Assembly (NCBI GenBank): GCA_963774265.1 | Contig: CAVZDU010000003.1 | Span: forward strand, 416,001-480,000 | DNA from: an uncultured Chloroflexia bacterium | GTDB taxonomy: Bacteria > Chloroflexota > Anaerolineae > CG2-30-64-16 | DNA length: 64,000 nt | Reading direction: 5' to 3' | Part shown: in pieces, positions 1 through 64,000 of the stretch | Position numbering within the stretch: position 1 is the first letter of the stretch | Layout of the letters: every line of letters starts with the position of its first letter | The notes under the pieces: generated by a model | Told to the model about the DNA's origin: nothing | The model's database searches: none | Seen by the model: only the letters and a program-made list of their open reading frames with translations | Translations under genes and position numbers: made by a program

Positions 1-2116
1 TATTCATTGCCTTGACGAGCTCGAGCTTGGGCTGCACGTCGCTGTTCGTGATGGTGCAGGTCTTCTCGTCACCGGAATGGAGGGTGATCGTGCCGTCCGC
101 TGCGCAGTCGCCGGTCCAGGCGGACGCCGTGTAACCCGCTGGGCCGGTCTCGCTGGCGACATAGCTGCCAACCTTGAGGCCGGCGAAGGTGTTCCAGGCC
201 ACGTCCGTGCTGACCGCGCCATCCGAGACCGCAGCCTTGAAGTCAGCCGCGGTGGCTGTGCCGCCGTACTTGATGTCCATCATTTTGACCAGCTTGAGCC
301 TGGGCTGCAAGTCGCTGTTCGTAATGGTGCAGGTCTTCTCGTCGCCGGGCTGGAGGGTGATCGTGCCGTCCGCGTCGCAGTCGCCGGTCCAGTCGGAAGC
401 CGTGTAGCCCGCCGGGCCGGTTTCGCTGGCGACATAGCTGCCGGCCTTGAGGCCGACGAAGGTATCCCAGGCCACGTCTGTGCTGGTGGCAGCGCCACCC
501 GACACCGCAGCCGTGAAGTCGGCCGCGGTGGCTGTGCCGCCGTACTGGATGTTCATCATCTTGACGAGCTTGAGCCTGGGCTGGATGTCGTCGTTGGTGA
601 TGGTGCAGGTGATGTCGTCGCCATAGTTGATCGCGACCCGGCTATCCGTGACGACAACCTCGTCGGTGGTTCCGGTCTTCACACAGGTCCATGCGCTGGC
701 AGTGTAGCCATCAGGGACGACAGGGTCGCTCCCCACGTATGTCTCGCTCAGCGTATAGGTGTCGAGCTTGAAGTTCGGCCACAAGACAGCGCTGTCGACC
801 GGCGACGTCCCTGTGAGGTCGGTGGGTTCGTCGGTGCGGGCGCCCGCAGCCCCGAGCGTCCAGTCCGCCACGACAGCCGTGCCGCCGTCATCGTTGGACA
901 CCTCCTTGACCAGGTGCAGCTGCGGAATGGCCCGGTTGGTAAAGATGCAGATGACATCGTCATCGGGCTTGAGGGGCAGGTTCACGGGTCCGGGTCCGGC
1001 GCCCGAGGCGAACGCCGCGGTTTCATCGTTTTTGGTGCAGGCGTAGGAGATATCGTAGGCGCTGAGGTCGGTGCCTATGTCGGTGCCTGTGTCGGTGCCT
1101 GTGTCGGTGCCGGCGCCCGTGCCGGGATGCGCCGCCTCGCCCACCGTGTGATCCGCGCCAGGAGCTGACTGCGTGCCGGCGCTCACCGCAATGCGTCCCG
1201 TGGAGCCTCCGTCGCCGACGCCAGCGCTCCCCGAGGCAACTGCGCCGTCGATGAGCAGGTCGAACAGCCCCGGATTGCTCTGGGGGATCAGGTCCTTGAC
1301 GACCTCAAGGTGAGCGACCTTCGGGACGGTCAGGCCGCTGATTGGAACATAGGAGCAGTTGCACTTCGCCTTGTTGTTCGGTTTGGTATCCGTGACCGAT
1401 AGGCAGACGGTGCTCGCGTTGGCCTGGTTGTCCCAGCTCACGCAGGTGCTGACATCGGCAACTCCGTCTGCACCGGGTTTGCCGTCCGCGCCCCCGTTAT
1501 CCTGGCATATCACGTCGACCGGCACTGGACCGGTATCTGCATAAGCTCCGGCAACCAGTAGCTCGCCGACATCGCGGAAAGTGTGTTCCCCCTGCTTGAT
1601 GTCGCCGCACAGGTCCCCCGCGTTTTCCGCGGTCAGGAAGGGTCCGCCGCCGGTGTAGACGGGCTGGCCGCCCTCTGCGGGCGGGGTGAACAGCTTGCCC
1701 GGGTCATAGCCGGTGCTCGCCAGCGGGGGCGCCAGGTAGTCCCGGTAACACATGCCGGTGAGCGCGTTCCCGCCGTCCTGCGCGATGAACAGGCCGATGT
1801 CGTAGCGTTCATGGGCGCCCCCCACCAGCTCGGCCTGCAGCTTAACCTGGAGTTTTTCGCCGGGCAGGCACTCTTCAGGGCCCTCGACCAGGTTGTACTG
1901 GCTGACGCGAACGTCTTCCGCCGTGCAGTTGAGCTTATCGGTATCGCTGAAAACGTCTTGCATGCAGTTCCCCGCAGCAGCGGCCTCTGGCACCGCCGGA
2001 GCAAGGGGGGCCGGGGCAACGGTGACCGCAGCGCATCCTGCGCACAGCAGGGTCGGAATGAGGAAAAGAATCCAGGCACGCCTGGTTGCGGGAAATCGTC
2101 GGGTGGGGAGTTGCAT
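1..2116 (-). CDS. Large secreted/surface protein with tandem prealbumin-like (SpaA-type) repeats; 3' end runs off the window
   Basis: Not in the ORF track because there is no stop in the window. ATG at 2116 follows an AAGGAGG RBS. Hand translation gives MQLPTRRF...WILFLIPTLLCAGC (signal peptide), a Cys-rich region, then ~91-aa repeats 'PRLKLVK...GGTATAADF...TITLxxGDEKTCTITN' with a 273-276 bp period. Confidence 0.8.
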   Translation of the reverse strand, partial: MQLPTRRFPATRRAWILFLIPTLLCAGCAAVTVAPAPLAPAVPEAAAAGNCMQDVFSDTDKLNCTAEDVRVSQYNLVEGPEECLPGEKLQVKLQAELVGGAHERYDIGLFIAQDGGNALTGMCYRDYLAPPLASTGYDPGKLFTPPAEGGQPVYTGGGPFLTAENAGDLCGDIKQGEHTFRDVGELLVAGAYADTGPVPVDVICQDNGGADGKPGADGVADVSTCVSWDNQANASTVCLSVTDTKPNNKAKCNCSYVPISGLTVPKVAHLEVVKDLIPQSNPGLFDLLIDGAVASGSAGVGDGGSTGRIAVSAGTQSAPGADHTVGEAAHPGTGAGTDTGTDTGTDIGTDLSAYDISYACTKNDETAAFASGAGPGPVNLPLKPDDDVICIFTNRAIPQLHLVKEVSNDDGGTAVVADWTLGAAGARTDEPTDLTGTSPVDSAVLWPNFKLDTYTLSETYVGSDPVVPDGYTASAWTCVKTGTTDEVVVTDSRVAINYGDDITCTITNDDIQPRLKLVKMMNIQYGGTATAADFTAAVSGGAATSTDVAWDTFVGLKAGSYVASETGPAGYTASDWTGDCDADGTITLQPGDEKTCTITNSDLQPRLKLVKMMDIKYGGTATAADFKAAVSDGAVSTDVAWNTFAGLKVGSYVASETGPAGYTASAWTGDCAADGTITLHSGDEKTCTITNSDVQPKLELVKAMN
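1067..1111. repeat. 12-bp tandem repeat (GTCGGTGCCTRT, ~3.75 copies) encoding GTDT/GTDI in the surface protein
   Basis: Read directly; in frame with the minus-strand CDS. Confidence 0.85.
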
Positions 2117-2177
2117 TGGGTCCTCCTTAAACTGCTCCGGGAACTTTGACTTGTGGTTACCAGTAAATACTATATCA

Positions 2178-2206
2178 ATTATCGCGCGGGAGCCACGCAT
2201 TGTCAA
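2178..2206 (-). promoter_or_regulatory. Sigma70-type promoter of the surface-protein gene
   Basis: Minus strand reads TTGACA-17 bp-GATAAT, ~60 bp upstream of the ATG at 2116. Confidence 0.6.
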
Positions 2207-2250
2207 TAGTGAAAGAGAGATTGATTTTGAACCATTGCATGATTTCCGGA

Positions 2251-2404
2251 AGGGGCGCACACGGTAGGGGCGCACACGCGGTGGGGGCGCACACACGGTG
2301 GGGGCGCACGCGCGGTGGGGGCGCACACGCGGTAGGGGCGCACGCGCGGTAGGGGCGCACCTGTGTGCGCCCCCGGGGGGGCCGACACGCAGGTCGGCCC
2401 CTAC
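2251..2404. repeat. REP array: ~7 tandem 17-bp half-REPs (GGTRGGGGCGCACRCRC) followed by an inverted REP doublet
   Basis: Full REPs are GTAGGGGCGCACCTGTGTGCGCCC (+, 2349-2372) and GTAGGGGCCGACCTGCGTGTCGGCCC (-, 2379-2404). Confidence 0.85.
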
Positions 2405-2682
2405 GGCGTCTGCGCCCGGTACGCAGCAGCGCATGCGTGCCGCGCCAGGATCGAGCCGTACCCTTCATCCTGCCTTAGCGGGCTGCAGGAACGGCTAATT
2501 CCCCCTGGCGCGCTGCTGAAGGAGGTCGGCAACACCACGATCGATATCGAGGAACTATGCGAGGCACTGGCCCGGTGAGCGGGCCTGCGGTGCTCACCCT
2601 TTCCTGACGAAACCCCCGGGGTGCTGAGGTCTTTTCTGATTTTCGAGCGCGGCATCTTCGACAAGGGATTCGGTGAAGCGGG

Positions 2683-3309
2683 TCATGGTTTCAGGCCTCC
2701 GCGGGTGTACACCGCCGGGTTCTCGCGATCGAGCGCCCATCGCAATGGATTCTCATCGATGTAGCGCCTGATGCGGACTAACGCCGCATCATCCCGGATG
2801 ACATGGTCGTAATAGTTCCGCTGCCATAGTTTGCCAGGGAAGGGCGACCACCCCATTGTCTTAACGCCGCGAATGTATTCGTTCGTGGTCATTGTTTTGA
2901 ACCATTGCATGATTTCCGGTACGCCCGGGGGGCCGACACGCAGGTCGGCCCGTACGGGGTGTGCGTCCGGTGCGCATGGGGGGCCGACACGCAGGTCGGC
3001 CCCTACGTCGTTTGCGCCCGGTACGGCGGGCGCCGTGACAATCGCGATGATGCCATGGAAATGGTTTGGCATCACCACGAATGCATCTGTGTTGACATGG
3101 GGGAATTTGATCTCCAGTTCCTGCCACCAACGTTCAACCATGTGCCCGGCCTGGTTCAGGGCGATTTCGCCGGTCGGCGTCACATCACCCAACAGACATT
3201 CGCGCCCCTGTGTGCACACGGTGACGAAATACGCACCGGCCTGAGCGTAATCATAGCCGGGTAGACGCAGCGAACGGCGATGATGGTTGTCCGAATCGTA
3301 GGCCATCAT
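2683..3309 (-). CDS. rayT: REP-associated tyrosine transposase (RAYT, Y1/HUH IS200-like)
   Basis: Motifs RRSLRLPGYDY, YFVTVCT, VMPNHFHGI (HUH), WQRNYYDHVIR and YIDENP; flanked by GTAG REPs. Confidence 0.92.
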   Translation of the reverse strand: MMAYDSDNHHRRSLRLPGYDYAQAGAYFVTVCTQGRECLLGDVTPTGEIALNQAGHMVERWWQELEIKFPHVNTDAFVVMPNHFHGIIAIVTAPAVPGANDVGADLRVGPPCAPDAHPVRADLRVGPPGVPEIMQWFKTMTTNEYIRGVKTMGWSPFPGKLWQRNYYDHVIRDDAALVRIRRYIDENPLRWALDRENPAVYTRGGLKP

Positions 3310-3312
3310 GTT

Positions 3313-3402
3313 TCATAGCCCGCGGGCCATCTCCTCCAGGGTTGTGTTGATGCGTCGGTTGAGCCCGATCTTTTCGTCCAGCGTGCCGAGGATGTGGTCG
3401 AT
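3313..3402 (-). pseudogene. Fragment of type I restriction specificity subunit HsdS
   Basis: IDHILGTLDEKIGLNRRINTTLEEMARGL matches the conserved HsdS helix (IAxILxxLDDKIELNRxxNxTLEEMAxAL). Confidence 0.7.
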
Positions 3403-3435
3403 CCCGGCCGACATGCGAACCCCCGGCATGTCCTC

Positions 3436-3650
3436 GTAGGGGGCGACCTGCGTGTCGCCCCGCGTGTGTGTCGTCCCGCGTGTGTGTCGTCCCGCGTGTG
3501 GGGCGGACACGCAGGTCCGCCCCTACCCGTGCCGGTTTCGAATCGCCCCGCGTGTGTGTCGCCCCGCGTGTGGGGGCGGACACGTAGGTCCGCCCCTACC
3601 TGCGCCGGTTTCGGATCGCCCTGGGGCGGACACGTAGGTCCGCCCCATAC
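3436..3650. repeat. REP array: four GTAG/GTAT hairpin REPs interleaved with 16-bp CCCGCGTGTGTGTCGY repeats
   Basis: GTAGGGGGCGACCTGCGTGTCGCCC (+, 3436-3460) and three minus-strand GGGGCGGACCTRCGTGTCCGCCCC copies (~3500-3526, ~3574-3599, ~3623-3650). Confidence 0.85.
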
Positions 3651-3811
3651 GGGAACGGATGTTACCACTAACTGCAATGACGGTAAAGACAAAATTGTCG
3701 CCTACACACTTGAAGCCAGTATCCTGCGGGCATAGGATGTGCATCTCGGCAAGAAACGCTATGGGCAGGGGAAGCCCTGGCGCAGGCGCTCGAGGCAAGA
3801 GGGAGTGATAC

Positions 3812-4375
3812 ATGGCCAAGTTGATCTACGGAATGATCACGTCGTTGGACGGGTACACCGAGGACGAGCGCGGCGACTTCGGATGGGGCGCTCCCGACGA
3901 GGGCGTACATTCTTACATCACCGAGCTCGCGTCATCGGTCGGCACCTACCTGTACGGGCGGAGGATGTACGAGACGATGGTCTACTGGGAAACAGCGGAC
4001 GCGATTCCCGACCAACCGCAGTTCATTCTCGACTGGGCGCGGCAGTGGCAGGCAGCCGAGAAGATCGTTTACTCCAGAACCCTCGCTAAACATCGCAGTG
4101 CACGGACGCGGATCGAGCGGGAGTTTGATGGCAATGCAGTCCGACGCCTCAAAGCTGATAGCCCGCACGACCTTTCCGTTGACGGTCCTGAACTCGCCGC
4201 GCAGGCGATTCGCTCGGACCTTGTCGATGAGTTTCAGATGATTATTTGCCCTGTAATCGTGGGGGGCGGAAAGCGGTTCTTCCCGGAGGGTGTGCGGCTG
4301 GACCTGGAACTCATGGAGGAACGTCGGTTTGGCAACGGCGTGATTGTTCTGCGTTACGCTGTCCGCCGCGACTGA
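3812..4375 (+). CDS. Dihydrofolate reductase/RibD C-terminal family protein
   Basis: Motifs MITSLDGY, YLYGRRMYE, LVDEF..ICPVIVGGGKRFF. Confidence 0.9.
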   Translation: MAKLIYGMITSLDGYTEDERGDFGWGAPDEGVHSYITELASSVGTYLYGRRMYETMVYWETADAIPDQPQFILDWARQWQAAEKIVYSRTLAKHRSARTRIEREFDGNAVRRLKADSPHDLSVDGPELAAQAIRSDLVDEFQMIICPVIVGGGKRFFPEGVRLDLELMEERRFGNGVIVLRYAVRRD

Positions 4376-4417
4376 CGTTCACAATTCGAAACGCGCAGAA
4401 ACCACGACCTTGACCTA

Positions 4418-4446
4418 TTGACGGCGGTCGCGCGGTGCCCTATAAT
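4418..4446 (+). promoter_or_regulatory. Sigma70-type promoter
   Basis: TTGACG-17 bp-TATAAT, 50 bp upstream of the ATG at 4497. Confidence 0.7.
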
Positions 4447-4496
4447 TCGAGCCAGCTCTGGGACGCACGGGGAATAATTTGCCAAGGAGAGCCGCT

Positions 4497-6439
<1,943 letters not shown>

Positions 6440-6464
<25 letters not shown>

Positions 6465-7579
6465 GGTCTCCTCTGATCTTCAGATGTCGGAATTTTCGAC
6501 ATTTGCCCGGGCGTATTGCACATTCCGGCGGGATCGCCCGGAGCCGCGATACGACCGGGCGCTTTGGCGGGACGGATAGCGGTGACAGTGATCTGCGCCA
6601 GGGCGCGGGTAAGGCTTCCGGCGGACAAGGCTGGGCCGACGTTTGGAAAAAGTCGTGCTTCGCGTGGGAGTACAAGGGCAAGCACATCAATCTGGATAAG
6701 GCGTATGTGCAGCTCCTGATGTACTACGGTTCGCTCGATAATCCCCCGATTCTCATCGTCTCCGACATCGACACCATCCGCATACACACGCACTTCACGA
6801 ACACTGTGCGGAAGGTCGAGATCATCACGCTGGATGACCTGCTGCGGCCCGATAAGCTGGATCATGGCGCACGGTCTCGACCAGCAGCCATTCGTAACTA
6901 TCATCCCGGGCTGGCGGTCGGCCGCGCTCGAATCATTGCCGCGGAGGCGGCTGTGGCAGCCCTGGCAGGTCACCTGCGTACGCGTCTCGTTCAACCACAT
7001 GATATCCACGCGCCCGTCTGTGTGGTGCCCCTCGTGACAGTCGACGCACCTGGCCGCGTTGGGGTCGATGCCTTGCCACTGGCTCAGGAAGTAATGAAAA
7101 TGGTTCTCCATGGTGCGCTCGCCGGCGATCTGCGCGTGGCATTTGATGCAGTTGGCATCCGCCAGGAGGACGGTGATCTGAGCTGGCTGGACGGCGGTGT
7201 GGGTAACCCAGGCCAGCGCGTTGTGTGCGCCGAGCAGCTCCGCGCGGACGCGGCCGTCGACGCCCGGCCCAGAGTGACAGTCGATGCACCTCACGGACTT
7301 GGCGTGGTGCGCCGAGGCGAGATCGGTGACCGCGCTGGTCTCCCGGCCGAAGAAGGTCGTCTCGGGCTGCGTGTGGCACGAGGCGCAAAAGGGATCCCGC
7401 TGCTCCTGCGTTGCCGCAAAGGTGAAACCACCCGCGGTCAATAGGATAGCCGCTGCGAAGGCGATCGCCAACACGATGACAAGGCGCGGGATTTTGCGGC
7501 GCGGTTCGGGTTTAGCCTGCAGAGCAGGTCTGGGGCGAGAACCAGTGGTGGGCACAGGGCACCTCACAGATGACGGCAT
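6440..7579 (-). CDS. Membrane-anchored pentaheme cytochrome c (NapC/NirT-like); functional part ~6935-7579
   Basis: One N-terminal TM helix and five CxxCH motifs (CASCH, CIDCH, CIKCH, CVDCH, CQGCH). The tail below ~6935 is read-through antisense to the RM fragment. Confidence 0.8.
6599..6864 (+). pseudogene. N-terminal fragment of an MmeI/YeeA-like type IIG restriction-modification enzyme
   Basis: GWADVWKKSCFAWEYKGKHINLDKAYVQLLMY..LDNPPILIVSD..IRIHTHFTN; no methyltransferase core follows. Confidence 0.7.
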
Positions 7580-7679
7580 GGTTTTGTGATGGAATGCACG
7601 CTGAGTGAGATGTTACCACCGGCACTGTCGGATCGCAAGCGCGCGCAGGACTTGCACAGGGCGAAGTCATGTTTGCCGG

Positions 7680-7958
7680 CCGCCTGGGCGGGTCCGGCAC
7701 AGTTGGAGCAGGTCTGGCGCGGCCACTGGACCATCAAGAATCGCCTGCACTCCGTGCGGGACGAGACCTTCGGTGAAGATCGGTGTCAAGTACATACCGG
7801 CACCGCTGCCCAGGCCCTGGCGGCCATTCGCAACGCCGTCGTCTCCACCCTGCGCTTCCACGGTTGGAGCAATCTCGCCGCCGCCACCCGCTGCTACGCA
7901 GCCCATCCGCAACGTGCTCTGCGACTGTTGGGGGCTATTGCACTATGAAATCACCCTG
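7680..7958 (+). mobile_element. ISAs1-family IS remnant (transposase C-terminus and right end)
   Basis: RGHWTIKNRLHSVRDETFGEDRC..GTAAQALAAIRN; ends in ...GAAATCACCCTG (CAGGG terminus typical of ISAs1); 5' part missing. Confidence 0.8.
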
Positions 7959-8051
7959 GTTTCCAATTGTCGCCTGACACACTTGAAATCAGTGTCCTGA
8001 GCGGATAGGATGTGCTGCGCGGCGACAAACGACACGAGCAGTGGAGGGATC

Positions 8052-8540
8052 ATGACAGAGCATCAGTTTTTCACCGACCTCCCTAAGGGCTGGGAGGCTT
8101 ATCAGCAGCTGCTGATCGACGCCATCCGTCCGCTAACCGCGGAGCAGTTGGCATTGCGGGTTGGGCACGATTTGCGCCCGGCCGGTATGATCGCAGCCCA
8201 CATCGTTGGGGCACGCGTGCGCTGGCTCCGGCGGGTGCTCGGAGAAGGTAACGAGGACCTGGAGCGTTGGGCGCGCTGGGACCGCCAAGGATCGCTTATC
8301 CCCAGCGGGGAAGAACTGTCGCAGGCGCTTGAGGCAAGCTGGCAGCCACTGAAGGCTGGGCTGGAGCGTTGGAAGCCCGGCGATTACGAGCACACGTTCA
8401 CACTCGAGGAGGACGGCCAGACGGAAAGTCTCACCCGGGGATGGGTTGTCTGGCACCTGATAGAGCATGACTTGCACCACGGTGGCGAGCTCTCACTGCT
8501 GCTCGGCTCGCACGGATTGCGGGGCGTCGAGCTCCCTTGA
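8052..8540 (+). CDS. DinB family protein
   Basis: IAAHIV and WHLIEHDLHHGGE His triad; GGAGG RBS. Confidence 0.85.
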   Translation: MTEHQFFTDLPKGWEAYQQLLIDAIRPLTAEQLALRVGHDLRPAGMIAAHIVGARVRWLRRVLGEGNEDLERWARWDRQGSLIPSGEELSQALEASWQPLKAGLERWKPGDYEHTFTLEEDGQTESLTRGWVVWHLIEHDLHHGGELSLLLGSHGLRGVELP

Positions 8541-8557
8541 CTACGGAAGGCGCGCAG

Positions 8558-9216
8558 ATGCAACATACTAAACCCGACGGCTACCTCGCCGTTCCCCCCA
8601 CCGGCAAAGGCAACGGCGTGTTGGTCCTCCACGCCTGGTGGGGGCTGAACGACACGATGAAGGCTTTCTGCACGCGACTGGCCGAATCCGGTTTCGTCGC
8701 CTTCGCCCCAGACCTCTATCATGGCAAGGTCGCAGACAACATTGCCGGCGCCGAAACCCTCAGCGGATGCGCTGGATGCAAACTCAGACCAGGCCAGGGC
8801 CGACATCGCAGATGCAACAATGTTCCTCGACGAACATACCGGCCAGGCCGACCGCGGCCTGGCGGTGATTGGCTTCTCGCTGGGCGCCTATTACGCGCTG
8901 GATCTCTCGGTCGACCGCTCCCGAGCACATCCGATCCGTCGTCATCTTTTACGGGACCGGGCCAGGTGATTACAGCAGCTCGAAAGCAGCCTACCTCGGT
9001 CACTTCGCAGAGACGGATGAGTTTGAGCCGCAATCCGACGTCGACAACCTGGAGGAATCCCTGAGGCGTGCTGGCCGCCCGGTGACTTTCTATCGTTACA
9101 GCGGCACGGGACACTGGTTCTTTGAACCTGACCGCTCGCAGGCATACAACCCGGCGGCAGCGAGCCTGGCGTGGGATCGAACCCTGGCCTTCCTGAGGCG
9201 TTCTTCCCCCTTGTGA
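8558..9216 (+). CDS. Dienelactone hydrolase family protein (two frameshifts, probably sequencing indels)
   Basis: VLVLHAWWGLN, APDLYHG, GFSLG, HFAETD and GHWF..YNPAAASLAW spread over three frames. Confidence 0.85.
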
Positions 9217-9294
9217 GCCCAACCCATGCGCGGCCAGAATTGATGCTGATGTTGAAGCGGAGGCCAAGGTGCCTTTCGCTGCAGCGCGTAGGCT

Positions 9295-10065
9295 TCAAGC
9301 GCTGTGGCCTGGGATATGAAACCCGCGCTTGGCGAATTGATCGAGAATTTCCTGGGGCGCGGCGTCCCATTGACCCGTTTTCCTGGAGATGTGTTCGGTC
9401 CAACTGTAGCTCGAATAGGTGTGCGTCTCCCGGCGCCCGTCTTCGAGCGGGATCTTGGCGCGCTGCCCCCGGTAGTAATCTTGCGCCAGGTAGCCTTCGT
9501 CCATGGTCCGCATGGCGTCCTCGATCGCCGCATCGTCAGGGTCCGGGTAGGCGTCCTCGAACAAGGTGAACGCCAGCGGGTAGCGCGGCCGCGGGGGGCG
9601 TTCCTCAGCCGGGTAACCCATCGCCAGTTGCACCAACGGAAAGACGCGCGGGGGCAGCTTGTACTCGGCTGCGATCTTGTCTGCGATGTAGGGCGCCCCG
9701 CCGAGGAAGCAGCTCCCCAGCCCCAGGCTTTCCGCAGCGATCACCAAGTTTTCGCCTACCAGCGCGGCATCCTGCATCCCGAACATCAGCACAGACAGGT
9801 CGTTGGAGACCATGGACCAGCCCCGCCGCGCCATGATCAGCTCGTGCCGGTGCGAATCAACGCAGATCGTAAAGAGCAGCGGCGCGTGAAATGGATTGCG
9901 ACCCGCATGGCGTTTCAGCAGCAGGCTGCAAAGCTGATAGGCGAAGGGGGCCTGCTGGCCGGCCCGCACGATGGTCTCCACTACCTCATCAGGCGGTTGC
10001 TCGGCCCGGTACTTGCGGATGGACTTGCGGTTAAGAAGCGTGTCAATCACCGGATTGGTCAGCAT
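9295..10065 (-). CDS. Nitroreductase family (NfsA/FRP-like) oxidoreductase
   Basis: RKSIRKY, DAAL..NL.IAAESLGLGSCFLG, LAMGYP..RPR. Confidence 0.9.
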   Translation of the reverse strand: MLTNPVIDTLLNRKSIRKYRAEQPPDEVVETIVRAGQQAPFAYQLCSLLLKRHAGRNPFHAPLLFTICVDSHRHELIMARRGWSMVSNDLSVLMFGMQDAALVGENLVIAAESLGLGSCFLGGAPYIADKIAAEYKLPPRVFPLVQLAMGYPAEERPPRPRYPLAFTLFEDAYPDPDDAAIEDAMRTMDEGYLAQDYYRGQRAKIPLEDGRRETHTYSSYSWTEHISRKTGQWDAAPQEILDQFAKRGFHIPGHSA

Positions 10066-10135
10066 CGGATCCTCCTCGGTTATGAACCCGTTATAAGTCC
10101 AAACTGCTCGAACGTCAAGCGGTTGCCGCGCTGAT

Positions 10136-11754
10136 CAGCAATTCTGAATTTGGCATGGCTCCAAGCCGGTGAAGTCAAGGTCGGAGGTAGCCGGGGGCTG
10201 CCTGCGTGCGGGTGGACAGCCGCGGTGGCAGATTGAGGGCCGGAAAGAGGCGGGTCGGGCGGCCGGGAGTGGAGCTGGCGGCACTGGGCGCTGGCGCTGG
10301 ACAGGCGACAGCCTCCGACCGGGGCCGGGATCAATGGGCGGTCAGGCCCACCGGGCATTAGGCGGGGGCGGCGGACCCAACTCCAGTTGGCGATACATGA
10401 AGCTCAGCAGGTGCTGGAAGCTGCGCCAGTACAGGTAGGTCGTCAAGCCCCGCAGGTCATCGAAGAACTTGCGCCGGGTGCGCAGCTTCTGGCGGATGGC
10501 CTGGTACATCAAGCAGGCCAGGTCGAGGGCCGTGTGGAAGAGGAAGGCCAGCAGCAGCAGGCTCAGCAGCACGGCGGAGAGGTGCTGGTCGCCATGCCCG
10601 TAGTTGTGCTCGAAATGGTAGCCGCGCTGCTTGAGCACGTTGATGCCCTCGTTCTCCACCTTCCAGCGGCTGCGCCCATCCTGGGCCACGGCCTCGACCG
10701 TCGTTTCGTCCAAAGCATGGTCGGTGAGCCAGGCGTTGTGATACAGCTGCTCACCGCTCTCCTGGTTGATCAGCCGCAGCTCACACCAGTTGACCTTGAG
10801 CGCGTCCGGCCCCTCGCGGATCGGCAACTCACTCGCCCAGCGATACTGCCAGACCTCATGATGGCGACCGTTCCAGCGCCGGATGCGCTTGCTTCCCACG
10901 GCCCCCTCGACCCGCTCCAGCAGCTGCAGCTCCTCGTAGAGCGCCGGGTGCGAGTCGGGCTTGCAGGTGAGGATGAAGTGCAGCTGGTGATCCAACAGTA
11001 ACTGACAGACCGGCTGGTGCGCATGCAGATCGTCGGTCAAGACGGTCGCACTCCAGGGCGCAAAGCGCCCGGCATGCTGCTTCACCCAGCGCTTGATGGC
11101 CTGCTGCTCGCAGTCCTGTTTCTCTGCCCCGTCCTGCGGCGTGATGAACTCCGGCGGCAGACAGACCACGTGCGGCTGTGCGGGCGCGCCCACCACTGCC
11201 AGCAACACTTGATGCGCATAATAGGTCCGTCCGTCGCGCACCGTCACCCGGCAGTTGTCACAGTGCACCTTCTGCGACGCAAAGTACTGCGTGCCGTCCA
11301 GCGACACCAACTGAGTACCAGTCGCACCGTGATAGTCCCGCAGCGCCCCACGCCGGGCCAGCAGTTCGTAGCTCGCCCAAAAGGGTTCGCCCAGCAGGAC
11401 CGGATCGACTGGATCGAGCAGGTTGCGAGTCTGCCCATCGCTGGGAATCTCCGCCACCCCAAACAGGCTCTTGGCGTTATTGCGCCCGTGGTTCTCCTGC
11501 ATGTTCGTTTGGTAGGCCAGAAAGGAGGGCTCCTGCATGAAGAACACCGAGAAAGCCGCTAGCCCGGCATCCGCAATCGCATAGTGCCCGTTCTCACCCC
11601 GCCGATGCTCCGGAATCCGTTCCAGACTGGCCCGCAAAAACCGCAGCAACTCGCTGAACTTCACCTGTTTCCCACCCATGCCTCGCCCCACCTCACGCCG
11701 GATTCGCTGGCTCACCTCCCAGTCTACCACTCCCCGCCATATTTAGAATTGCTG
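10136..11754. mobile_element. Complete ISNCY-type insertion sequence (1619 bp) with 9-bp target-site duplication CGCGCTGAT
   Basis: Ends are CAGCAATTCTGAATTTGGC and (reverse complement) CAGCAATTCTAAATATGGC, 17/19 identical. CGCGCTGAT occurs at 10127-10135 and 11755-11763. Confidence 0.93.
10342..11730 (-). CDS. DDE transposase (ISNCY family)
   Basis: SLDGTQYFAS..HC..C, KQDCE, TDDL, GRSRWKVENE, YHFEHNYGHG. Confidence 0.92.
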   Translation of the reverse strand: MVDWEVSQRIRREVGRGMGGKQVKFSELLRFLRASLERIPEHRRGENGHYAIADAGLAAFSVFFMQEPSFLAYQTNMQENHGRNNAKSLFGVAEIPSDGQTRNLLDPVDPVLLGEPFWASYELLARRGALRDYHGATGTQLVSLDGTQYFASQKVHCDNCRVTVRDGRTYYAHQVLLAVVGAPAQPHVVCLPPEFITPQDGAEKQDCEQQAIKRWVKQHAGRFAPWSATVLTDDLHAHQPVCQLLLDHQLHFILTCKPDSHPALYEELQLLERVEGAVGSKRIRRWNGRHHEVWQYRWASELPIREGPDALKVNWCELRLINQESGEQLYHNAWLTDHALDETTVEAVAQDGRSRWKVENEGINVLKQRGYHFEHNYGHGDQHLSAVLLSLLLLAFLFHTALDLACLMYQAIRQKLRTRRKFFDDLRGLTTYLYWRSFQHLLSFMYRQLELGPPPPPNARWA

Positions 11755-11948
11755 CGCGCTGATGGCCCGCAGCCTGTCGTCACGCCTGTTGACGTAAGCC
11801 CTCCGCCTTTGTGCAAAGACATTTGCCCGTCCGCGCGGCGGCCATCGCTGAGGAAAATGACATGCACGCACGTACAGTGCTATAATGCCCACGGTCGCTT
11901 ACATAATCACAGGGCCGCGGGCCCCGTCCGCTTCAAAGGGGTACGATC

Positions 11949-13983
11949 ATGACTATCGGATCAATTCTGCTCATCCTCGGGTTGATGGTGCTGGTGATGC
12001 TGGCGTTGCTCGTCTTGTCGGGCATCCGCTTCATCCCCAACAACCGCGTTGGCATCGTCGAGAAACGCTTCGGCGCCAAATCCATCGAGACCGGCCTTAT
12101 CGCGCTCAAGGGAGAGGCCGGCTTCCAGCCCAAGCTGCTGCGCGGCGGCCTGCACTACCGGATGCCGATCCAGTATCGTCGTCCACCGTTCGCCCCTGGT
12201 GACCATCACCCAGGGCAAGATCGGCTACGTCTTTGCGCGCGACGGGCATCCGCTGGAGCCGATGCAGGTGCTGGCTTCGAACGTCACCGCCAATGACTTT
12301 CAGGATGTAGCCGCGTTCCTGCAAGACGGCGGCCAGCGCGGACCCCAGCGTCAAATCCTGCGCGAGGGCACCTACGCCATCAACCTGGCGCAGTTTATCG
12401 TCATCACCGAGGAAAAGGTCTACTACCTGCCGCTCAACCGCGCCGAAGAAGGGGTCATCCAGAATATGGCCAAGGTGATCGGCGAGCGTGACGGCTTTCG
12501 GCCGGTGGTGCTCAAGGATCAGGACGACAAGACCGGCATTGTGACGGTCCACGACGGACCCTCGTTGTCGCCGGGCGAGATCATCGCGCCCATCGTGGGC
12601 GGCGACCCAACCAACGTGGAGACGTACCACAACAACTTTCAGGCGCCCGACCGGTTCCTGAAGGCCGGCGGCCTGCGAGGGCGCCAGTTGCAGGTCCTGG
12701 TCGAAGGCACCTACTATCTCAACCGGCTGTTTGCCACGGTGGAGATGATCCCCAAGACCATCATCGAAATCGGGACCGTCGGCGTGGTGGTCTTCTACAC
12801 CGGCGAGGCCGGCCGTGACCTGTCGGGCGACGACTATCGGCATGGTGAGCTGGTGGAGACGAGGCCATCGCGGCGTGTGGGACGTGCCGCTCATGCCGGG
12901 CAAGTACGCGTTCAACACCTACGCCGGCAAGGTCGTGCCGGTCCCCACGACCAACGTCATCCTGAAGTGGATCCGGGGCCAGGTCGGCTCGCACCACTTC
13001 GACGAGAACCTGGCGGAGATCTCGTTGATCACCAAGGACGCCTTCGAGCCATCGCTGCCGCTGTCGGTGGTCATGCACATCGACTACCGCAAGGCTCCCC
13101 TGGTGGTCCAGCGCTTCGGCGACGTGAAACGGCTGGTCGAGCAGACCCTCGACCCCATGGTGTCGGCCTACTTCAAGAACATCGGCCAGACGCGCACGCT
13201 GATCCAGCTCATCCAGGAGCGCGGCAACATCCAGCAGATTTCGAGCCAGGAGATGAAGGAAAGGTTCACGCACTATAACCTGGAGCTGGAAGAGGTGCTG
13301 ATCGGCACGCCGGTCGCGATGGCCGAGCGACAAGCAGTTCGAGATGATCCTGAACCAGTTGCGCTCCCGGCAGATCGCCGTCGAGCAGATCGAGACCTAT
13401 GGACGGCAGCAGATGGCGGCAGGGAAGGAACGGGAGCTGCGCGAGGCCCAGGCGCGCGCCGAGCAGCAGCGCAACATCACCGAATCGGAGCTGAGCATCA
13501 CGGTGCAGAGCAACCAGGGCAAGGCCGAATACGCCCGGGCGCTGCAGCAGGCGGCGCAGATCCGCGCCCTGGCCGAGGCTGAGGCCGAAAAGACCGCCCG
13601 CGTCGGCATCGGCCAGGCCATCGCCATCGAGGAACAGGTGGCGGCCTATGGTGGCCCGCAGTTCCAGGTCACGCAGCAGGTGATGAACCGCTTTGCCGAG
13701 GCGGTGCAGCAGTCGAGAGTGGACGTGGTGCCGCGCGTGGTGATTGGCGGCGCCGGGGGCACTGCGACCAGCAGCGGCGTGATGGAAGGGCTGTTGACGC
13801 TCCTGCTATCCGACAAGCTGGGCCTGGAAGTGAGCGACGCTCGGGCAGCGAGAACCGAACCCGCAAGCGGACCAGTTGCGGGCTCAGATCCGCGAGGGGC
13901 TCAAGGAGAGCCGGCAGGGCACACCCGGGCCGATGCCGCCCGCCCCGGCACCGGCTGGTCCGTCGGAGGGGAAGCCGGCCTAG
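11949..13983 (+). CDS. SPFH/flotillin-family membrane protein (about four frameshifts)
   Basis: N-terminal TM, GEAGFQ, RGPQRQILREG, LITKDAFEPSLPLSVV, coiled-coil AE/Q-rich tail; assembled from ORFs starting at 11949, 12049, 12815 and 13344. Confidence 0.85.
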
Positions 13984-14001
13984 CTCGACTCCCACCAAGG
14001 G

Positions 14002-14039
14002 GTAAAGCCCAAACTCGAAAATCACAGTTTGGGCTTTAC
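14002..14039. terminator. Perfect 14-bp inverted repeat between convergent genes
   Basis: GTAAAGCCCAAACT-10 nt-AGTTTGGGCTTTAC; overlaps a dispersed repeat (see findings). Confidence 0.55.
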
Positions 14040-14134
14040 TGTGACGAGGTCGTGGGGACCAAGATCCAAGCGGTAAGGGCGACGCGGTGCGGGGGAGTCA
14101 GCGAAGAGCCGGCTCCCCCATCCGCTATCAAGGG

Positions 14135-17100
14135 CTACTTGTGGATCACGATGCTGCCGACGGTGATAGCTTGCGGATTGGCGCCGTCCATGTCATCAGA
14201 GCGACCGAGGACGTTGTCATACGCCACGCCGGCGGCGTCCCAGATCTTGATCCGGAACTTGTCCACGTCGCCCCCGCCGTTGATCTGGCCGTCGGTAGCC
14301 GTGAGCAGGAAACTGTAGCTCCCGGCACCGTTGACCGTGCCCGTGCCCTTGTACTGCGCCTTCGGTCCGGCTACAACCAGCCATTCGTACGCCGTGGCAT
14401 CGAACCTGAAGTCAGCCACGCTGAACACAAACTGCGTCTGCCCCTCTGGGAGCTGCGCTCCCTTCCGATACTTCGAGACGAAGGCGAAGCGCGCCGGCCC
14501 GGTGAGCCTCGGATCCGCCGTGTAGGCGCCGGCCGGCGAGTCGAGGTGACCCGCGCCGGTCACGAACCCGGCGCTCGGATCGTATACCACGATCATGACC
14601 GTCTCGGTGTCCGAACCGAGGTCGTCGTCCGCGACCGTCACCTGGATGCTGTAGATGCCGGGTGCGGCGTAGGTCTTGCTCGCCGTGCACGCGCCGGCCG
14701 CTATTGTCCCGGCAGTCGTCGTCCCATCGTCCCACGCGATCTCACAACTCAAGGCGTCGTTCACACCCGCGTCCGTGAGGGTCGCCGAGACGTTGACAAG
14801 ATCGGTCAGCGGGAAGAGTGTATTCTCCGACGGTCCGGTGATGGTCAGCATCGGGTTCTGGTTGTTGACCGTCACCGTTGTCGACTGGCTGACAGTGGCA
14901 CCGTCGTCGTCGGACAACCCGACGCTGATCATCTTGGTGTCGGACGCGGTCCCGGTCGGGTCGTCATCCGCGTAGGTGTGGGCCACGCTGAAGGAAGTGG
15001 AACCGGCGGGCGGGCTGAGTGTTTCGGCCGCGCTGCCGTCGCCCCAGTCGATCTCGACCGAGAACGAGTCGGCACTGCTCGCATCGCTGATGTCGCCGGT
15101 CAGCGTCACGCTGCCGCCCTCGTCCACCGCGCTGATGTCGGTTGCCAGGTTGCTGAGGGTCGGGGCAACGTTGCTGACACTGACCGTTGTCGTCGTGGCG
15201 GCCATCCGGCCCGCCATGTCCTTCGCACGCACGCCGACGGTCTGCTCGACCGGCCCGTCGAGAGCCGCGGCAGAGAAGGTGGGCTGCTCATCCGTCGTCT
15301 CGTACTCTCCGTCGTTGTTCACGTCCCAGTCAAGGTCAACCGCCCCGCCGCCGGCATCGGACGCCTCCGCCTGCAGCACGACCGATCCACCCTCGTCCAC
15401 CGTTAGCGGCGCTGGCGCGGTGAGCTGCGGATCGTGCAGATCGGCCTTGAGTTGATAGACAAAGCTGGCCGTCTGGCCGGTACTGTCTTGCGCGGTGAAG
15501 TTGAAGTGATAGATGCCGTCCGCGGCCAACGCGTACGTCCAGGTCGCCGTCTTGTTGTTGTTGCTGAGCAACGGCCCGCTGCAGACGGCGCCGGCCGGGC
15601 AGGCCTCGGCCCCATTGACTGTCGAGGTCGCCCCGTGCAGCGTAGCCGTCGCATTTGCATCGGCGTTCGCCGTCACCTTCAACACGACCTTGTCCTCACA
15701 CGTGCCTGTACCGTTGGGGCCCGTGCAGCTCTTGATGAACCAGCCATTGACGGTGGCGAAGCTGGTGAGCGGGTCCACGGTCAGCGACGTCTGGAACTGT
15801 GGCGGGTTGGCCGGCAGCTGTACTGCGAGATCGGGAGCCATGTAGTGTAGTATGCGCTCCTCGTAGATCTGGTGCGCTCGGGCAGTTGGATGCAGTGTGC
15901 CCTTGGTGTCCTTCCTAGACGACGGCCCCTGCATCGGGGCCGATTCGTCAGCTCTGCGGATCCAGTTGTCGGTCGCGCAGTAGCCGTGGCCTTTGCCGTC
16001 CGGACCCGTGATGATTGGGACGGGCCGGGTCGGATCGTCCAGGTACCTCGCCATACCGTCCACATAGGTCCACCCGTACATGTCGGCCCGGTATTTCAGC
16101 GTGTCGTTTAGTGCCTTCAGGCCGAAGGTCATCGTCTCCTCGGCTTCCCACGACTCCATTGCCGCAAAGGGGTTCGGCCAAAGGATATCGTCCAGCATCC
16201 GGCAGTAGTTGCCGTTGTCATCGCGCGACCAATCCGGATATTCGGTGGCATAAATGTGCAGGGGCTTCACGTTCACGCCATTGACGGTCAAACCATCCAG
16301 AGCCTCGCTCAGCAGGCCGTAAGACCCCGGCAGTGTGATGTCAGGGCTGCCGAGTGCGGTGCCCAACGCGCGCCTGATAAGCGTCTTGATGGTCCAGCCG
16401 CCATTGCCCGGAGATTCGAACATGTTGGCATTGGCCCAGCAGTCCCAGGTAACGACGCATGCCATCGCGATCTCCCCGAAGAAGACGTCGTTGCCTCCGG
16501 CAGACATGATGAGGGCATCAGGCGTTCGGGGCGTCCGGCTATCCGGGGGCGTCAGCGCCGTCTCGAGCTGATCGATTTGCGAGGGCAGGTAAGGCTCATA
16601 CGATTCAACATCGAAGTTGTCCGGGGGATAGGGGTAGTTGTCCGGCACTTCCTGGCCTCGATAGCGGCCCAGTATGCCGGTCCCCCTGGCCTTATGCTCG
16701 TCGGGCTCCAGGAAATAGAAGGGCGGGACCCAGTCCCATCCGATCGGGTCCCATACCGGCCTGCCGACGGTCGCTCCTGAACAGGCGAAGGAAAGGAACG
16801 TCACCGAGGTGTGCGGGTCGCTTCTCTCGATCTCCAGGGCAGCCTTGGCCGGTCCTGCGATCGCCGAGCGATGGCAGCGTGCGTCCTGCCACTTGACCGT
16901 CGTGGGCGGGTAGGCTTGATTGGGGATGTCCGGGTTTCCTTCACCCGACGCATAGGAGTCGCCGATCGAGACGATCAGGTAGTCCTTGATGTACACGGGC
17001 TGCTCGTACGCCTCCCGGTCGTCGTCAGGCCAGACCTTTTCCCCGGTGGGGTCGTAAATGGTCATCTCCACTTTGTAGTTGCCCTGCGCCGGTAGGCTTA

Positions 17101-17584
17101 TCTCGAACCGGCAGCGATAGTCGTTAACGGGACCCGCGTAGTCATACACCAGGCCGCCTTGCCCGTGAATGTGCCACACGTAGATGTCGGATGAGGTCCC
17201 GGCCGCTTCGTCTGCGCCGGTGCGGCAGCCGTCGAGGACGATCGGCCAGACGTTGGGGTAGATGTGGGTGGGCTCGTAGGTGTTCGGGAATTGCGGATCG
17301 TTGCTATCCCGCCAGTGGTAGTCGATCATGTGGTCGTAAGGGTCAACGTCAAGCCCGAACCGGGCCGGCACGCTCCAGTCGAAGCCGTTGGCCGGCGCCA
17401 CATAGGGTTCCTCCTCGCCCTCGCCTCCTCCGATGGGAGGCGGGTCGATGGGATCTCTGGGCATCGCGAAGACGGGCAGTGTGCTCATCGCCGCGAGCAT
17501 GCCGATGACGACGAACAGCGCCGCGAGGTGCGCCGGTCGCCGGAAGGCGCCGAATGGCGAGGGTCTACGTTTCTGGGTGAACAT
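14135..17584 (-). CDS. Secreted SGNH/GDSL hydrolase with PKD/Ig-like domains
   Basis: Signal peptide; IGDSY, CHRS, ACSGA, GGND and TLHP; PKD WGDG/WDDG repeats; C-terminal GFVTG...DKFRIKIW domain. Confidence 0.85.
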   Translation of the reverse strand: MFTQKRRPSPFGAFRRPAHLAALFVVIGMLAAMSTLPVFAMPRDPIDPPPIGGGEGEEEPYVAPANGFDWSVPARFGLDVDPYDHMIDYHWRDSNDPQFPNTYEPTHIYPNVWPIVLDGCRTGADEAAGTSSDIYVWHIHGQGGLVYDYAGPVNDYRCRFEISLPAQGNYKVEMTIYDPTGEKVWPDDDREAYEQPVYIKDYLIVSIGDSYASGEGNPDIPNQAYPPTTVKWQDARCHRSAIAGPAKAALEIERSDPHTSVTFLSFACSGATVGRPVWDPIGWDWVPPFYFLEPDEHKARGTGILGRYRGQEVPDNYPYPPDNFDVESYEPYLPSQIDQLETALTPPDSRTPRTPDALIMSAGGNDVFFGEIAMACVVTWDCWANANMFESPGNGGWTIKTLIRRALGTALGSPDITLPGSYGLLSEALDGLTVNGVNVKPLHIYATEYPDWSRDDNGNYCRMLDDILWPNPFAAMESWEAEETMTFGLKALNDTLKYRADMYGWTYVDGMARYLDDPTRPVPIITGPDGKGHGYCATDNWIRRADESAPMQGPSSRKDTKGTLHPTARAHQIYEERILHYMAPDLAVQLPANPPQFQTSLTVDPLTSFATVNGWFIKSCTGPNGTGTCEDKVVLKVTANADANATATLHGATSTVNGAEACPAGAVCSGPLLSNNNKTATWTYALAADGIYHFNFTAQDSTGQTASFVYQLKADLHDPQLTAPAPLTVDEGGSVVLQAEASDAGGGAVDLDWDVNNDGEYETTDEQPTFSAAALDGPVEQTVGVRAKDMAGRMAATTTTVSVSNVAPTLSNLATDISAVDEGGSVTLTGDISDASSADSFSVEIDWGDGSAAETLSPPAGSTSFSVAHTYADDDPTGTASDTKMISVGLSDDDGATVSQSTTVTVNNQNPMLTITGPSENTLFPLTDLVNVSATLTDAGVNDALSCEIAWDDGTTTAGTIAAGACTASKTYAAPGIYSIQVTVADDDLGSDTETVMIVVYDPSAGFVTGAGHLDSPAGAYTADPRLTGPARFAFVSKYRKGAQLPEGQTQFVFSVADFRFDATAYEWLVVAGPKAQYKGTGTVNGAGSYSFLLTATDGQINGGGDVDKFRIKIWDAAGVAYDNVLGRSDDMDGANPQAITVGSIVIHK

Positions 17585-17668
17585 CTGAATCCTCCCGGGC
17601 CGAAAGCCCGAATTGAGAGTTGGCGCGCCTCTGCAGCAAGGCCCGCCGGGCGGAAATGCTCAAGCTAG

Positions 17669-18382
17669 TTACAGCGAAGCCAGATAGCCCGCCAGCTCTT
17701 GTGGTGCAGACAAGAACGGCGAATGGCTGGTGTTCATCGAGATGACCTCTTCGCAGGGCATGGCCCCGACCATCGCCCTCTGCGCCCGGGGCGTCACTGC
17801 GTTGTCACCGAGCGTATGGATATACACACGCGGCACCCGGCCGAAATTTCGCTCGCTCAGGTCCAGCGGCGTGGCGAGAGGTGCGATCGGCTCGGGCATC
17901 AGCAGGGCGGCAGCCAGGGCGACGTCCTCGTCCGAGCAGCCGGCGTACATCGCATCCCGGCAAGCTGTCTCCTTCACCGTGATGGTGCCCTGCGCTTCGT
18001 TCACGATGAGGTTCGGGAGAAGCAGTGACCCCGTGTCGTTCATGGCCGTGGGGAGCATGGGCTGGCCGCCGGGAAGCAGGAACGCGGCAAGGTAGACCAG
18101 CTTCTCGATCCTGGCCGGCCGCTGTTCGGCGGTCTGCGAGATGACGATGCCTCCCCGGCTGTGCCCGACCAGAATGACCCGCCCGGGCTGTTCGTCGATG
18201 GCTGCACAGACGCGATCGACGTAGCTTTGCAGCGAGACGTCGCGCAAGGGCGTCCGGTCTCGTCCGAAGCCGGGTAGGTCAACCGCGATGGCCGTGTGCC
18301 CCGCTTTCTCGAGCAGGGGCAGGATTTTGTACCAGCACCACGCTCCGTGCCAGGCCCCATGCACCAGAATATACGTACTCAT
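17669..18382 (-). CDS. Alpha/beta hydrolase (methylesterase/salicylate esterase-like)
   Basis: LVHGAWHGAWCW, GHSRGG nucleophile elbow, D..V and SHSPF. Confidence 0.9.
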   Translation of the reverse strand: MSTYILVHGAWHGAWCWYKILPLLEKAGHTAIAVDLPGFGRDRTPLRDVSLQSYVDRVCAAIDEQPGRVILVGHSRGGIVISQTAEQRPARIEKLVYLAAFLLPGGQPMLPTAMNDTGSLLLPNLIVNEAQGTITVKETACRDAMYAGCSDEDVALAAALLMPEPIAPLATPLDLSERNFGRVPRVYIHTLGDNAVTPRAQRAMVGAMPCEEVISMNTSHSPFLSAPQELAGYLASL

Positions 18383-18448
18383 GTTCGCCTCCTTTGTTTG
18401 TGAACCGACTTGGTGCGGCGTCTCCGCTTGGTTTTTGTCGTCGATTCC

Positions 18449-18513
18449 GGTATACGCCCAGGCCGTTAAGTCATCGTTGAATGTCCGTCAAATCAGCGCT
18501 AACTATCGTTACG
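18449..18513 (-). promoter_or_regulatory. SARP-type promoter: five 11-bp-phased repeats ending 8 nt upstream of a -10 box (TATACC)
   Basis: CGTTAA/CGTTGA/CGTCAA/CGCTAA/CGTTAC at 18464/75/86/97/507; near-copy at 22569-22633. Confidence 0.65.
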
Positions 18514-18531
18514 ATTTTGCAAGAAAGGGGC

Positions 18532-18560
18532 TAGACAATGTGCGGAATTTGTGCTAGAAT
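18532..18560 (+). promoter_or_regulatory. Promoter of the SARP-STAND regulator
   Basis: TAGACA-17 bp-TAGAAT with a TG extension. Confidence 0.5.
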
Positions 18561-18609
18561 TGTTTCATTCAGGCCCTGAGCGAAATGGACCTGAACACCG
18601 CGGCTGCCT

Positions 18610-21600
18610 ATGTCTACCGTTTGGGCCGCGACCGCCTCTGACGTGCCTGCGGCAGGTTCCCGACTGTCACTCCTCGGCCGCTTCAATCTGCAACATGATG
18701 GCCGGGTGATCCGCCTGCGCACGCGCAAAGAGGAAGGCCTGCTCGCTTACCTGGTCCTCCACCCCGGCAGCCACCCGCGCGAGGTCCTCGCCGAACTCTA
18801 CTGGGGCGATACGCCGGAAGAGCAAGCCAAAGGCTCGCTGCGCGCGGCGCTGGCCGACCTGCGGGCCGTCCTGGGCCCCGAGGCGCTGTTCAGCGACCGC
18901 GTGGCCGTGCAGTTCAGCCCCCCGCCGGGGTTCCGCGTCGATGTCCTGGAGTTCCGCGCCCAGGCCACGCGCTCTCTCGGCGATGCGGCGGCCGATCCTG
19001 CACTCTTCGACCCCAGCCTTTACGGCGGCGAATTGCTGGCCGGCCACTACGACGACTGGGTGCTGGCCGAGCGCGAGCGGCTGCGCCAGCTCTACCTGGA
19101 CGCCCTGCTGCACCGGGTCGGGCGCCTGCGCGACCTGGTGCGTTATAGCGAGGCCATCGCAGCCGCTCAGCAGGTGTTGGCGGCAGATCTGGCCGAGGAG
19201 CGGGCGCACCAGCACCTCATGGTTCTCTATGCGATCACCGGCAACCGGTCCGCCGCGCTGCGCCAGCTCGAGGTCTGCCGCCGCAGCCTGAAAGAGGCGC
19301 TCGATGTGGAGCCGTCGGCCGAGACCCTGGCGCTCCTCGACTCGATTTCTTGGCCTGCACAGGAAGGCGCTGCGGCAGCGCCAGCCCCGAGTCGCGTGGC
19401 CATCGCATCCCCCGCAGTTGCGGCGCCGACGGCCGAGGCCGAGCTCACTAACTTACCCACGCCGCTGACCAGCTTTGTCGGCCGGGCGCAGGAGCTGGCG
19501 GCCCTCTGCGCCCTCCTGCAGGACAGCGGTTCGTCCCCCGGAGGGCGCCGGCTGGTGACCCTGACCGGCGCAGGCGGCAGCGGCAAGACACGCCTCGCGA
19601 TCCAGGTGGCCAGGCTCCTGGCCCCAAAGAACCGTCACGGCGCCTGGTGGGTCGATCTGAGTTCCTTGCGGGATCCCGCGCTTTTGCCCGACTCGGCTCT
19701 GCGTGCACTGGGGATGACGCCAGCGCCGGGCCAGCCGGCCATGCAGGCGCTGATCAGCTTTCTACGCGAGCGCAGCCTGCTGCTGTTGCTGGACAACTGC
19801 GAGCACCTGCTGGAGGCGTGCGCTCACCTGGTGGCAGCCATCCTGCAGGCCTGCCCGGCGGTGTGTGTATTGGCGACCAGCCGCGAGCCGCTGGGCGTTC
19901 CGGGGGAGCAGCTATGGCCGGTGCCGACCTTCGCCGTCCCGGCCCCCGATGAAGACCTGGATGCGGAATGCCTGCTCGGTTACGATGCGGTGCGGCTGTT
20001 CATAGATCGGGCCAGGATGCACCGGCCGGCGTTCGAGCTGACGGGTGACAACGCGGCCCAGGTGGCTGAGATCTGCCGGCGTCTCGACGGCATCCCCCTG
20101 GCGATCGAGCTGGCCGCAGCCCGCGTGCGGACGATGGACCTTCGCGACATCCTTACCCGGCTGGAGAACCGGCTGCGGCTGCTGGCGTCCAGCAGCGCAT
20201 TGGCTCCGCCGCGCCAGCAGACTCTGCGGGCGTCCATCGACTGGAGTTATAACCTACTCTCGCCGGCCGAATGCCTGCTGCTGCAGCACCTGGCGGTCTT
20301 TGTCGGGGGGTGCACCCTCGCAGCGGCAGAGGCCGTATGCACGGATTGCGGTCTGGCCGAGGAGGAGGTCCTCGATTTACTCGTCCGGCTGGTCGACCGC
20401 TCGCTGGTCGTCGCCGAAGGGGGTCGCTATAGCCTCCTGGAGACAATCCGCGAGTATGCGCTCGAGCGGCTGATCGACACGGGCGCCGCGGAGGCGCTGC
20501 GCGAGCGCCACGCCGCGTACTTCGCCGGGATACTCGCCGAGCAGTTCGACGCGATCCGGAGCCTTGAACAGCACCAGGCGATCGTCGGAATCGCCGCGGA
20601 GATCGACAACGTGCGGGCCGCCTGGGCCTGGGCCGCGGCAGCCCGCCGTTGTGATCTTCTCTCACGCTCGGTCAACGGCCTGACGTGGTACTACGAGGTG
20701 CACGCGGGATTCCACGAAGGCGAAGTGGTGTTCGGGCGGGCGCTCGAGGCTCTGGGGGACGGCCCGGACGCGGACCCTTACCTGTTGGCCAGGCTGCACG
20801 TCTTCCATGGCAATTTCCTGGACCGCCAGGGTAAGCTGAGGGAAGCGCGCCCGGAACTGGAGCGGGGCTGCGCAGCGCTCCGCCACGCGGCCGCGCCGTT
20901 TGACCTGGCGACCGCACTCACGTTTCTGGGGAGGAACGCCTGGGAGCAGGGCGATTATGCTCGCGCTCACGATTTGCTAGAGGAAAGCCTGGCGATCTCC
21001 CAGGGGGCGAGCGTGGAGATGACAACGGCGTTGTCCCTGTTCTTCCTGGCACTGGTCGAGCACGCCATGGACAACGAACCCCAGGCGGACAGACGCTTTC
21101 GGGAAGCGTTGGCCGCCAGTCGCCTCCTCGGCGACCCGCGAATTATCTCCGTCACCCTGGTCCACTGGGCGCCGACACTCCTGGCATTGGGCCGGGTTGC
21201 CGAAGCCAGGGAGCGGCTGCAGGAAGCGCTGCCGATCGCGCGCGAGACCCAGGACCGGTGGCTGATTGGCGTGGCGCTGTTGCACCTGGGCACAGTCGTG
21301 CTGGCCCAGGGTGACCCGGCCGGCGCCAGGACAGCACTGCTGGAAGCCGTGGCGCTGACCCGAGAGGCCGGCGGCAGCTGGTACAGGGCGTGGAGTGAGG
21401 CGAGCCTGGGGGATGTCTATCTCGCAGAGGGGAACGTAGGGCAGGCGGAGCTTCAGTACCGCTCGGCACTGAAGCTCGCCGTGGAGGCCGACGCTATCTC
21501 CCTGGCACTGGGTGCGTTGGCCGGCTTTGCCGAGCTCCGGGCGCTGGCCGGGGATCGGGAGGGAGCTCTGGAGTTGGCCCGGCAGGTGTCGCTCCACCCG

Positions 21601-21765
21601 GCGAGCGCCGGCATTGCCCGCGCTCGAGCTGCAGATATCCTCCGCCGGCTGGATCCAGATAGCGAAAACCAGCCGGCCGTTCCTGCTGCCGACACTTTCG
21701 AGGAAGTGGTACATGGCATCCTCGCAGCCGGAGCTTCCACCGGCCAGACCGTCAGCCTGAGCTAA
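18610..21765 (+). CDS. AfsR/SARP-family regulator: wHTH + BTAD + NB-ARC (STAND) ATPase + TPR
   Basis: LLG.F...LLAYL; BTAD ERAHQHLM.LY; TSFVGR, GAGGSGKT, LLLDNCEH, GIPLAIELAA; C-terminal TPRs. Confidence 0.92.
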   Translation: MSTVWAATASDVPAAGSRLSLLGRFNLQHDGRVIRLRTRKEEGLLAYLVLHPGSHPREVLAELYWGDTPEEQAKGSLRAALADLRAVLGPEALFSDRVAVQFSPPPGFRVDVLEFRAQATRSLGDAAADPALFDPSLYGGELLAGHYDDWVLAERERLRQLYLDALLHRVGRLRDLVRYSEAIAAAQQVLAADLAEERAHQHLMVLYAITGNRSAALRQLEVCRRSLKEALDVEPSAETLALLDSISWPAQEGAAAAPAPSRVAIASPAVAAPTAEAELTNLPTPLTSFVGRAQELAALCALLQDSGSSPGGRRLVTLTGAGGSGKTRLAIQVARLLAPKNRHGAWWVDLSSLRDPALLPDSALRALGMTPAPGQPAMQALISFLRERSLLLLLDNCEHLLEACAHLVAAILQACPAVCVLATSREPLGVPGEQLWPVPTFAVPAPDEDLDAECLLGYDAVRLFIDRARMHRPAFELTGDNAAQVAEICRRLDGIPLAIELAAARVRTMDLRDILTRLENRLRLLASSSALAPPRQQTLRASIDWSYNLLSPAECLLLQHLAVFVGGCTLAAAEAVCTDCGLAEEEVLDLLVRLVDRSLVVAEGGRYSLLETIREYALERLIDTGAAEALRERHAAYFAGILAEQFDAIRSLEQHQAIVGIAAEIDNVRAAWAWAAAARRCDLLSRSVNGLTWYYEVHAGFHEGEVVFGRALEALGDGPDADPYLLARLHVFHGNFLDRQGKLREARPELERGCAALRHAAAPFDLATALTFLGRNAWEQGDYARAHDLLEESLAISQGASVEMTTALSLFFLALVEHAMDNEPQADRRFREALAASRLLGDPRIISVTLVHWAPTLLALGRVAEARERLQEALPIARETQDRWLIGVALLHLGTVVLAQGDPAGARTALLEAVALTREAGGSWYRAWSEASLGDVYLAEGNVGQAELQYRSALKLAVEADAISLALGALAGFAELRALAGDREGALELARQVSLHPASAGIARARAADILRRLDPDSENQPAVPAADTFEEVVHGILAAGASTGQTVSLS

Positions 21766-21800
21766 GATACTGCAGTGCCGCTTGCCGGCCGGCGCTCGCG

Positions 21801-22496
21801 TCAATTGTATGACGGCAGCGGCCGGTTGGGCGAAGTGTACTCAGGCAGGATGACCGGCAGCGCAGCCAACCTCTTCTCCAGGAGACGCACCCGGTCCTCG
21901 AGCCGTGCCGCCCGCTCGAGCGACTCGGTCGCGGCGATCATGGCGGGATTGGGCGCCGTCTGGTTGGTGGGGCGCGCCGGCACGCCGACCGCCGTGCACC
22001 CTGCGGGCACGTCGTGGAGCACCACCGCACCCGCGCCCACCCGCGCGCCGTCGCCCACGGTGATCGAACCCAACACGAGGGCCTGTGTGCCCAGAACCAC
22101 CCGGCTGCCGATAGTCGGATGGCGCTTGCCATGTGCCAGGCTGGTCCCGCCCAGCACCACGCCCTGGTAGATCAACACGTCATCGCCGATTTCTGCGGTC
22201 TCGCCGACGACCACCCCCATGCCGTGGTCGATAAAGACCCGTCGCCCGATGGTCGCTCCCGGGTGAATCTCGATGCCGGTCAGCGCCCGCGCGAACTGCG
22301 AGATCATGCGGCTGAGGAACAAGCGGCGGCGACGCCACAGGGCGTTGGCCACGCGATACAGCCAGATGGCGTGCAGGCCGGGGTACAGGCAGATGACTTC
22401 CCAGACGGACCTGGCAGCAGGGTCTCTGGCCAGGACGCTCTGGATATCTTCTTTGATCAGGTCGCGACTTCTTCGGCACCATGCCAGGACTTTCAT
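21801..22496 (-). CDS. cysE: Serine O-acetyltransferase
   Basis: [41 protein letters not shown]. Confidence 0.93.
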
Positions 22497-22568
22497 GTCA
22501 CATCCTCTCCGCTCTGGTTGATGAACTGAGTTGATCTTGCATTTCCTTCCAACTGCAATCCTGAGACC

Positions 22569-22633
22569 GTTATACGACCCTACCGCAAAGCTGTCGTCGA
22601 ATGTCCGTCAAACCACCGCGAAAAATCGTTACG
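22569..22633 (-). promoter_or_regulatory. Second SARP-type promoter (upstream of cysE)
   Basis: CGCAAA/CGTCGA/CGTCAA/CGCGAA/CGTTAC at 22584/95/606/617/627; -10 TATAAC at 22574-22569; same geometry as 18449-18513. Confidence 0.65.
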
Positions 22634-22792
22634 GTGCCGCAAAACCGGGGTGGACGGCGTCCCAGATTCGTGCTTGGGTGGCTTAGGGTGGTCACATGGC
22701 GGAAAAGAAAAGGTTGCCATCCCGCGACTGCGAGATGGCAACCCGGACCACCTGGTGCTGACATCGCCCGCCGGTCTGCGCCGGCCGCGGCC

Positions 22793-23212
22793 TTAGTGCA
22801 CGCTATACTGCGTCAGCGAGCCCTTCACAAACGTGTTGTTCTTCACCAGGTACACCTTGCACACCGCACCGGCCGGAACCTGCGTCAGGTACGCGGTCAT
22901 CGTCGCGTGCGGGATGGTCCCGTTGCTCGACGAGTAGACCCAGTTCACGATGTCGTCGCGCTGGTACGCGTCGGCTGGTCCCGAGGTCTTGCCCGAGAAG
23001 TAGCACGCGTTGACCATCGAGTATTCGTAGGCCACCACCGGCGTGGCGCTCACTACGGAGACGTCCACGTCGACCGACGAGCCCGCGGAAGCGGTGCCCA
23101 GTAAGGCAGTCGTTCCGGTGGCCGTGCCCACGCTCGCGGTGAGCACCGACCCGAGCACCAGGATCGCCACGACTGCGAAGAATATCGCTCGCTTCACTTC
23201 AGTCCTCCTCAT
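22793..23212 (-). CDS. Small secreted beta-rich hypothetical protein
   Basis: Signal peptide and two Cys; start overlaps the stop of the upstream gene (ATGA). Confidence 0.75.
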   Translation of the reverse strand: MRRTEVKRAIFFAVVAILVLGSVLTASVGTATGTTALLGTASAGSSVDVDVSVVSATPVVAYEYSMVNACYFSGKTSGPADAYQRDDIVNWVYSSSNGTIPHATMTAYLTQVPAGAVCKVYLVKNNTFVKGSLTQYSVH

Positions 23213-24351
23213 TGGCAGATGTTCGAGTTGGCCGCCTCACCATAGCCCAACTTCCACTTCAACGGCGTCGTGCCGGGATCGATGGTATCGGCTTCCCAGA
23301 TCGCATCGCCGATGCACTTCATGCCGTCCGAATTGACCCACACGCCCATGCCCGTGGTCGTCTGCGATTTCTTCTCGAGAACGCCGTTCAACGCGGGATC
23401 GAGATAGTCGGGGCTCTTGGAGCCGGTCGAACCCTCGATGTACCAGGGCGACGAGCAGCCGAAGTCCTTCTCCGAGTCGTGCTCATCGCTGTACTCGCCG
23501 TGGTTGACGGTTGTCTTGATGCTAACGTCCATCTTCATGCAATGGTCTTTGAACTTCGAGTAGATGTCGACGTACACCCAGCGGCTGCCGTTCGGGCCTG
23601 CCTGGAACGGCGCCAGCGCGTTCTTCAGCGTCGTGTTCATCTTCTGGAAGGCCTGGTCGATCGTGATGAGCGCGGGCGGGAACTGGGCCCAGCGCACCGT
23701 GCACGTGAGAATCGTGTCCACGAGCTTAGGGCACAGCTCAGCCAGGTTTGTCGTCGCCGAGGTGGCCGACGGGTATGGATTCGGGTAATTCAGCACTGCA
23801 ACCACCAGCCCCGGCCGCTGCGACGCCATGACGCGCGTCTGCTGCAGGATGGTGGTGTAGTTGTTCTGCAGGTTGGTCCACAGCCCCGAATTGCCCAGCA
23901 CTCCGGCCGCGCACGAGTTCGCGCCGCTGAAGTCGTGGTCCTTAGCCTTGTCGAAGCAGTCCTTGATCAGGTTGACAATCGTGCTGTTCTGCTCGCCCAG
24001 CTGCAGGGTGAGCAGGTCGGGACGCATGTTGTAGGCGCTGGACAGCCCGCCGCCCGTGATGTATGCGGACGAGGTCTGGCCGTTCTTGCCCTGGTTGTAG
24101 ACCGCCCAACCGGGCGAATTCAAGTGATCGGCGAGCAGCTTTTCCGGGTAACGGCTCGAGTCGTCGTTCAGGTCGTGCCCGGCGGGAATGTCGTCGCCGC
24201 TCGCGACGTAGATCCTGGGGCCGGCCGCGGCTTCGGCAGCCGGCGCAGGCAGCGTTATGGCCGTCCCTGCCGCCAGACTCAGCAGCATGAGGACCGCAAC
24301 CAGCCCGCCCAATCGTTCCTTAATCCTGTTGATGTTCCGCATATTTAACAC
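23209..24351 (-). CDS. Secreted SGNH/GDSL-fold protein with degenerate catalytic residues
   Basis: YVASGDD (block I), PDLLTLQLGEQN (block III), LNYPNPY, WVNSDG (block V); signal peptide. Confidence 0.7.
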   Translation of the reverse strand: MLNMRNINRIKERLGGLVAVLMLLSLAAGTAITLPAPAAEAAAGPRIYVASGDDIPAGHDLNDDSSRYPEKLLADHLNSPGWAVYNQGKNGQTSSAYITGGGLSSAYNMRPDLLTLQLGEQNSTIVNLIKDCFDKAKDHDFSGANSCAAGVLGNSGLWTNLQNNYTTILQQTRVMASQRPGLVVAVLNYPNPYPSATSATTNLAELCPKLVDTILTCTVRWAQFPPALITIDQAFQKMNTTLKNALAPFQAGPNGSRWVYVDIYSKFKDHCMKMDVSIKTTVNHGEYSDEHDSEKDFGCSSPWYIEGSTGSKSPDYLDPALNGVLEKKSQTTTGMGVWVNSDGMKCIGDAIWEADTIDPGTTPLKWKLGYGEAANSNICQ

Positions 24352-24515
24352 TCCAACTGGTGCGCCAGGAGCAAGGCTGAGGCGGCCGCATCTTGTGGCG
24401 CCGCTTCTTCCGCCTTGCCGTACGGGCGAGAAACCTGCCCCGGCAGTTGCGCCGGGGCAGGTTTGCTCGCCATGTCAGGGCGGGGAGCATGATCCTGCCC
24501 CCGCCCTGGGTAGGG

Positions 24516-27500
24516 TTACGGAACGATGTTGCTCGTATAGGTCGCCGTGTTGTTGCTGGTCGTGAACTCTGCGACCAACGCACCACTCAGCGTGCCGTCG
24601 ATATACCCGAAGATCGTGCCGCCGGACGCGCCTGCGGTCGCTGACATGTTGAAGACGGCGCCCGCGCCTGCGGCCAGGTTGCCGGTGCACTTCTGCCACT
24701 CGGCGCCCGGGACACTCACTACGCTCGTGCATGTCCAGCCGCTCGGCGCCGTCACGTTCACTGGTCCCAGGAAGTCGTAGAGCATGATCAGATCGACGGT
24801 GACGTGATCGCCTGACCCGTTGACCGTGGTCAGGTCACCCACGTTGACCAACTGGCCGGTGAACGTCTCAGTCGTGCCCGTCTTCACCGGGTCCGGCGTG
24901 CCGAGCATCTGCGCGGCCACCAGGTCGATGCAGTTGGGCGAACAGAGAGCGCCGGTCACGGTCGTCGTCTCCGACTTGTAGTTGTTGAGCTCGTCCGCCT
25001 CGACGAATTTGTCGGTCGGGTCGGCGATGGCCACCAGCGTCAGGTCCTGCGGGGCGCCGGTGACTACGGACGTGTTCACGGTGATGACGGTCGAGCCGCC
25101 GCCGAGGAACTCGCCGTTGCACGTGATGACGTTGCCCGAAGGCAGCTCGCAGTTGAAGCCGTTGGTGCCGGCCGCGGTCGTGGTGCCCAGCGAGAGGCCG
25201 GTCGGCGGCAAGATGATTTTCACCTGGGCCGGATCGCCCACAGTGCCTGCGGTGGCCGTGCCCGCGTTGGTAACAGTGAACACGTACTTCAGCGCGTTGC
25301 CCACGTTGACCGGGTCGGGCGTGTCGGCGATCGTGCTTACGATAAGATCGATACCGGTGCCGCCCACGGATGTGCTCGCGATAGCCGGGCCGTTGTTGGC
25401 CGGGTTGGTCTCGCCGGTGACGACGTTGACCGATGCCTTGTTTGCGAAGCCGTGCGTCACATCGGCGTTCACCGTGGTCACGATGGTGATCGCCTCGGAC
25501 TGGCCCTGAGTGAGGCCGCCAGTGCCCGTGCATGTCACGGTCGTGGGCGTGATGGCGCATGGCCAGCTGCTGCCGGTGGTTGCGCCGCTCACCGTCACCG
25601 CGGCAGGATTCGGCAGCGTGTCGACCACGGTGATCGTGTCCGTCGTGTCGGCCGTGCCCACATTCGAGACGTTGATGGTGTACGTCAACTGCTGCCCCGG
25701 CGTGGCCACGCTGGCGTCCGCGGTCTTGTTGATCATCAGGTCCGGCGCAGGCGGGACGACGGTCGTGATCTTGTGGACGCAGTTGTCCGTCTCGTTCTGC
25801 TCGGAAATCGTACGGTTCGGATCGACGCACGCCTCGTTGTCCAGCGTGCCGCCGTTCGCGGTCACGAACACGTGGACCGTGATGGTCACGATGTGCGTGT
25901 CGGGCGGCGTCGGGCTTGGCGCGGGCGGATCATAGCCCTCCGGCCCCATGTCGCCGAAGCAGTACACCCGGTTGACCGGGTTCTCCTGCACCTGGCACTG
26001 GAAGTTGGTCGCGTTCGCCGGCTCGGTCTTGATGTACAGCGGGATCAGGCCGACCGGCAGGTTGTCGACCACCTCGACTCCGGTTGCGGTCGCGCCGTTG
26101 CCATCGGCGTCCTCGTTGTAGACCTTGATGACGTAGTCCGCTTCCTGGTTCTGCGTCGCCTCGGTCGGGCCGTCCTTCGTCACCCTCAGGTTGATCTTCG
26201 AGCGAACCGTCGTCGGCCATTGCGACGAGTTGTTCGTCTCGTTGGACTCGGCGATGGCGTTGTCCGGGTCGATGAACGCCTGGTTGGTGATGGTCACGCT
26301 GATGTTGCCCGGGTCGAGCGCAATCGACTGGATGTCCGGCGGCGCGAGCACCTTAACGGTGATCACGCGTGTGGTCGGGACGTCGGGCGCCGGGATCAGG
26401 TCGAGCGTGCCGTCGAGCGTGCCGCCGGAACAGGTGACACTGCCCCCTGCCTGGCTGCAGCTGAAGGCGCCCGGAATGAGCGGGGTGCTGTCCGCTGCGG
26501 AGACGAACGTTGTGCCGGCAGGCAGATCGTCGCGCACCTTGACGTTGAACGCCGGGTCGGTGCCCAAGTTGGTGACGTTCAGGGCGTAGCTGATCAAGCC
26601 GCCTGGGACAACCTTTGCCGGGCCGGTCTTGGTGATCTGGAGGTCGATGTAGCCCGCGCCGACCACGACCTTCGTCGGGGCCTGCGACTGGTTGTTCGTC
26701 TCATCGCCTTCGGGGATCGTGTTGTTCGGGTCGACGATCGCGGTGTTGACGTAGTTGCCCGGCGCCGATGACGACTTCGCCTTCACGAGGACCGTGCGGG
26801 AGGTCGGCGCGCCGCTCGAGGCGATGACCGTACCGCTTAGCGTTGCGCCCGAGCAGTTGATGGTGTTGCCCGCGTCCGCCGTCGTATCGCACACGAAGGC
26901 CTGCGGGTCAGGCATGGCCGACTGGTCGACTGCGGACATAAACACGAAGCCTGCGGGCAGCGTGTCGCTGAACTTGACGTTGAAGGCAGGGTCGCTGCCG
27001 GTGTTCGCGATCACGATCTTGTAGGTCACCACGCTGCTGGTCGACACGGTGTTGCTCGCCGGGTCATCCTGCGTCTTGGTGATCGTCAGCTCGTTGAACG
27101 CGTTCTTGCCGCCGCTGCCAACAGTGCGGACCTGCGTCACGATGATCGAGTTGTTGTTGAACTCGTTGCCTTCGGGGATCGCGCCTTCCGGGTCGACGAT
27201 CGCCTGGTTCGAGTAGTCGCCGGGCGTGTTCGGCGCGAAGAGGGTCACGTCGATCGTGCGCGACTGCCCCATGGGGGCGACCAGCAGGTCGAGCGTGCCG
27301 TCGAGCGTGCCGCCCGTGCAGTCGATGTTCGGGACGGCGAAGGTGCAGTTGAAGGCATCTGGCCCGGGCACCGTGTCGACCGCCGAGATGAAGCGGGAGC
27401 CTGCGGGCACGACGTCACGCACGTGAATATTGCGCGCCGGATCGGTCGCGTCGTTGGTGACGGTCAGCGAGTACTTCAGGGTGCCGTTCGTCGCGACCGG

Positions 27501-29832
27501 CTGGGCCGCGCCCGGGATCGTCTGCGTCTTGACGATGCTCAGCTCGTTGAACGCGCTCAGGAGCGCACCGCCGTTCGTCACGGTGGTGTCCTGGGTCGCC
27601 AGGTTGTTCAGCTCGTTCGTCTCCGCGATCGTGTTGTCCGGGTCGACGCGCGCCTCGTTGTGCATGGTGCCGACGTTCGGCTGCGCAAAGACCTTGATCT
27701 TGATGGTCGCGAAGTCATCGCCGGGCGCGGGGCCGGAAGCACCCGGCGCGAGGTAGAACTCGCTCTCGGTGCCGAGCAGGTGGCCCCCGACGCAGGTGAC
27801 GACGCCGCCGGTGGCCGCGCCGTCAGACGCGCAGGTGAACCCGCGGTCGCCCGACACGGAGATGAACCGGGTGCCGGAGGGCAGGGTGTCGACCACCTTG
27901 ATGCCCGTGACGTCCTGCGTGCCCACGTTGTCGACGGTCAGCACGTACGTCTCGGTGCCGTTCGTGGCGATCGGGTCGAAGCCGCCGGGCACGATCTGCG
28001 CGCCGGGCGGGTCGGACGGACTATCTCGCTTGTCGATAACAAGGTCGATGCCGGTCGCCACCGTCGTGCCCTGGGTGAACGTGTTGTTGGTCTCGTCCGC
28101 TTCGTAGATCGCATTGTTCGGGTCGACCGTCACCGTGTTCGAGATCACGCCCACGGTGGGCGGCGCGGCGACCATGAACGTGATGTTCCTGATCGACTCC
28201 GCCAGGATCGTGCCGCCGCTGCAGGTGACGACGTTGGACGCGTCCACCGCGCACACGAAACCCGCATCGGTGCTGTAGCTGTCGAAAATCAGGCCGGCGG
28301 GCAGCGGGTCGCGGACGACGACGCCGGTCGCGTTCTGGATGCCGCTGTTACCCACGACAAAGGTGTAGGTCAGGCCGCCCTGACACACGGGCGTGCCCAA
28401 CAGCGTCGGTATGCTGCCGCTGCCCGCGAGCTTGCCCTGGGGCGGATTCGCCAGGCGATCCGCCGGCTGGGGCCATGAGGCCGCGCACACCGGATCGGGC
28501 GCATCGCTCTTGGTGATCGTCAGGTCGACCGCGGGCTTGACGGTGGTCAGGGCCGTCGCCGTGGCCGACACGCCGACATTCTTGATATTCGCGGTGCCGG
28601 TCGCCGTGTTCAGGATCGTCGAGCCGGCCGACGCGATGACCTGGCCCTTGAGGCTGACCGTTAGCGTTCCGCCTGCGTTGAGCGAGCGGATCGAGCACTG
28701 CACCTGCGGCGCGTTGACGACACAGCCGCCGGTGGTGCCGACCGTGCCGTTGACGACGGTCTGGCTGGCCGTGATGCTCGCTGCTTCCAGGCCCTGCGTG
28801 CCGTCAACCATCACGACGTCGTCGGCGCGGCTCGTCGCGATGTTCTTGATGACGATCGTGTAGCTCAGGATGGCTCCCGGTGTGACCGGGTCCGGCGAGT
28901 CGGTCTTGGTGATCGTGATGCCCTGCGGCGCGGGGCCCGTGGTCACCGACGTCGACACGGTCGCCGAGGTGTTGTTGAGCTCATTGCTTTCCGGAATCGT
29001 GTTGTTCGGGTCGACCACGGCGGTATTCGCCATGTTGCCCGCCGCTCCGGGCGCGGTCGCGTCAATCGTAATGGTCGCGTTCGAGCCCGCGTTCACCGCG
29101 CCGCCGTCACAAGTGACGGTGACCGGCGAGCCGGCCGACGTGCAGGTGAAGAGGCTGGTGCCGTTCGCGCCCACAAAGGCCATGCCCGCGGGCAGCGTGT
29201 CGACCACGCGCACGTTCAGTCGCGTTGGCGGCGCCCGTGTTGTTCACGGTCAGGATGTATGACATGGGGCTGCTCAGCACTACGCTGGCGGGGCCGGTCT
29301 TGGTGATCGAGAGGTCCGCGAGCGAAGAGCCGCTCGTGTTTTGAACCAGCGTCGACACACTGGCCGTCGTGGTGAAGTTTTGGGCCGATCTCGTGCCGGT
29401 AACGGACGCCGTGTTGTTGAGGCTGGTCCCGTTGGCAGCGGTAACAAGGCCGCGGATGGTGATCGTAACGCCAGCGCCGCCGCTCATGCTGCCGATGTTA
29501 CAGGTAACCTTGAGGCTGCTCTGCGTACAACTGCCTTGGGAACTGGTCAATTGCAGTTGGGGCGGGGTGCCCAATCCCGCGACGCCGTTCACCTGGTCGG
29601 TCATGACAACGTTGGTGACCTTGGCGCCACCCGTGTTGACGATCGTGATGGTGTAGGTGATCTGGGCCCCGGAGGCGACCGGGCTGGGATTCGCGGTCTT
29701 GGTGACCGTCAATGGGCTGACGGGATCCGCCAGCGCGACCGATACGGGGCTCATACTGGCGAGGACCAGTGCGAGAATCAGCACCGACGCCCACCGCCGG
29801 CGGAGGAATTGAGAGAACTCGGGCCACTTCAT
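24516..29832 (-). CDS. Giant secreted DUF11-repeat protein (~1770 aa, 12 Ig-like domains; one frameshift near 29215)
   Basis: Repeated DLxITKT..PV..G..xTYTxTVxNxG and VDPxNxIxExNExNN motifs; signal peptide; ORFs 29107-29832 and 24516-29213 join. Confidence 0.88.
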
Positions 29833-30497
29833 CCTGTTACTCCCTTTCTATCCTGTCCTGCTTGTTGAGATACACTGAAGCCTGCCTCTATATCTGCTTG
29901 ACCGACCGCCCCATCGCGGCTCAGGTCATTCAACCGTCTGTCACCGACCGGGCGACAATAAGTGGTGTACTTATGACCTCCTGGTTGTCATTTCGAGGCT
30001 GGCAAATTGGCGGGGCGCTGCTGACGCCGGCGTGGGCTCGATACTCGCGATACGTGGCGTCATGCGCGTGAGGCACGTTCTTACGCTTTGTGAACAGTGT
30101 GGCGAATCATCGTGTAGGGCATCGTGAACTCCTATCTTGGCCGATGCTGATGACAGTCTAGTGCCGACGGCGATTCAGTCATGTAGCACAGTCTACAATT
30201 GCTACTTTATTGTTCAGATATAGTACAGCTAATATATTAAATTTGAAACACACATGTGCCAACCCTACTTTGCTTGTGCGGCGCCCCTCCCCCCGGTGAT
30301 GATCGGGCCCGACACTCGCCAAGGACGGCCGAATGTCATCTAGCGGTGGACGAGACCGGTCGCCAGCTTCTGGGCGCGGCCATATGGAGTGAGTGGGCAG
30401 TCGAGCCAGAAAACTGGCTGTTTGAGTGGTTCGTGCCAGTGCGGTATATGGTACAATGGAGCCAATGTTTCCGTTCTTCAACTCGTGAGGTTGGCTG

Positions 30498-31001
30498 ATG
30501 CCTGGGATCGACATCCAAAGTCTCCAACGACGTATAGAAGCTATCGTCAACGCGCAAGGTCAGGTGCGGCTGGTATACCTCTTCGGATCGCAAGTCGGCG
30601 GAGAGATCGGGCCGCTCAGCGATGTTGACCTGGGTGTGCTGCTTGCACGCGACGCGCCGGTGGCGCGTATCCGCGCGCAATTGGCGCATCTCTTGTCCGC
30701 GGCCTTGGGTGGGAATTCCGTCGATTTGATCATCCTCAACCAGGCGCCGATCGAGTTGGCCTACGCCGTCATTGCGCAAGGCAAGATCATCTATCAGCGT
30801 GATCGCGCAGAACGGGTTGAGTATGAGGCAGATGTCATGAGCCGTTACGGGGATTATCTGCCGTTCTTGCGGGCACAGCGCCAGGATATCCTGGAAGGAG
30901 CGGGAGATGAACGTCGAGTTCAGCGGTATCGAGAGGCGCTTGGACGAACTCAGCGAGCGCTTGGCACGCCTGGCGCCCCTGTGCGACCGACCACAAGCTG
31001 A
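30498..31001 (+). CDS. mntA: MNT antitoxin (type VII TA adenylyltransferase)
   Basis: LFGS-x10-DVD motif; VDLIILN; overlaps the HEPN gene. Confidence 0.9.
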   Translation: MPGIDIQSLQRRIEAIVNAQGQVRLVYLFGSQVGGEIGPLSDVDLGVLLARDAPVARIRAQLAHLLSAALGGNSVDLIILNQAPIELAYAVIAQGKIIYQRDRAERVEYEADVMSRYGDYLPFLRAQRQDILEGAGDERRVQRYREALGRTQRALGTPGAPVRPTTS

Positions 31002-31332
31002 TTTTAGCAGCGACCCCTACTTGCGAGATATCGTCGAGCGCAATCTTGAAGTTGCTGCGCAATGCTGCATCGATATTTGTCACCGCATCATCGCGCTCGA
31101 AGGCGCCCAGAAGCCGCGCGACTACCACGAGGCGATCTTGCGCATGGGAGAGCTGGGTGTCCTGCCGCCTGACTTCGCCGAGCAGCTTGCCCCAATCGCC
31201 GGGTTTCGCAATATCCTGATTCACGAGTATCTGGCTGTGGACTGGGATGAAGTGTATGATAACCTGACGAATCTGGATGACCTCTCTCGTTTTGCGGCGC
31301 TTATCCGCGCCTGGTTGGCCAGCCAGGGGTAG
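30907..31332 (+). CDS. hepT: HEPN (DUF86) RNase toxin
   Basis: FRNILIHEY = RX4HXY; ERNLEV..CCIDI. Confidence 0.9.
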   Translation: MNVEFSGIERRLDELSERLARLAPLCDRPQADFSSDPYLRDIVERNLEVAAQCCIDICHRIIALEGAQKPRDYHEAILRMGELGVLPPDFAEQLAPIAGFRNILIHEYLAVDWDEVYDNLTNLDDLSRFAALIRAWLASQG

Positions 31333-31389
31333 ACGACAATCCAGACCTGATCACCAACGCCGACCTGGGCCTGACCCTGGTGCGCGACT

Positions 31390-31724
31390 TCGGGCGCTTG
31401 AGGAAGCCTGGCGCAAGGGCAACATAGATGCATTGGGGGAGGTCTATGCCGCCGGCTGCGTTGTTCACAAGCCGCCATATCCCGACCTCAACGGACTGGA
31501 GGCGAACAAACAATACGTTGCGGTTCATCGCCTTCCGGTGCACCTTTCGCATGAAACACACGAACGTTTCGCCGGTCGTCCCTGGCCCGCCCACCAGCAG
31601 AGAAGTGACCTTACAGGGCTGTGGTGTCGTTCACATCAAGGACGACAAGATCATTGAAGAGTGGGCCTATTCGGATTTCCTGGGCTTTCTGCAGCAGCTT
31701 GGCGTCCTGCCGCCGCTGGGATAG
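31390..31724 (+). pseudogene. SnoaL-like ester cyclase remnant (internal deletion/frameshift)
   Basis: EEAWRKGNIDALGEVYA..VVH in one frame; FRMKHT...PPTSREVTLQG...KIIEEW..DFLGFLQQLG in another. Confidence 0.65.
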
Positions 31725-31779
31725 CGACAGGGTCAGCTAGCAAGGAGTTGGTGCCGAGCAAAAGCCTGAGATGGAGCAG

Positions 31780-31890
31780 GTCTGCGCTGCTATTGGTCAA
31801 CTTAAGCAGTATTCAGGAGCACCTGGCGACCGGCAGCCTCATCGCGTTTGAGCAGCAGCGTATCCGAGTGCGTTCGCTGCCATTTGCCTC
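31780..31890 (+). pseudogene. C-terminal remnant of a DUF5615 PIN-like protein
   Basis: ALLLVNLSSIQEHLATGSLIAFEQQRIRVRSLP resembles the LxxGSxxxxExxRIRxRxLP C-terminus of that family. Confidence 0.5.
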
Positions 31891-32200
31891 GCGTCCCGAC
31901 TCCACCTAAGCCGCAGACTGGTTCCGGTCCAGTGCCGAGGACTCCGAGTTCTGGTTTTCCGTTCGCCTGTGATCGTTCCTTGTACGCGCCGCGAATGCTT
32001 CTGGCTGCCCCGGCATCACCTTTGAACAGTCGGTGGTCGGCGGGCATGACTTCGCTGCTATCAACGGGCAGGAATAAACTCGAAAACAACAGTTTGGCCT
32101 TTACTGTGACAAGATCGTGGAAGGACGGAAGCGGGCTCTTGACTGGATGCTGGAGCAGATTCCATTCCTTAAAGATTTCACAAGCTGCGAAATTGGGGGA

Positions 32201-32268
32201 TTGACAAGCGTCAGGAATCGTAGTATACATTGTTTAATCGCTTAAATAAGCGCTTAATCAAGCGATTA
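32201..32268 (+). promoter_or_regulatory. Promoter with a triple LacI-type operator
   Basis: TTGACA at 32201; TAATCGCTTA, TAAGCGCTTA and CAAGCGATTA at 32235/47/59. Confidence 0.7.
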
Positions 32269-32420
32269 CCTCGGAATACGACAGATAACGCACTCGCAAA
32301 GTTCTAACTGTCATCGTAATCCAGAGTAAAGGAGGTGCTCACAGCGAACCACTACAGTAGAGCAAACTCGGCCGTATTACCCGTAAGTTCACCCCTACAA
32401 TCTGGAGGAAAGAGGATCAC

Positions 32421-33499
32421 ATGTCGTACAAGCTCATCATCCCGTTGTTCCTGATCGTCATGCTGCTGGCCGCCTGCGGCGGCGCAGCCCCGACCACCGC
32501 TCCTGCGGCACCTGCTGCCGCTACCGCCGCCCCTGCTGCTGCAGCCGCAAAGCCGGCCGCTGGGGAACCCGATTATCGTCGGCCTGATCACCAAGACCGA
32601 GACCAACCCGTTCTTCGTCAAGATGAAGGAAGGCGCTCAGGCCAAGGCCGACGAATTGGGCGTCAAGTTGATGACCGGCGCCGGCGCCAAAGACGGCGAC
32701 AACGAAGGCCAGGTGACGGCGCTCGAGAACATGGTCAACGCCGGGGCCAAGGGCATCCTCATCACCCCCAGCGACACCAAGGCGATCGTGCCGAGCATCC
32801 AGAAAGCGCGCGATAAGGGCGTGGTCGTGATCGCGCTGGACACCGCGACCGAGCCGCAGAGCGCGGTTGACGCCCTGTTCGCGACCAACAACTTCAACGC
32901 CGGCCTGCTGATCGGCCAGTGGGCCAAGGCGGCCATGGGCGGCAAGAAGCCCGTCATCGCCACGCTCGATCTGCAGCCCGGCATCACCGTCGGCGCGCAG
33001 CGCCACAACGGGTTCCTGCAGGGCTATCGGCCTGGCGCACGGCGGACCCGAACTCGTCCGACCTCGTCACCTCCGCCGAAGTGGTTTGCTGCCAGGACAC
33101 CCACGGCGACCAGACCGAAGGCCAGACCGCCATGGAGAACTGCCTGAGCAAGAACCCTGACATCAACCTGGTTTACACCATCAACGAACCGGCTGCCTTC
33201 GGCGCTTACCAGGCCATCAAGGCCGCGGGCAAGGAGAAAGACATCACCATCGTGTCCGTCGACGGCGGCTGCCGCGGCGTGCAGGGGTCGTCGATGGCCA
33301 GATTGCGGCCACTTCGCAACAGTACCCGCTGAAGATGGCCTCGATGGGCGTGGAAGCACTGGTCAAGTTTGCCCAGACCGGCGAGAAGCCGTCCGGCTAC
33401 ACCGATACCGGCGTCACGCTCATCACTGACAAGCCGCAGGCGGGCGTGGACAGCAAGGACTCCAAGTATGGCGCGGCGAACTGCTGGGGCGAGAAATAG
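32421..33499 (+). CDS. Sugar ABC transporter substrate-binding lipoprotein (FrcB-like; frameshifted)
   Basis: Lipobox LAAC; [19 protein letters not shown]; VYTINEPAA; SVDGGC. Confidence 0.88.
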
Positions 33500-33511
33500 C
33501 CTAAGCTGACT

Positions 33512-33550
33512 GAGTGGCGGTGAGGCTCACCCTCACCGCCACTCTCTTTT
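33512..33550 (+). terminator. Intra-operon stem-loop after the SBP gene
   Basis: GAGTGGCGGTGAGG-5 nt-CCTCACCGCCACTC followed by TCTTTT. Confidence 0.75.
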
Positions 33551-33564
33551 CAGGAGGATTACCC

Positions 33565-34560
33565 ATGAGCGCAGTCGTGAGTAAGGTCACCAAGCGTCGT
33601 TCCGGCGTTCTGAGACGTGTTGCGGGGATCGCCGATCATGGGCCCCCTTGCGGCGCTCGTGCTGGCGATTATCTTCTTTGCCACGCAAAGCGACAAGTTC
33701 CTGACTGGCGCCAATTTCTCCTTGATCATGCAGCAGGTGATGGTGGTCGGCACCCTGGCCATCGGGCAAACGTTGGTCATCTTGACCGGCGGCATCGATC
33801 TCTCCAACGGCATGATCATGGCGCTGTCCTCGGTGCTCATGACCGGCCTCGCCGTACGATCCGGGCGTCAATCCGATTCTGGCGATCTTGGTGGGCATCT
33901 GGCGTGTGTGTCGCTTTCGGTCTGTTGAACGGCGCGCTGATCACGGCCATCGGGCTGCCCGCCTTTCATCGTGACCCTGGGTACGCTACAACATTGTCTA
34001 TGCCCTGGTCCGTATCTACACCACGTCGACGATCACCAACCTGCCCGCCAGTCCTGTTGTTCTTCGGGAACACCTTCACGATCGGCGGCACCGAGATTCA
34101 CCTATGGCTCGGTGTTGATGCTCATCCTGTACGCGATCACCTGGTTCGTCTTGCGCTCGACGCCGGCCGGACGCTCCGTCTACGCCGTGGGCGATAACCC
34201 GGAGGCCGCCCGCCTGGCCGGCATCAACACCAACCGCGTGCTGATCGGGGTCTACACGATCGCCGCCTTGACTTACGGCATCGCCGGTCTGCTGCTGGTG
34301 TCCCGCACGGGCGTGGGTGACCCGCAGGCCGGCGCAAACCGGCAACCTGGACAGCATCACGGCCGTGGTGCTGGGCGGCACCAGCCTGTTGGGCGGTCGA
34401 GGCCAAATCATGGGGACGCTGATCGGCGCGCTCATCGTCGGGGTGTTCCGCAACGGCCTGCAACTGATGGGCGTCGAGTCGATCTACCAGGTGCTGATCA
34501 CCGGTATCCTGGTGATCGCTCGCGGTGTCCGTTGACTATCTCTCCCACCGGGGCAAGTAG
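33565..34560 (+). CDS. Sugar ABC permease (RbsC/FrcC-like; frameshifted)
   Basis: GQTLVILTGGIDLS; GRSVYAVGDNPEAARLAGI; [16 protein letters not shown]. Confidence 0.88.
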
Positions 34561-34581
34561 CCAGACAGGAGGCATGTCGCC

Positions 34582-36096
34582 ATGAATGCATCCCCAGGTA
34601 AAGTCCTGCTGGAAATGAAGGGCATCGGCAAAACCTTCCCCGGCGTCAAGGCGTTGGAAGGCGTCAATCTCACCGTCCGGGAAGGCCAGGTCCATGCTCT
34701 GTTGGGTGAGAACGGGGCCGGCAAGTCGACCCTGATCAAGATTCTGTCCGGCGCCTATACGAAGGACGAAGGCCAGATCTTCTTCGAAGGGCAAGCCGGT
34801 TGAGATTCGCGGGCCCGCACGATGCCCAGGCGTTGGGTATCTCGACGATCTATCAGGAGTTCAACCTGGCCCGCGATCTGACCGTCGCCGAGAATATCTT
34901 TCTGGGCCACCTGCCCAGAAAAGGCGTCGACGGTCGATTGGGCTACGGTCAAGGCACGCTCGCAGGAGATCCTGGACACTCTGGGCGTCACCTTTTCCGT
35001 GGATGCGCCTGACCGCAACGCTTTCGGTGGCTGAACAGCAGTTGGTCGAGATTGCCAAATCGCTGAACCGCAAGACGCGCATCCTCATCATGGACGAGCC
35101 GTCGGCCGTGCTGGGCGAAAAAGACCTCGAAAAGCTGTTTCAGGTGGTCCGCTCGCTCCAGGCGCAGGGCATTGGCATCATCTACATCTCCCACCGTCTG
35201 AAGGAGATCTTCGAGCTGGCCGATGAGGTCACGGTCCTCAAAGATGGGCGCTATGTTGACACCCGGAGCGTCTCTGAAGTGACGATGGACGATCTGGTCA
35301 AGCTGATGATCGGGCGCGACCTGAAGGATGTCTATCCCAAGCGGAGCCTGACGCCCAGCGATGTCCTGCTGGAGGTCAACAATGTCTCCCAGACCAAGCT
35401 CGTGCACGATATTTCCTTCCAACTGCACGCCGGGCGAGATCGTCGGCTTTGCCGGCATCGTCGGCTCCGGGCGGACCGAGCTGGCGCGGGCCATCTTCGG
35501 CGCAGACCCATTCACCGGCGAGATGCGCATCTCCGGGCAAGCCGTATAAGCCGCACTCCCCGGCGGATGCGATCCAGCCACGGGGTGGCGCTGGTGACCG
35601 AGGATCGCAAGGCCCAGGGACTCTTCCTCAAGTTGAACGTCTGGCCATCAACACCACGATCTCGGGCTTGAAGCAATTGTGCCGGTTGGGCGTGATCCAA
35701 CTGGGCCAAGGAACTCAGCCTGGTCAAGCAGATGATCAAGGACTTGAGCATCAAGACGCCAGGCCCCAACTTTCATGGTGGTCAACATGAGCGGCGGCAA
35801 CCAGCAGAAGGTCGTCCTGGCCCGCTGGCTCAGCATCGGCACGCGCATCTTCATCCTGGACGAACCGACCCGCGGCATCGACGTGGGCAGCAAGTCTGAG
35901 ATCTACCAGATCATGGATGGATCTGACCAAGAAGGGCGTGGGGATCATCATGATCTCATCGGAGCTGCCCGAAGTCCTGGGCATGAGCGATCGCATCATG
36001 GTCATGCGCCAGGGCACGATCGTGAAGGAGTTGTCGCGAGCCGAGGCCAGTGAAGAGGCGATCATGAAGTACGCGGTGGGATCCGAGGCCGCTTGA
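34582..36096 (+). CDS. Sugar ABC ATP-binding protein (RbsA-like, two ATPase domains; frameshifted)
   Basis: [34 protein letters not shown]. Confidence 0.9.
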
Positions 36097-36124
36097 TCTT
36101 GGCCGCAACAAGGAGGCGCTAACC

Positions 36125-36797
36125 ATGGCAGTGATTACGATTTCCAGAGAGCTGGGCAGTGGCGGCTTTGACATCGCCCAGCAGGTGGCGAAGAGTCTGG
36201 GCTATGAGTTCGTGGACAAGCGCACGATCCGATGGCATCTTCCGGCAGTACGGGCTGACCAAATTCGACGATTTGTACAACTCGGCGCCGAGCATCCTGG
36301 ACCTCATCAATGCGGACAATCTGCTGATCGTCTCGATGTTGAACGAGATTCTGGAGGCGCTGGCCAAACGCGGCAACGTCGTGATTCTGGGCCGGGCCGG
36401 CTTCGCTGTCCTGGGCGAGTATGCGGATGTGCTGAATGTGCACATCCAGGCTCCCTTCTCGGAGCGGGTGCAGCGGGTGATGGCCAGGGAAGGCCTGACC
36501 GATCTCGCAGCCAGCCGAGGAGCGGGTGCGACGAGGACGACAACGTGCACCGCAAATATGTCCAGAGGTTCTATAACAAGCAGTGGGATGATCCGTCCAA
36601 CTTCGATCTGGTCCTCGACTACGGGCTCGCTGTCCAGCGGACGAGGCCGTGAAACAGATCGTGGAAGCGGCCCGAGCCTTGACCAAAAGGCGCAGGCAAG
36701 GATGCGGTCACGACCGCATCGACTTCAGGTCGATCCTGTTCTGGCGGATGCCGTCGCCAAAACGATGGCCGGTCGGATAGCACAGGCGCCTGCGTAG
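36125..36797 (+). CDS. Cytidylate kinase-like family protein (frameshifted)
   Basis: ITISRELGSGG, VILGR, AP...RV.R, WDDPSNFDL. Confidence 0.82.
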
Positions 36798-37029
36798 GCG
36801 CGTGGACGGAGTAGGGTGAGGTTCTTCACGGTCCGCGGGCCGGATGGCGAAAAACTCGAATCATGGCCTCTGTGAGCCGAACCGACCCGCGGCCTTGACG
36901 TGAGCTGTTAGTCGGGGTCGTGCTTTCTCGACGTTATCAGAATCTGCAGTGGGCAGGCTGGAGGCCTCGGCCGGTCCTGTTCACTGCAGCATCCGGTCTC
37001 TTTGGAAAAAGCAGGGGGTACGCGAGCCA

Positions 37030-38487
37030 ATGATCCATTGCACGCTGGGCATCGACATGGGTACGTCGGGCGTTAAAGCCGCACTCCTTGACCTGGACAC
37101 GTTCAAGCTGATCACTTTGGCCATGCAGGGCTACGACAACGCGCCCGAACAATCCTCGGAGATGCTGTGGCAAGCGACCGCTGCCACCGTTCGCGAGGCC
37201 GTCACCGGGATCGATCCGCGTGCCATCCGGGGCATCAGCTTCTCGGGCCAGATGCACGGGACCGTCATGTACGATGCACAGGGCGAGGTCATCGAGCCAA
37301 TCATCAATTGGCAAGACAAGCGCTGCGATATTCCCCTCGGGCGGTACGGTAACCGGACCACGATCGAAGTGATGATGGCCCTCCTGGCCGGCGCCGAGTT
37401 TGACGACCTGGGCATCGACCTCCTGCCGAGCGGCTACCTCAGCGCAACGCTGTTCTATATCAAGGAAAACGACCCTGCGCTATTCGAGCGGATTTGCCAG
37501 GCCGTTCTGCCCGGGGATTTCATCCGCGGGCAGCTGCTGGGCGCCTCCGATCGCGCCTCCGGTCGCGCCACCGATCCGACCAACGCGTCTGGGACCGGCC
37601 TTTTCAACACCCGGCTCAATCGGTGGCACGGGAGCATCATCGCGAAACTCGGGCTGCCCCGGGAAATCCTGCCGGCCGTCCACGATAGCGCCGAAGTGGC
37701 GGGCGTGCTCCCTTCGGCCGTTGCGGAGGAGTTGAACCTGGCGCCGGGGACGCCCGTGGTCTACGGCGGCGGCGACAACCAGATGTCGCTGCTGGGCAAC
37801 GGGCTCGTCTCGAGCCGTTCGCCGGCCCTGATCAATATCGGCACCGGCGCGCAGGTGTCGCAGGTCACCTCCCAGTATGCCAGGAAGCCGGGCGTCGACA
37901 CTCGCAGCTATTTCAGCCGGTCATACGCTTTCGTCGGCCCGAGCCTGGGCGGAGGACGGAGTTACGCGCATCTGCACAGGGCGCTGCAGAGCCGCGAGGG
38001 GCGCGACATCGGATACCAGGAGATGGATGAGCTGGCTTCCAGAGTGCCAGTTGGCGCAGACGGGCTGGTGTTTCAAGTGACCGTACGTGGCGCGGCCGGC
38101 GGTCCCGAAGGCTTCGTCGGACATACGGAGTTGCAGGATGTGGGCCACCAGACCCGGGCGGTCATGGAGGGCGTGCTGCTGGATCTCTACCGGCTGCGTC
38201 CCCCCACATTGGCAGACGGGCCCGGGTTCATGGTGGGCGCGGGGAAAGGGTTGCAGAACAGCCGGGTCTGGGCGCAGATGGCCGCGGACGTGTTTGACTG
38301 CCCGATCAAGATCACCAACTTTGAAAATGCTGTTTGGGGCGCAGCAGTGATCGCGGCGGTGGGCGCCGGCGCGATCACTGACGTACGCGACGCGACTGCG
38401 ACGATCGAGTACAGCCGGGAGCTCTTGCCTGACCCGGCCAGTGCGGCGCAGTACCGAGACCTCATCGCTGAAAGGAAGGGTCCCTGA
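37030..38487 (+). CDS. FGGY carbohydrate kinase (sedoheptulokinase/xylulokinase-like)
   Basis: GIDMGTS, SGQMHG, NWQD.R, GGDNQ, NIGTGAQVS. Confidence 0.85.
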   Translation: MIHCTLGIDMGTSGVKAALLDLDTFKLITLAMQGYDNAPEQSSEMLWQATAATVREAVTGIDPRAIRGISFSGQMHGTVMYDAQGEVIEPIINWQDKRCDIPLGRYGNRTTIEVMMALLAGAEFDDLGIDLLPSGYLSATLFYIKENDPALFERICQAVLPGDFIRGQLLGASDRASGRATDPTNASGTGLFNTRLNRWHGSIIAKLGLPREILPAVHDSAEVAGVLPSAVAEELNLAPGTPVVYGGGDNQMSLLGNGLVSSRSPALINIGTGAQVSQVTSQYARKPGVDTRSYFSRSYAFVGPSLGGGRSYAHLHRALQSREGRDIGYQEMDELASRVPVGADGLVFQVTVRGAAGGPEGFVGHTELQDVGHQTRAVMEGVLLDLYRLRPPTLADGPGFMVGAGKGLQNSRVWAQMAADVFDCPIKITNFENAVWGAAVIAAVGAGAITDVRDATATIEYSRELLPDPASAAQYRDLIAERKGP

Positions 38488-38488
38488 G

Positions 38489-39472
38489 ATGTTCGATGTG
38501 ATTGCCTGCGGCGAGCTCTTGATCGATTTCGTCTCGACTGAGTCTGGCGTAACGCTGGGCCAGGCGCCGGCATTCCAGAAAGCTCCCGGTGGCGCGCCTG
38601 CCAACGTCGCGGTGGGCGTCGCGCGGCTGGGATATCGGGCTGGCTTCCTCGGGCAGGTGGGCGATGACGACTTCGGGCACTTCCTGGCCGACACGATCGC
38701 GGTGGCCGGAGTGGACGTCGGTGGCTTGCGCTTTTCGCCCGAGGCCCGCACCGCACTGGCGTTCGTGTCCCTGCGCAACGACGGCGAGCGCAGCTTCATG
38801 TTCTACCGCCACCCAAGCGCGGACATGTTGTGGCGGCCTGAAGATGTGGACCGGGAGTACGTGGCGGGCACGCGCATCTTCCATCACGGCTCCATCTCGC
38901 TGATCAACGAGCCGAGCCGGAGCGCCACGCTGGCGGCGGTCGAGTATGCCCGCGAGGGTGGCGCGCTGATCTCGTACGATCCGAATCTGCGGCTGGCACT
39001 GTGGCCTTCGCCCGACGCGGCGCGGGCGGGGATCCTGGCGGCATGGCCGTTCGCCGACCTGATCAAGGTCAGCGAAGAGGAGCTGGAATTCCTCACCGGA
39101 GACCTGGACATCGAGCGCGCCGCGCGGTCTCTCTGGTCGCAGCGACTGCTGCTGTTGGTGGTGACGCGCGGGCCGGCCGGGTGCATGTACTTCACGCCGG
39201 AGGGCAGCGGTGTGGTGCCCGGCTTTGCGGTGCATCCAGTCGATACCACGGGCGCAGGAGATGGTTTCGTCGCCGGGCTCCTGGCCGGGCTCCTGGACTG
39301 CGGGCTGTCGCGGGATGCCGCCGACCTGGAGCGCGCCCTGCGTCTCGGGAACGCCATGGGCGCGCTGGCCACCACCCAAAAGGGCGCCATCCCGGCGCTG
39401 CCCACTCGCCAGGCGGTCGAGGCTTTTCTGCGGGAGGCAGCGCACGGGCAGGGGGATCAATGGGCAGATTGA
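38489..39472 (+). CDS. PfkB family carbohydrate kinase (fructokinase-like)
   Basis: GELLIDF, PGGAPANVA, YDPNLR, DTTGAGDGF. Confidence 0.9.
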   Translation: MFDVIACGELLIDFVSTESGVTLGQAPAFQKAPGGAPANVAVGVARLGYRAGFLGQVGDDDFGHFLADTIAVAGVDVGGLRFSPEARTALAFVSLRNDGERSFMFYRHPSADMLWRPEDVDREYVAGTRIFHHGSISLINEPSRSATLAAVEYAREGGALISYDPNLRLALWPSPDAARAGILAAWPFADLIKVSEEELEFLTGDLDIERAARSLWSQRLLLLVVTRGPAGCMYFTPEGSGVVPGFAVHPVDTTGAGDGFVAGLLAGLLDCGLSRDAADLERALRLGNAMGALATTQKGAIPALPTRQAVEAFLREAAHGQGDQWAD

Positions 39473-40543
39473 CCATCGCGGATGTTGCCAGAGAAGCAGG
39501 TGTCTCGACAGCGACGGTGTCGAACGTCATCAACAACACCCGCTTCGTGAGCGACGAAACTCGCCAGAAGGTCAACGACGCAATCGAAGCTCTGGGTTTT
39601 GTGCCGAGCGCGGTGGCGCGGAGCCTGGTTACCAACATCTCGCAGATCGCCGGCGTCATCGTCTCCGATATCACCAACCCCTTTTTTCCGGCCATGGTGC
39701 GGGGGATCGAAGATCAGACCCTCCCCTATCGTTACAGCATGGTCCTGGGCAACACCGATGAGGATCCGCTGCGCGAAGAGGAGCTTGTCCGTCTGATGAC
39801 GAGGCAGCGCGTCGACGGCCTCATCATCGCACCCACGGGTGTGCGTTGCGCACCGCTCCTGGCGCTGGCGGAATCGGGCGTTCCGATCGTCCAGCTCGAC
39901 CGCACCAGCCCAGGCTTGACCGCACCGCTGGTCGGCGTCAACAACGAAGAGGGCGCCTATCAGGCCGTGAGCTACCTGATCGGCCTGGGGCACCGACGGA
40001 TTGCCTGTCTGTTTGGCATCGAGGCAATCAGCACACAAGGTGAACGGCTCAAAGGCTGGAGGCGAGCCTTGCAGGAGGCGGATCTCCCGATCGACGAGGA
40101 CCTGATCGTGCGGGCAGATCCGCGTCTTCTACGGCACCTTGCCGGATGCCGCGGGTGCGATAGCTCCGGTCAGGCCTGCGCTGGCGCACGAGAAGCTGCC
40201 CGGTGTAGATGAGGCGCTGGGCGGTCTTTGGGAAGGTCCCCGGCCTCCCTCGGCAGTGTTCGCGCTGACGAATCAATTAGCCCTTAGCACGTTGTACGCC
40301 CTCAAGGCGCGTGGGCTAAGATTCCCGGAGGACATCTCGCTCGTCAGTTTCGATGACCCCGATTGGGCGCCGCTCTTTAGTCCCCCCCTGACTACTGTGC
40401 GCCAGCCCGCGTACCAACTCGGCGAGGCCGCCGCAGGCCTGTTGATGAGCCTGATCAACCACGAGCCGGCCGAGCCTCCTCCTCCCTTGCCGGTTGTCTT
40501 GATGAAAAGGGCGTCCAGCGGTCCACCGCCTTCGGGCGGGTGA
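39460..40543 (+). CDS. LacI family transcriptional regulator (frameshift near 40130)
   Basis: TIADVAREAGVSTATVSNVIN; NPFF; PEDISLVSFDD..PPLTTVRQP. Confidence 0.9.
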
Positions 40544-40665
40544 AGTCACTGCGCCGAGGATGTCGTCTGCGCAGCGTCTCATCGCTTGGGCCCCCGCTCC
40601 AGTGAGTGAGCCGGCCGAGATCCAAGGTCGCAACCGGCCTTCTTGCGGCCCACAAGTCGACCTCC

Positions 40666-40693
40666 GACGTACTTCTGCGGGTAGAAGTACGTC
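40666..40693. terminator. Hairpin between convergent lacI and primase genes
   Basis: GACGTACTTCT-GCGGGT-AGAAGTACGTC (perfect 11-bp stem). Confidence 0.55.
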
Positions 40694-40758
40694 AAGCGCG
40701 TGGCGGAAGCGGCGCCATGATGGGTTGACGAACAGGAGAATTTACAAATCGCCTGCGC

Positions 40759-42949
40759 TCAATCATCGTCGCCGTCCACCTCCCGCACAAAGGACAACTC
40801 CCAGGGTTCCAGGCCTGCATAATCGTCCGCCTGCCCCGGGTTACCCCACGGGTCCCCCGCGTCCGGCGGCTCGGACTGGTGCACTGGTGCACCTGATTTC
40901 GGGGGGATAGACACACACACACTTCCCCTGGCCAGGTGGTCGGGATGCGGCAGCACCGGCCGGTCCGCGGGCATCGGGTCGCCGATGGCATAGCGCGCGG
41001 GCTGCCTCTCCCGCGTCTCAAGATTGACCAGGTACCCGTCATGGATGGCCCGCAGCGCGCGGCGGCCGGCCGCCGACTTGTCCAGCCCCAGGGCATTGGC
41101 CAGTTGGGCCCGGCTCACCTCGGCCGGCTTGTTCGCGGCCCTGGCCTGCCCGATCAGCTGCGCCACGGCTTCAACCGTTTCCCGCGTGGTCGCGTTCACC
41201 GCGGCCTGGACCGTGTCGCCGATCACGTCCGCGACCGTCTCATAGACCGCGCGGTAGTCCTCCGGCGTTGCGATGATCCGGCCGCCCTCGTCGCGGCCGC
41301 GCTGCGCCTGGTGCAGAATCGCGTGGCTGCGGATGAGATTCAGCACCGCCCCGAAATCACGGCGGAGGCGGACGGCCCGCACATCGGCCAGGCTGGTCAG
41401 GCGATCGGCGAAGGGAATGACCACCTCGCGGCAGCCGGCCAGCTCGAGCCAGGTCTGCAGCCCGTGCCAGGCTGAGAAGTCCGGCCGCGGAGGCTCGCGG
41501 CCCTTCGCGCGATCGGCCAGTGCCTGCAGAATCCCCGCGGTCTGTGTTGGGTCGTCGCGCACCGTCACCGAGAACATGCGGGTTTCGTTTTCAGGGTGCA
41601 GGCTCGCGCCGGTGGTCGTGACGATCAGTCCCGTCGGCCCGGCGCGCTCGATCAGTTTCGACTTAAGCCCATCCGCAGTCTTCTCCACGGTCTCATAGCG
41701 GATGCAACCCTCTGAAAGCAGGGTGCGCATCAGATAGGTGCCAAAGTCGGAGGTCAGGCCCGCGGCCTCGTACAGCACCAGGTGGCGATGGGCCAACGGC
41801 TCGTTGCTGTAGGCTAACGACCGCTCAGACATGGACGACAGTGCATAGAACGCGTTGGGCGGGAAGGCCCGGAGCACGGTCTCGACCGTGAAGGACTTGC
41901 CGCCCGACGACGGCCCCTTGACGACGACGGAGACCGGCCGCTTCAGGAGGCGCGAGGTGACGGCCAGGTAGAGCAGCCGCGCGGTGCGTTCCTCGCCCAC
42001 CAGCCCCAGGCTGTTGCACAGCCCGGTCAACTCGGCCAGGATATCGGGGGAACGGAGCAGCGCGGCAGCCTGTTGTTTGGCCTGGCCGGCCTCCGCATGC
42101 AGGGCTTCGGCCCGGAGCTCGCGCCACGGCCGGGCAGAGGCCCTGAGCCGGTCCACCAGCGCGGGCACATCATCGCCGGCCAGGTGGCAGTCGCTGATGT
42201 CTTTGCGGCCCTCGGGCGGGGTGATGACAAGGCAATCGGGGAGCGACTCGCCCACCTTCTCAGCGAAGGCCGCGCCGCCCCCGTCGCTTTCCCGCCAGGC
42301 ATACACCGTCAGTCCGTCCAGATAGCGCGCCCACTCCGGTTTCCAGGTGGCCGCGCCGGGGATGCCCAGCGCCGGGATGCCGTGAAGCCAGAAGGTCTGG
42401 GCGTCACTCTCCCCCTCGCACAGGATAACATACGGGGCGCTCCGATCCAGCCGCCAGAGCCCATACGGTTGGAATCTTGGCGCCCCTGCGCCACCTGAAG
42501 CGGTTCTCGCCGGTCAGCGCCACGCGCAACCGGACGCCGGTCTCGGTCCCGGCCGCGTCATAGTAGGGCATTTTCAGGTAGGGCTTGCCCAGGCTGTGGG
42601 CGGTCTGCAGGCCGAGCGCATCCAGAAAGTCCAGGGGCAGCCCCTTGACCCGGGCATAGTTCTCCAGGGTAGGGGGAAGGTATGTGTGTGTAGTACCCCC
42701 GCGTTCCAGTTGCACCAGTGCACCAGTCAAGTGCGCGGCCAGGTCACGGAGACCGCCCGACTTCCCGCAGGCGAAGCACTTGTAGCCCGCGGCCGAAACC
42801 GAGAAGTTCTGCGCGTGGGTGTCATGGTGGAATGGGCACAGCGCCCAATACTCGCCCTTCCGGTCCGGGAAGCGGCCGTCCGGCGACCCGCCCCGGTCCA
42901 ACTTCGGCAGGATCACCTCAAGCAGGCTATCGGAGTTCACCGGCCCCAT
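40759..42949 (-). CDS. Phage/plasmid-type primase-helicase: CHC2 zinc finger + TOPRIM + P-loop ATPase + winged-helix tail (frameshift near 42470)
   Basis: CPFH..C..C (CPFHHD...CFAC); LCEGESD...GIPG and ESD.GG; GPSSGGKS; LYEA; C-terminal LANALGLDKS. Confidence 0.85.
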
Positions 42950-43143
42950 CCTCCGGGTCCGGTCGCCCGCGGTAGCTGGCGGTCTCGGGCCGCTCGAACC
43001 AGGCGCCGGCCTCCACCGCGGCCTTGCGCAGAACGACCCGGATCGCGTCGGATTGCGTCCGTTCGAGCTTGCGCGCCGAGCGCGTCGATCATGCGCCGTT
43101 CTTCTTCCGAGCACTTGAACGTGAACGAATCTACTCGCCTCAT
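42927..43143 (-). CDS. Small ribbon-helix-helix (CopG/MobC-like) DNA-binding protein (one indel)
   Basis: Corrected translation MRRVDSFTFKCSEEERRMIDALARKLERTQSDAIRVVLR...; overlaps the primase start. Confidence 0.6.
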
Positions 43144-43231
43144 AGAACCCCCTTCGCTGCGATGCTAAAGGGAGTCTACTCCGGTCGAAACGGCATCATT
43201 CCGAACTTCGATTCGAACTTCGGATCGACTT

Positions 43232-44020
43232 TCAGTCTTCGGTGTCGTCCCGTAGATGTTCAGGCCACAACTCGGTAAACTCGGCCCAGGAGATCGGCTT
43301 GCGCGTTTGCCAGAGATGGGCGACACGCTTGGGAATCCACACGGTGACGGTTTCGTAGGTCAGGCCTTCGTCCTGCCAGGCAGTTGAGAATGGGAGCCTC
43401 ACGCCGGCCTGGCGTTTCTCCCACATCGCACGCATCTTGATCCGCGAGTCACGGTAGGGCCCGCGCCTCCGCGTTACCTCTTCCGAGCGCAAGGCGGCCG
43501 GCACCTGATCGGAAGCCACGTCCCCCTCCGCATCGCCGAACGCCAGATCCAGGCTTTCCTTCACGCGTTCCTTGCGTTCCGTTTCGTAGGTCTGCCAGAC
43601 CGGCCCGATCGCGGGATAGTGTGCCTGCAACTCCTTCAGCAGGCTCACGAAAATGTTCAGCACGGGCAGAAGCTGCTCGGAGCAGCTCGCCCTCACGTAA
43701 GTCTCGCGACCCAGTGCGGCGAACCGGAACCGCATCACCGGCCCCAGGTGCTCTATCTTTGGCTCATATCTCTCAGTCACGACCTCCGGCGCCCAGTCCG
43801 CCGGGATGGAAACAGTCGTTCTCCGGACTGCCGCCACCACAATCTCGACACGCACAACCGGCACAGCGCGGTGGCTCACCTTGGGCGCTGACAGGAACAA
43901 CTCAACCTGATAGTCTTCCCTGTGACCGCCCACGGTCCGGGGCGGCAGCGCCTCCATGAACCAGGCTTCCACGGCGTAAACGTCGTCCGGAATCGTGAAG
44001 TCGACCACCGTTGCTGCCAT
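43232..44020 (-). CDS. Hypothetical protein (262 aa)
   Basis: Clean ORF with GGAGG RBS and TTGCGC-17-TATAAT promoter; no family recognised. Confidence 0.7.
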   Translation of the reverse strand: MAATVVDFTIPDDVYAVEAWFMEALPPRTVGGHREDYQVELFLSAPKVSHRAVPVVRVEIVVAAVRRTTVSIPADWAPEVVTERYEPKIEHLGPVMRFRFAALGRETYVRASCSEQLLPVLNIFVSLLKELQAHYPAIGPVWQTYETERKERVKESLDLAFGDAEGDVASDQVPAALRSEEVTRRRGPYRDSRIKMRAMWEKRQAGVRLPFSTAWQDEGLTYETVTVWIPKRVAHLWQTRKPISWAEFTELWPEHLRDDTED

Positions 44021-44052
44021 CGCTTTCCTCCCGCCGTGAGTTACGACAGGGC

Positions 44053-44147
44053 ATTATAGAATATGCGTTCGCTCGGCGCAAGCAGGGCCTCCGGATTTGA
44101 CATCCGGCCATCTGTTCTGTTATACTTCGCAGAAGAACAAAGATTCT
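44053..44147. promoter_or_regulatory. Divergent promoters, each overlapped by a GAAC-N4-ATTC (LexA/Cheo-like) box
   Basis: Left: TTGCGC-17-TATAAT (44081-44053) with box at 44058-44071. Right: TTGACA-18-TATACT with TG extension (44097-44126) and box at 44134-44147. Confidence 0.6.
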
Positions 44148-44169
44148 ATTTCATCGAAGGAGACATCGC

Positions 44170-44583
44170 ATGGCAATGTCAAGCACGACTGTTTGGACCA
44201 GGGGGTTCAGCGAGAACCCCGCGGGCGCGCCCCTCAGGCTGAAGTCGATCATTGAAATGCTGGACCATATCGGCGACGAATGGGTGACCCTGCCCGGCGG
44301 CGCGCCTGCCGGGGACGCCGGCACAGGCAACCCCGCCGGGGGCGTCGACCAGGGTCGCGCCATGACCCGCCGGGAGCTCCTGGCACGCGTGCTGTGGACG
44401 CGCGCGATCATGGACGCCGACGGTGCGGCCACCAGGCTCATCATCGAGTACCTCGACGGCAAGCCGGATGAGTGGGGAGAAACAACCGGCGAGGCGCCAA
44501 GGTTCTGCGCCGACGACTACGCGCTGGCCGAGGCGCTGCTGCGGGAGGGCTCAGGCAGTGACGGCTCCGACTTCTCCCGATAA
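44170..44583 (+). CDS. Putative terminase small subunit (DUF5681-like)
   Basis: WTRGFSENPAGAP resembles FKPGQSGNPxGRP; LARVLW..A...D..A.RLIIEYLDGKP; overlaps terL. Confidence 0.6.
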   Translation: MAMSSTTVWTRGFSENPAGAPLRLKSIIEMLDHIGDEWVTLPGGAPAGDAGTGNPAGGVDQGRAMTRRELLARVLWTRAIMDADGAATRLIIEYLDGKPDEWGETTGEAPRFCADDYALAEALLREGSGSDGSDFSR

Positions 44584-46172
44584 GCGCCGGCGGCGCCACG
44601 TGCCGGGCGCGGGCGCAGCGGTCCTGCGGACTTCGCAAGTCTCACAGGGATCGTTCCCAATGCCCGGCGCGTCCCCGGATGGCGGCTCGTATGGGGATCA
44701 GGCCCTCTGGCTGGCCTGCTCGCGGTCGCCCGCCTGCTTCCTCGACCGCTTCGGCCATGTCTACGATCCGCTGGCGCGCGGCTGGACGCGCTTCCGCCTC
44801 TGGCCGGCCCAGGTGCGGGCCCTGGAGCAGCTCGCGTCCCACCGCCTGGCCGTCGTCCTCAAGGCGCGCCAGCTCGGCATGTCGTGGCTGACGGTCGGTT
44901 TTGGGCTCTGGCAGATGCTCTTCCGCCCCGAAGCCACCGTGCTGCTCTTCTCGCAGCGCGACGATGAGGCGGTCCACCTGTTGACCTTCCGGCTGCGCGG
45001 CATGTACGACCGCTTGCCGCCCCTCTTCCAGGCGCGCACGGTCGTGCGCGACAACGCCCACGAGCTCCGCCTGTCCAACGGCTCGGCCGCGCTGGCGTTC
45101 CCGACCACCGGCGGCCGCTCCTACACCGCCTCGCTGGCGATCGTGGATGAGGCCGATCACACCGACGACCTCGACGGGCTGCTCAATGCGGTCAAGCCGA
45201 CCATCGACGCCGGCGGCCGGCTGGTGCTCCTGTCCACCGTCGACAAGTCCCGGCCCGAGTCGCCGCTCAAGCGGATCTACCGGGCCGCCGTGGCCGGCGA
45301 GAATGACTATACGCCGATCTTCCTGCCCTGGCACGCGCACCCCGGCCGCAGCCCCGCCTGGTACGCCGAGCAGGCGCGCGACATCCAGGCACGCACCGGC
45401 GGGCTGGATGACCTGCACCAGGAGTACCCGGCCACCGACCTGGAAGCGCTGGCCCCGCGCGCTGGACAAGTTCTTCCCGGCAGAATGGCTGAACCGATGC
45501 TACGAGCCATTGAAGATTGAGGGAAATCTGCAATCTTCGATTTTCAATCTTCAATCACTCACCGTCCACGTGCCGCCGCAGCCCGACCACCACTACGTGA
45601 TCGGCGCGGACCCGGCGGAGGGCAACCCGCAGAGCGATGAGAGCGCCGCGGTGGTGCTGGACTATGCCACCGGCGAGCAGGTGGCGACGATGGGGCTGCG
45701 CTGCGATCCGGAGATGTTCGCCGTACACCTGGACCGCCTGGCCGCGGCCTATGCAAGCCTCGCCGAGCACGGCGGCGAAGCCGAAATCATGGTCGAGCGT
45801 AACAACCACGGCCATGCCGTGATCCTTGCGCTGCGCCAGCTCGGCGCACTGCTGCTGCGCGGGTTGGATGGCGAACGCGGCTGGACCACCACCGGCTCCA
45901 GCAAACACCAGCTGTTTGATTGGGCGGCGAAGGACATCCGCGAAGGCGGGCTGAAACTGCACGATGAGACCACCTACTGGCAGCTCACCTCGATCGACGG
46001 CGCCACGCTGGCTGCGCCGCCGGGGCAACACGACGACCGGGCGATGGCGTGCGTGCTGGCGCTCGAAGCCCTGCGCAGGGCGGGCGGACCGAACCGGGTC
46101 CTGTCGCTCATGATCCCGGGGGTGGACCCGATAGAGGTGGCCGACCGAACCCCGTGGGGAGAGAAGTGGTAG
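44558..46172 (+). CDS. terL: Terminase large subunit (frameshift near 45460)
   Basis: LWPAQ (Q motif), KARQLGMSW (Walker A), IVDEA (Walker B), IGADPAEG, VERNNHG, HDDRAMA (RNase H-like nuclease). Confidence 0.88.
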
Positions 46173-46316
46173 AGGGCGTTCTCAGTGCTGGGATAGTGTC
46201 ACATTTGTGATTTTATTGTAACTATGATAGGCTCTGCCGCGCAAAGGAGAATCGTCGGCGCGACGGCGGCTCGTGCAACCGCATAGCGCGTGTGTTACGC
46301 AGAAGGAGCGCTTGCG

Positions 46317-48377
46317 ATGTCATTGACGCGACGTGCCATTGGCTTCCGGGCCGTGGCTGCGGTGCTGGTTGTCGCGGCCCTGTGTGTCACCGCCTGCTCC
46401 GCGCCCGCCACTCCTGTGCCATCCACACCAACACCGCGCGACTACTGGCCAACGGCCGGCTGGCAAACCGCGCCCGCCGGCCAGCACGGCTTGGACGAGG
46501 CGAAACTGGCGGCGCTCGAGCCGGAGATTGCTGCGGAATTGCCGTTCCTCAACAGTCTGCTGATCGTCCGTGACGGGCGTCTTGTGTACGAAACTTACTC
46601 AAACGGTCAGGACGCTGCGTCGCTGAACGAAATCCGGTCGGTGACCAAGAGCGTCACGTCGATGCTGGCCGGTATCGCGCAGGCACGCGGGGAGTTGGGT
46701 GGGCCGGACGTATCTTTGTCTCAGGTTGCGCCGACGCTTTTTGCCGGCTCCCAACACGCCGATAAGCAGAAGCTGACCCTACGCGAACTGCTCATGATGC
46801 GCTCTGGCGTGCAGTGGGATGACATCACCGCGGAGAAGTTGATCGCCGCCAACGGGGTACCTGCCTACCTGCAGCAGGACATTGTCGGTGTTGCCTTGGA
46901 TCAGCCCATGGTCCATAAGCCCGGAACCACCTGGAACTACAGCACGCTCGACACGCAGCTGGCCGCTGCGCTGCTCGAAAGCGCGACCGGACGGTCCTTG
47001 AAGGAGTATGCAGCCGAACGCCTTTTCGCACCGTTGGGCATCAGCACCTTTGACTGGCAAAGCGACCGTGTCGGCCATACGGTGGGCGGCGGCCAACTGC
47101 GCCTCACGGCGCGCGACATGGCAAAACTGGGCTACCTGTATCTGAACCGCGGCACGTGGGATGGGCGGCAGCTCGTCCCGCCCGACTGGGTCCGGCAGAC
47201 CACCACGCCCCAGGCGACCGGCGTCTATTCTGCGACCGGCCAGACGATACCGATCGATTGGTACGGGATGGGTTGGTGGACCTGGAAACCGCAGCTTTTC
47301 GGCGGCCAGCGCGCGATTGCCGCGCGGGGCTATGGCGGGCAAGGCATCATCTTGCTCCCGGATCAGGACATGATCATTGTAACGACCGCCGATTCGGTCG
47401 TGGCGCCCGAGCAAGCGAGTGCCCAGGACTCCCGAGTCTACGACCTGGTCAAAGATCGTGTGATACCGGCAATTGCCGACCTGCGTCCGCCCGATCCGTT
47501 CTGGGCGGTTCCGGCCTCGGCGTCGCCCCCGCACCCAGCTCTCTACCTGGCCGGCGCGGACGGCCGCGGCCAGCGCAGCATTTTGCAGGACCCGGAGTAC
47601 GGTTTCTGGGGTCCGTCATGGTCGCCTGACGGCAAGCAGATCGTGTTTTCCCGCATCATCCCTGCCGTGGAAATGCCGGGCAACCCTGTCGCCGAGCTGT
47701 TTATCGCCGACGCCGACGGCAAGAACGTGCGGCAGTTGACGAAGAGCGGTCGCAACAACTACCTGGTGGCCTGGGCGCCAGATGGACGCGCGCTGGCCTA
47801 CCTTTCCGGCAGTGGCGACGCAGCGGAAATCTACGCGAAGGATATCGAGAGCGGCCCGGAAACCCGGCTGACAACCAACTCAGCCCAGGAATACGGCATC
47901 ACCTGGTCGCCGGATGGGCAGAAGATCGCGTTCGGGACGAAGCGCGACGGTGATTGGGGCATCTACACGATGAATTCCGACGGCACGGGCCAGCAGCCTC
48001 TGCCCACTCCCGCCGCCGGCAATTCGCCCGCTTGGTCGCCGGACGGCCGCCACATTGCCTTTATGTCGGAGCGTAACGGCGATGCTGAGATATTCGTGAT
48101 GGACGCCGACGGTGGCAACCAGCGCCTCGTGCTCGGGGGTGATGGGTGGGATTATCTGCCGGCCTGGTCACCGGATGGCAGGCGCATTGCATTCTCGTCG
48201 ACGCGCGGCGGCGACGCCGCAGTCTACGTTGCGGCGGCCGATGGCAGCGGCGTTGCCAGGGTCAGCAGTCGTGACCTCGTCGCAGAATTCGAATCCTGGT
48301 CACCTGATGCGACACGGCTGGTATTTCACGCGACTCCGAAACCGAAGGGCGGCCTTTTCGGATTGTTCGGCCGCTGA
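46317..48377 (+). CDS. Lipoprotein: class C beta-lactamase-like serine hydrolase fused to a TolB/PD40 beta-propeller
   Basis: Lipobox VTAC; SVTK, YST, ARGYGGQ; seven W(S/A)PD repeats. Confidence 0.88.
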   Translation: MSLTRRAIGFRAVAAVLVVAALCVTACSAPATPVPSTPTPRDYWPTAGWQTAPAGQHGLDEAKLAALEPEIAAELPFLNSLLIVRDGRLVYETYSNGQDAASLNEIRSVTKSVTSMLAGIAQARGELGGPDVSLSQVAPTLFAGSQHADKQKLTLRELLMMRSGVQWDDITAEKLIAANGVPAYLQQDIVGVALDQPMVHKPGTTWNYSTLDTQLAAALLESATGRSLKEYAAERLFAPLGISTFDWQSDRVGHTVGGGQLRLTARDMAKLGYLYLNRGTWDGRQLVPPDWVRQTTTPQATGVYSATGQTIPIDWYGMGWWTWKPQLFGGQRAIAARGYGGQGIILLPDQDMIIVTTADSVVAPEQASAQDSRVYDLVKDRVIPAIADLRPPDPFWAVPASASPPHPALYLAGADGRGQRSILQDPEYGFWGPSWSPDGKQIVFSRIIPAVEMPGNPVAELFIADADGKNVRQLTKSGRNNYLVAWAPDGRALAYLSGSGDAAEIYAKDIESGPETRLTTNSAQEYGITWSPDGQKIAFGTKRDGDWGIYTMNSDGTGQQPLPTPAAGNSPAWSPDGRHIAFMSERNGDAEIFVMDADGGNQRLVLGGDGWDYLPAWSPDGRRIAFSSTRGGDAAVYVAAADGSGVARVSSRDLVAEFESWSPDATRLVFHATPKPKGGLFGLFGR

Positions 48378-48418
48378 ACAGGGGGATGGCCCCGGTACTC
48401 GCAAGGAAGATCGACACG

Positions 48419-51378
48419 ATGCCTGACATCTTTGTAGGACGTGAACGAGAACTGCGGGCGCTGGCGGGTTTTCTCGAGCGCACGCTGGCGGGACAGGCCC
48501 AGGTCGCCTTTGTCGCGGGCGAAGCCGGTGTCGGGCAAATCCTCTCTCGTCGACGAGTTCGTGCGCCGCGCCGAGGAGGCGAACCCAGACGTCATCGCGG
48601 CCACCGGCGAGTGCAACGCGCAGACCGGCGCGGGCGATCCGTACCTGCCGTTTCGCCAGGTGCTGGCCGAACTCACCGGCGCCGGCGACTCGAAACGGAC
48701 GGGCGGCGGGTTCGCCGCGACCAATGCCTCGCGCCTCAAGGAGTTCGTGCGCGTCTCGGGCGAGACCCTGCTCTCGGTCGGCCCGGACCTGATCGGGGTT
48801 TTTGTCCCCGGCGCGGCGCTCCTGGCCAAGCTCGCGACCACCGTCGCCAAGCAGAGCAAGCTGGCCGACACGTTGGCCGAGCGGGTGAAGGCCGGCCGGG
48901 GCGGCGCCGCCGACCCGTCCCTGGACCAAGAGAGGATCTTCGAGCAGTACGCGCAGGTGTTGGCCGCCCTCAGCCGGCAGCGGCCGCTCATCCTGATCCT
49001 CGACGACCTCCACTGGGCGGACAGCGCCTCGCTGAGTCTGCTGTTCCACCTCCAGCGTCAACTGGCCGGACAGCCGCGTGCTGATCGTGGGCACCTATCG
49101 CCCCGACGACATCGCATTAGGCCGTATTTCGGCGACATCGGGACGAGTCGAGCGCCATCCGTTCGAGCCCATCCTCAACGAGATCAAGCGGTATGCGGGC
49201 GATGTGGTGATTGACCTCGGCGCCGCGCAGATCGATGAGGGCCGGGCGCTCGTCGACGCGCTGGTGGATGCCGAGCCTAACCGGCTCGACGCGGGCTTCC
49301 GCCAGGAGTTGTATGCTCGCACCGAAGGCCACCCGCTCTTCACGGTCGAACTACTGCGCACCCTCGAGGAGCGCGGCGACCTGATCAAAGATGCCGGCGG
49401 GCGTTGGGTGCAAGCTGCATCGCTGGATTGGGAGACCCTGCCCGCCCGCGTGGAAGGTGTGATTGCGGAACGACTTGCCCGGCTGACGGACGAAGCGCGC
49501 GAGACGTTGACCGTCGGCAGCGTGATGGGTCGCGAGTTCGCCGCCCAGGTCATCGCCCAGGTGCAGGATGCGCCGGAGCGCGAGGTGGTCAAGCTGCTCG
49601 CACGCGATTTGGAGAATCGGCATCACCTGGTGTCGGAGACGGGCGAAGTGCGTATCGGCAAACGTTTTCTGTCCTGGTATCGCTTTGCGCACGCGCTGTT
49701 CCAGCAATACCTCTACGATGAGTTGAGCGCGGGTGAGCGCCGCCTGTTGCACGGTGATGTCGGCAGGGTGCTCGAGACCTGGTATGCGGATCGCACCGGC
49801 GAGATTTCGGCGCAGCTGGCGCAGCATTTTCAGGAGGCGGGCGAGGATGAGAAGGCGGTCGCGTATCTGATCCAGGCGGGCGACGCCGCGTTCGGGGCCT
49901 ACGCTCAAGCCGAAGCGGCAGCTTATTACTCGCGCGCACTCGAGCTGGAGCGGTCGGGCGCGGCCACGGACGCCCAACACCTACACCTCTACACGCGGCG
50001 CGGCCGTGCGCTGGAACTATCGGAGCACTACGACCTGGCGTTGGCGAACTATGAAGAGATGCAGGCGTTGGCGCAGGCGCGTCGCGATCGCAGCCTCGAG
50101 TTGGAGGCGCTCATGTTGCGCGCGCTCGCCTACGCTGTCGGGTCGCGCGTGTGGGACTTGGACAAAGCGCAGGCCCTGGCACTCGATGCGCTCGCGCTGG
50201 CAGGTGACCTGGGCGATCGTGCCGCCGAAGCCAGGGTTCATTGGATTCTGCTCCTGGTCAATCGCTTCGGCAACGAGGGCGCAGCGAAAGCGGTCGAGTA
50301 CGGCGAGCGATCGCTGGCGCTGGCGCGCGAATTCGGGCCGAAGCAGCAGCTGGCGTTCACACTGAAGGATCTGGCGGTTGCATACGTCATGGTCTCGCGC
50401 TTCGCTGAGGCGCGGGCCATTTTGCCTGAAGCGATCAGCCTCTGGCGCGAGTTGGACAACAAGCCGATGCTGGCCGAAGCCCTTGGTGGGCAAGCCGCCC
50501 AGAGTTTTGGCTCTGGCGACTTCGACGAGGCCGTCCATGCGGGTGAAGAATCTTATGCGCTCAATCAAAGTATCCGCAATCGCTTCGGGCTGGTGATCAC
50601 CGCGAGCTTTGGCTGTTTGGCGTATGAGGAGCTTGGTCAGATGGACATGGCGATTCGGCGAGCCCAGGAGGCGGTCGCCATCGGTGAGGAACTGGGTCTC
50701 CGTGCGGGGCCGCATTGGGCGGTGCTTGTCGAACTGGCAGCCATGGTTGGCTTCTTGGGCGATTTCGCGCGGGCCATCGAGTACGCCGAGCGTGCGATCG
50801 CGACGAGCGCCCCTGAAATACCCGCTCGGGTGATGTATCCGAAAGCGGTTCTGGCCAGTCTGTATCTGCAACGGGGTCAGCGCGCCGAGGCGGAAGCGTT
50901 GCTGGCGTCCGCTGAGGCCATGCCGGTTGAAGGCTTCCTGGAAGCCACTGGTGCTGTGTCCGCTCAACCTGTGTTCGCGCACGCCGAACTTGCGCTCGCG
51001 CAAAACGATCCGGAGCGCGCGCTGACGCTGATGGACGATGTGATCGAGTCGGTGGGCCGCATCGGAACTCTGGTCCTATTGCCGCCAGCACACCATTTGC
51101 GGGCCAAGGCGCTGTGGGCGCTCGGTCGCCCAGACGAAGCACGCGCGGTGCTGCAGGATGCGCGCGTCCGGGCCGAGGCGATGCAGGCGCGTTATCGCCT
51201 GTTGCCGATCCTCATGACCCTGCGCGAGTTGGAGCTCGAGCTCGGTCGCCCGGCGGAGGCGGAGGCCGTCCGCATCGAAGCGCGGGAGGTTGCCGCGTAC
51301 ATCGCGGAGCACTCCCCGGACGATTTGCGCCCATTGTTTCTCAGCTTGCCGGCGGTGCGCGCTGTGATGGGCGCCTAA
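48419..51378 (+). CDS. STAND-like AAA ATPase (AAA_16) with TPR domain (two frameshifts)
   Basis: FVGREREL, GEAGVGKS, LILDDLHWAD, GHPLF, YRFAHAL; TPRs. Confidence 0.85.
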
Positions 51379-51433
51379 TCGTGGAACAGGGTCATCTGCC
51401 AGGAAGACATTCAGCCAAGCTATTGTCGCCCCT

Positions 51434-51620
51434 CTATGCACCCGGGATGCCGAGCATGGTGCGAACAACGGAGGCCAGCGGAGTCTGCTTCATGCCCGCG
51501 GCCCGGGCCGCCTCGATCAGGTTCCGGTTGCCCTGGCGATCCACCGTATCCACCTGATCCTCAGCGCCGCGCATCGCCGAGTTGGCGGTGATGATGACGG
51601 TCTCGATCCCAGCACAGGCC
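51434..51620 (-). pseudogene. Remnant of an NmrA/NAD(P)-binding SDR
   Basis: ACAGIETVIITANSAMRG..VDTVDRQGNRNLIEAARAAG joined directly to a C-terminal tail. Confidence 0.55.
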
Positions 51621-51654
51621 GGGCCGAGCGTTGCGCGCTCCTTTCTCCTTCCTC

Positions 51655-52326
51655 TTAACGCTCGCGACTTTCCAACACCCGGTCGAACGCGTCCTCCTCC
51701 AGAGCGGACAGCGTCGGTGCGGTCAAATCCGCCCGGAGGCTGGCGTGTCGTGGGCCGACGCCGATGCAGCGCATGCCCGCCCGCCGCGCGGCTTCGATGC
51801 CGGCCGGCGCATCTTCCACCACGATGCAGCGATAGACCGGTACGGCGAGCCGCTTTGCTGCGGTCAGGAACACCTCGGGGTCGGGCTTACCCCGCACCAC
51901 ATCCTCTGCAGTGATAACCGCCGTGAAGATGCTGGTGATGCCCAGCACCTCCAGGGTCGTATCCACGTTGAGGCGCGGGGCTGAGGTGGCCAGCGCCTGG
52001 CGCCATCCCCCGGCAGCCAGGCGGCCCAGCCACATCTCGACGCCCGGCAGCAGCTCGATCCCACGCTTGCGCACCAGCCGGCGGTAGCGCTCCTCTTTCG
52101 CGTCGCTGATGCGTGCGAGGTCGGCGCGGGCCACGGCTGGGCCAAGCCAGGCTGCCAGCGTGGCATCGTTGCGCTGCCCGAACGTTGCGTCGAACTGCTC
52201 CCGGCTGAGTGCGAAGCCTTCGCCGGCCAGCACCTCGCGCCACGCGAGCCAGTGCAGCTCGCGCGAGTCGAGGAGGGTGCCGTCAAGATCCCAGAGGACG
52301 GCCAGGGCTAAATGGGGTTGTGTCAT
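51655..52326 (-). CDS. HAD phosphatase (beta-phosphoglucomutase family)
   Basis: WDLDGTL, ATS, GKPDP, VVED..GI.AA. Confidence 0.9.
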   Translation of the reverse strand: MTQPHLALAVLWDLDGTLLDSRELHWLAWREVLAGEGFALSREQFDATFGQRNDATLAAWLGPAVARADLARISDAKEERYRRLVRKRGIELLPGVEMWLGRLAAGGWRQALATSAPRLNVDTTLEVLGITSIFTAVITAEDVVRGKPDPEVFLTAAKRLAVPVYRCIVVEDAPAGIEAARRAGMRCIGVGPRHASLRADLTAPTLSALEEDAFDRVLESRER

Positions 52327-52458
52327 CTATACCACCATGGATAGATTTCGGGTCCACGATCATCATACCCGCGACCCGTTGCCCGCACAACTCGATCTTG
52401 TCCGCGTTGTGTTACAATAGCCCACGCCATTGACGATACTTCAGGAGGATGACTTCGT

Positions 52459-54307
52459 GTGGAGCGCATGGGACCGACTGGAATGCCTGCCGCCGACCTT
52501 CACCGCCGCGTCCGGCAACTGCTGGCCGCTGAACTCCCTGCCCCCCGTTCGCTGATCGTGGAAGGCCGCGCCATCGCGGCCGATCTCACCCTGGGACGCT
52601 CCCTCTTCTGCGAGCAACTTGGCGTGTCCTCTGAGGCCGAATACAAGGCGCGCTGCAAGGCCGACGGGACCATCATGTATCATGCCCATATCGGCATGGA
52701 CTCCTGGCCCGCCACGGTCGACGCCCTCCACTACATCCACCAGGTGGCGCAGCACGAAGGCTATCGCCTCGACCGCGCAGGCATCTGCCTCGACCGGCGC
52801 ATGGCCCTACCCGAGGCGTTCCGCCACGGCATCCCGGCGGAGACCGGCCCCCTGATCACCACCCCTGCCGAATGGCGGGAGATCGGCCAGGTCGTCCCGA
52901 TCCAGCCTCACATGGGCGATTTCATGATCGGATTCCCGGCCGCAACCCTCAACACCATCTACGCGCTCCGGGCCGGCGTCACCACCATCGGCAACCTTTC
53001 GCAGTACTTCAGCCACGAAGCGCCCATGTGGAAGAATCCTGTGACGACGGTCGCGGAGACGGTGCGCGCGGATCGCGATCCTGGGCGCACGCCGGGAGGA
53101 TGGGTTGCTGCTCCACTCGTACCTGGAAGACGGGTTCGGCGCGCTCTTCTTCGATTGCGCAACCGTGGCCGGCTGGGCCTACCTGGAGCGCTACATCGTG
53201 GAGAACCTGCTCGGCGCCAGGCTCAGCCACTGCATCGGCGGCCTGACCACCGATCCGGTCAAGCGCGCGGGCTGGGTGTTCGCGCTGGACGAGATCCACG
53301 ATCACGATTGTCTCGGCTCGATGATCTACGGCGACACCATCTCGCTCACCCGGGATTTCCCGCGCAACTGGGCTATCGTGGGCGAGTACCTGCTTTGGGA
53401 CATCCTGGCCCAGCTCGAGTGTCCGACAGGCCACGCGGTGCACCCCTTGCCGATCACCGAGGCCATCCGCATCCCATCCGCGGAGGAGATCGCTGAGATC
53501 CAGACCTTCGGCCGCCAGGTCGAGCGGACCGCGCGCCGGATGCACGGGGCGGTGGACTTCGGGCCGGCGCGCGCGTTCGCGCGCCAGATGACGGCCGCGG
53601 GCAAGGAAGTTTGCGAGGCTGCGCTGGCTGGATTGGAGGATGCGGGCGTCGACGTGCGGAATCCTCTTCAGCTCCTGTATGTGCTCGAGGGCCTGGGCCC
53701 GGTCGAGTTCGAGCGGCAGTTCGGCATCGGAGAGCTGGACGAGGCGACCGGACGCCGGAGGCCTCTTGCGCCCACGGACATATGTGCGCGTTCGCTGTCG
53801 ATCATCGACGAGCATTTGCCCATTTTCACCGCCGATAAGATGCGCGGCCTGATGGGAAGGCGGAAGCTTCTGCTGGCCTCCACCGACGTCCATCAGCATG
53901 CCATATTCGTCCTGGAGGCGTTGCTGCGCGAGGCAGGCGCGGATGTGGTCAACCTGGGCCCCGAGCAGAACGCGGCCGATGTGGCCGAGGGCGCGGCGGC
54001 GCATGGCGTCGAAGCGATTCTGCTCAGCACACACAACGGGATGGCGCTCGAATATGCGCAGCGGTTGCAGTCGGAGTTGTCCCGTCGCGGGGTGGATGCC
54101 CCGGTGTTGATGGGCGGCGTCCTGAATCAGAAGCTGGCCGACCGGCCGCTCCCCGCGGATGTGACCCTGGACCTCAAGCGGCTGGGCATCCATACGGGCG
54201 CGCTCACGGATGGCAGCGTGGGGCGGCTGCTGCCCGCAAGAGGAGACGTCTCATCGCTGAACGATCCCTTGATCACCGCTTTCGTGGGAGACTGCACCTT
54301 TCAGTGA
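52459..54307 (+). CDS. Cobalamin-dependent mutase, 2-methyleneglutarate mutase-like (~615 aa; frameshift near 53070)
   Basis: C-terminal B12-binding domain (STDVHQHA..LG..STHNG..MGG); N-terminal blocks SEAEYK, HIG, TTIGNLSQY, YLEDG, GLT.DP and P.TE..RIP recall Eubacterium barkeri Mgm (from memory). Confidence 0.7.
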
Positions 54308-54309
54308 GC

Positions 54310-54795
54310 TTAGCCGCTGGTGAAGCGGTCCCGGAACACGTCGATCTGGCCGCAGTGCTCGCGCTTGTGTGCGTAGAAGCTATACACGATGTAGTCCTCC
54401 AGGTCGTAGTTATCGCCGTACCAGGGCAGGATGCCGTTCTGCCGCCAGGCGCCGGACGGGATCAGGTCAGCCAGCGCAGCCACCTGCTCGTACGCAGTCG
54501 TATACTCCGTCATCGCCTCGTCCATCGACATGGCCTTGCGCAACACGTCCACCTGCCGGTCGTTAAACGCCTGGCCATCACGGCTGATCTCATCGACAAG
54601 CGGCGTCGGGCAGGGTTCGATAATGTTTCCCAGAACCTCGACCAGGACCAATTCGTACGAAGACAGGTGCGCGACCAGATCCTTGACTGACCAGTATCCC
54701 AAGGCCTCCGGGATGGCAACCCTGTCCCGGGGGAAGCGTTCAACAGTCCGCATCACGGTCAGATGGCCATATTTCAGAACATCTCGTGGGTTCAT
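54310..54795 (-). CDS. DinB/mycothiol-dependent maleylpyruvate isomerase-like family protein
   Basis: WSVKDLVAHL, FN..V, HKREH..QI. Confidence 0.82.
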   Translation of the reverse strand: MNPRDVLKYGHLTVMRTVERFPRDRVAIPEALGYWSVKDLVAHLSSYELVLVEVLGNIIEPCPTPLVDEISRDGQAFNDRQVDVLRKAMSMDEAMTEYTTAYEQVAALADLIPSGAWRQNGILPWYGDNYDLEDYIVYSFYAHKREHCGQIDVFRDRFTSG

Positions 54796-54876
54796 TTCTA
54801 TCGGCCTTTCTCGCTGCCGGAGTAAAATGTCTGAGCGACAGGCGCCGGGCAGAGGCTTTGCGGCAGCTATCCAACT

Positions 54877-54898
54877 AAACGTAGCTTAAGATACGTTT
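54877..54898. promoter_or_regulatory. 22-bp near-perfect palindrome in a divergent intergenic region (putative operator)
   Basis: AAACGTAGCTTAAGATACGTTT, one mismatched pair. Confidence 0.5.
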
Positions 54899-55009
54899 TA
54901 CGGACGTAGCATCACTTCCAAACCCGCGACCGCGCGTCCTTTCATTCTGGCGCTTTGGGTGTACAATATCGCTCAATTGACGCCCGACACCACTGGGAGG
55001 TTCTCAACC

Positions 55010-55689
55010 ATGAGTCCTAAAAAAACCACAAAAGCGCAGCCGGTCGAGCCTGGTCGCGACCCCGAGCAAGCTGGCAGCCAGCCGCAAGGGAGCGGCGCCG
55101 AGGAGACGCGCCTGCTGGACCTCAACGCGCTGCTGAGCGGCCCGCCCCAAGGGGCAGGAGAGACAGGAGCTGCGCCGGGGACACCCCCTGCGGACCTGGG
55201 TGATCTGCTCACCGGGCTTTTGGGCGGCGGAGGCGAAGGCGCCGGGTTGGGACTCGATGGGATCGCAGAGCGCTCCGGGGTGTCCAGATCCGCGCTTTCG
55301 GCAGCCCTGCCCCTGGTGCTGGGCGCCCTGCTCAAACCCGGCAAGCAGCAGGCGGCCGGTGGCCTGGCCAGTCTCGCCGCGGCGGGAAGCCGGTCGATTC
55401 CGCATCGTTGGAGGCCACCGGTCTGCCGGAGGAGCTGGCAAAAAAGGCGGGCATCGACGGCAAGACCGCCATGACGATCATCCAGGCCGTCCTGAAGGCG
55501 TTGGGCGTAGGAAAGACGACCGCCAAGGCGAAACCCAAGAAGAAGCCGAAGACCACTGCCAAGCCCAAGGCGAAACCGAAGCCGAAGACTGCTGCCAAGC
55601 CTAAGGCAAAACCGAAGCCAAAGACCACCGCCAAGCCCAAAGCCACGGCGAAACCGAAATCGAAGACGACGAGCAGCGCGAAGAAGTAG
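55010..55689 (+). CDS. Hypothetical protein: DUF937-like helical repeats plus a histone H1-like K/P/A/T tail (one frameshift)
   Basis: IAERSGV..SAALPLVLG and LAKKAGID; tail of about four AKPKAKPKPKTT-like repeats. Confidence 0.65.
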
Positions 55690-55798
55690 CCGGCCAAGCC
55701 AGTCGCCAGCGCCAAGCGCCCAGGTAGTTTGACCGTGGCTCCGGCCGCCGGCTCAAGCACCTGGGCGCTACCCCGGCCAGGCGAGGACAGCGAGGAAC

Positions 55799-56716
55799 AT
55801 GAAGATCGACGCAACCACAGCCACCCCGCACATCACACGCTCGCATCGCGGCTTGTTGCTCGCCGCATCCATCATGACGACCCTGCTGGTGACACTCGGC
55901 GGCATCGTCTGCGCGACCGAGTCTGGCGCAGGCTGCCCCGACTGGCCGGGCTGTTACGGCCGCATCGTGCCGCCGCCGCAGATCAATGCGATCATCGAGT
56001 ATACGCACCGCCTGGTCGCGGCCCTGACGTCGCCGCTGATCATCGCAGCCGCAGCCGTCAGCTGGCGAAATGCCCGCGCAATCCGATGGGTGAGCCGCCC
56101 GCTTGCGATCTCGATCGTTTTTCTCCTGGCCGTCGTCACCTTCGGCGCGTTCGCAGTGCTGACCGGCCTGCCGCCGATTCTCGCCGCCATCGACCTTGGT
56201 TCCGCACTGATCGTGCTGGCGCTCGTTGTCACCGCAACGGTGGTCGCTCGGGCGCGGTGGTCGGATCCTGACCTGCCGGATCGTCTCTCGTTTAGCAGCA
56301 TCCCTGCCCTGCTCGGCATCGGGGCGCTGGCCGCGGTCTTCGCCTTGCACGTGAGCGGCGTGCTGGTCGCCGGCAAGGGTTCGCTCACGCGCTGCCTTGG
56401 CTGGCCGATGTGGCGGCTGCTGCCGGACGATCTTGCGGGTTGGCCACAAATCGCCAGGCTCGCTCTTGCGGCAGTCGCGGCCGTGCTGGTCTTGGCTGTG
56501 ACGGTCCAGGCGTGGAGATCCGGGCGTAGACGCGCCGCCGCGGCGGCCGGTGCGGCGTTTCTGGCCGAAATGGCCACGAGCGTGCTGTTGTTGACCGCGG
56601 GCACCAGCCCACTCTTGCTGGTGATCCACGTCGCCGCGGCCGCGAGTCTGTGGGCCGTGCTCGTAGTGTTAGCAGTGCTTTCAGGAGAAAACCAATGCAG
56701 CAGAATGACTGGGTGA
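55799..56716 (+). CDS. COX15/CtaA (heme A synthase)-family membrane protein
   Basis: GCPDWPGC, IEYTHRL, about eight TM helices. Confidence 0.8.
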   Translation: MKIDATTATPHITRSHRGLLLAASIMTTLLVTLGGIVCATESGAGCPDWPGCYGRIVPPPQINAIIEYTHRLVAALTSPLIIAAAAVSWRNARAIRWVSRPLAISIVFLLAVVTFGAFAVLTGLPPILAAIDLGSALIVLALVVTATVVARARWSDPDLPDRLSFSSIPALLGIGALAAVFALHVSGVLVAGKGSLTRCLGWPMWRLLPDDLAGWPQIARLALAAVAAVLVLAVTVQAWRSGRRRAAAAAGAAFLAEMATSVLLLTAGTSPLLLVIHVAAAASLWAVLVVLAVLSGENQCSRMTG

Positions 56717-57030
56717 AGGAATTTCCGTGCACGATCTGGGTGTGCGACCGGGATGGCATCATGCTTGAAATGAACGACCACGCGGCAGACACGCAGGAGG
56801 GGGGTCGCGACCTGATCGGGACGAACATCCTCGACTGTCATCCCGAGCCCGCGGCCATGAAGCTCGCAGAGCTGCTGGCCAGCGGGCAGGCGAACATCTA
56901 CACGATCGAGAAGGCCGGCAAGCGGAAGCTGATTTACCAGGCGCCATGGTATGAGGACGGGGTCTATGCGGGGTTCGTGGAGCTATCGCTGCCCCTGCCG
57001 GCTGAGATGCCGCATTTCGTGCGGAGCTGA
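56695..57030 (+). CDS. Stand-alone PAS-domain protein
   Basis: VCDRDG.MLEMN, LIG.NILDCHP, YTIEK.GKRKLIYQAPW. Confidence 0.8.
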   Translation: MQQNDWVKEFPCTIWVCDRDGIMLEMNDHAADTQEGGRDLIGTNILDCHPEPAAMKLAELLASGQANIYTIEKAGKRKLIYQAPWYEDGVYAGFVELSLPLPAEMPHFVRS

Positions 57031-57077
57031 AAGCAAACAGCCGGGGAGTTCTCAATACCGAGACCTGATCGCCCGGC

Positions 57078-58173
57078 TCAGCTGACCTTCCCACGCGCCG
57101 CGATGGGCCAGACCGCCTCCAGCACGCCCGCCGCGGATCACATGGTACTCGTCGTGCAGGTTGATGGTGGTGCAGCCGTGGTTGGGCACGAGCTCGACCT
57201 TGTCGCCGAGTTTGAGTGGCGCGCCACCGTGCGCCGCAGGTGGCCGTGCTCCTCCGATAGACCGACGAGCTCCCAGCCCGGCGGTGCGCTGAGCCTGGGC
57301 AGTCCGAAGTCGCGCGTGAGCGTCTTGAGCCCGGCGTCGATGATCACCCGGTCGAGCAGAACGCACGCTGGTCACCGTCGCCAGCACCGTCAGCCCATAG
57401 GCAAAGTCGATGCCGACCTCCTCCCGATACTGGCTGTCCATCGTGATGTACGAACCGACCTGGATCTCAGTGACGCCAGGATGGCGCCCCGTGATGAGGC
57501 TGGTGCCGGTGCCGCCGCTGCTCACAATCTTGACCGGGATGCCGTGGCGCCGCAGAAGATCGGCCGTATCCACCAGCTGTATCACGCTGGCTTCGGTCTT
57601 TTCGCGGCGCTCCTCCAGGTCCTGGATGAACACCGTGTGACCTTCGTAACCCATCAGCCCCTCAAGACGGAGGCCGGGGGATGCGGCGACGCGCTGCGCC
57701 AATTCAAGGGCCGGCGCACCAGGCAGCACCCCGCAGCGATCCATGCCGATATTGAGCTCGACCAGGACTCGCAGCCGTATGCCCTTCGCTTGCGCCGCCG
57801 CATCCAGCTCGGCTACGTTCGCCGCGTCATCTACGGCCACCATGACCTCGGTGTAGCCCGCCAGGTTCACCAGTCTCGCAATCTTGCCGGCGCCAACGAC
57901 CTGGTTGGCGATCAGGATGTCTTTGATGCCTGCGGCGGCCATCACCTCCGCTTCGCCCAGCTTGGCACACGTGATGCCGATCGCGCCCGCCGCGATCTGC
58001 ATTTGTGCGAGCATCGGGGACTTGTGCGTCTTAGCGTGCGGGCGCAGACGCACCGGACCGTCTCGAAAGAGGTCAGCCATGCGCTGGATATTCGTCTCGA
58101 CGGCCTCGATATCCAGGCACAATGCCGGAGTATCCAGGTCAGCCTTTGCGGTGCCGACAGATGATCGTGCCAC
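57078..58173 (-). CDS. DSD1/D-threonine aldolase-family PLP enzyme (two indels)
   Basis: LDTPAL, RPHAKTHK, RCGV, GYEGH, GGTGT, PNHGCTT.NLH. Confidence 0.88.
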
Positions 58174-58230
58174 GCTTCTTCTCCCTTCGATATCGTGTAG
58201 CAGCGGTGAACAGGGCCAAACGGGCACGCA

Positions 58231-59535
58231 TCACGTGAGCCAATCGGCGATGGTCAGGGCGTAGGTCTTGGTCAGGGTGATCAGGTCCTCTACGGACACC
58301 CACTCATCCGGCGCGTGCGCGTTGGCCCCGCGTGGGCCCAGGATCACGACGGGTGTGGGGCTGTGCAGGTTAAAGATGAATCCATCGCAGGCGAACGGCG
58401 CAGGCCCGAACGTCGGTGGCAGACCGGTTAGCGAGCCCAGGTTGGCTGCCAACGCCCCAACGGCGGGATGATCTTCGACCATGCTGCTGCCGGCCAGGAA
58501 GCGCGTACGTTCTTCCCAGCGCGTGGTCACCCGCTGCAAAGTGGGTGTCGTTTCGGTCGCACGGGCGACCACCCCTTTGAGCTCCGTTTGCAGCTCATCT
58601 TCGGTCACCCCAGGCGGAATCTCGATCCAGAACTCCACCCAGGCAGTGTCGGGGATGGCTTCGCCGGTGCCCCACGGCAACAACTCACCGGCCCGCAATA
58701 CGAAGGGCATGAGGGGAAACACGTCGTTCTCGAACCCTTTGGGTTTCGGCCGCGCCTGGCGTTCCGTGTTGTAATTGTCCAGCGCGGCCAGCAGGTGGCC
58801 GAGCGCGGTCGTCGGGTCGCGCCAGACCGTCTTACCGAACCCCATGCCTGCCCCCTGAGAACTGGTGAAGAGGCGGAACTGCTGGCCGCCACGGTGTGCC
58901 GTGCTGACCAGCATGTTATTCGGCTCGGGCAAGATGGCAAGATCGGCGTTGTAACCGCGCAACCGGCAGGCCAGGGTCCCCTGGGCGCTGCCGAACTCCT
59001 CGTCAACCACGGTCTCCAGGATCAGATCGCCTTTCAGCGGCAAGCCCAGCTCACGAATGCAGGCCGCGGCGGTAAGATACGCGGCGATGCCGCCCTTCAT
59101 GTCGCTGGCCCCGCGGCCGTACAGGCTGCCGTCCACCACCGTGCCATCCCACCAGCCATACGTCCCTTCGCCCACGGCCGGCACTACGTCGACGTGGCCG
59201 GTAAACAGCAAGGACCTGCGCCCCGATGCCAGGCCCACATCGCCGCCCGGCAACGGCGTCAACACGCCAACGACGTTGGGCCGATCGGTGTAGTCATGCC
59301 CTGGCCAGTACGCCGGATGTTCGGTCAGGCCTGCAACTTCGAGCGGGTTGAAGACATCCAGCTGGCAGCCGAGGTCGCGCAGGTAATCGGCGACGAACAT
59401 CTGGCACGCCTTTTCGGCGCCGTGCGGCGGCTTGTTCTCGCTGGGTATGCGCACCAGGGATTGCGCCAGCCCGACCACATCGGCCCGGTGGGACTCAACC
59501 CACGCCAGGATCGCGTCGCGTGGTACCGTGGTCAT
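58231..59535 (-). CDS. M20 metallopeptidase/deacylase (ArgE/DapE family)
   Basis: GHVDVV, YGRGASDMKGG, DEE, AHAPDE. Confidence 0.9.
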   Translation of the reverse strand: MTTVPRDAILAWVESHRADVVGLAQSLVRIPSENKPPHGAEKACQMFVADYLRDLGCQLDVFNPLEVAGLTEHPAYWPGHDYTDRPNVVGVLTPLPGGDVGLASGRRSLLFTGHVDVVPAVGEGTYGWWDGTVVDGSLYGRGASDMKGGIAAYLTAAACIRELGLPLKGDLILETVVDEEFGSAQGTLACRLRGYNADLAILPEPNNMLVSTAHRGGQQFRLFTSSQGAGMGFGKTVWRDPTTALGHLLAALDNYNTERQARPKPKGFENDVFPLMPFVLRAGELLPWGTGEAIPDTAWVEFWIEIPPGVTEDELQTELKGVVARATETTPTLQRVTTRWEERTRFLAGSSMVEDHPAVGALAANLGSLTGLPPTFGPAPFACDGFIFNLHSPTPVVILGPRGANAHAPDEWVSVEDLITLTKTYALTIADWLT

Positions 59536-59565
59536 GATCGGTTATCCTCCCCTGTCTCGCGCAGA

Positions 59566-60321
59566 TCAATCCGCCAACTGTCCGCCGTCAATGAGGATTG
59601 CATCGCCGTGGACAAACGAGGCATCGTCTGAGGCCAGGAAGGCAATCACCGCAGCAACCTCTTCCGGCTTGCCCGTGCGCCGCAGCGGGATCTTGTTCTG
59701 GATGTAAGCGTTCACAAACTCGTCGCTGTCCATGGACGAGGTGCTCTCGGTGACGATGTAGCCGGGACAGACGCAGTTGACCCGGATGCCGTAAGGGCCC
59801 AGCTCAAGCGCCAGCGTCTTCGTGAGCAGCACCACGCCGCCCTTGGCGGCATTGTAGTGCGCGTAGTACCGCTCACCCGCCAGCCCATTGGTCGACGCCA
59901 TGTTGACGATCACGCCCGCGCGGCGCTCCTTGAAGTGGGGAATCACCGCCTGGGTCATCAGAAACGTACCCTTCAGGTCCACGTTCATGATGCTGTCCCA
60001 GCGCGCCTCAGTGATGTCCTCAAAATGGTCCTCGTAGTAAATGCCGGCGTTATTGACCAGGATATCCACGCCGCCCATCGTCGCCAGCGCCTCCTGAACG
60101 GTGGCCAGGTCATCCGCCTTGACCGACACATCCGCGGCAAAGGGATAGACAGCCGCCCCCGTCTCAGCGGCGATCTGTCGCGCTGTGGCATCGGCAGCGG
60201 CGCCGTCCACGTCCGTCAACATGATAGTCGCGCCCTCGGCCGCAAAACGGGCCACCGTCGCTTTTCCGATGCCATTCGCCCCGCCGGTAACGATCACCCG
60301 CTTGCCCTCGAATCTGCGCAT
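59566..60321 (-). CDS. Classical short-chain dehydrogenase/reductase
   Basis: TGGANGIG, NNAG, YNAAK, CPG. Confidence 0.92.
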   Translation of the reverse strand: MRRFEGKRVIVTGGANGIGKATVARFAAEGATIMLTDVDGAAADATARQIAAETGAAVYPFAADVSVKADDLATVQEALATMGGVDILVNNAGIYYEDHFEDITEARWDSIMNVDLKGTFLMTQAVIPHFKERRAGVIVNMASTNGLAGERYYAHYNAAKGGVVLLTKTLALELGPYGIRVNCVCPGYIVTESTSSMDSDEFVNAYIQNKIPLRRTGKPEEVAAVIAFLASDDASFVHGDAILIDGGQLAD

Positions 60322-60420
60322 GCTGTCCTCCTGACAGCGATTATAGTATCATAGCGGCGCAGTGTGCCAACGAGCGGCGACTGCGTGACCCTCACCTGAA
60401 GCCCGGACTTCGGATTCGCC

Positions 60421-60450
60421 TTGACAGGAGTGTGTCCCTGGCCGTACACT
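60421..60450 (+). promoter_or_regulatory. Promoter of the nahK-like operon
   Basis: TTGACA-18 bp-TACACT. Confidence 0.5.
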
Positions 60451-60547
60451 ACGAGAAGTCTTCGGCTCCGGGCTTGTCAGCCATGACAGACCCACGCGCA
60501 GCCGGCCGACGAGATCGGGCGCTACTAAACGCTGGGAGCGTACGTGG

Positions 60548-61648
60548 ATGATCCCCGGACTTGACGAAGTCGCCAGGCAATTCTGTTTCCAGGGCCACTG
60601 CATCGAGGCGATGCCCTACGGCACCGGGCACATCAACCGCACCTACGTAACTCGCTGCGCCGCGCCCGGGGATGGCCGCCGCCGCTATCTTCTGCAGTGC
60701 ATTAATGTCAACGTCTTCCCCGATCCCCCCGCCCTGATGGAGAACATCGAGCGGGTCACCCGTCATCTGCGGTCCAGGATCTCCGCGGCCGGCGGCGATC
60801 CGCAGCGCGAAACACTGAATCTTGTTCCCACCACAGACGGCGCCCTTTTTCACAAGGATTCGGCCGGGAACACCTGGCGAGCCTACCTGTTCATCGAAGG
60901 CGCGCAGGCCTATGAAATGGCGACCAGCCTGGCGCATGTCTACAACGCAGGCCAGGCCTTCGGCAACTTCCAGCGCATGCTGGCGGATTTCCCGGCCAAC
61001 GCGCTGCACGAGGTGCTGCCGGGCTTCCACGACACCCCCCGCCGCTTTGCCGCCTTCGTTGAAACTTTGGCGCGCGATCGGGTTAACCGGGCGGCGGGCG
61101 CGCGGGAGGAGATCAGATTCATCGAGCAGCGCGCTTCAGAGACCGCCGTGCTGGCAGAGCTCCTGGACCAGGGGAGGCTGCCGATTCAGGTGACCCACTA
61201 CGATGCCAAGTTCAGCAACGTGCTGATGGATGATATCACCGGGAAGGGCCTGTGCGTGATCGATCTGGACACGGTCATGGCGGGTTCGGTGCTATATGAC
61301 TTCGGGGACGCGGCGCGGGCCGGGGCCGCGCTGGCAGCCGAGGATGAGCCCGATTTCGCCCGAGCCGGCATCTCGCTGGAGACCTTCGAGGCCCTCACGC
61401 GCGGCTACCTCGACGCGGCGCGCGGCTTCCTGACCCCGACCGAACTCGACTATCTCCCCTTCGCTGCCCGGCTGATCACCCTGGAGCAGGCCATCCGCTT
61501 CCTGAACGATTACCTGAACGGCGATATCTACTACAAGATAAACCGGCCGGCCCATAACCTGGACCGCGCACGCACGCAGATCCAAATGCTGCATGACATG
61601 GAAAAGCAGTATGACAGCATGGTTGCGATCGTAACGCGGTACCGGTGA
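60548..61648 (+). CDS. APH-fold sugar kinase, N-acetylhexosamine 1-kinase (NahK)-like
   Basis: GHIN.TY, FHDTP.R, H.D.K..N, VIDLDTVM, DFGD, RFL.DYL.GD.YYK, NL.RA..Q. Confidence 0.8.
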   Translation: MIPGLDEVARQFCFQGHCIEAMPYGTGHINRTYVTRCAAPGDGRRRYLLQCINVNVFPDPPALMENIERVTRHLRSRISAAGGDPQRETLNLVPTTDGALFHKDSAGNTWRAYLFIEGAQAYEMATSLAHVYNAGQAFGNFQRMLADFPANALHEVLPGFHDTPRRFAAFVETLARDRVNRAAGAREEIRFIEQRASETAVLAELLDQGRLPIQVTHYDAKFSNVLMDDITGKGLCVIDLDTVMAGSVLYDFGDAARAGAALAAEDEPDFARAGISLETFEALTRGYLDAARGFLTPTELDYLPFAARLITLEQAIRFLNDYLNGDIYYKINRPAHNLDRARTQIQMLHDMEKQYDSMVAIVTRYR

Positions 61649-61679
61649 CGTGATAGGGTCGCGTAGAATCGGAGGAACC

Positions 61680-62462
61680 ATGAACGGCAAACCGGAAGTA
61701 ACGGAGGGGCGCACCAGCGTGATTCTCGAAGCTTGCGTCGACTCCGTCGAAGCTGCGCTGGCTGCACAGGCAGGGGGCGCAGATCGCGTGGAGTTGTGCG
61801 CCGATCTACTCGCAGGCGGATGCACGCCCAGCCCGGGGACAATTCAGCTTGCCCGCGAGCTCCTTGCCATCCCCATGCATGTCATTATCCGGCCGCGCGG
61901 TGGCGACTTCTGCTATTCGGACGCCGAGTTCGCAGCGATGAGGCTGGACATCGACTACTGCAAGCAGGTGGGTGCGCAGGGTGTGGTGATCGGCATCCTC
62001 AATCCCGACGGCACGGTGGACAGCGGGCGCACGCGTGAGCTGATCGCACTGGCCCGGCCGCTGAGCGTCACCTTCCATCGCGCCTTCGATATGACGGTTG
62101 ATCCATTTGCGGCGCTCGAAATGCTGATCCACCTGGGGGTCGATCGCATCCTGACAACCGGCCAGGAAGCGTCAGTGCTGGAGGGGTTGGATCTGATCGC
62201 CGACCTCGTCCGAAAGGCAGACGGGCTGGTGATCCTGATGCCTGGGGTGCCCGGCAACGTCAGCGAACGCAGCCTCGCCAGGATCATCACCCAAAGCGGC
62301 GCCCGTGAGGTGCATACTTATGCACCGATGACCCTCGACGGCCGGATGGTGTATCGCAACCCGCGCGTCTTCATGGGCGGCGAGCTGCGACCGCCCGAGT
62401 ATACCCTGAGCCTGACCGATGCAGAACGCATCCGGGTGCTTAAGGGCCTTCTGAAGAGCTGA
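61680..62462 (+). CDS. cutC: CutC family protein
   Basis: LEACVDS, GADRVELC, IRPRGGDF, TFHRAFD, RILT.G. Confidence 0.92.
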   Translation: MNGKPEVTEGRTSVILEACVDSVEAALAAQAGGADRVELCADLLAGGCTPSPGTIQLARELLAIPMHVIIRPRGGDFCYSDAEFAAMRLDIDYCKQVGAQGVVIGILNPDGTVDSGRTRELIALARPLSVTFHRAFDMTVDPFAALEMLIHLGVDRILTTGQEASVLEGLDLIADLVRKADGLVILMPGVPGNVSERSLARIITQSGAREVHTYAPMTLDGRMVYRNPRVFMGGELRPPEYTLSLTDAERIRVLKGLLKS

Positions 62463-62481
62463 CACGTCAGCGAAGGATCTC

Positions 62482-64000
62482 ATGCCTGATCAGCCATTCA
62501 CCCACCTGCACCGCCCCTTGAAAGCCGTCATCCTGGCTGCCGGCGCCAGGTCCATCACCGGGGATGGCCTGCCCCTGCTGCTCCAGGAATTGAGCGGGCG
62601 CAAGATCATCGACTATGTCGTTGCCAACGCGGCGCAGGTCGTGGCGCCGGCCGACACCTATGTCGTCGTAGGCCACCGCCGGGAGGCCATCCAGGCGCAT
62701 TTGGGGCCGGGCTACCAATACGTCGTGCAGGAGACGGCGCGTGGCACGGGCGATGCGGTCCGCCAGATCCGGCCGCTGCTCCGGGACTACGACGGCGACC
62801 TGTTGATCCTTTACGGTGACACGCCACTCTTTGGGTCGGCCTCGATTCGAGGCCTGATCAACCGCCACCGCCTGCGTGCGGCCAACTTGACATTGCTCAC
62901 GGCGGTTGCCGACCGGCCATACCCTTACGGTCGCGTGATCCGCGACAGCGATGGCCGCATCGTCGATATCATCGAGGAGGCGCAGGCATCGGCTCGCGTG
63001 AGGGAGATTCGAGAACTGAACGTCGGCGCGTACGTCGTTTCTGCACAGCAAATCTGGCCGGTGCTGGAGGCGCTCACACCGTCGCCGGTGGACGACGAGT
63101 TCCGGCTGACCGACTCGGCCCACCGCTTGATTCACTATGGCCTGGCCGTCGAGAGTTACCAGATCTACGATCCCGACGAGATCCAGGGTATCAACACTCG
63201 CGCCGATCTGGAGCGGGCCGAGTTCATCCTGCAACGACGTCTTTTCCGACCACGACGGCAGGAAGAACGCAATATCGTCCAGTTCGGCACCGGCGGCTGG
63301 CGTGCTGTCATCGGTGAAGGATTCACCCTCCACAATGTGCGCCGGCTGTGCCAGGCGCTGGCCAACGACATTACCCGCCGTGGGCTGGAGAAACGGGGTG
63401 TGCTGATCGGCTACGACCGCCGGTTCCTGTCCAACCAGGCCGCAGAGGCTGCGGCGGAGGTTTTCGCCGGCAACAACATCCAAACCATCCTGCTGACCGA
63501 AGACGCACCCACCCCGCTGATTAACTACGCCACCGAGCTTGTCAACTCGGCCTTTGGGTTGGCGTTTACCGCCAGCCATAACCCGCCGGACTGGAACGGT
63601 CTCAAAGTCTTCCACGGCGACGGCTCGCTGCTGCGGACCGAGGAGACCGATCAGATCGAGGACGAAACCAATCACCTGAACCTGGACGACGTGGTGAAGA
63701 TCCCGCTGGATATCGCGCTCGCGGCCGGCATCGTCGTGCGCCGGGACTTCGTCAACGAGTACGTGGACCGGGTCGAGTCCTTCGTCGACCTGGATGCCAT
63801 TCGCCAGGCGGGGCTGAAGGTCGTTGTGGACCCGATGTACGGCGTGGGACATCTGACGTTGGGCATCATCCTCAATGAGGCGCGCTGCCGGGTGACCTTC
63901 ATCCACGAGCGGCGCAATCCGCTCTTCGGCGGTCGATCGCCCGCGCCCGATCTGGAGGCGCTGCGCTTGCTGCGGACGATCGTGCGCGAGGAGCACTTCG
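62482..64000 (+). CDS. Fusion of a GlmU-like nucleotidyltransferase domain and a phosphoglucomutase/phosphomannomutase; runs off the window
   Basis: Hand translation: AVILAAG, Q...RGTG.AV, LYGDTP, YGRV.R, GINTR; then FGTGGWR, GYDRR, PTP, TASHNP, DPMYG. Confidence 0.88.
   Translation, partial: MPDQPFTHLHRPLKAVILAAGARSITGDGLPLLLQELSGRKIIDYVVANAAQVVAPADTYVVVGHRREAIQAHLGPGYQYVVQETARGTGDAVRQIRPLLRDYDGDLLILYGDTPLFGSASIRGLINRHRLRAANLTLLTAVADRPYPYGRVIRDSDGRIVDIIEEAQASARVREIRELNVGAYVVSAQQIWPVLEALTPSPVDDEFRLTDSAHRLIHYGLAVESYQIYDPDEIQGINTRADLERAEFILQRRLFRPRRQEERNIVQFGTGGWRAVIGEGFTLHNVRRLCQALANDITRRGLEKRGVLIGYDRRFLSNQAAEAAAEVFAGNNIQTILLTEDAPTPLINYATELVNSAFGLAFTASHNPPDWNGLKVFHGDGSLLRTEETDQIEDETNHLNLDDVVKIPLDIALAAGIVVRRDFVNEYVDRVESFVDLDAIRQAGLKVVVDPMYGVGHLTLGIILNEARCRVTFIHERRNPLFGGRSPAPDLEALRLLRTIVREEHF

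Follow-up and report, generated by a model that had tools for sequence, protein, structure and literature searches.

Satellites of the SaPI/PICI type carry a pri-rep initiator together with an iteron origin, and SaPIs are roughly 15 kb long. The primase-helicase initiator of P4 acts on two separated clusters of short repeats (alpha ori/crr octamers), one of them within or beside the initiator gene. As far as the account in PMC10690885 goes, the terS of SaPI/PICI redirects packaging, P4 uses the terminase of its helper on cos sites and carries an integrase and capsid-size genes, and cf-PICIs as well as the Streptomyces satellites MulchRoom/MiniFlayer bring both TerS and TerL, so that they package themselves only. 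The defence hotspots of P4 are listed in PMC9122126. The PICMIs of Vibrionaceae, in the description given in PMC10803314, consist of int, alpA, primase and three unknowns, have no capsid-remodelling genes and contain a defence hotspot; the genes counted as mandatory are those for integrase, AlpA, primase and Fis. In the packaging schemes that such sources describe, SaPI, P4, PICMI and VEIME borrow the TerL of a helper, while cf-PICI and MulchRoom/MiniFlayer have a whole head of their own.

The locus studied here lies in a stretch of 64,000 nucleotides (the window) from an uncultured Chloroflexia bacterium. A first-pass annotation of the window had described five genes in two divergent arms with host genes on both sides, and exactly this layout was found. 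The element is about 5.4–5.6 kb in size, with three genes in the leftward arm and two in the rightward arm, and its features are as follows.

40544–40758, no strand: left junction, from the LacI stop to the primase stop
40759–42949, minus strand: primase-helicase, with PF01807 and PHROG primase matches and colinear with an intact paralog
40874–40928, no strand: iteron arm 1 of inverted repeat I1, in the 3' part of the primase gene
42674–42728, no strand: iteron arm 2, the inverted partner of arm 1, located in the linker that follows the zinc finger
42927–43143, minus strand: small ORF, putative RHH, about 71 aa if read through, overlapping the primase start
43232–44020, minus strand: ORF262, first gene of the leftward arm, of a rare family with no assigned role
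44021–44169, no strand: divergent control region between the leftward and rightward arms
44170–44583, plus strand: terS-like gene (DUF5681 type), from its position and a weak DUF5681 match
44660–46172, plus strand: terL, ATPase and RNase H-like nuclease, with an inferred start codon
46173–46289, no strand: right junction, non-coding, from the terL end to the lipoprotein gene

Borders and gene content of the module

On the left, the module adjoins a LacI gene (39463–40543), and synteny with a genome of the same genus breaks off in LacI, at 40528, without being taken up again elsewhere on the contig. On the right, terL is followed by an unrelated lipoprotein gene rather than by a portal, as first annotated: the non-coding stretch leads to a beta-lactamase/PD40 lipoprotein gene (46290–48377). 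The search for an empty site in relatives found none, and the boundary of the element is not fixed by synteny; in genome G000, no neighbouring counterparts of the flanks of the related loci L016 and L017 are present. When the two junctions were compared for an att-like direct repeat, the longest common word was 8 nt, a length equalled in 230 of 300 shuffles. No tRNA gene was found in the 64-kb window, and Rfam gave no match. Hairpins are present 3' of terL in all relatives, with a hairpin sequence that is not conserved.

The absence of capsid, portal and integrase genes from the module was confirmed by Pfam, PHROG and recombinase profile searches. No portal or capsid family was matched in the window by Pfam or PHROG, and recombinases of PF00589 and PF00239 gave no match within 25 kb of the element; the nearest tyrosine-recombinase match is a fragment 26 kb away, and serine recombinases are absent from the contig. 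A P4-type integrase and capsid-size genes had no PHROG match at the element, and AlpA and Fis had none in a Pfam scan of the five ORFs. Head genes elsewhere in the genome, a check proposed in the first-pass annotation, were searched with portal and HK97 capsid profiles (PF04860, PF05133, PF05065) and by tblastn with the portal and capsid of the family, and none was found in the window genome, which is 84% complete. With the query used, a related portal was not found in the carriers G002 (89% complete) and G042 (98% complete) either. Integrase-less head-only clusters with a homologous terS-terL do occur in the same bacterial family, with 49–57% identity to the terL of G002.

Like SaPIs and PICIs, the element is a chromosomal island with a predicted replication initiator, a putative iteron origin and terS, and no structural genes. 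SaPIs use the TerL of the helper and have an integrase and att sites, whereas the window element, at 5.6 kb, has its own TerL, and neither a terminal integrase nor att direct repeats were found. Both terminase subunits are encoded, as in cf-PICIs and MulchRoom/MiniFlayer, with terS assigned by position and DUF5681. These satellites also encode a portal, major capsid protein, protease/scaffold and head-tail adaptors, and cf-PICI and MulchRoom carry an integrase, whereas the window element has none of these; of the cf-PICI hallmarks, the portal, major capsid protein, protease and head-tail connectors are missing. The two separated short-repeat clusters, here both inside the primase gene, recall P4; P4 relies on the helper terminase and has an integrase and capsid-size genes, while the window element has its own terminase and no PHROG match to such genes. 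With PICMIs the element shares its very small size, its few genes, the lack of capsid-remodelling genes and a defence hotspot. In other respects it is the reverse: PICMIs possess integrase and AlpA but neither terS nor any other packaging gene, and the window element has a terminase and no integrase; AlpA and Fis are also missing, and its primase is of another type. The head-only clusters of the same family resemble it in their homologous terS-terL, the lack of an integrase and the directly flanking host genes, but they contain a portal, a protease/capsid fusion and an SU10-like adaptor and no replication genes, which is the opposite of the window element. A GTA, as a host-maintained and vertically inherited head(-tail) cluster that packages random host DNA, differs from what was observed, i.e. 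no head genes, differing sites and a tree discordant with genera. No defence system was recognised by PADLOC among the core proteins.

Replication and packaging arms

The primase-helicase consists of a CHC2 zinc finger (PF01807, E 1e-6), a TOPRIM domain, a P-loop ATPase and a C-terminal winged-helix-like part. Along its whole length it is colinear with G000:C2, an intact paralog of 716 aa, and the alignment of the two shows both ILCEGESD (TOPRIM motif) and VKGPSSGGKS (Walker A motif). The iteron inverted repeat I1 is 55 nt long with an exact core of 18 nt, and its arms are 1745 nt apart. Arm 1 is composed of the tandem octamer CTGGTGCA twice, then TTTCGGGGGGATAGAC, and is a putative origin element. 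Analogous inverted pairs with their own octamers are found at matching places in the genes of the primase paralogs, such as the 59-nt pair of the C6 paralog (90% complementary, 1757 nt apart, same relative places). The primase paralogs of the same genome adjoin RM genes. The only PADLOC match of the primase is a weak, DnaG-like one to a DRT accessory model (E 7e-6 and 2.7e-7).

For the RHH gene named in the first-pass annotation, the ORF itself is present, but the family gained no profile match: Pfam and PHROG gave none for the small ORF, its second piece is without a PDB relative, and "RHH-like" is a reading of the sequence alone. ORF262 has no Pfam, PHROG, NCBIfam or PADLOC match and belongs to a rare family (33 matches among 1.84 billion representatives). 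A word-index search returned the query alone, alignment pattern scans of genome and metagenome contigs gave no relative, and ORF262 was not found in 400 other sampled genomes of the phylum. The family combines an alpha+beta domain at the N-terminus with a small helical one at the C-terminus. Fold searches with the AlphaFold2 model of ORF262 (pLDDT 86) gave generic alpha+beta matches only, to KA1, RnlA NRD and SRPBCC (Z ≤8.1, Foldseek E ≥0.008). A homolog at G039:C79 occupies the same position relative to terS-terL, and related modules repeatedly contain a gene of the ORF262 family or the C-terminal domain of one. A promoter scan detected one near-consensus site, TTGACA-18-TATACT (11/12), at 44097–44126 on the plus strand upstream of terS. 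Of the near-consensus promoters annotated earlier, the rightward one was recovered by the scan, and the leftward one, with a perfect -10, is seen by eye only.

Within the rightward arm, the terS-like gene matches DUF5681 weakly in the window (E 0.003) and above the Pfam cut-off at the orthologous position in L017 and L032, and in relatives terS always lies immediately 5' of terL. Its structure model is poor (pLDDT 56), and position and DUF family point to a probable terS. PHROG terL matches were obtained on both halves of terL (E 1.5e-15 for the N half), and a profile of terL relatives (A4) matched residues 95–320 of T4 gp17 (E 4.7e-15) and the RB49 nuclease domain 3c6a (E 1e-5). The ATPase motifs KARQLGMS, IVDEAD and LLSTVD (LLST) are kept in 12 aligned sequences, and the nuclease motifs IGADPAEG, VERNNHGH and HDDRA are likewise kept in the alignment. 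The predicted protein unites a packaging ATPase with an RNase H-like nuclease bearing acidic catalytic residues, as in T4 gp17-like TerL. The catalytic motifs described as intact were thus found to be so, both in the primase and in terL. Within the clade of minimal modules described below, dN/dS was 0.16–0.42 for terL (0.16–0.30 for the ATPase half), a sign of purifying selection, and 0.28–0.39 for terS.

Terminase relatives and frameshifts

Of the 37 genomes that represent the order, 15 contain relatives of terL and about six contain minimal modules. Among the 20 terL loci examined, the window included, 11 have portal and protease/capsid genes after terL. At five independent loci (the window, L016, L017, L029 and L036) host genes come directly after terL, with no portal, capsid or integrase over 8–17 kb. 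L028 (G048) was not counted as independent, since it duplicates L016 (G002) down to the flanks (99.85% over 9.3 kb), and L033 belongs to the clade and stands outside the portal-less count, with only 59 nt downstream of terL. No tyrosine or serine recombinase was found on the contigs of L016, L017, L029, L036 or L033. The closest terLs form one clade of 7 rows, with support of 100/100 (IQ-TREE, 20 rows) and 99 (FastTree, 160 rows). This minimal clade is nested among the terLs of terS-terL-portal-protease/capsid clusters; the broad head and no-head counts are approximate, as BLAST clusters were named from two PHROG-scanned representatives each. The five-gene-like layout without structural genes, whose recurrence the annotation had left to be tested, does recur, with the closest terLs lying in equally minimal modules.

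The tree of the minimal clade is discordant with the host genera, the window element grouping with genomes of two other genera, and the insertion site differs for every minimal module. Where the left arm of the window element has a primase-helicase, L016 and L017 have an HTH_36+DnaC-like initiator, L029 has a PrimPol-like start and L036 a winged-helix/XRE pair. In L029, the slot upstream of terS is occupied by a GmrSD-like gene together with one of type IIG RM, and in L033 by a type III REase; restriction genes are located in or beside L029, L033 and L017. Such varied replication arms and restriction cargo constitute a mosaic structure typical of mobile elements. Values of dS between elements (0.26–1.1; terL 0.4–0.8) are of the same order as those of the three usable host genes (0.68–1.15, most host matches being paralogs), so they are compatible with old vertical descent with rearrangement. 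IMG/VR contigs of 4–6 kb with related terLs lack terminal repeats and are fragments rather than complete mini-genomes.

Three genes of the module contain one frameshift each, namely the primase (~42478–42490), the small ORF (one extra base at 43078) and terL (~45452–45460, in a GC-dinucleotide run). At 43078, one base is missing in two soil-metagenome short-read contigs (run X1, 99% alike), which restores the frame of the small ORF; the short-read contigs covered only this one of the three sites. The reads came from three soil-metagenome runs of one study, with shares of 0.07–0.09. Single contigs also gave two joints, one linking 40920 with 42627 and the other 44880 with 46032 (sides 34 and 25), which are too weak to carry an interpretation. 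Outside the module, 3 host genes are clearly and about 5 probably split in about 58 kb, with 6–7 within 32–40.5 kb. As for the window-wide error pattern annotated earlier, host genes are likewise split and the 43078 indel is absent in short reads; the density of 3 in 5.4 kb exceeds the window mean but is similar to that of the adjoining 8 kb.

Readings of the module and their meaning

With similar islands recurring in related genomes, the module has the look of a phage-dependent hitch-hiker of a new sort rather than of a dead prophage. We judge the chances about even that it is satellite-like, bringing a replicon and a full terminase of its own and borrowing procapsids, and the case for its being one member of a small integrase-less satellite-like family in Anaerolineae-type Chloroflexota appears to us evenly balanced as well. 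For induction, packaging, the identity of the helper, the roles of ORF262 and the small ORF, and chromosome entry, we infer the following course. The divergent promoters would be de-repressed by a signal, probably helper infection or induction, with the small RHH-like protein and ORF262 as candidate regulators. The primase-helicase would then bind both inverted iteron clusters in its own gene, by which the element would be amplified; its own TerS would recognise element DNA and its own TerL would dock on the procapsids of a helper with a related terminase, so that element DNA would be packaged and helper DNA displaced. Because no integrase is present, entry into the chromosome may occur through recombination of the helper or host, or the element may never be excised. 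Given that there is no integrase, no direct repeat above chance and no empty site, it is from patchiness and mosaicism only that we infer mobility.

An integrase-free satellite that never needs excision, its origin firing and its own TerS-TerL packaging in situ, seems unlikely to us. Its procapsids may come from a relative, possibly a tail-less, integrase-less head-only island of the same family, and with such an island as helper the element would parasitise another dependent element. If true, this would be obligate lateral transduction, with re-entry by homologous recombination with flanking host genes, and it would explain why every copy lies at a synteny break without an att site. Similarly improbable is a resident, non-excising lateral-transfer module (GTA-like or lateral transduction), in which in-situ over-replication by the initiator and headful packaging by the module's terminase, into capsids from another source, would move adjacent host DNA. 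Origin-like iterons and a full terminase at one locus would suit it, as would the related head-only clusters, the window's lack of att repeats, and the lack of an integrase near the element and on the contigs of the four other portal-less loci and L033. Yet the window genome has no capsid genes, and the patchy distribution, different sites, varied replication modules and restriction cargo fit a selfish element more readily than a system kept up by the host.

We regard it as rather unlikely that the module is what decay has left of something larger, either a head cluster or a cf-PICI-like island, after the loss of portal, capsid and integrase genes and with real frameshifts. The nesting of the minimal clade among terLs of terS-terL-portal-capsid clusters, the three frameshifts in 5.4 kb and the missing integrase are consistent with such decay, but the cut right after terL is common to a deep clade that is monophyletic, evolves under purifying selection and retains all motifs, and whose members gained different replication arms and cargo; moreover, one frameshift is absent from short-read contigs and nearby host genes are split too. 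Quite doubtful is an anti-phage island that interferes with packaging, its decoy terminase competing for or cutting the DNA or portal of the invader without any capsid spread. Restriction genes at three of the related loci and RM genes beside the primase paralogs speak for it, and known satellites, as far as PMC10690885 and PMC9618062 describe them, defend by redirecting packaging; against it, PADLOC matched none of terS, terL and ORF262, pure defence would have no need of a private replicon with iterons, and a conserved nuclease and ATPase with a cognate TerS fit real packaging. Of the three readings offered by the first-pass annotation, the satellite with its own terminase is favoured and the trimmed prophage weakened by the minimal-module relatives and by the absence of the 43078 indel in short reads, which run counter to closest homologs always in full prophages and real indels; the domesticated lateral-transfer module stays a candidate.

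A literature phrase search for stand-alone or own-terminase elements gave nothing relevant, and a full-text literature search found no description of satellites in Chloroflexota. If the own-terminase satellite reading is true, the module would represent a third satellite strategy, consisting of a replicon and a full packaging motor only, in which DNA selection and translocation are wholly taken over and nothing is built by the element. With no integrase present, one is led to ask by what route such elements reach the chromosome. The lineage-specific iterons and the cognate TerS-TerL pair would be simple, bench-testable parts, and satellites would be extended to the Chloroflexota.

Gene content and frameshifts of the module

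A Pfam/PHROG scan showed that the module consists of five ORFs bounded by a LacI gene and a beta-lactamase/PD40 lipoprotein gene:

39463-40543: LacI gene, left flank
40759-42949, leftward (-): primase-helicase
42927-43143, leftward (-): small ORF
43232-44020, leftward (-): ORF262
44170-44583, rightward (+): terS-like gene, DUF5681-type
44660-46172, rightward (+): terL
46290-48377: beta-lactamase/PD40 lipoprotein gene, right flank

The primase-helicase aligns colinearly from end to end with a 716-aa paralog that is intact and encoded in the same genome (G000; 5.5 Mb, 10 contigs, 84% complete), and the CHC2 finger, TOPRIM motif and Walker A motif are all kept. The terL family profile matched both domains of T4 gp17, and the window terL retains all ATPase and nuclease motifs common to 12 aligned relatives. 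An AT-richer stretch of terL (45510-45569), encoding a hypervariable linker (IEGNLQSSIFNLQS), has 30-50-nt matches of 90-97% identity at many sites in several genomes of the genus; it is a short dispersed repeat. The small ORF had been called RHH in the first-pass annotation, a label that holds as a reading of the read-through sequence only and found no support in Pfam, PHROG or PDB searches. The structure model of ORF262 is confident (pLDDT 86) and matches generic folds only. No tRNA was found in the window, and the Rfam search gave no match. A HepT-like ribonuclease ORF at 30841-31329 (PF01934, E 1e-29) is probably the toxin of a HepT/MntA pair.

One frameshift each interrupts the primase (between FRWRRGAKI and PYGLWRLD), the small ORF (at 43078) and terL (between EALAPR and ALDKFFP, within a GC-dinucleotide run), and these had been ascribed to the error pattern of the assembly. 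Among 50 window ORFs beyond the module, a Pfam census revealed three clearly split host genes (the cytidylate-kinase-like gene, LacI and an ABC ATPase) and about five more probable cases; of the total, 6-7 fall in the 8.5 kb immediately left of the module. The run of frameshift-split genes at 32455-40543 (periplasmic binding protein, ABC ATPase, cytidylate-kinase-like gene, LacI) shows a much higher indel density than the remainder of the window, an indication that the assembly was poorly polished here. Logan contigs from three soil-metagenome runs of one study were aligned to the module; short reads covered one of the three indel sites, 43078, and two contigs of one run (X1; 99% alike) lack a base exactly there, which restores the small-ORF frame. 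Since host genes are split likewise and the base at 43078 is absent from the short-read contigs, assembly error is a reasonable reading of the indels, proven for this one of the three.

The nearest tyrosine-recombinase match is a fragment 26 kb from the module, no serine recombinase was found on the window's contig, and no direct repeat beyond chance is common to the two junctions. Synteny with a genome of the same genus stops at 40528, within the LacI end, and never resumes on the contig, so no empty site was found.

Relatives of terL and the genes that follow it

Relatives of terL (E at most 1e-20) were present in 15 of the 37 genomes of the order, and 20 loci, the window included, were compared using marker proteins and Pfam/PHROG. 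In 11 of them (L032, L018-L023, L025, L030, L031 and L035; syntenic within genera), the genes downstream of terS-terL are a portal gene, a small ORF, a protease/major-capsid fusion gene, an SU10-like adaptor gene and two other ORFs. The 8.7-kb example at L032 9738-18451 (G047:C5), in which the small ORF encodes 268 aa, is a head-only cluster with no integrase, replication or tail genes found; housekeeping genes directly adjoin it, rplI together with a pseudouridine synthase gene at one end and a Na/Ca exchanger gene at the other. In five independent loci, including the window, the module ends with terL, and the adjoining 8-17 kb are host genes.

Gene directly after terL, and replication arm, in the five minimal modules
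Window (G000:C3:416001-480000): beta-lactamase/PD40 lipoprotein; CHC2-TOPRIM primase-helicase
L016 (G002:C5): oxidoreductase; fused HTH_36/DnaC-like initiator
L017 (G007:C12): GNAT and MazG; fused HTH_36/DnaC-like initiator
L029 (G039:C79): CDGSH protein; PrimPol-like N-terminus after an ORF262 homolog
L036 (G003:C520): thioesterase and PFK; winged-helix/XRE pair

This count leaves out L033 (G042), whose contig ends 59 nt past terL, L034 and L037, which both end at terL, and L028 (G048:C147), which duplicates the L016 DNA together with its flanks. L016 and L028 come from MAGs assigned to different genera and are 99.85% identical over 9.3 kb including host flanks, probably a binning or dereplication artefact rather than transfer. 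The contigs of the minimal modules other than the window's yielded no tyrosine or serine recombinase.

An IQ-TREE analysis of the 20 terLs grouped the seven minimal rows (counting L033 and both members of the L016/L028 duplicate) as a single clade (support 100/100) that lies within the diversity of head-linked terLs. The nearest rows to the window terL, L033 and L029, belong to two other genera. The clade was still recovered, with support of 99, in a tree of 160 terLs including IMG/VR and other phyla. Within it, dN/dS was 0.16-0.42 for terL, 0.16-0.30 for the ATPase half of terL and 0.28-0.39 for terS. The closest homologs thus lie outside full prophages, and the truncated layout is one preserved through deep divergence. 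Between elements, dS is comparable in magnitude to that of host genes, few of which were usable, and recent transfer is thus without support.

A wider survey, with approximate counts, sought head genes within 5 kb of terL and required at least 3 kb of downstream DNA. From IMG/VR, 80 loci were fetched and 53 had sufficient downstream DNA, 49 with head genes and four with none; from genome contigs, the corresponding numbers were 79, 59, 39 and 20, five of these 20 being re-fetches from the 20-locus set. Two further portal-less terL groups appeared. In the Planctomycetota-type clade (L051, L060, L042, L179, L173 and others), whose MAGs carry ParB-methylase/terS/terL modules, a ParB_N-N6/N4 methylase fusion and a 210-aa ORF precede terL, and large serine recombinases or DUF2924 lie nearby. 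Head genes were not recognised in members with downstream DNA, and many of the members are short IMG/VR fragments. In the Caldilineaceae-type group, a solo terL on a long branch (L161 3146-6614; L168 9932-13430; also L156 and L159) is flanked by a glycosyltransferase/GtrA block on one side and, on the other, by a dynamin-like GTPase with matches to PADLOC LeoA/LeoBC models. Synteny at this locus extends across four Caldilineaceae/Anaerolineales-type MAGs, and neither terS nor head or replication genes were recognised there.

Another phage-like region of G000 (L005; G000:C5:115000-134999) carries a large serine recombinase, a Terminase_6N/6C gene broken across two frames, DUF669, a tyrosine integrase and an 822-aa DUF3854 (TOPRIM-type) protein. 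A lone DUF5681 terS-like ORF (L006 9968-10450; G000:C1:820467-820949), 38% identical to the window terS, adjoins an MFS transporter with no adjacent terL.

Replication arm, putative origin and variable genes

The primase gene contains two inverted 55-nt arms, 1745 nt apart, each composed of the tandem octamer CTGGTGCA x2 and then TTTCGGGGGGATAGAC, and both are located in poorly conserved linkers of the protein. Among four primase paralogs of G000, three have analogous inverted pairs with octamers of their own: L002 on C6 (AGTCGTGC x3 + TTTCGGGGGGGGTAGAC; 1757 nt apart, 90% complementary), L001 on C2 (ACATGTGC x2; 147 nt apart, 3' end of the gene) and L004 on C10 (TGTAACAC x2); no such pair was found in the fourth, L003 on C7. 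Octamers that change in step with the primase lineage look like origin iterons; the pairs may mark an origin, which would be comparable to P4 ori/crr.

G000 also has an orphan inverted pair of window-type iterons (G000:C1:188469-188525 and 189344-189392; 90-94% identical), its arms separated by ~0.9 kb. Neither the interval nor its surroundings hold a primase gene; the pair may be a deletion derivative or an element consisting of an origin only. The intact 716-aa paralog (58% identity) lies in a lower-GC classical island (L001, G000:C2:445000-464999, at 6500-14800) with a tyrosine integrase, small ORFs and an HTH_Tnp_1_2 ORF, a candidate PICI/P4-like satellite of G000. The paralogs at L002 8776-11461 and L003 8424-11096 each precede an ORF bearing a TubC_N docking domain and have restriction-modification and PD-(D/E)XK genes around them; no integrase was seen in the scanned stretches.

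The replication arm varies among the minimal modules, as tabulated. The ORF262 family is rare (33 matches among 1.84 billion representatives): within the order the whole protein was found in G000 and G039 only and its C-terminal domain in a 217-aa ORF of G007, and a sample of 400 further genomes from the phylum yielded no member. Upstream of terS the window has a promoter region of 149 bp, a position occupied by defence genes in two relatives: a GmrSD-like gene together with a type IIG restriction-modification gene in L029, and a type III restriction enzyme in L033.

A proposed satellite-like element with its own terminase

Best supported is the reading as a satellite-like element that has both a replicon and a complete terminase of its own and would need foreign procapsids. 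A profile search of the whole 84%-complete G000 found neither a portal nor an HK97-type capsid family, and the portal and capsid proteins of related clusters had no tblastn match there. An in-situ lateral-transduction module is a rival that would account for the missing integrase. If the module were a remnant, as the frameshifts might suggest, its closest homologs might be expected in full prophages, the case that the first-pass annotation had set against its own proposal; the nearest terLs sit in equally portal-less modules. A packaging-interference defence is the third rival: two relatives carry defence genes beside terS, and PADLOC models gave no match for terS, terL or ORF262.

Known satellites combine these functions in other ways. 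According to excerpts of the respective reports, cf-PICIs and MulchRoom/MiniFlayer carry terS and terL alongside portal and capsid genes (PMC10690885), PICMIs encode an integrase without any packaging genes (PMC10803314), VEIMEs carry small terminases as well as 'motor-like ATPases', with the large terminase expected by the authors from the helper (PMC9618062), and EPIPs have terS and head genes (PMC12822802). Full-text literature searches returned nothing pertinent on own, orphan or stand-alone terminases or on phage satellites of Chloroflexota; supplementary survey tables (PMC10085698, PMC9618062) may list exceptions, including rare large-terminase satellites.

A related-type portal is present elsewhere in G003, G007 and G039 and was not found with the queries used in G000, G002 and G042, so a resident helper is not required. 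For the satellite-like element, the natural candidates as procapsid donors would be phages or head-only clusters with related terminases and hence compatible portals.
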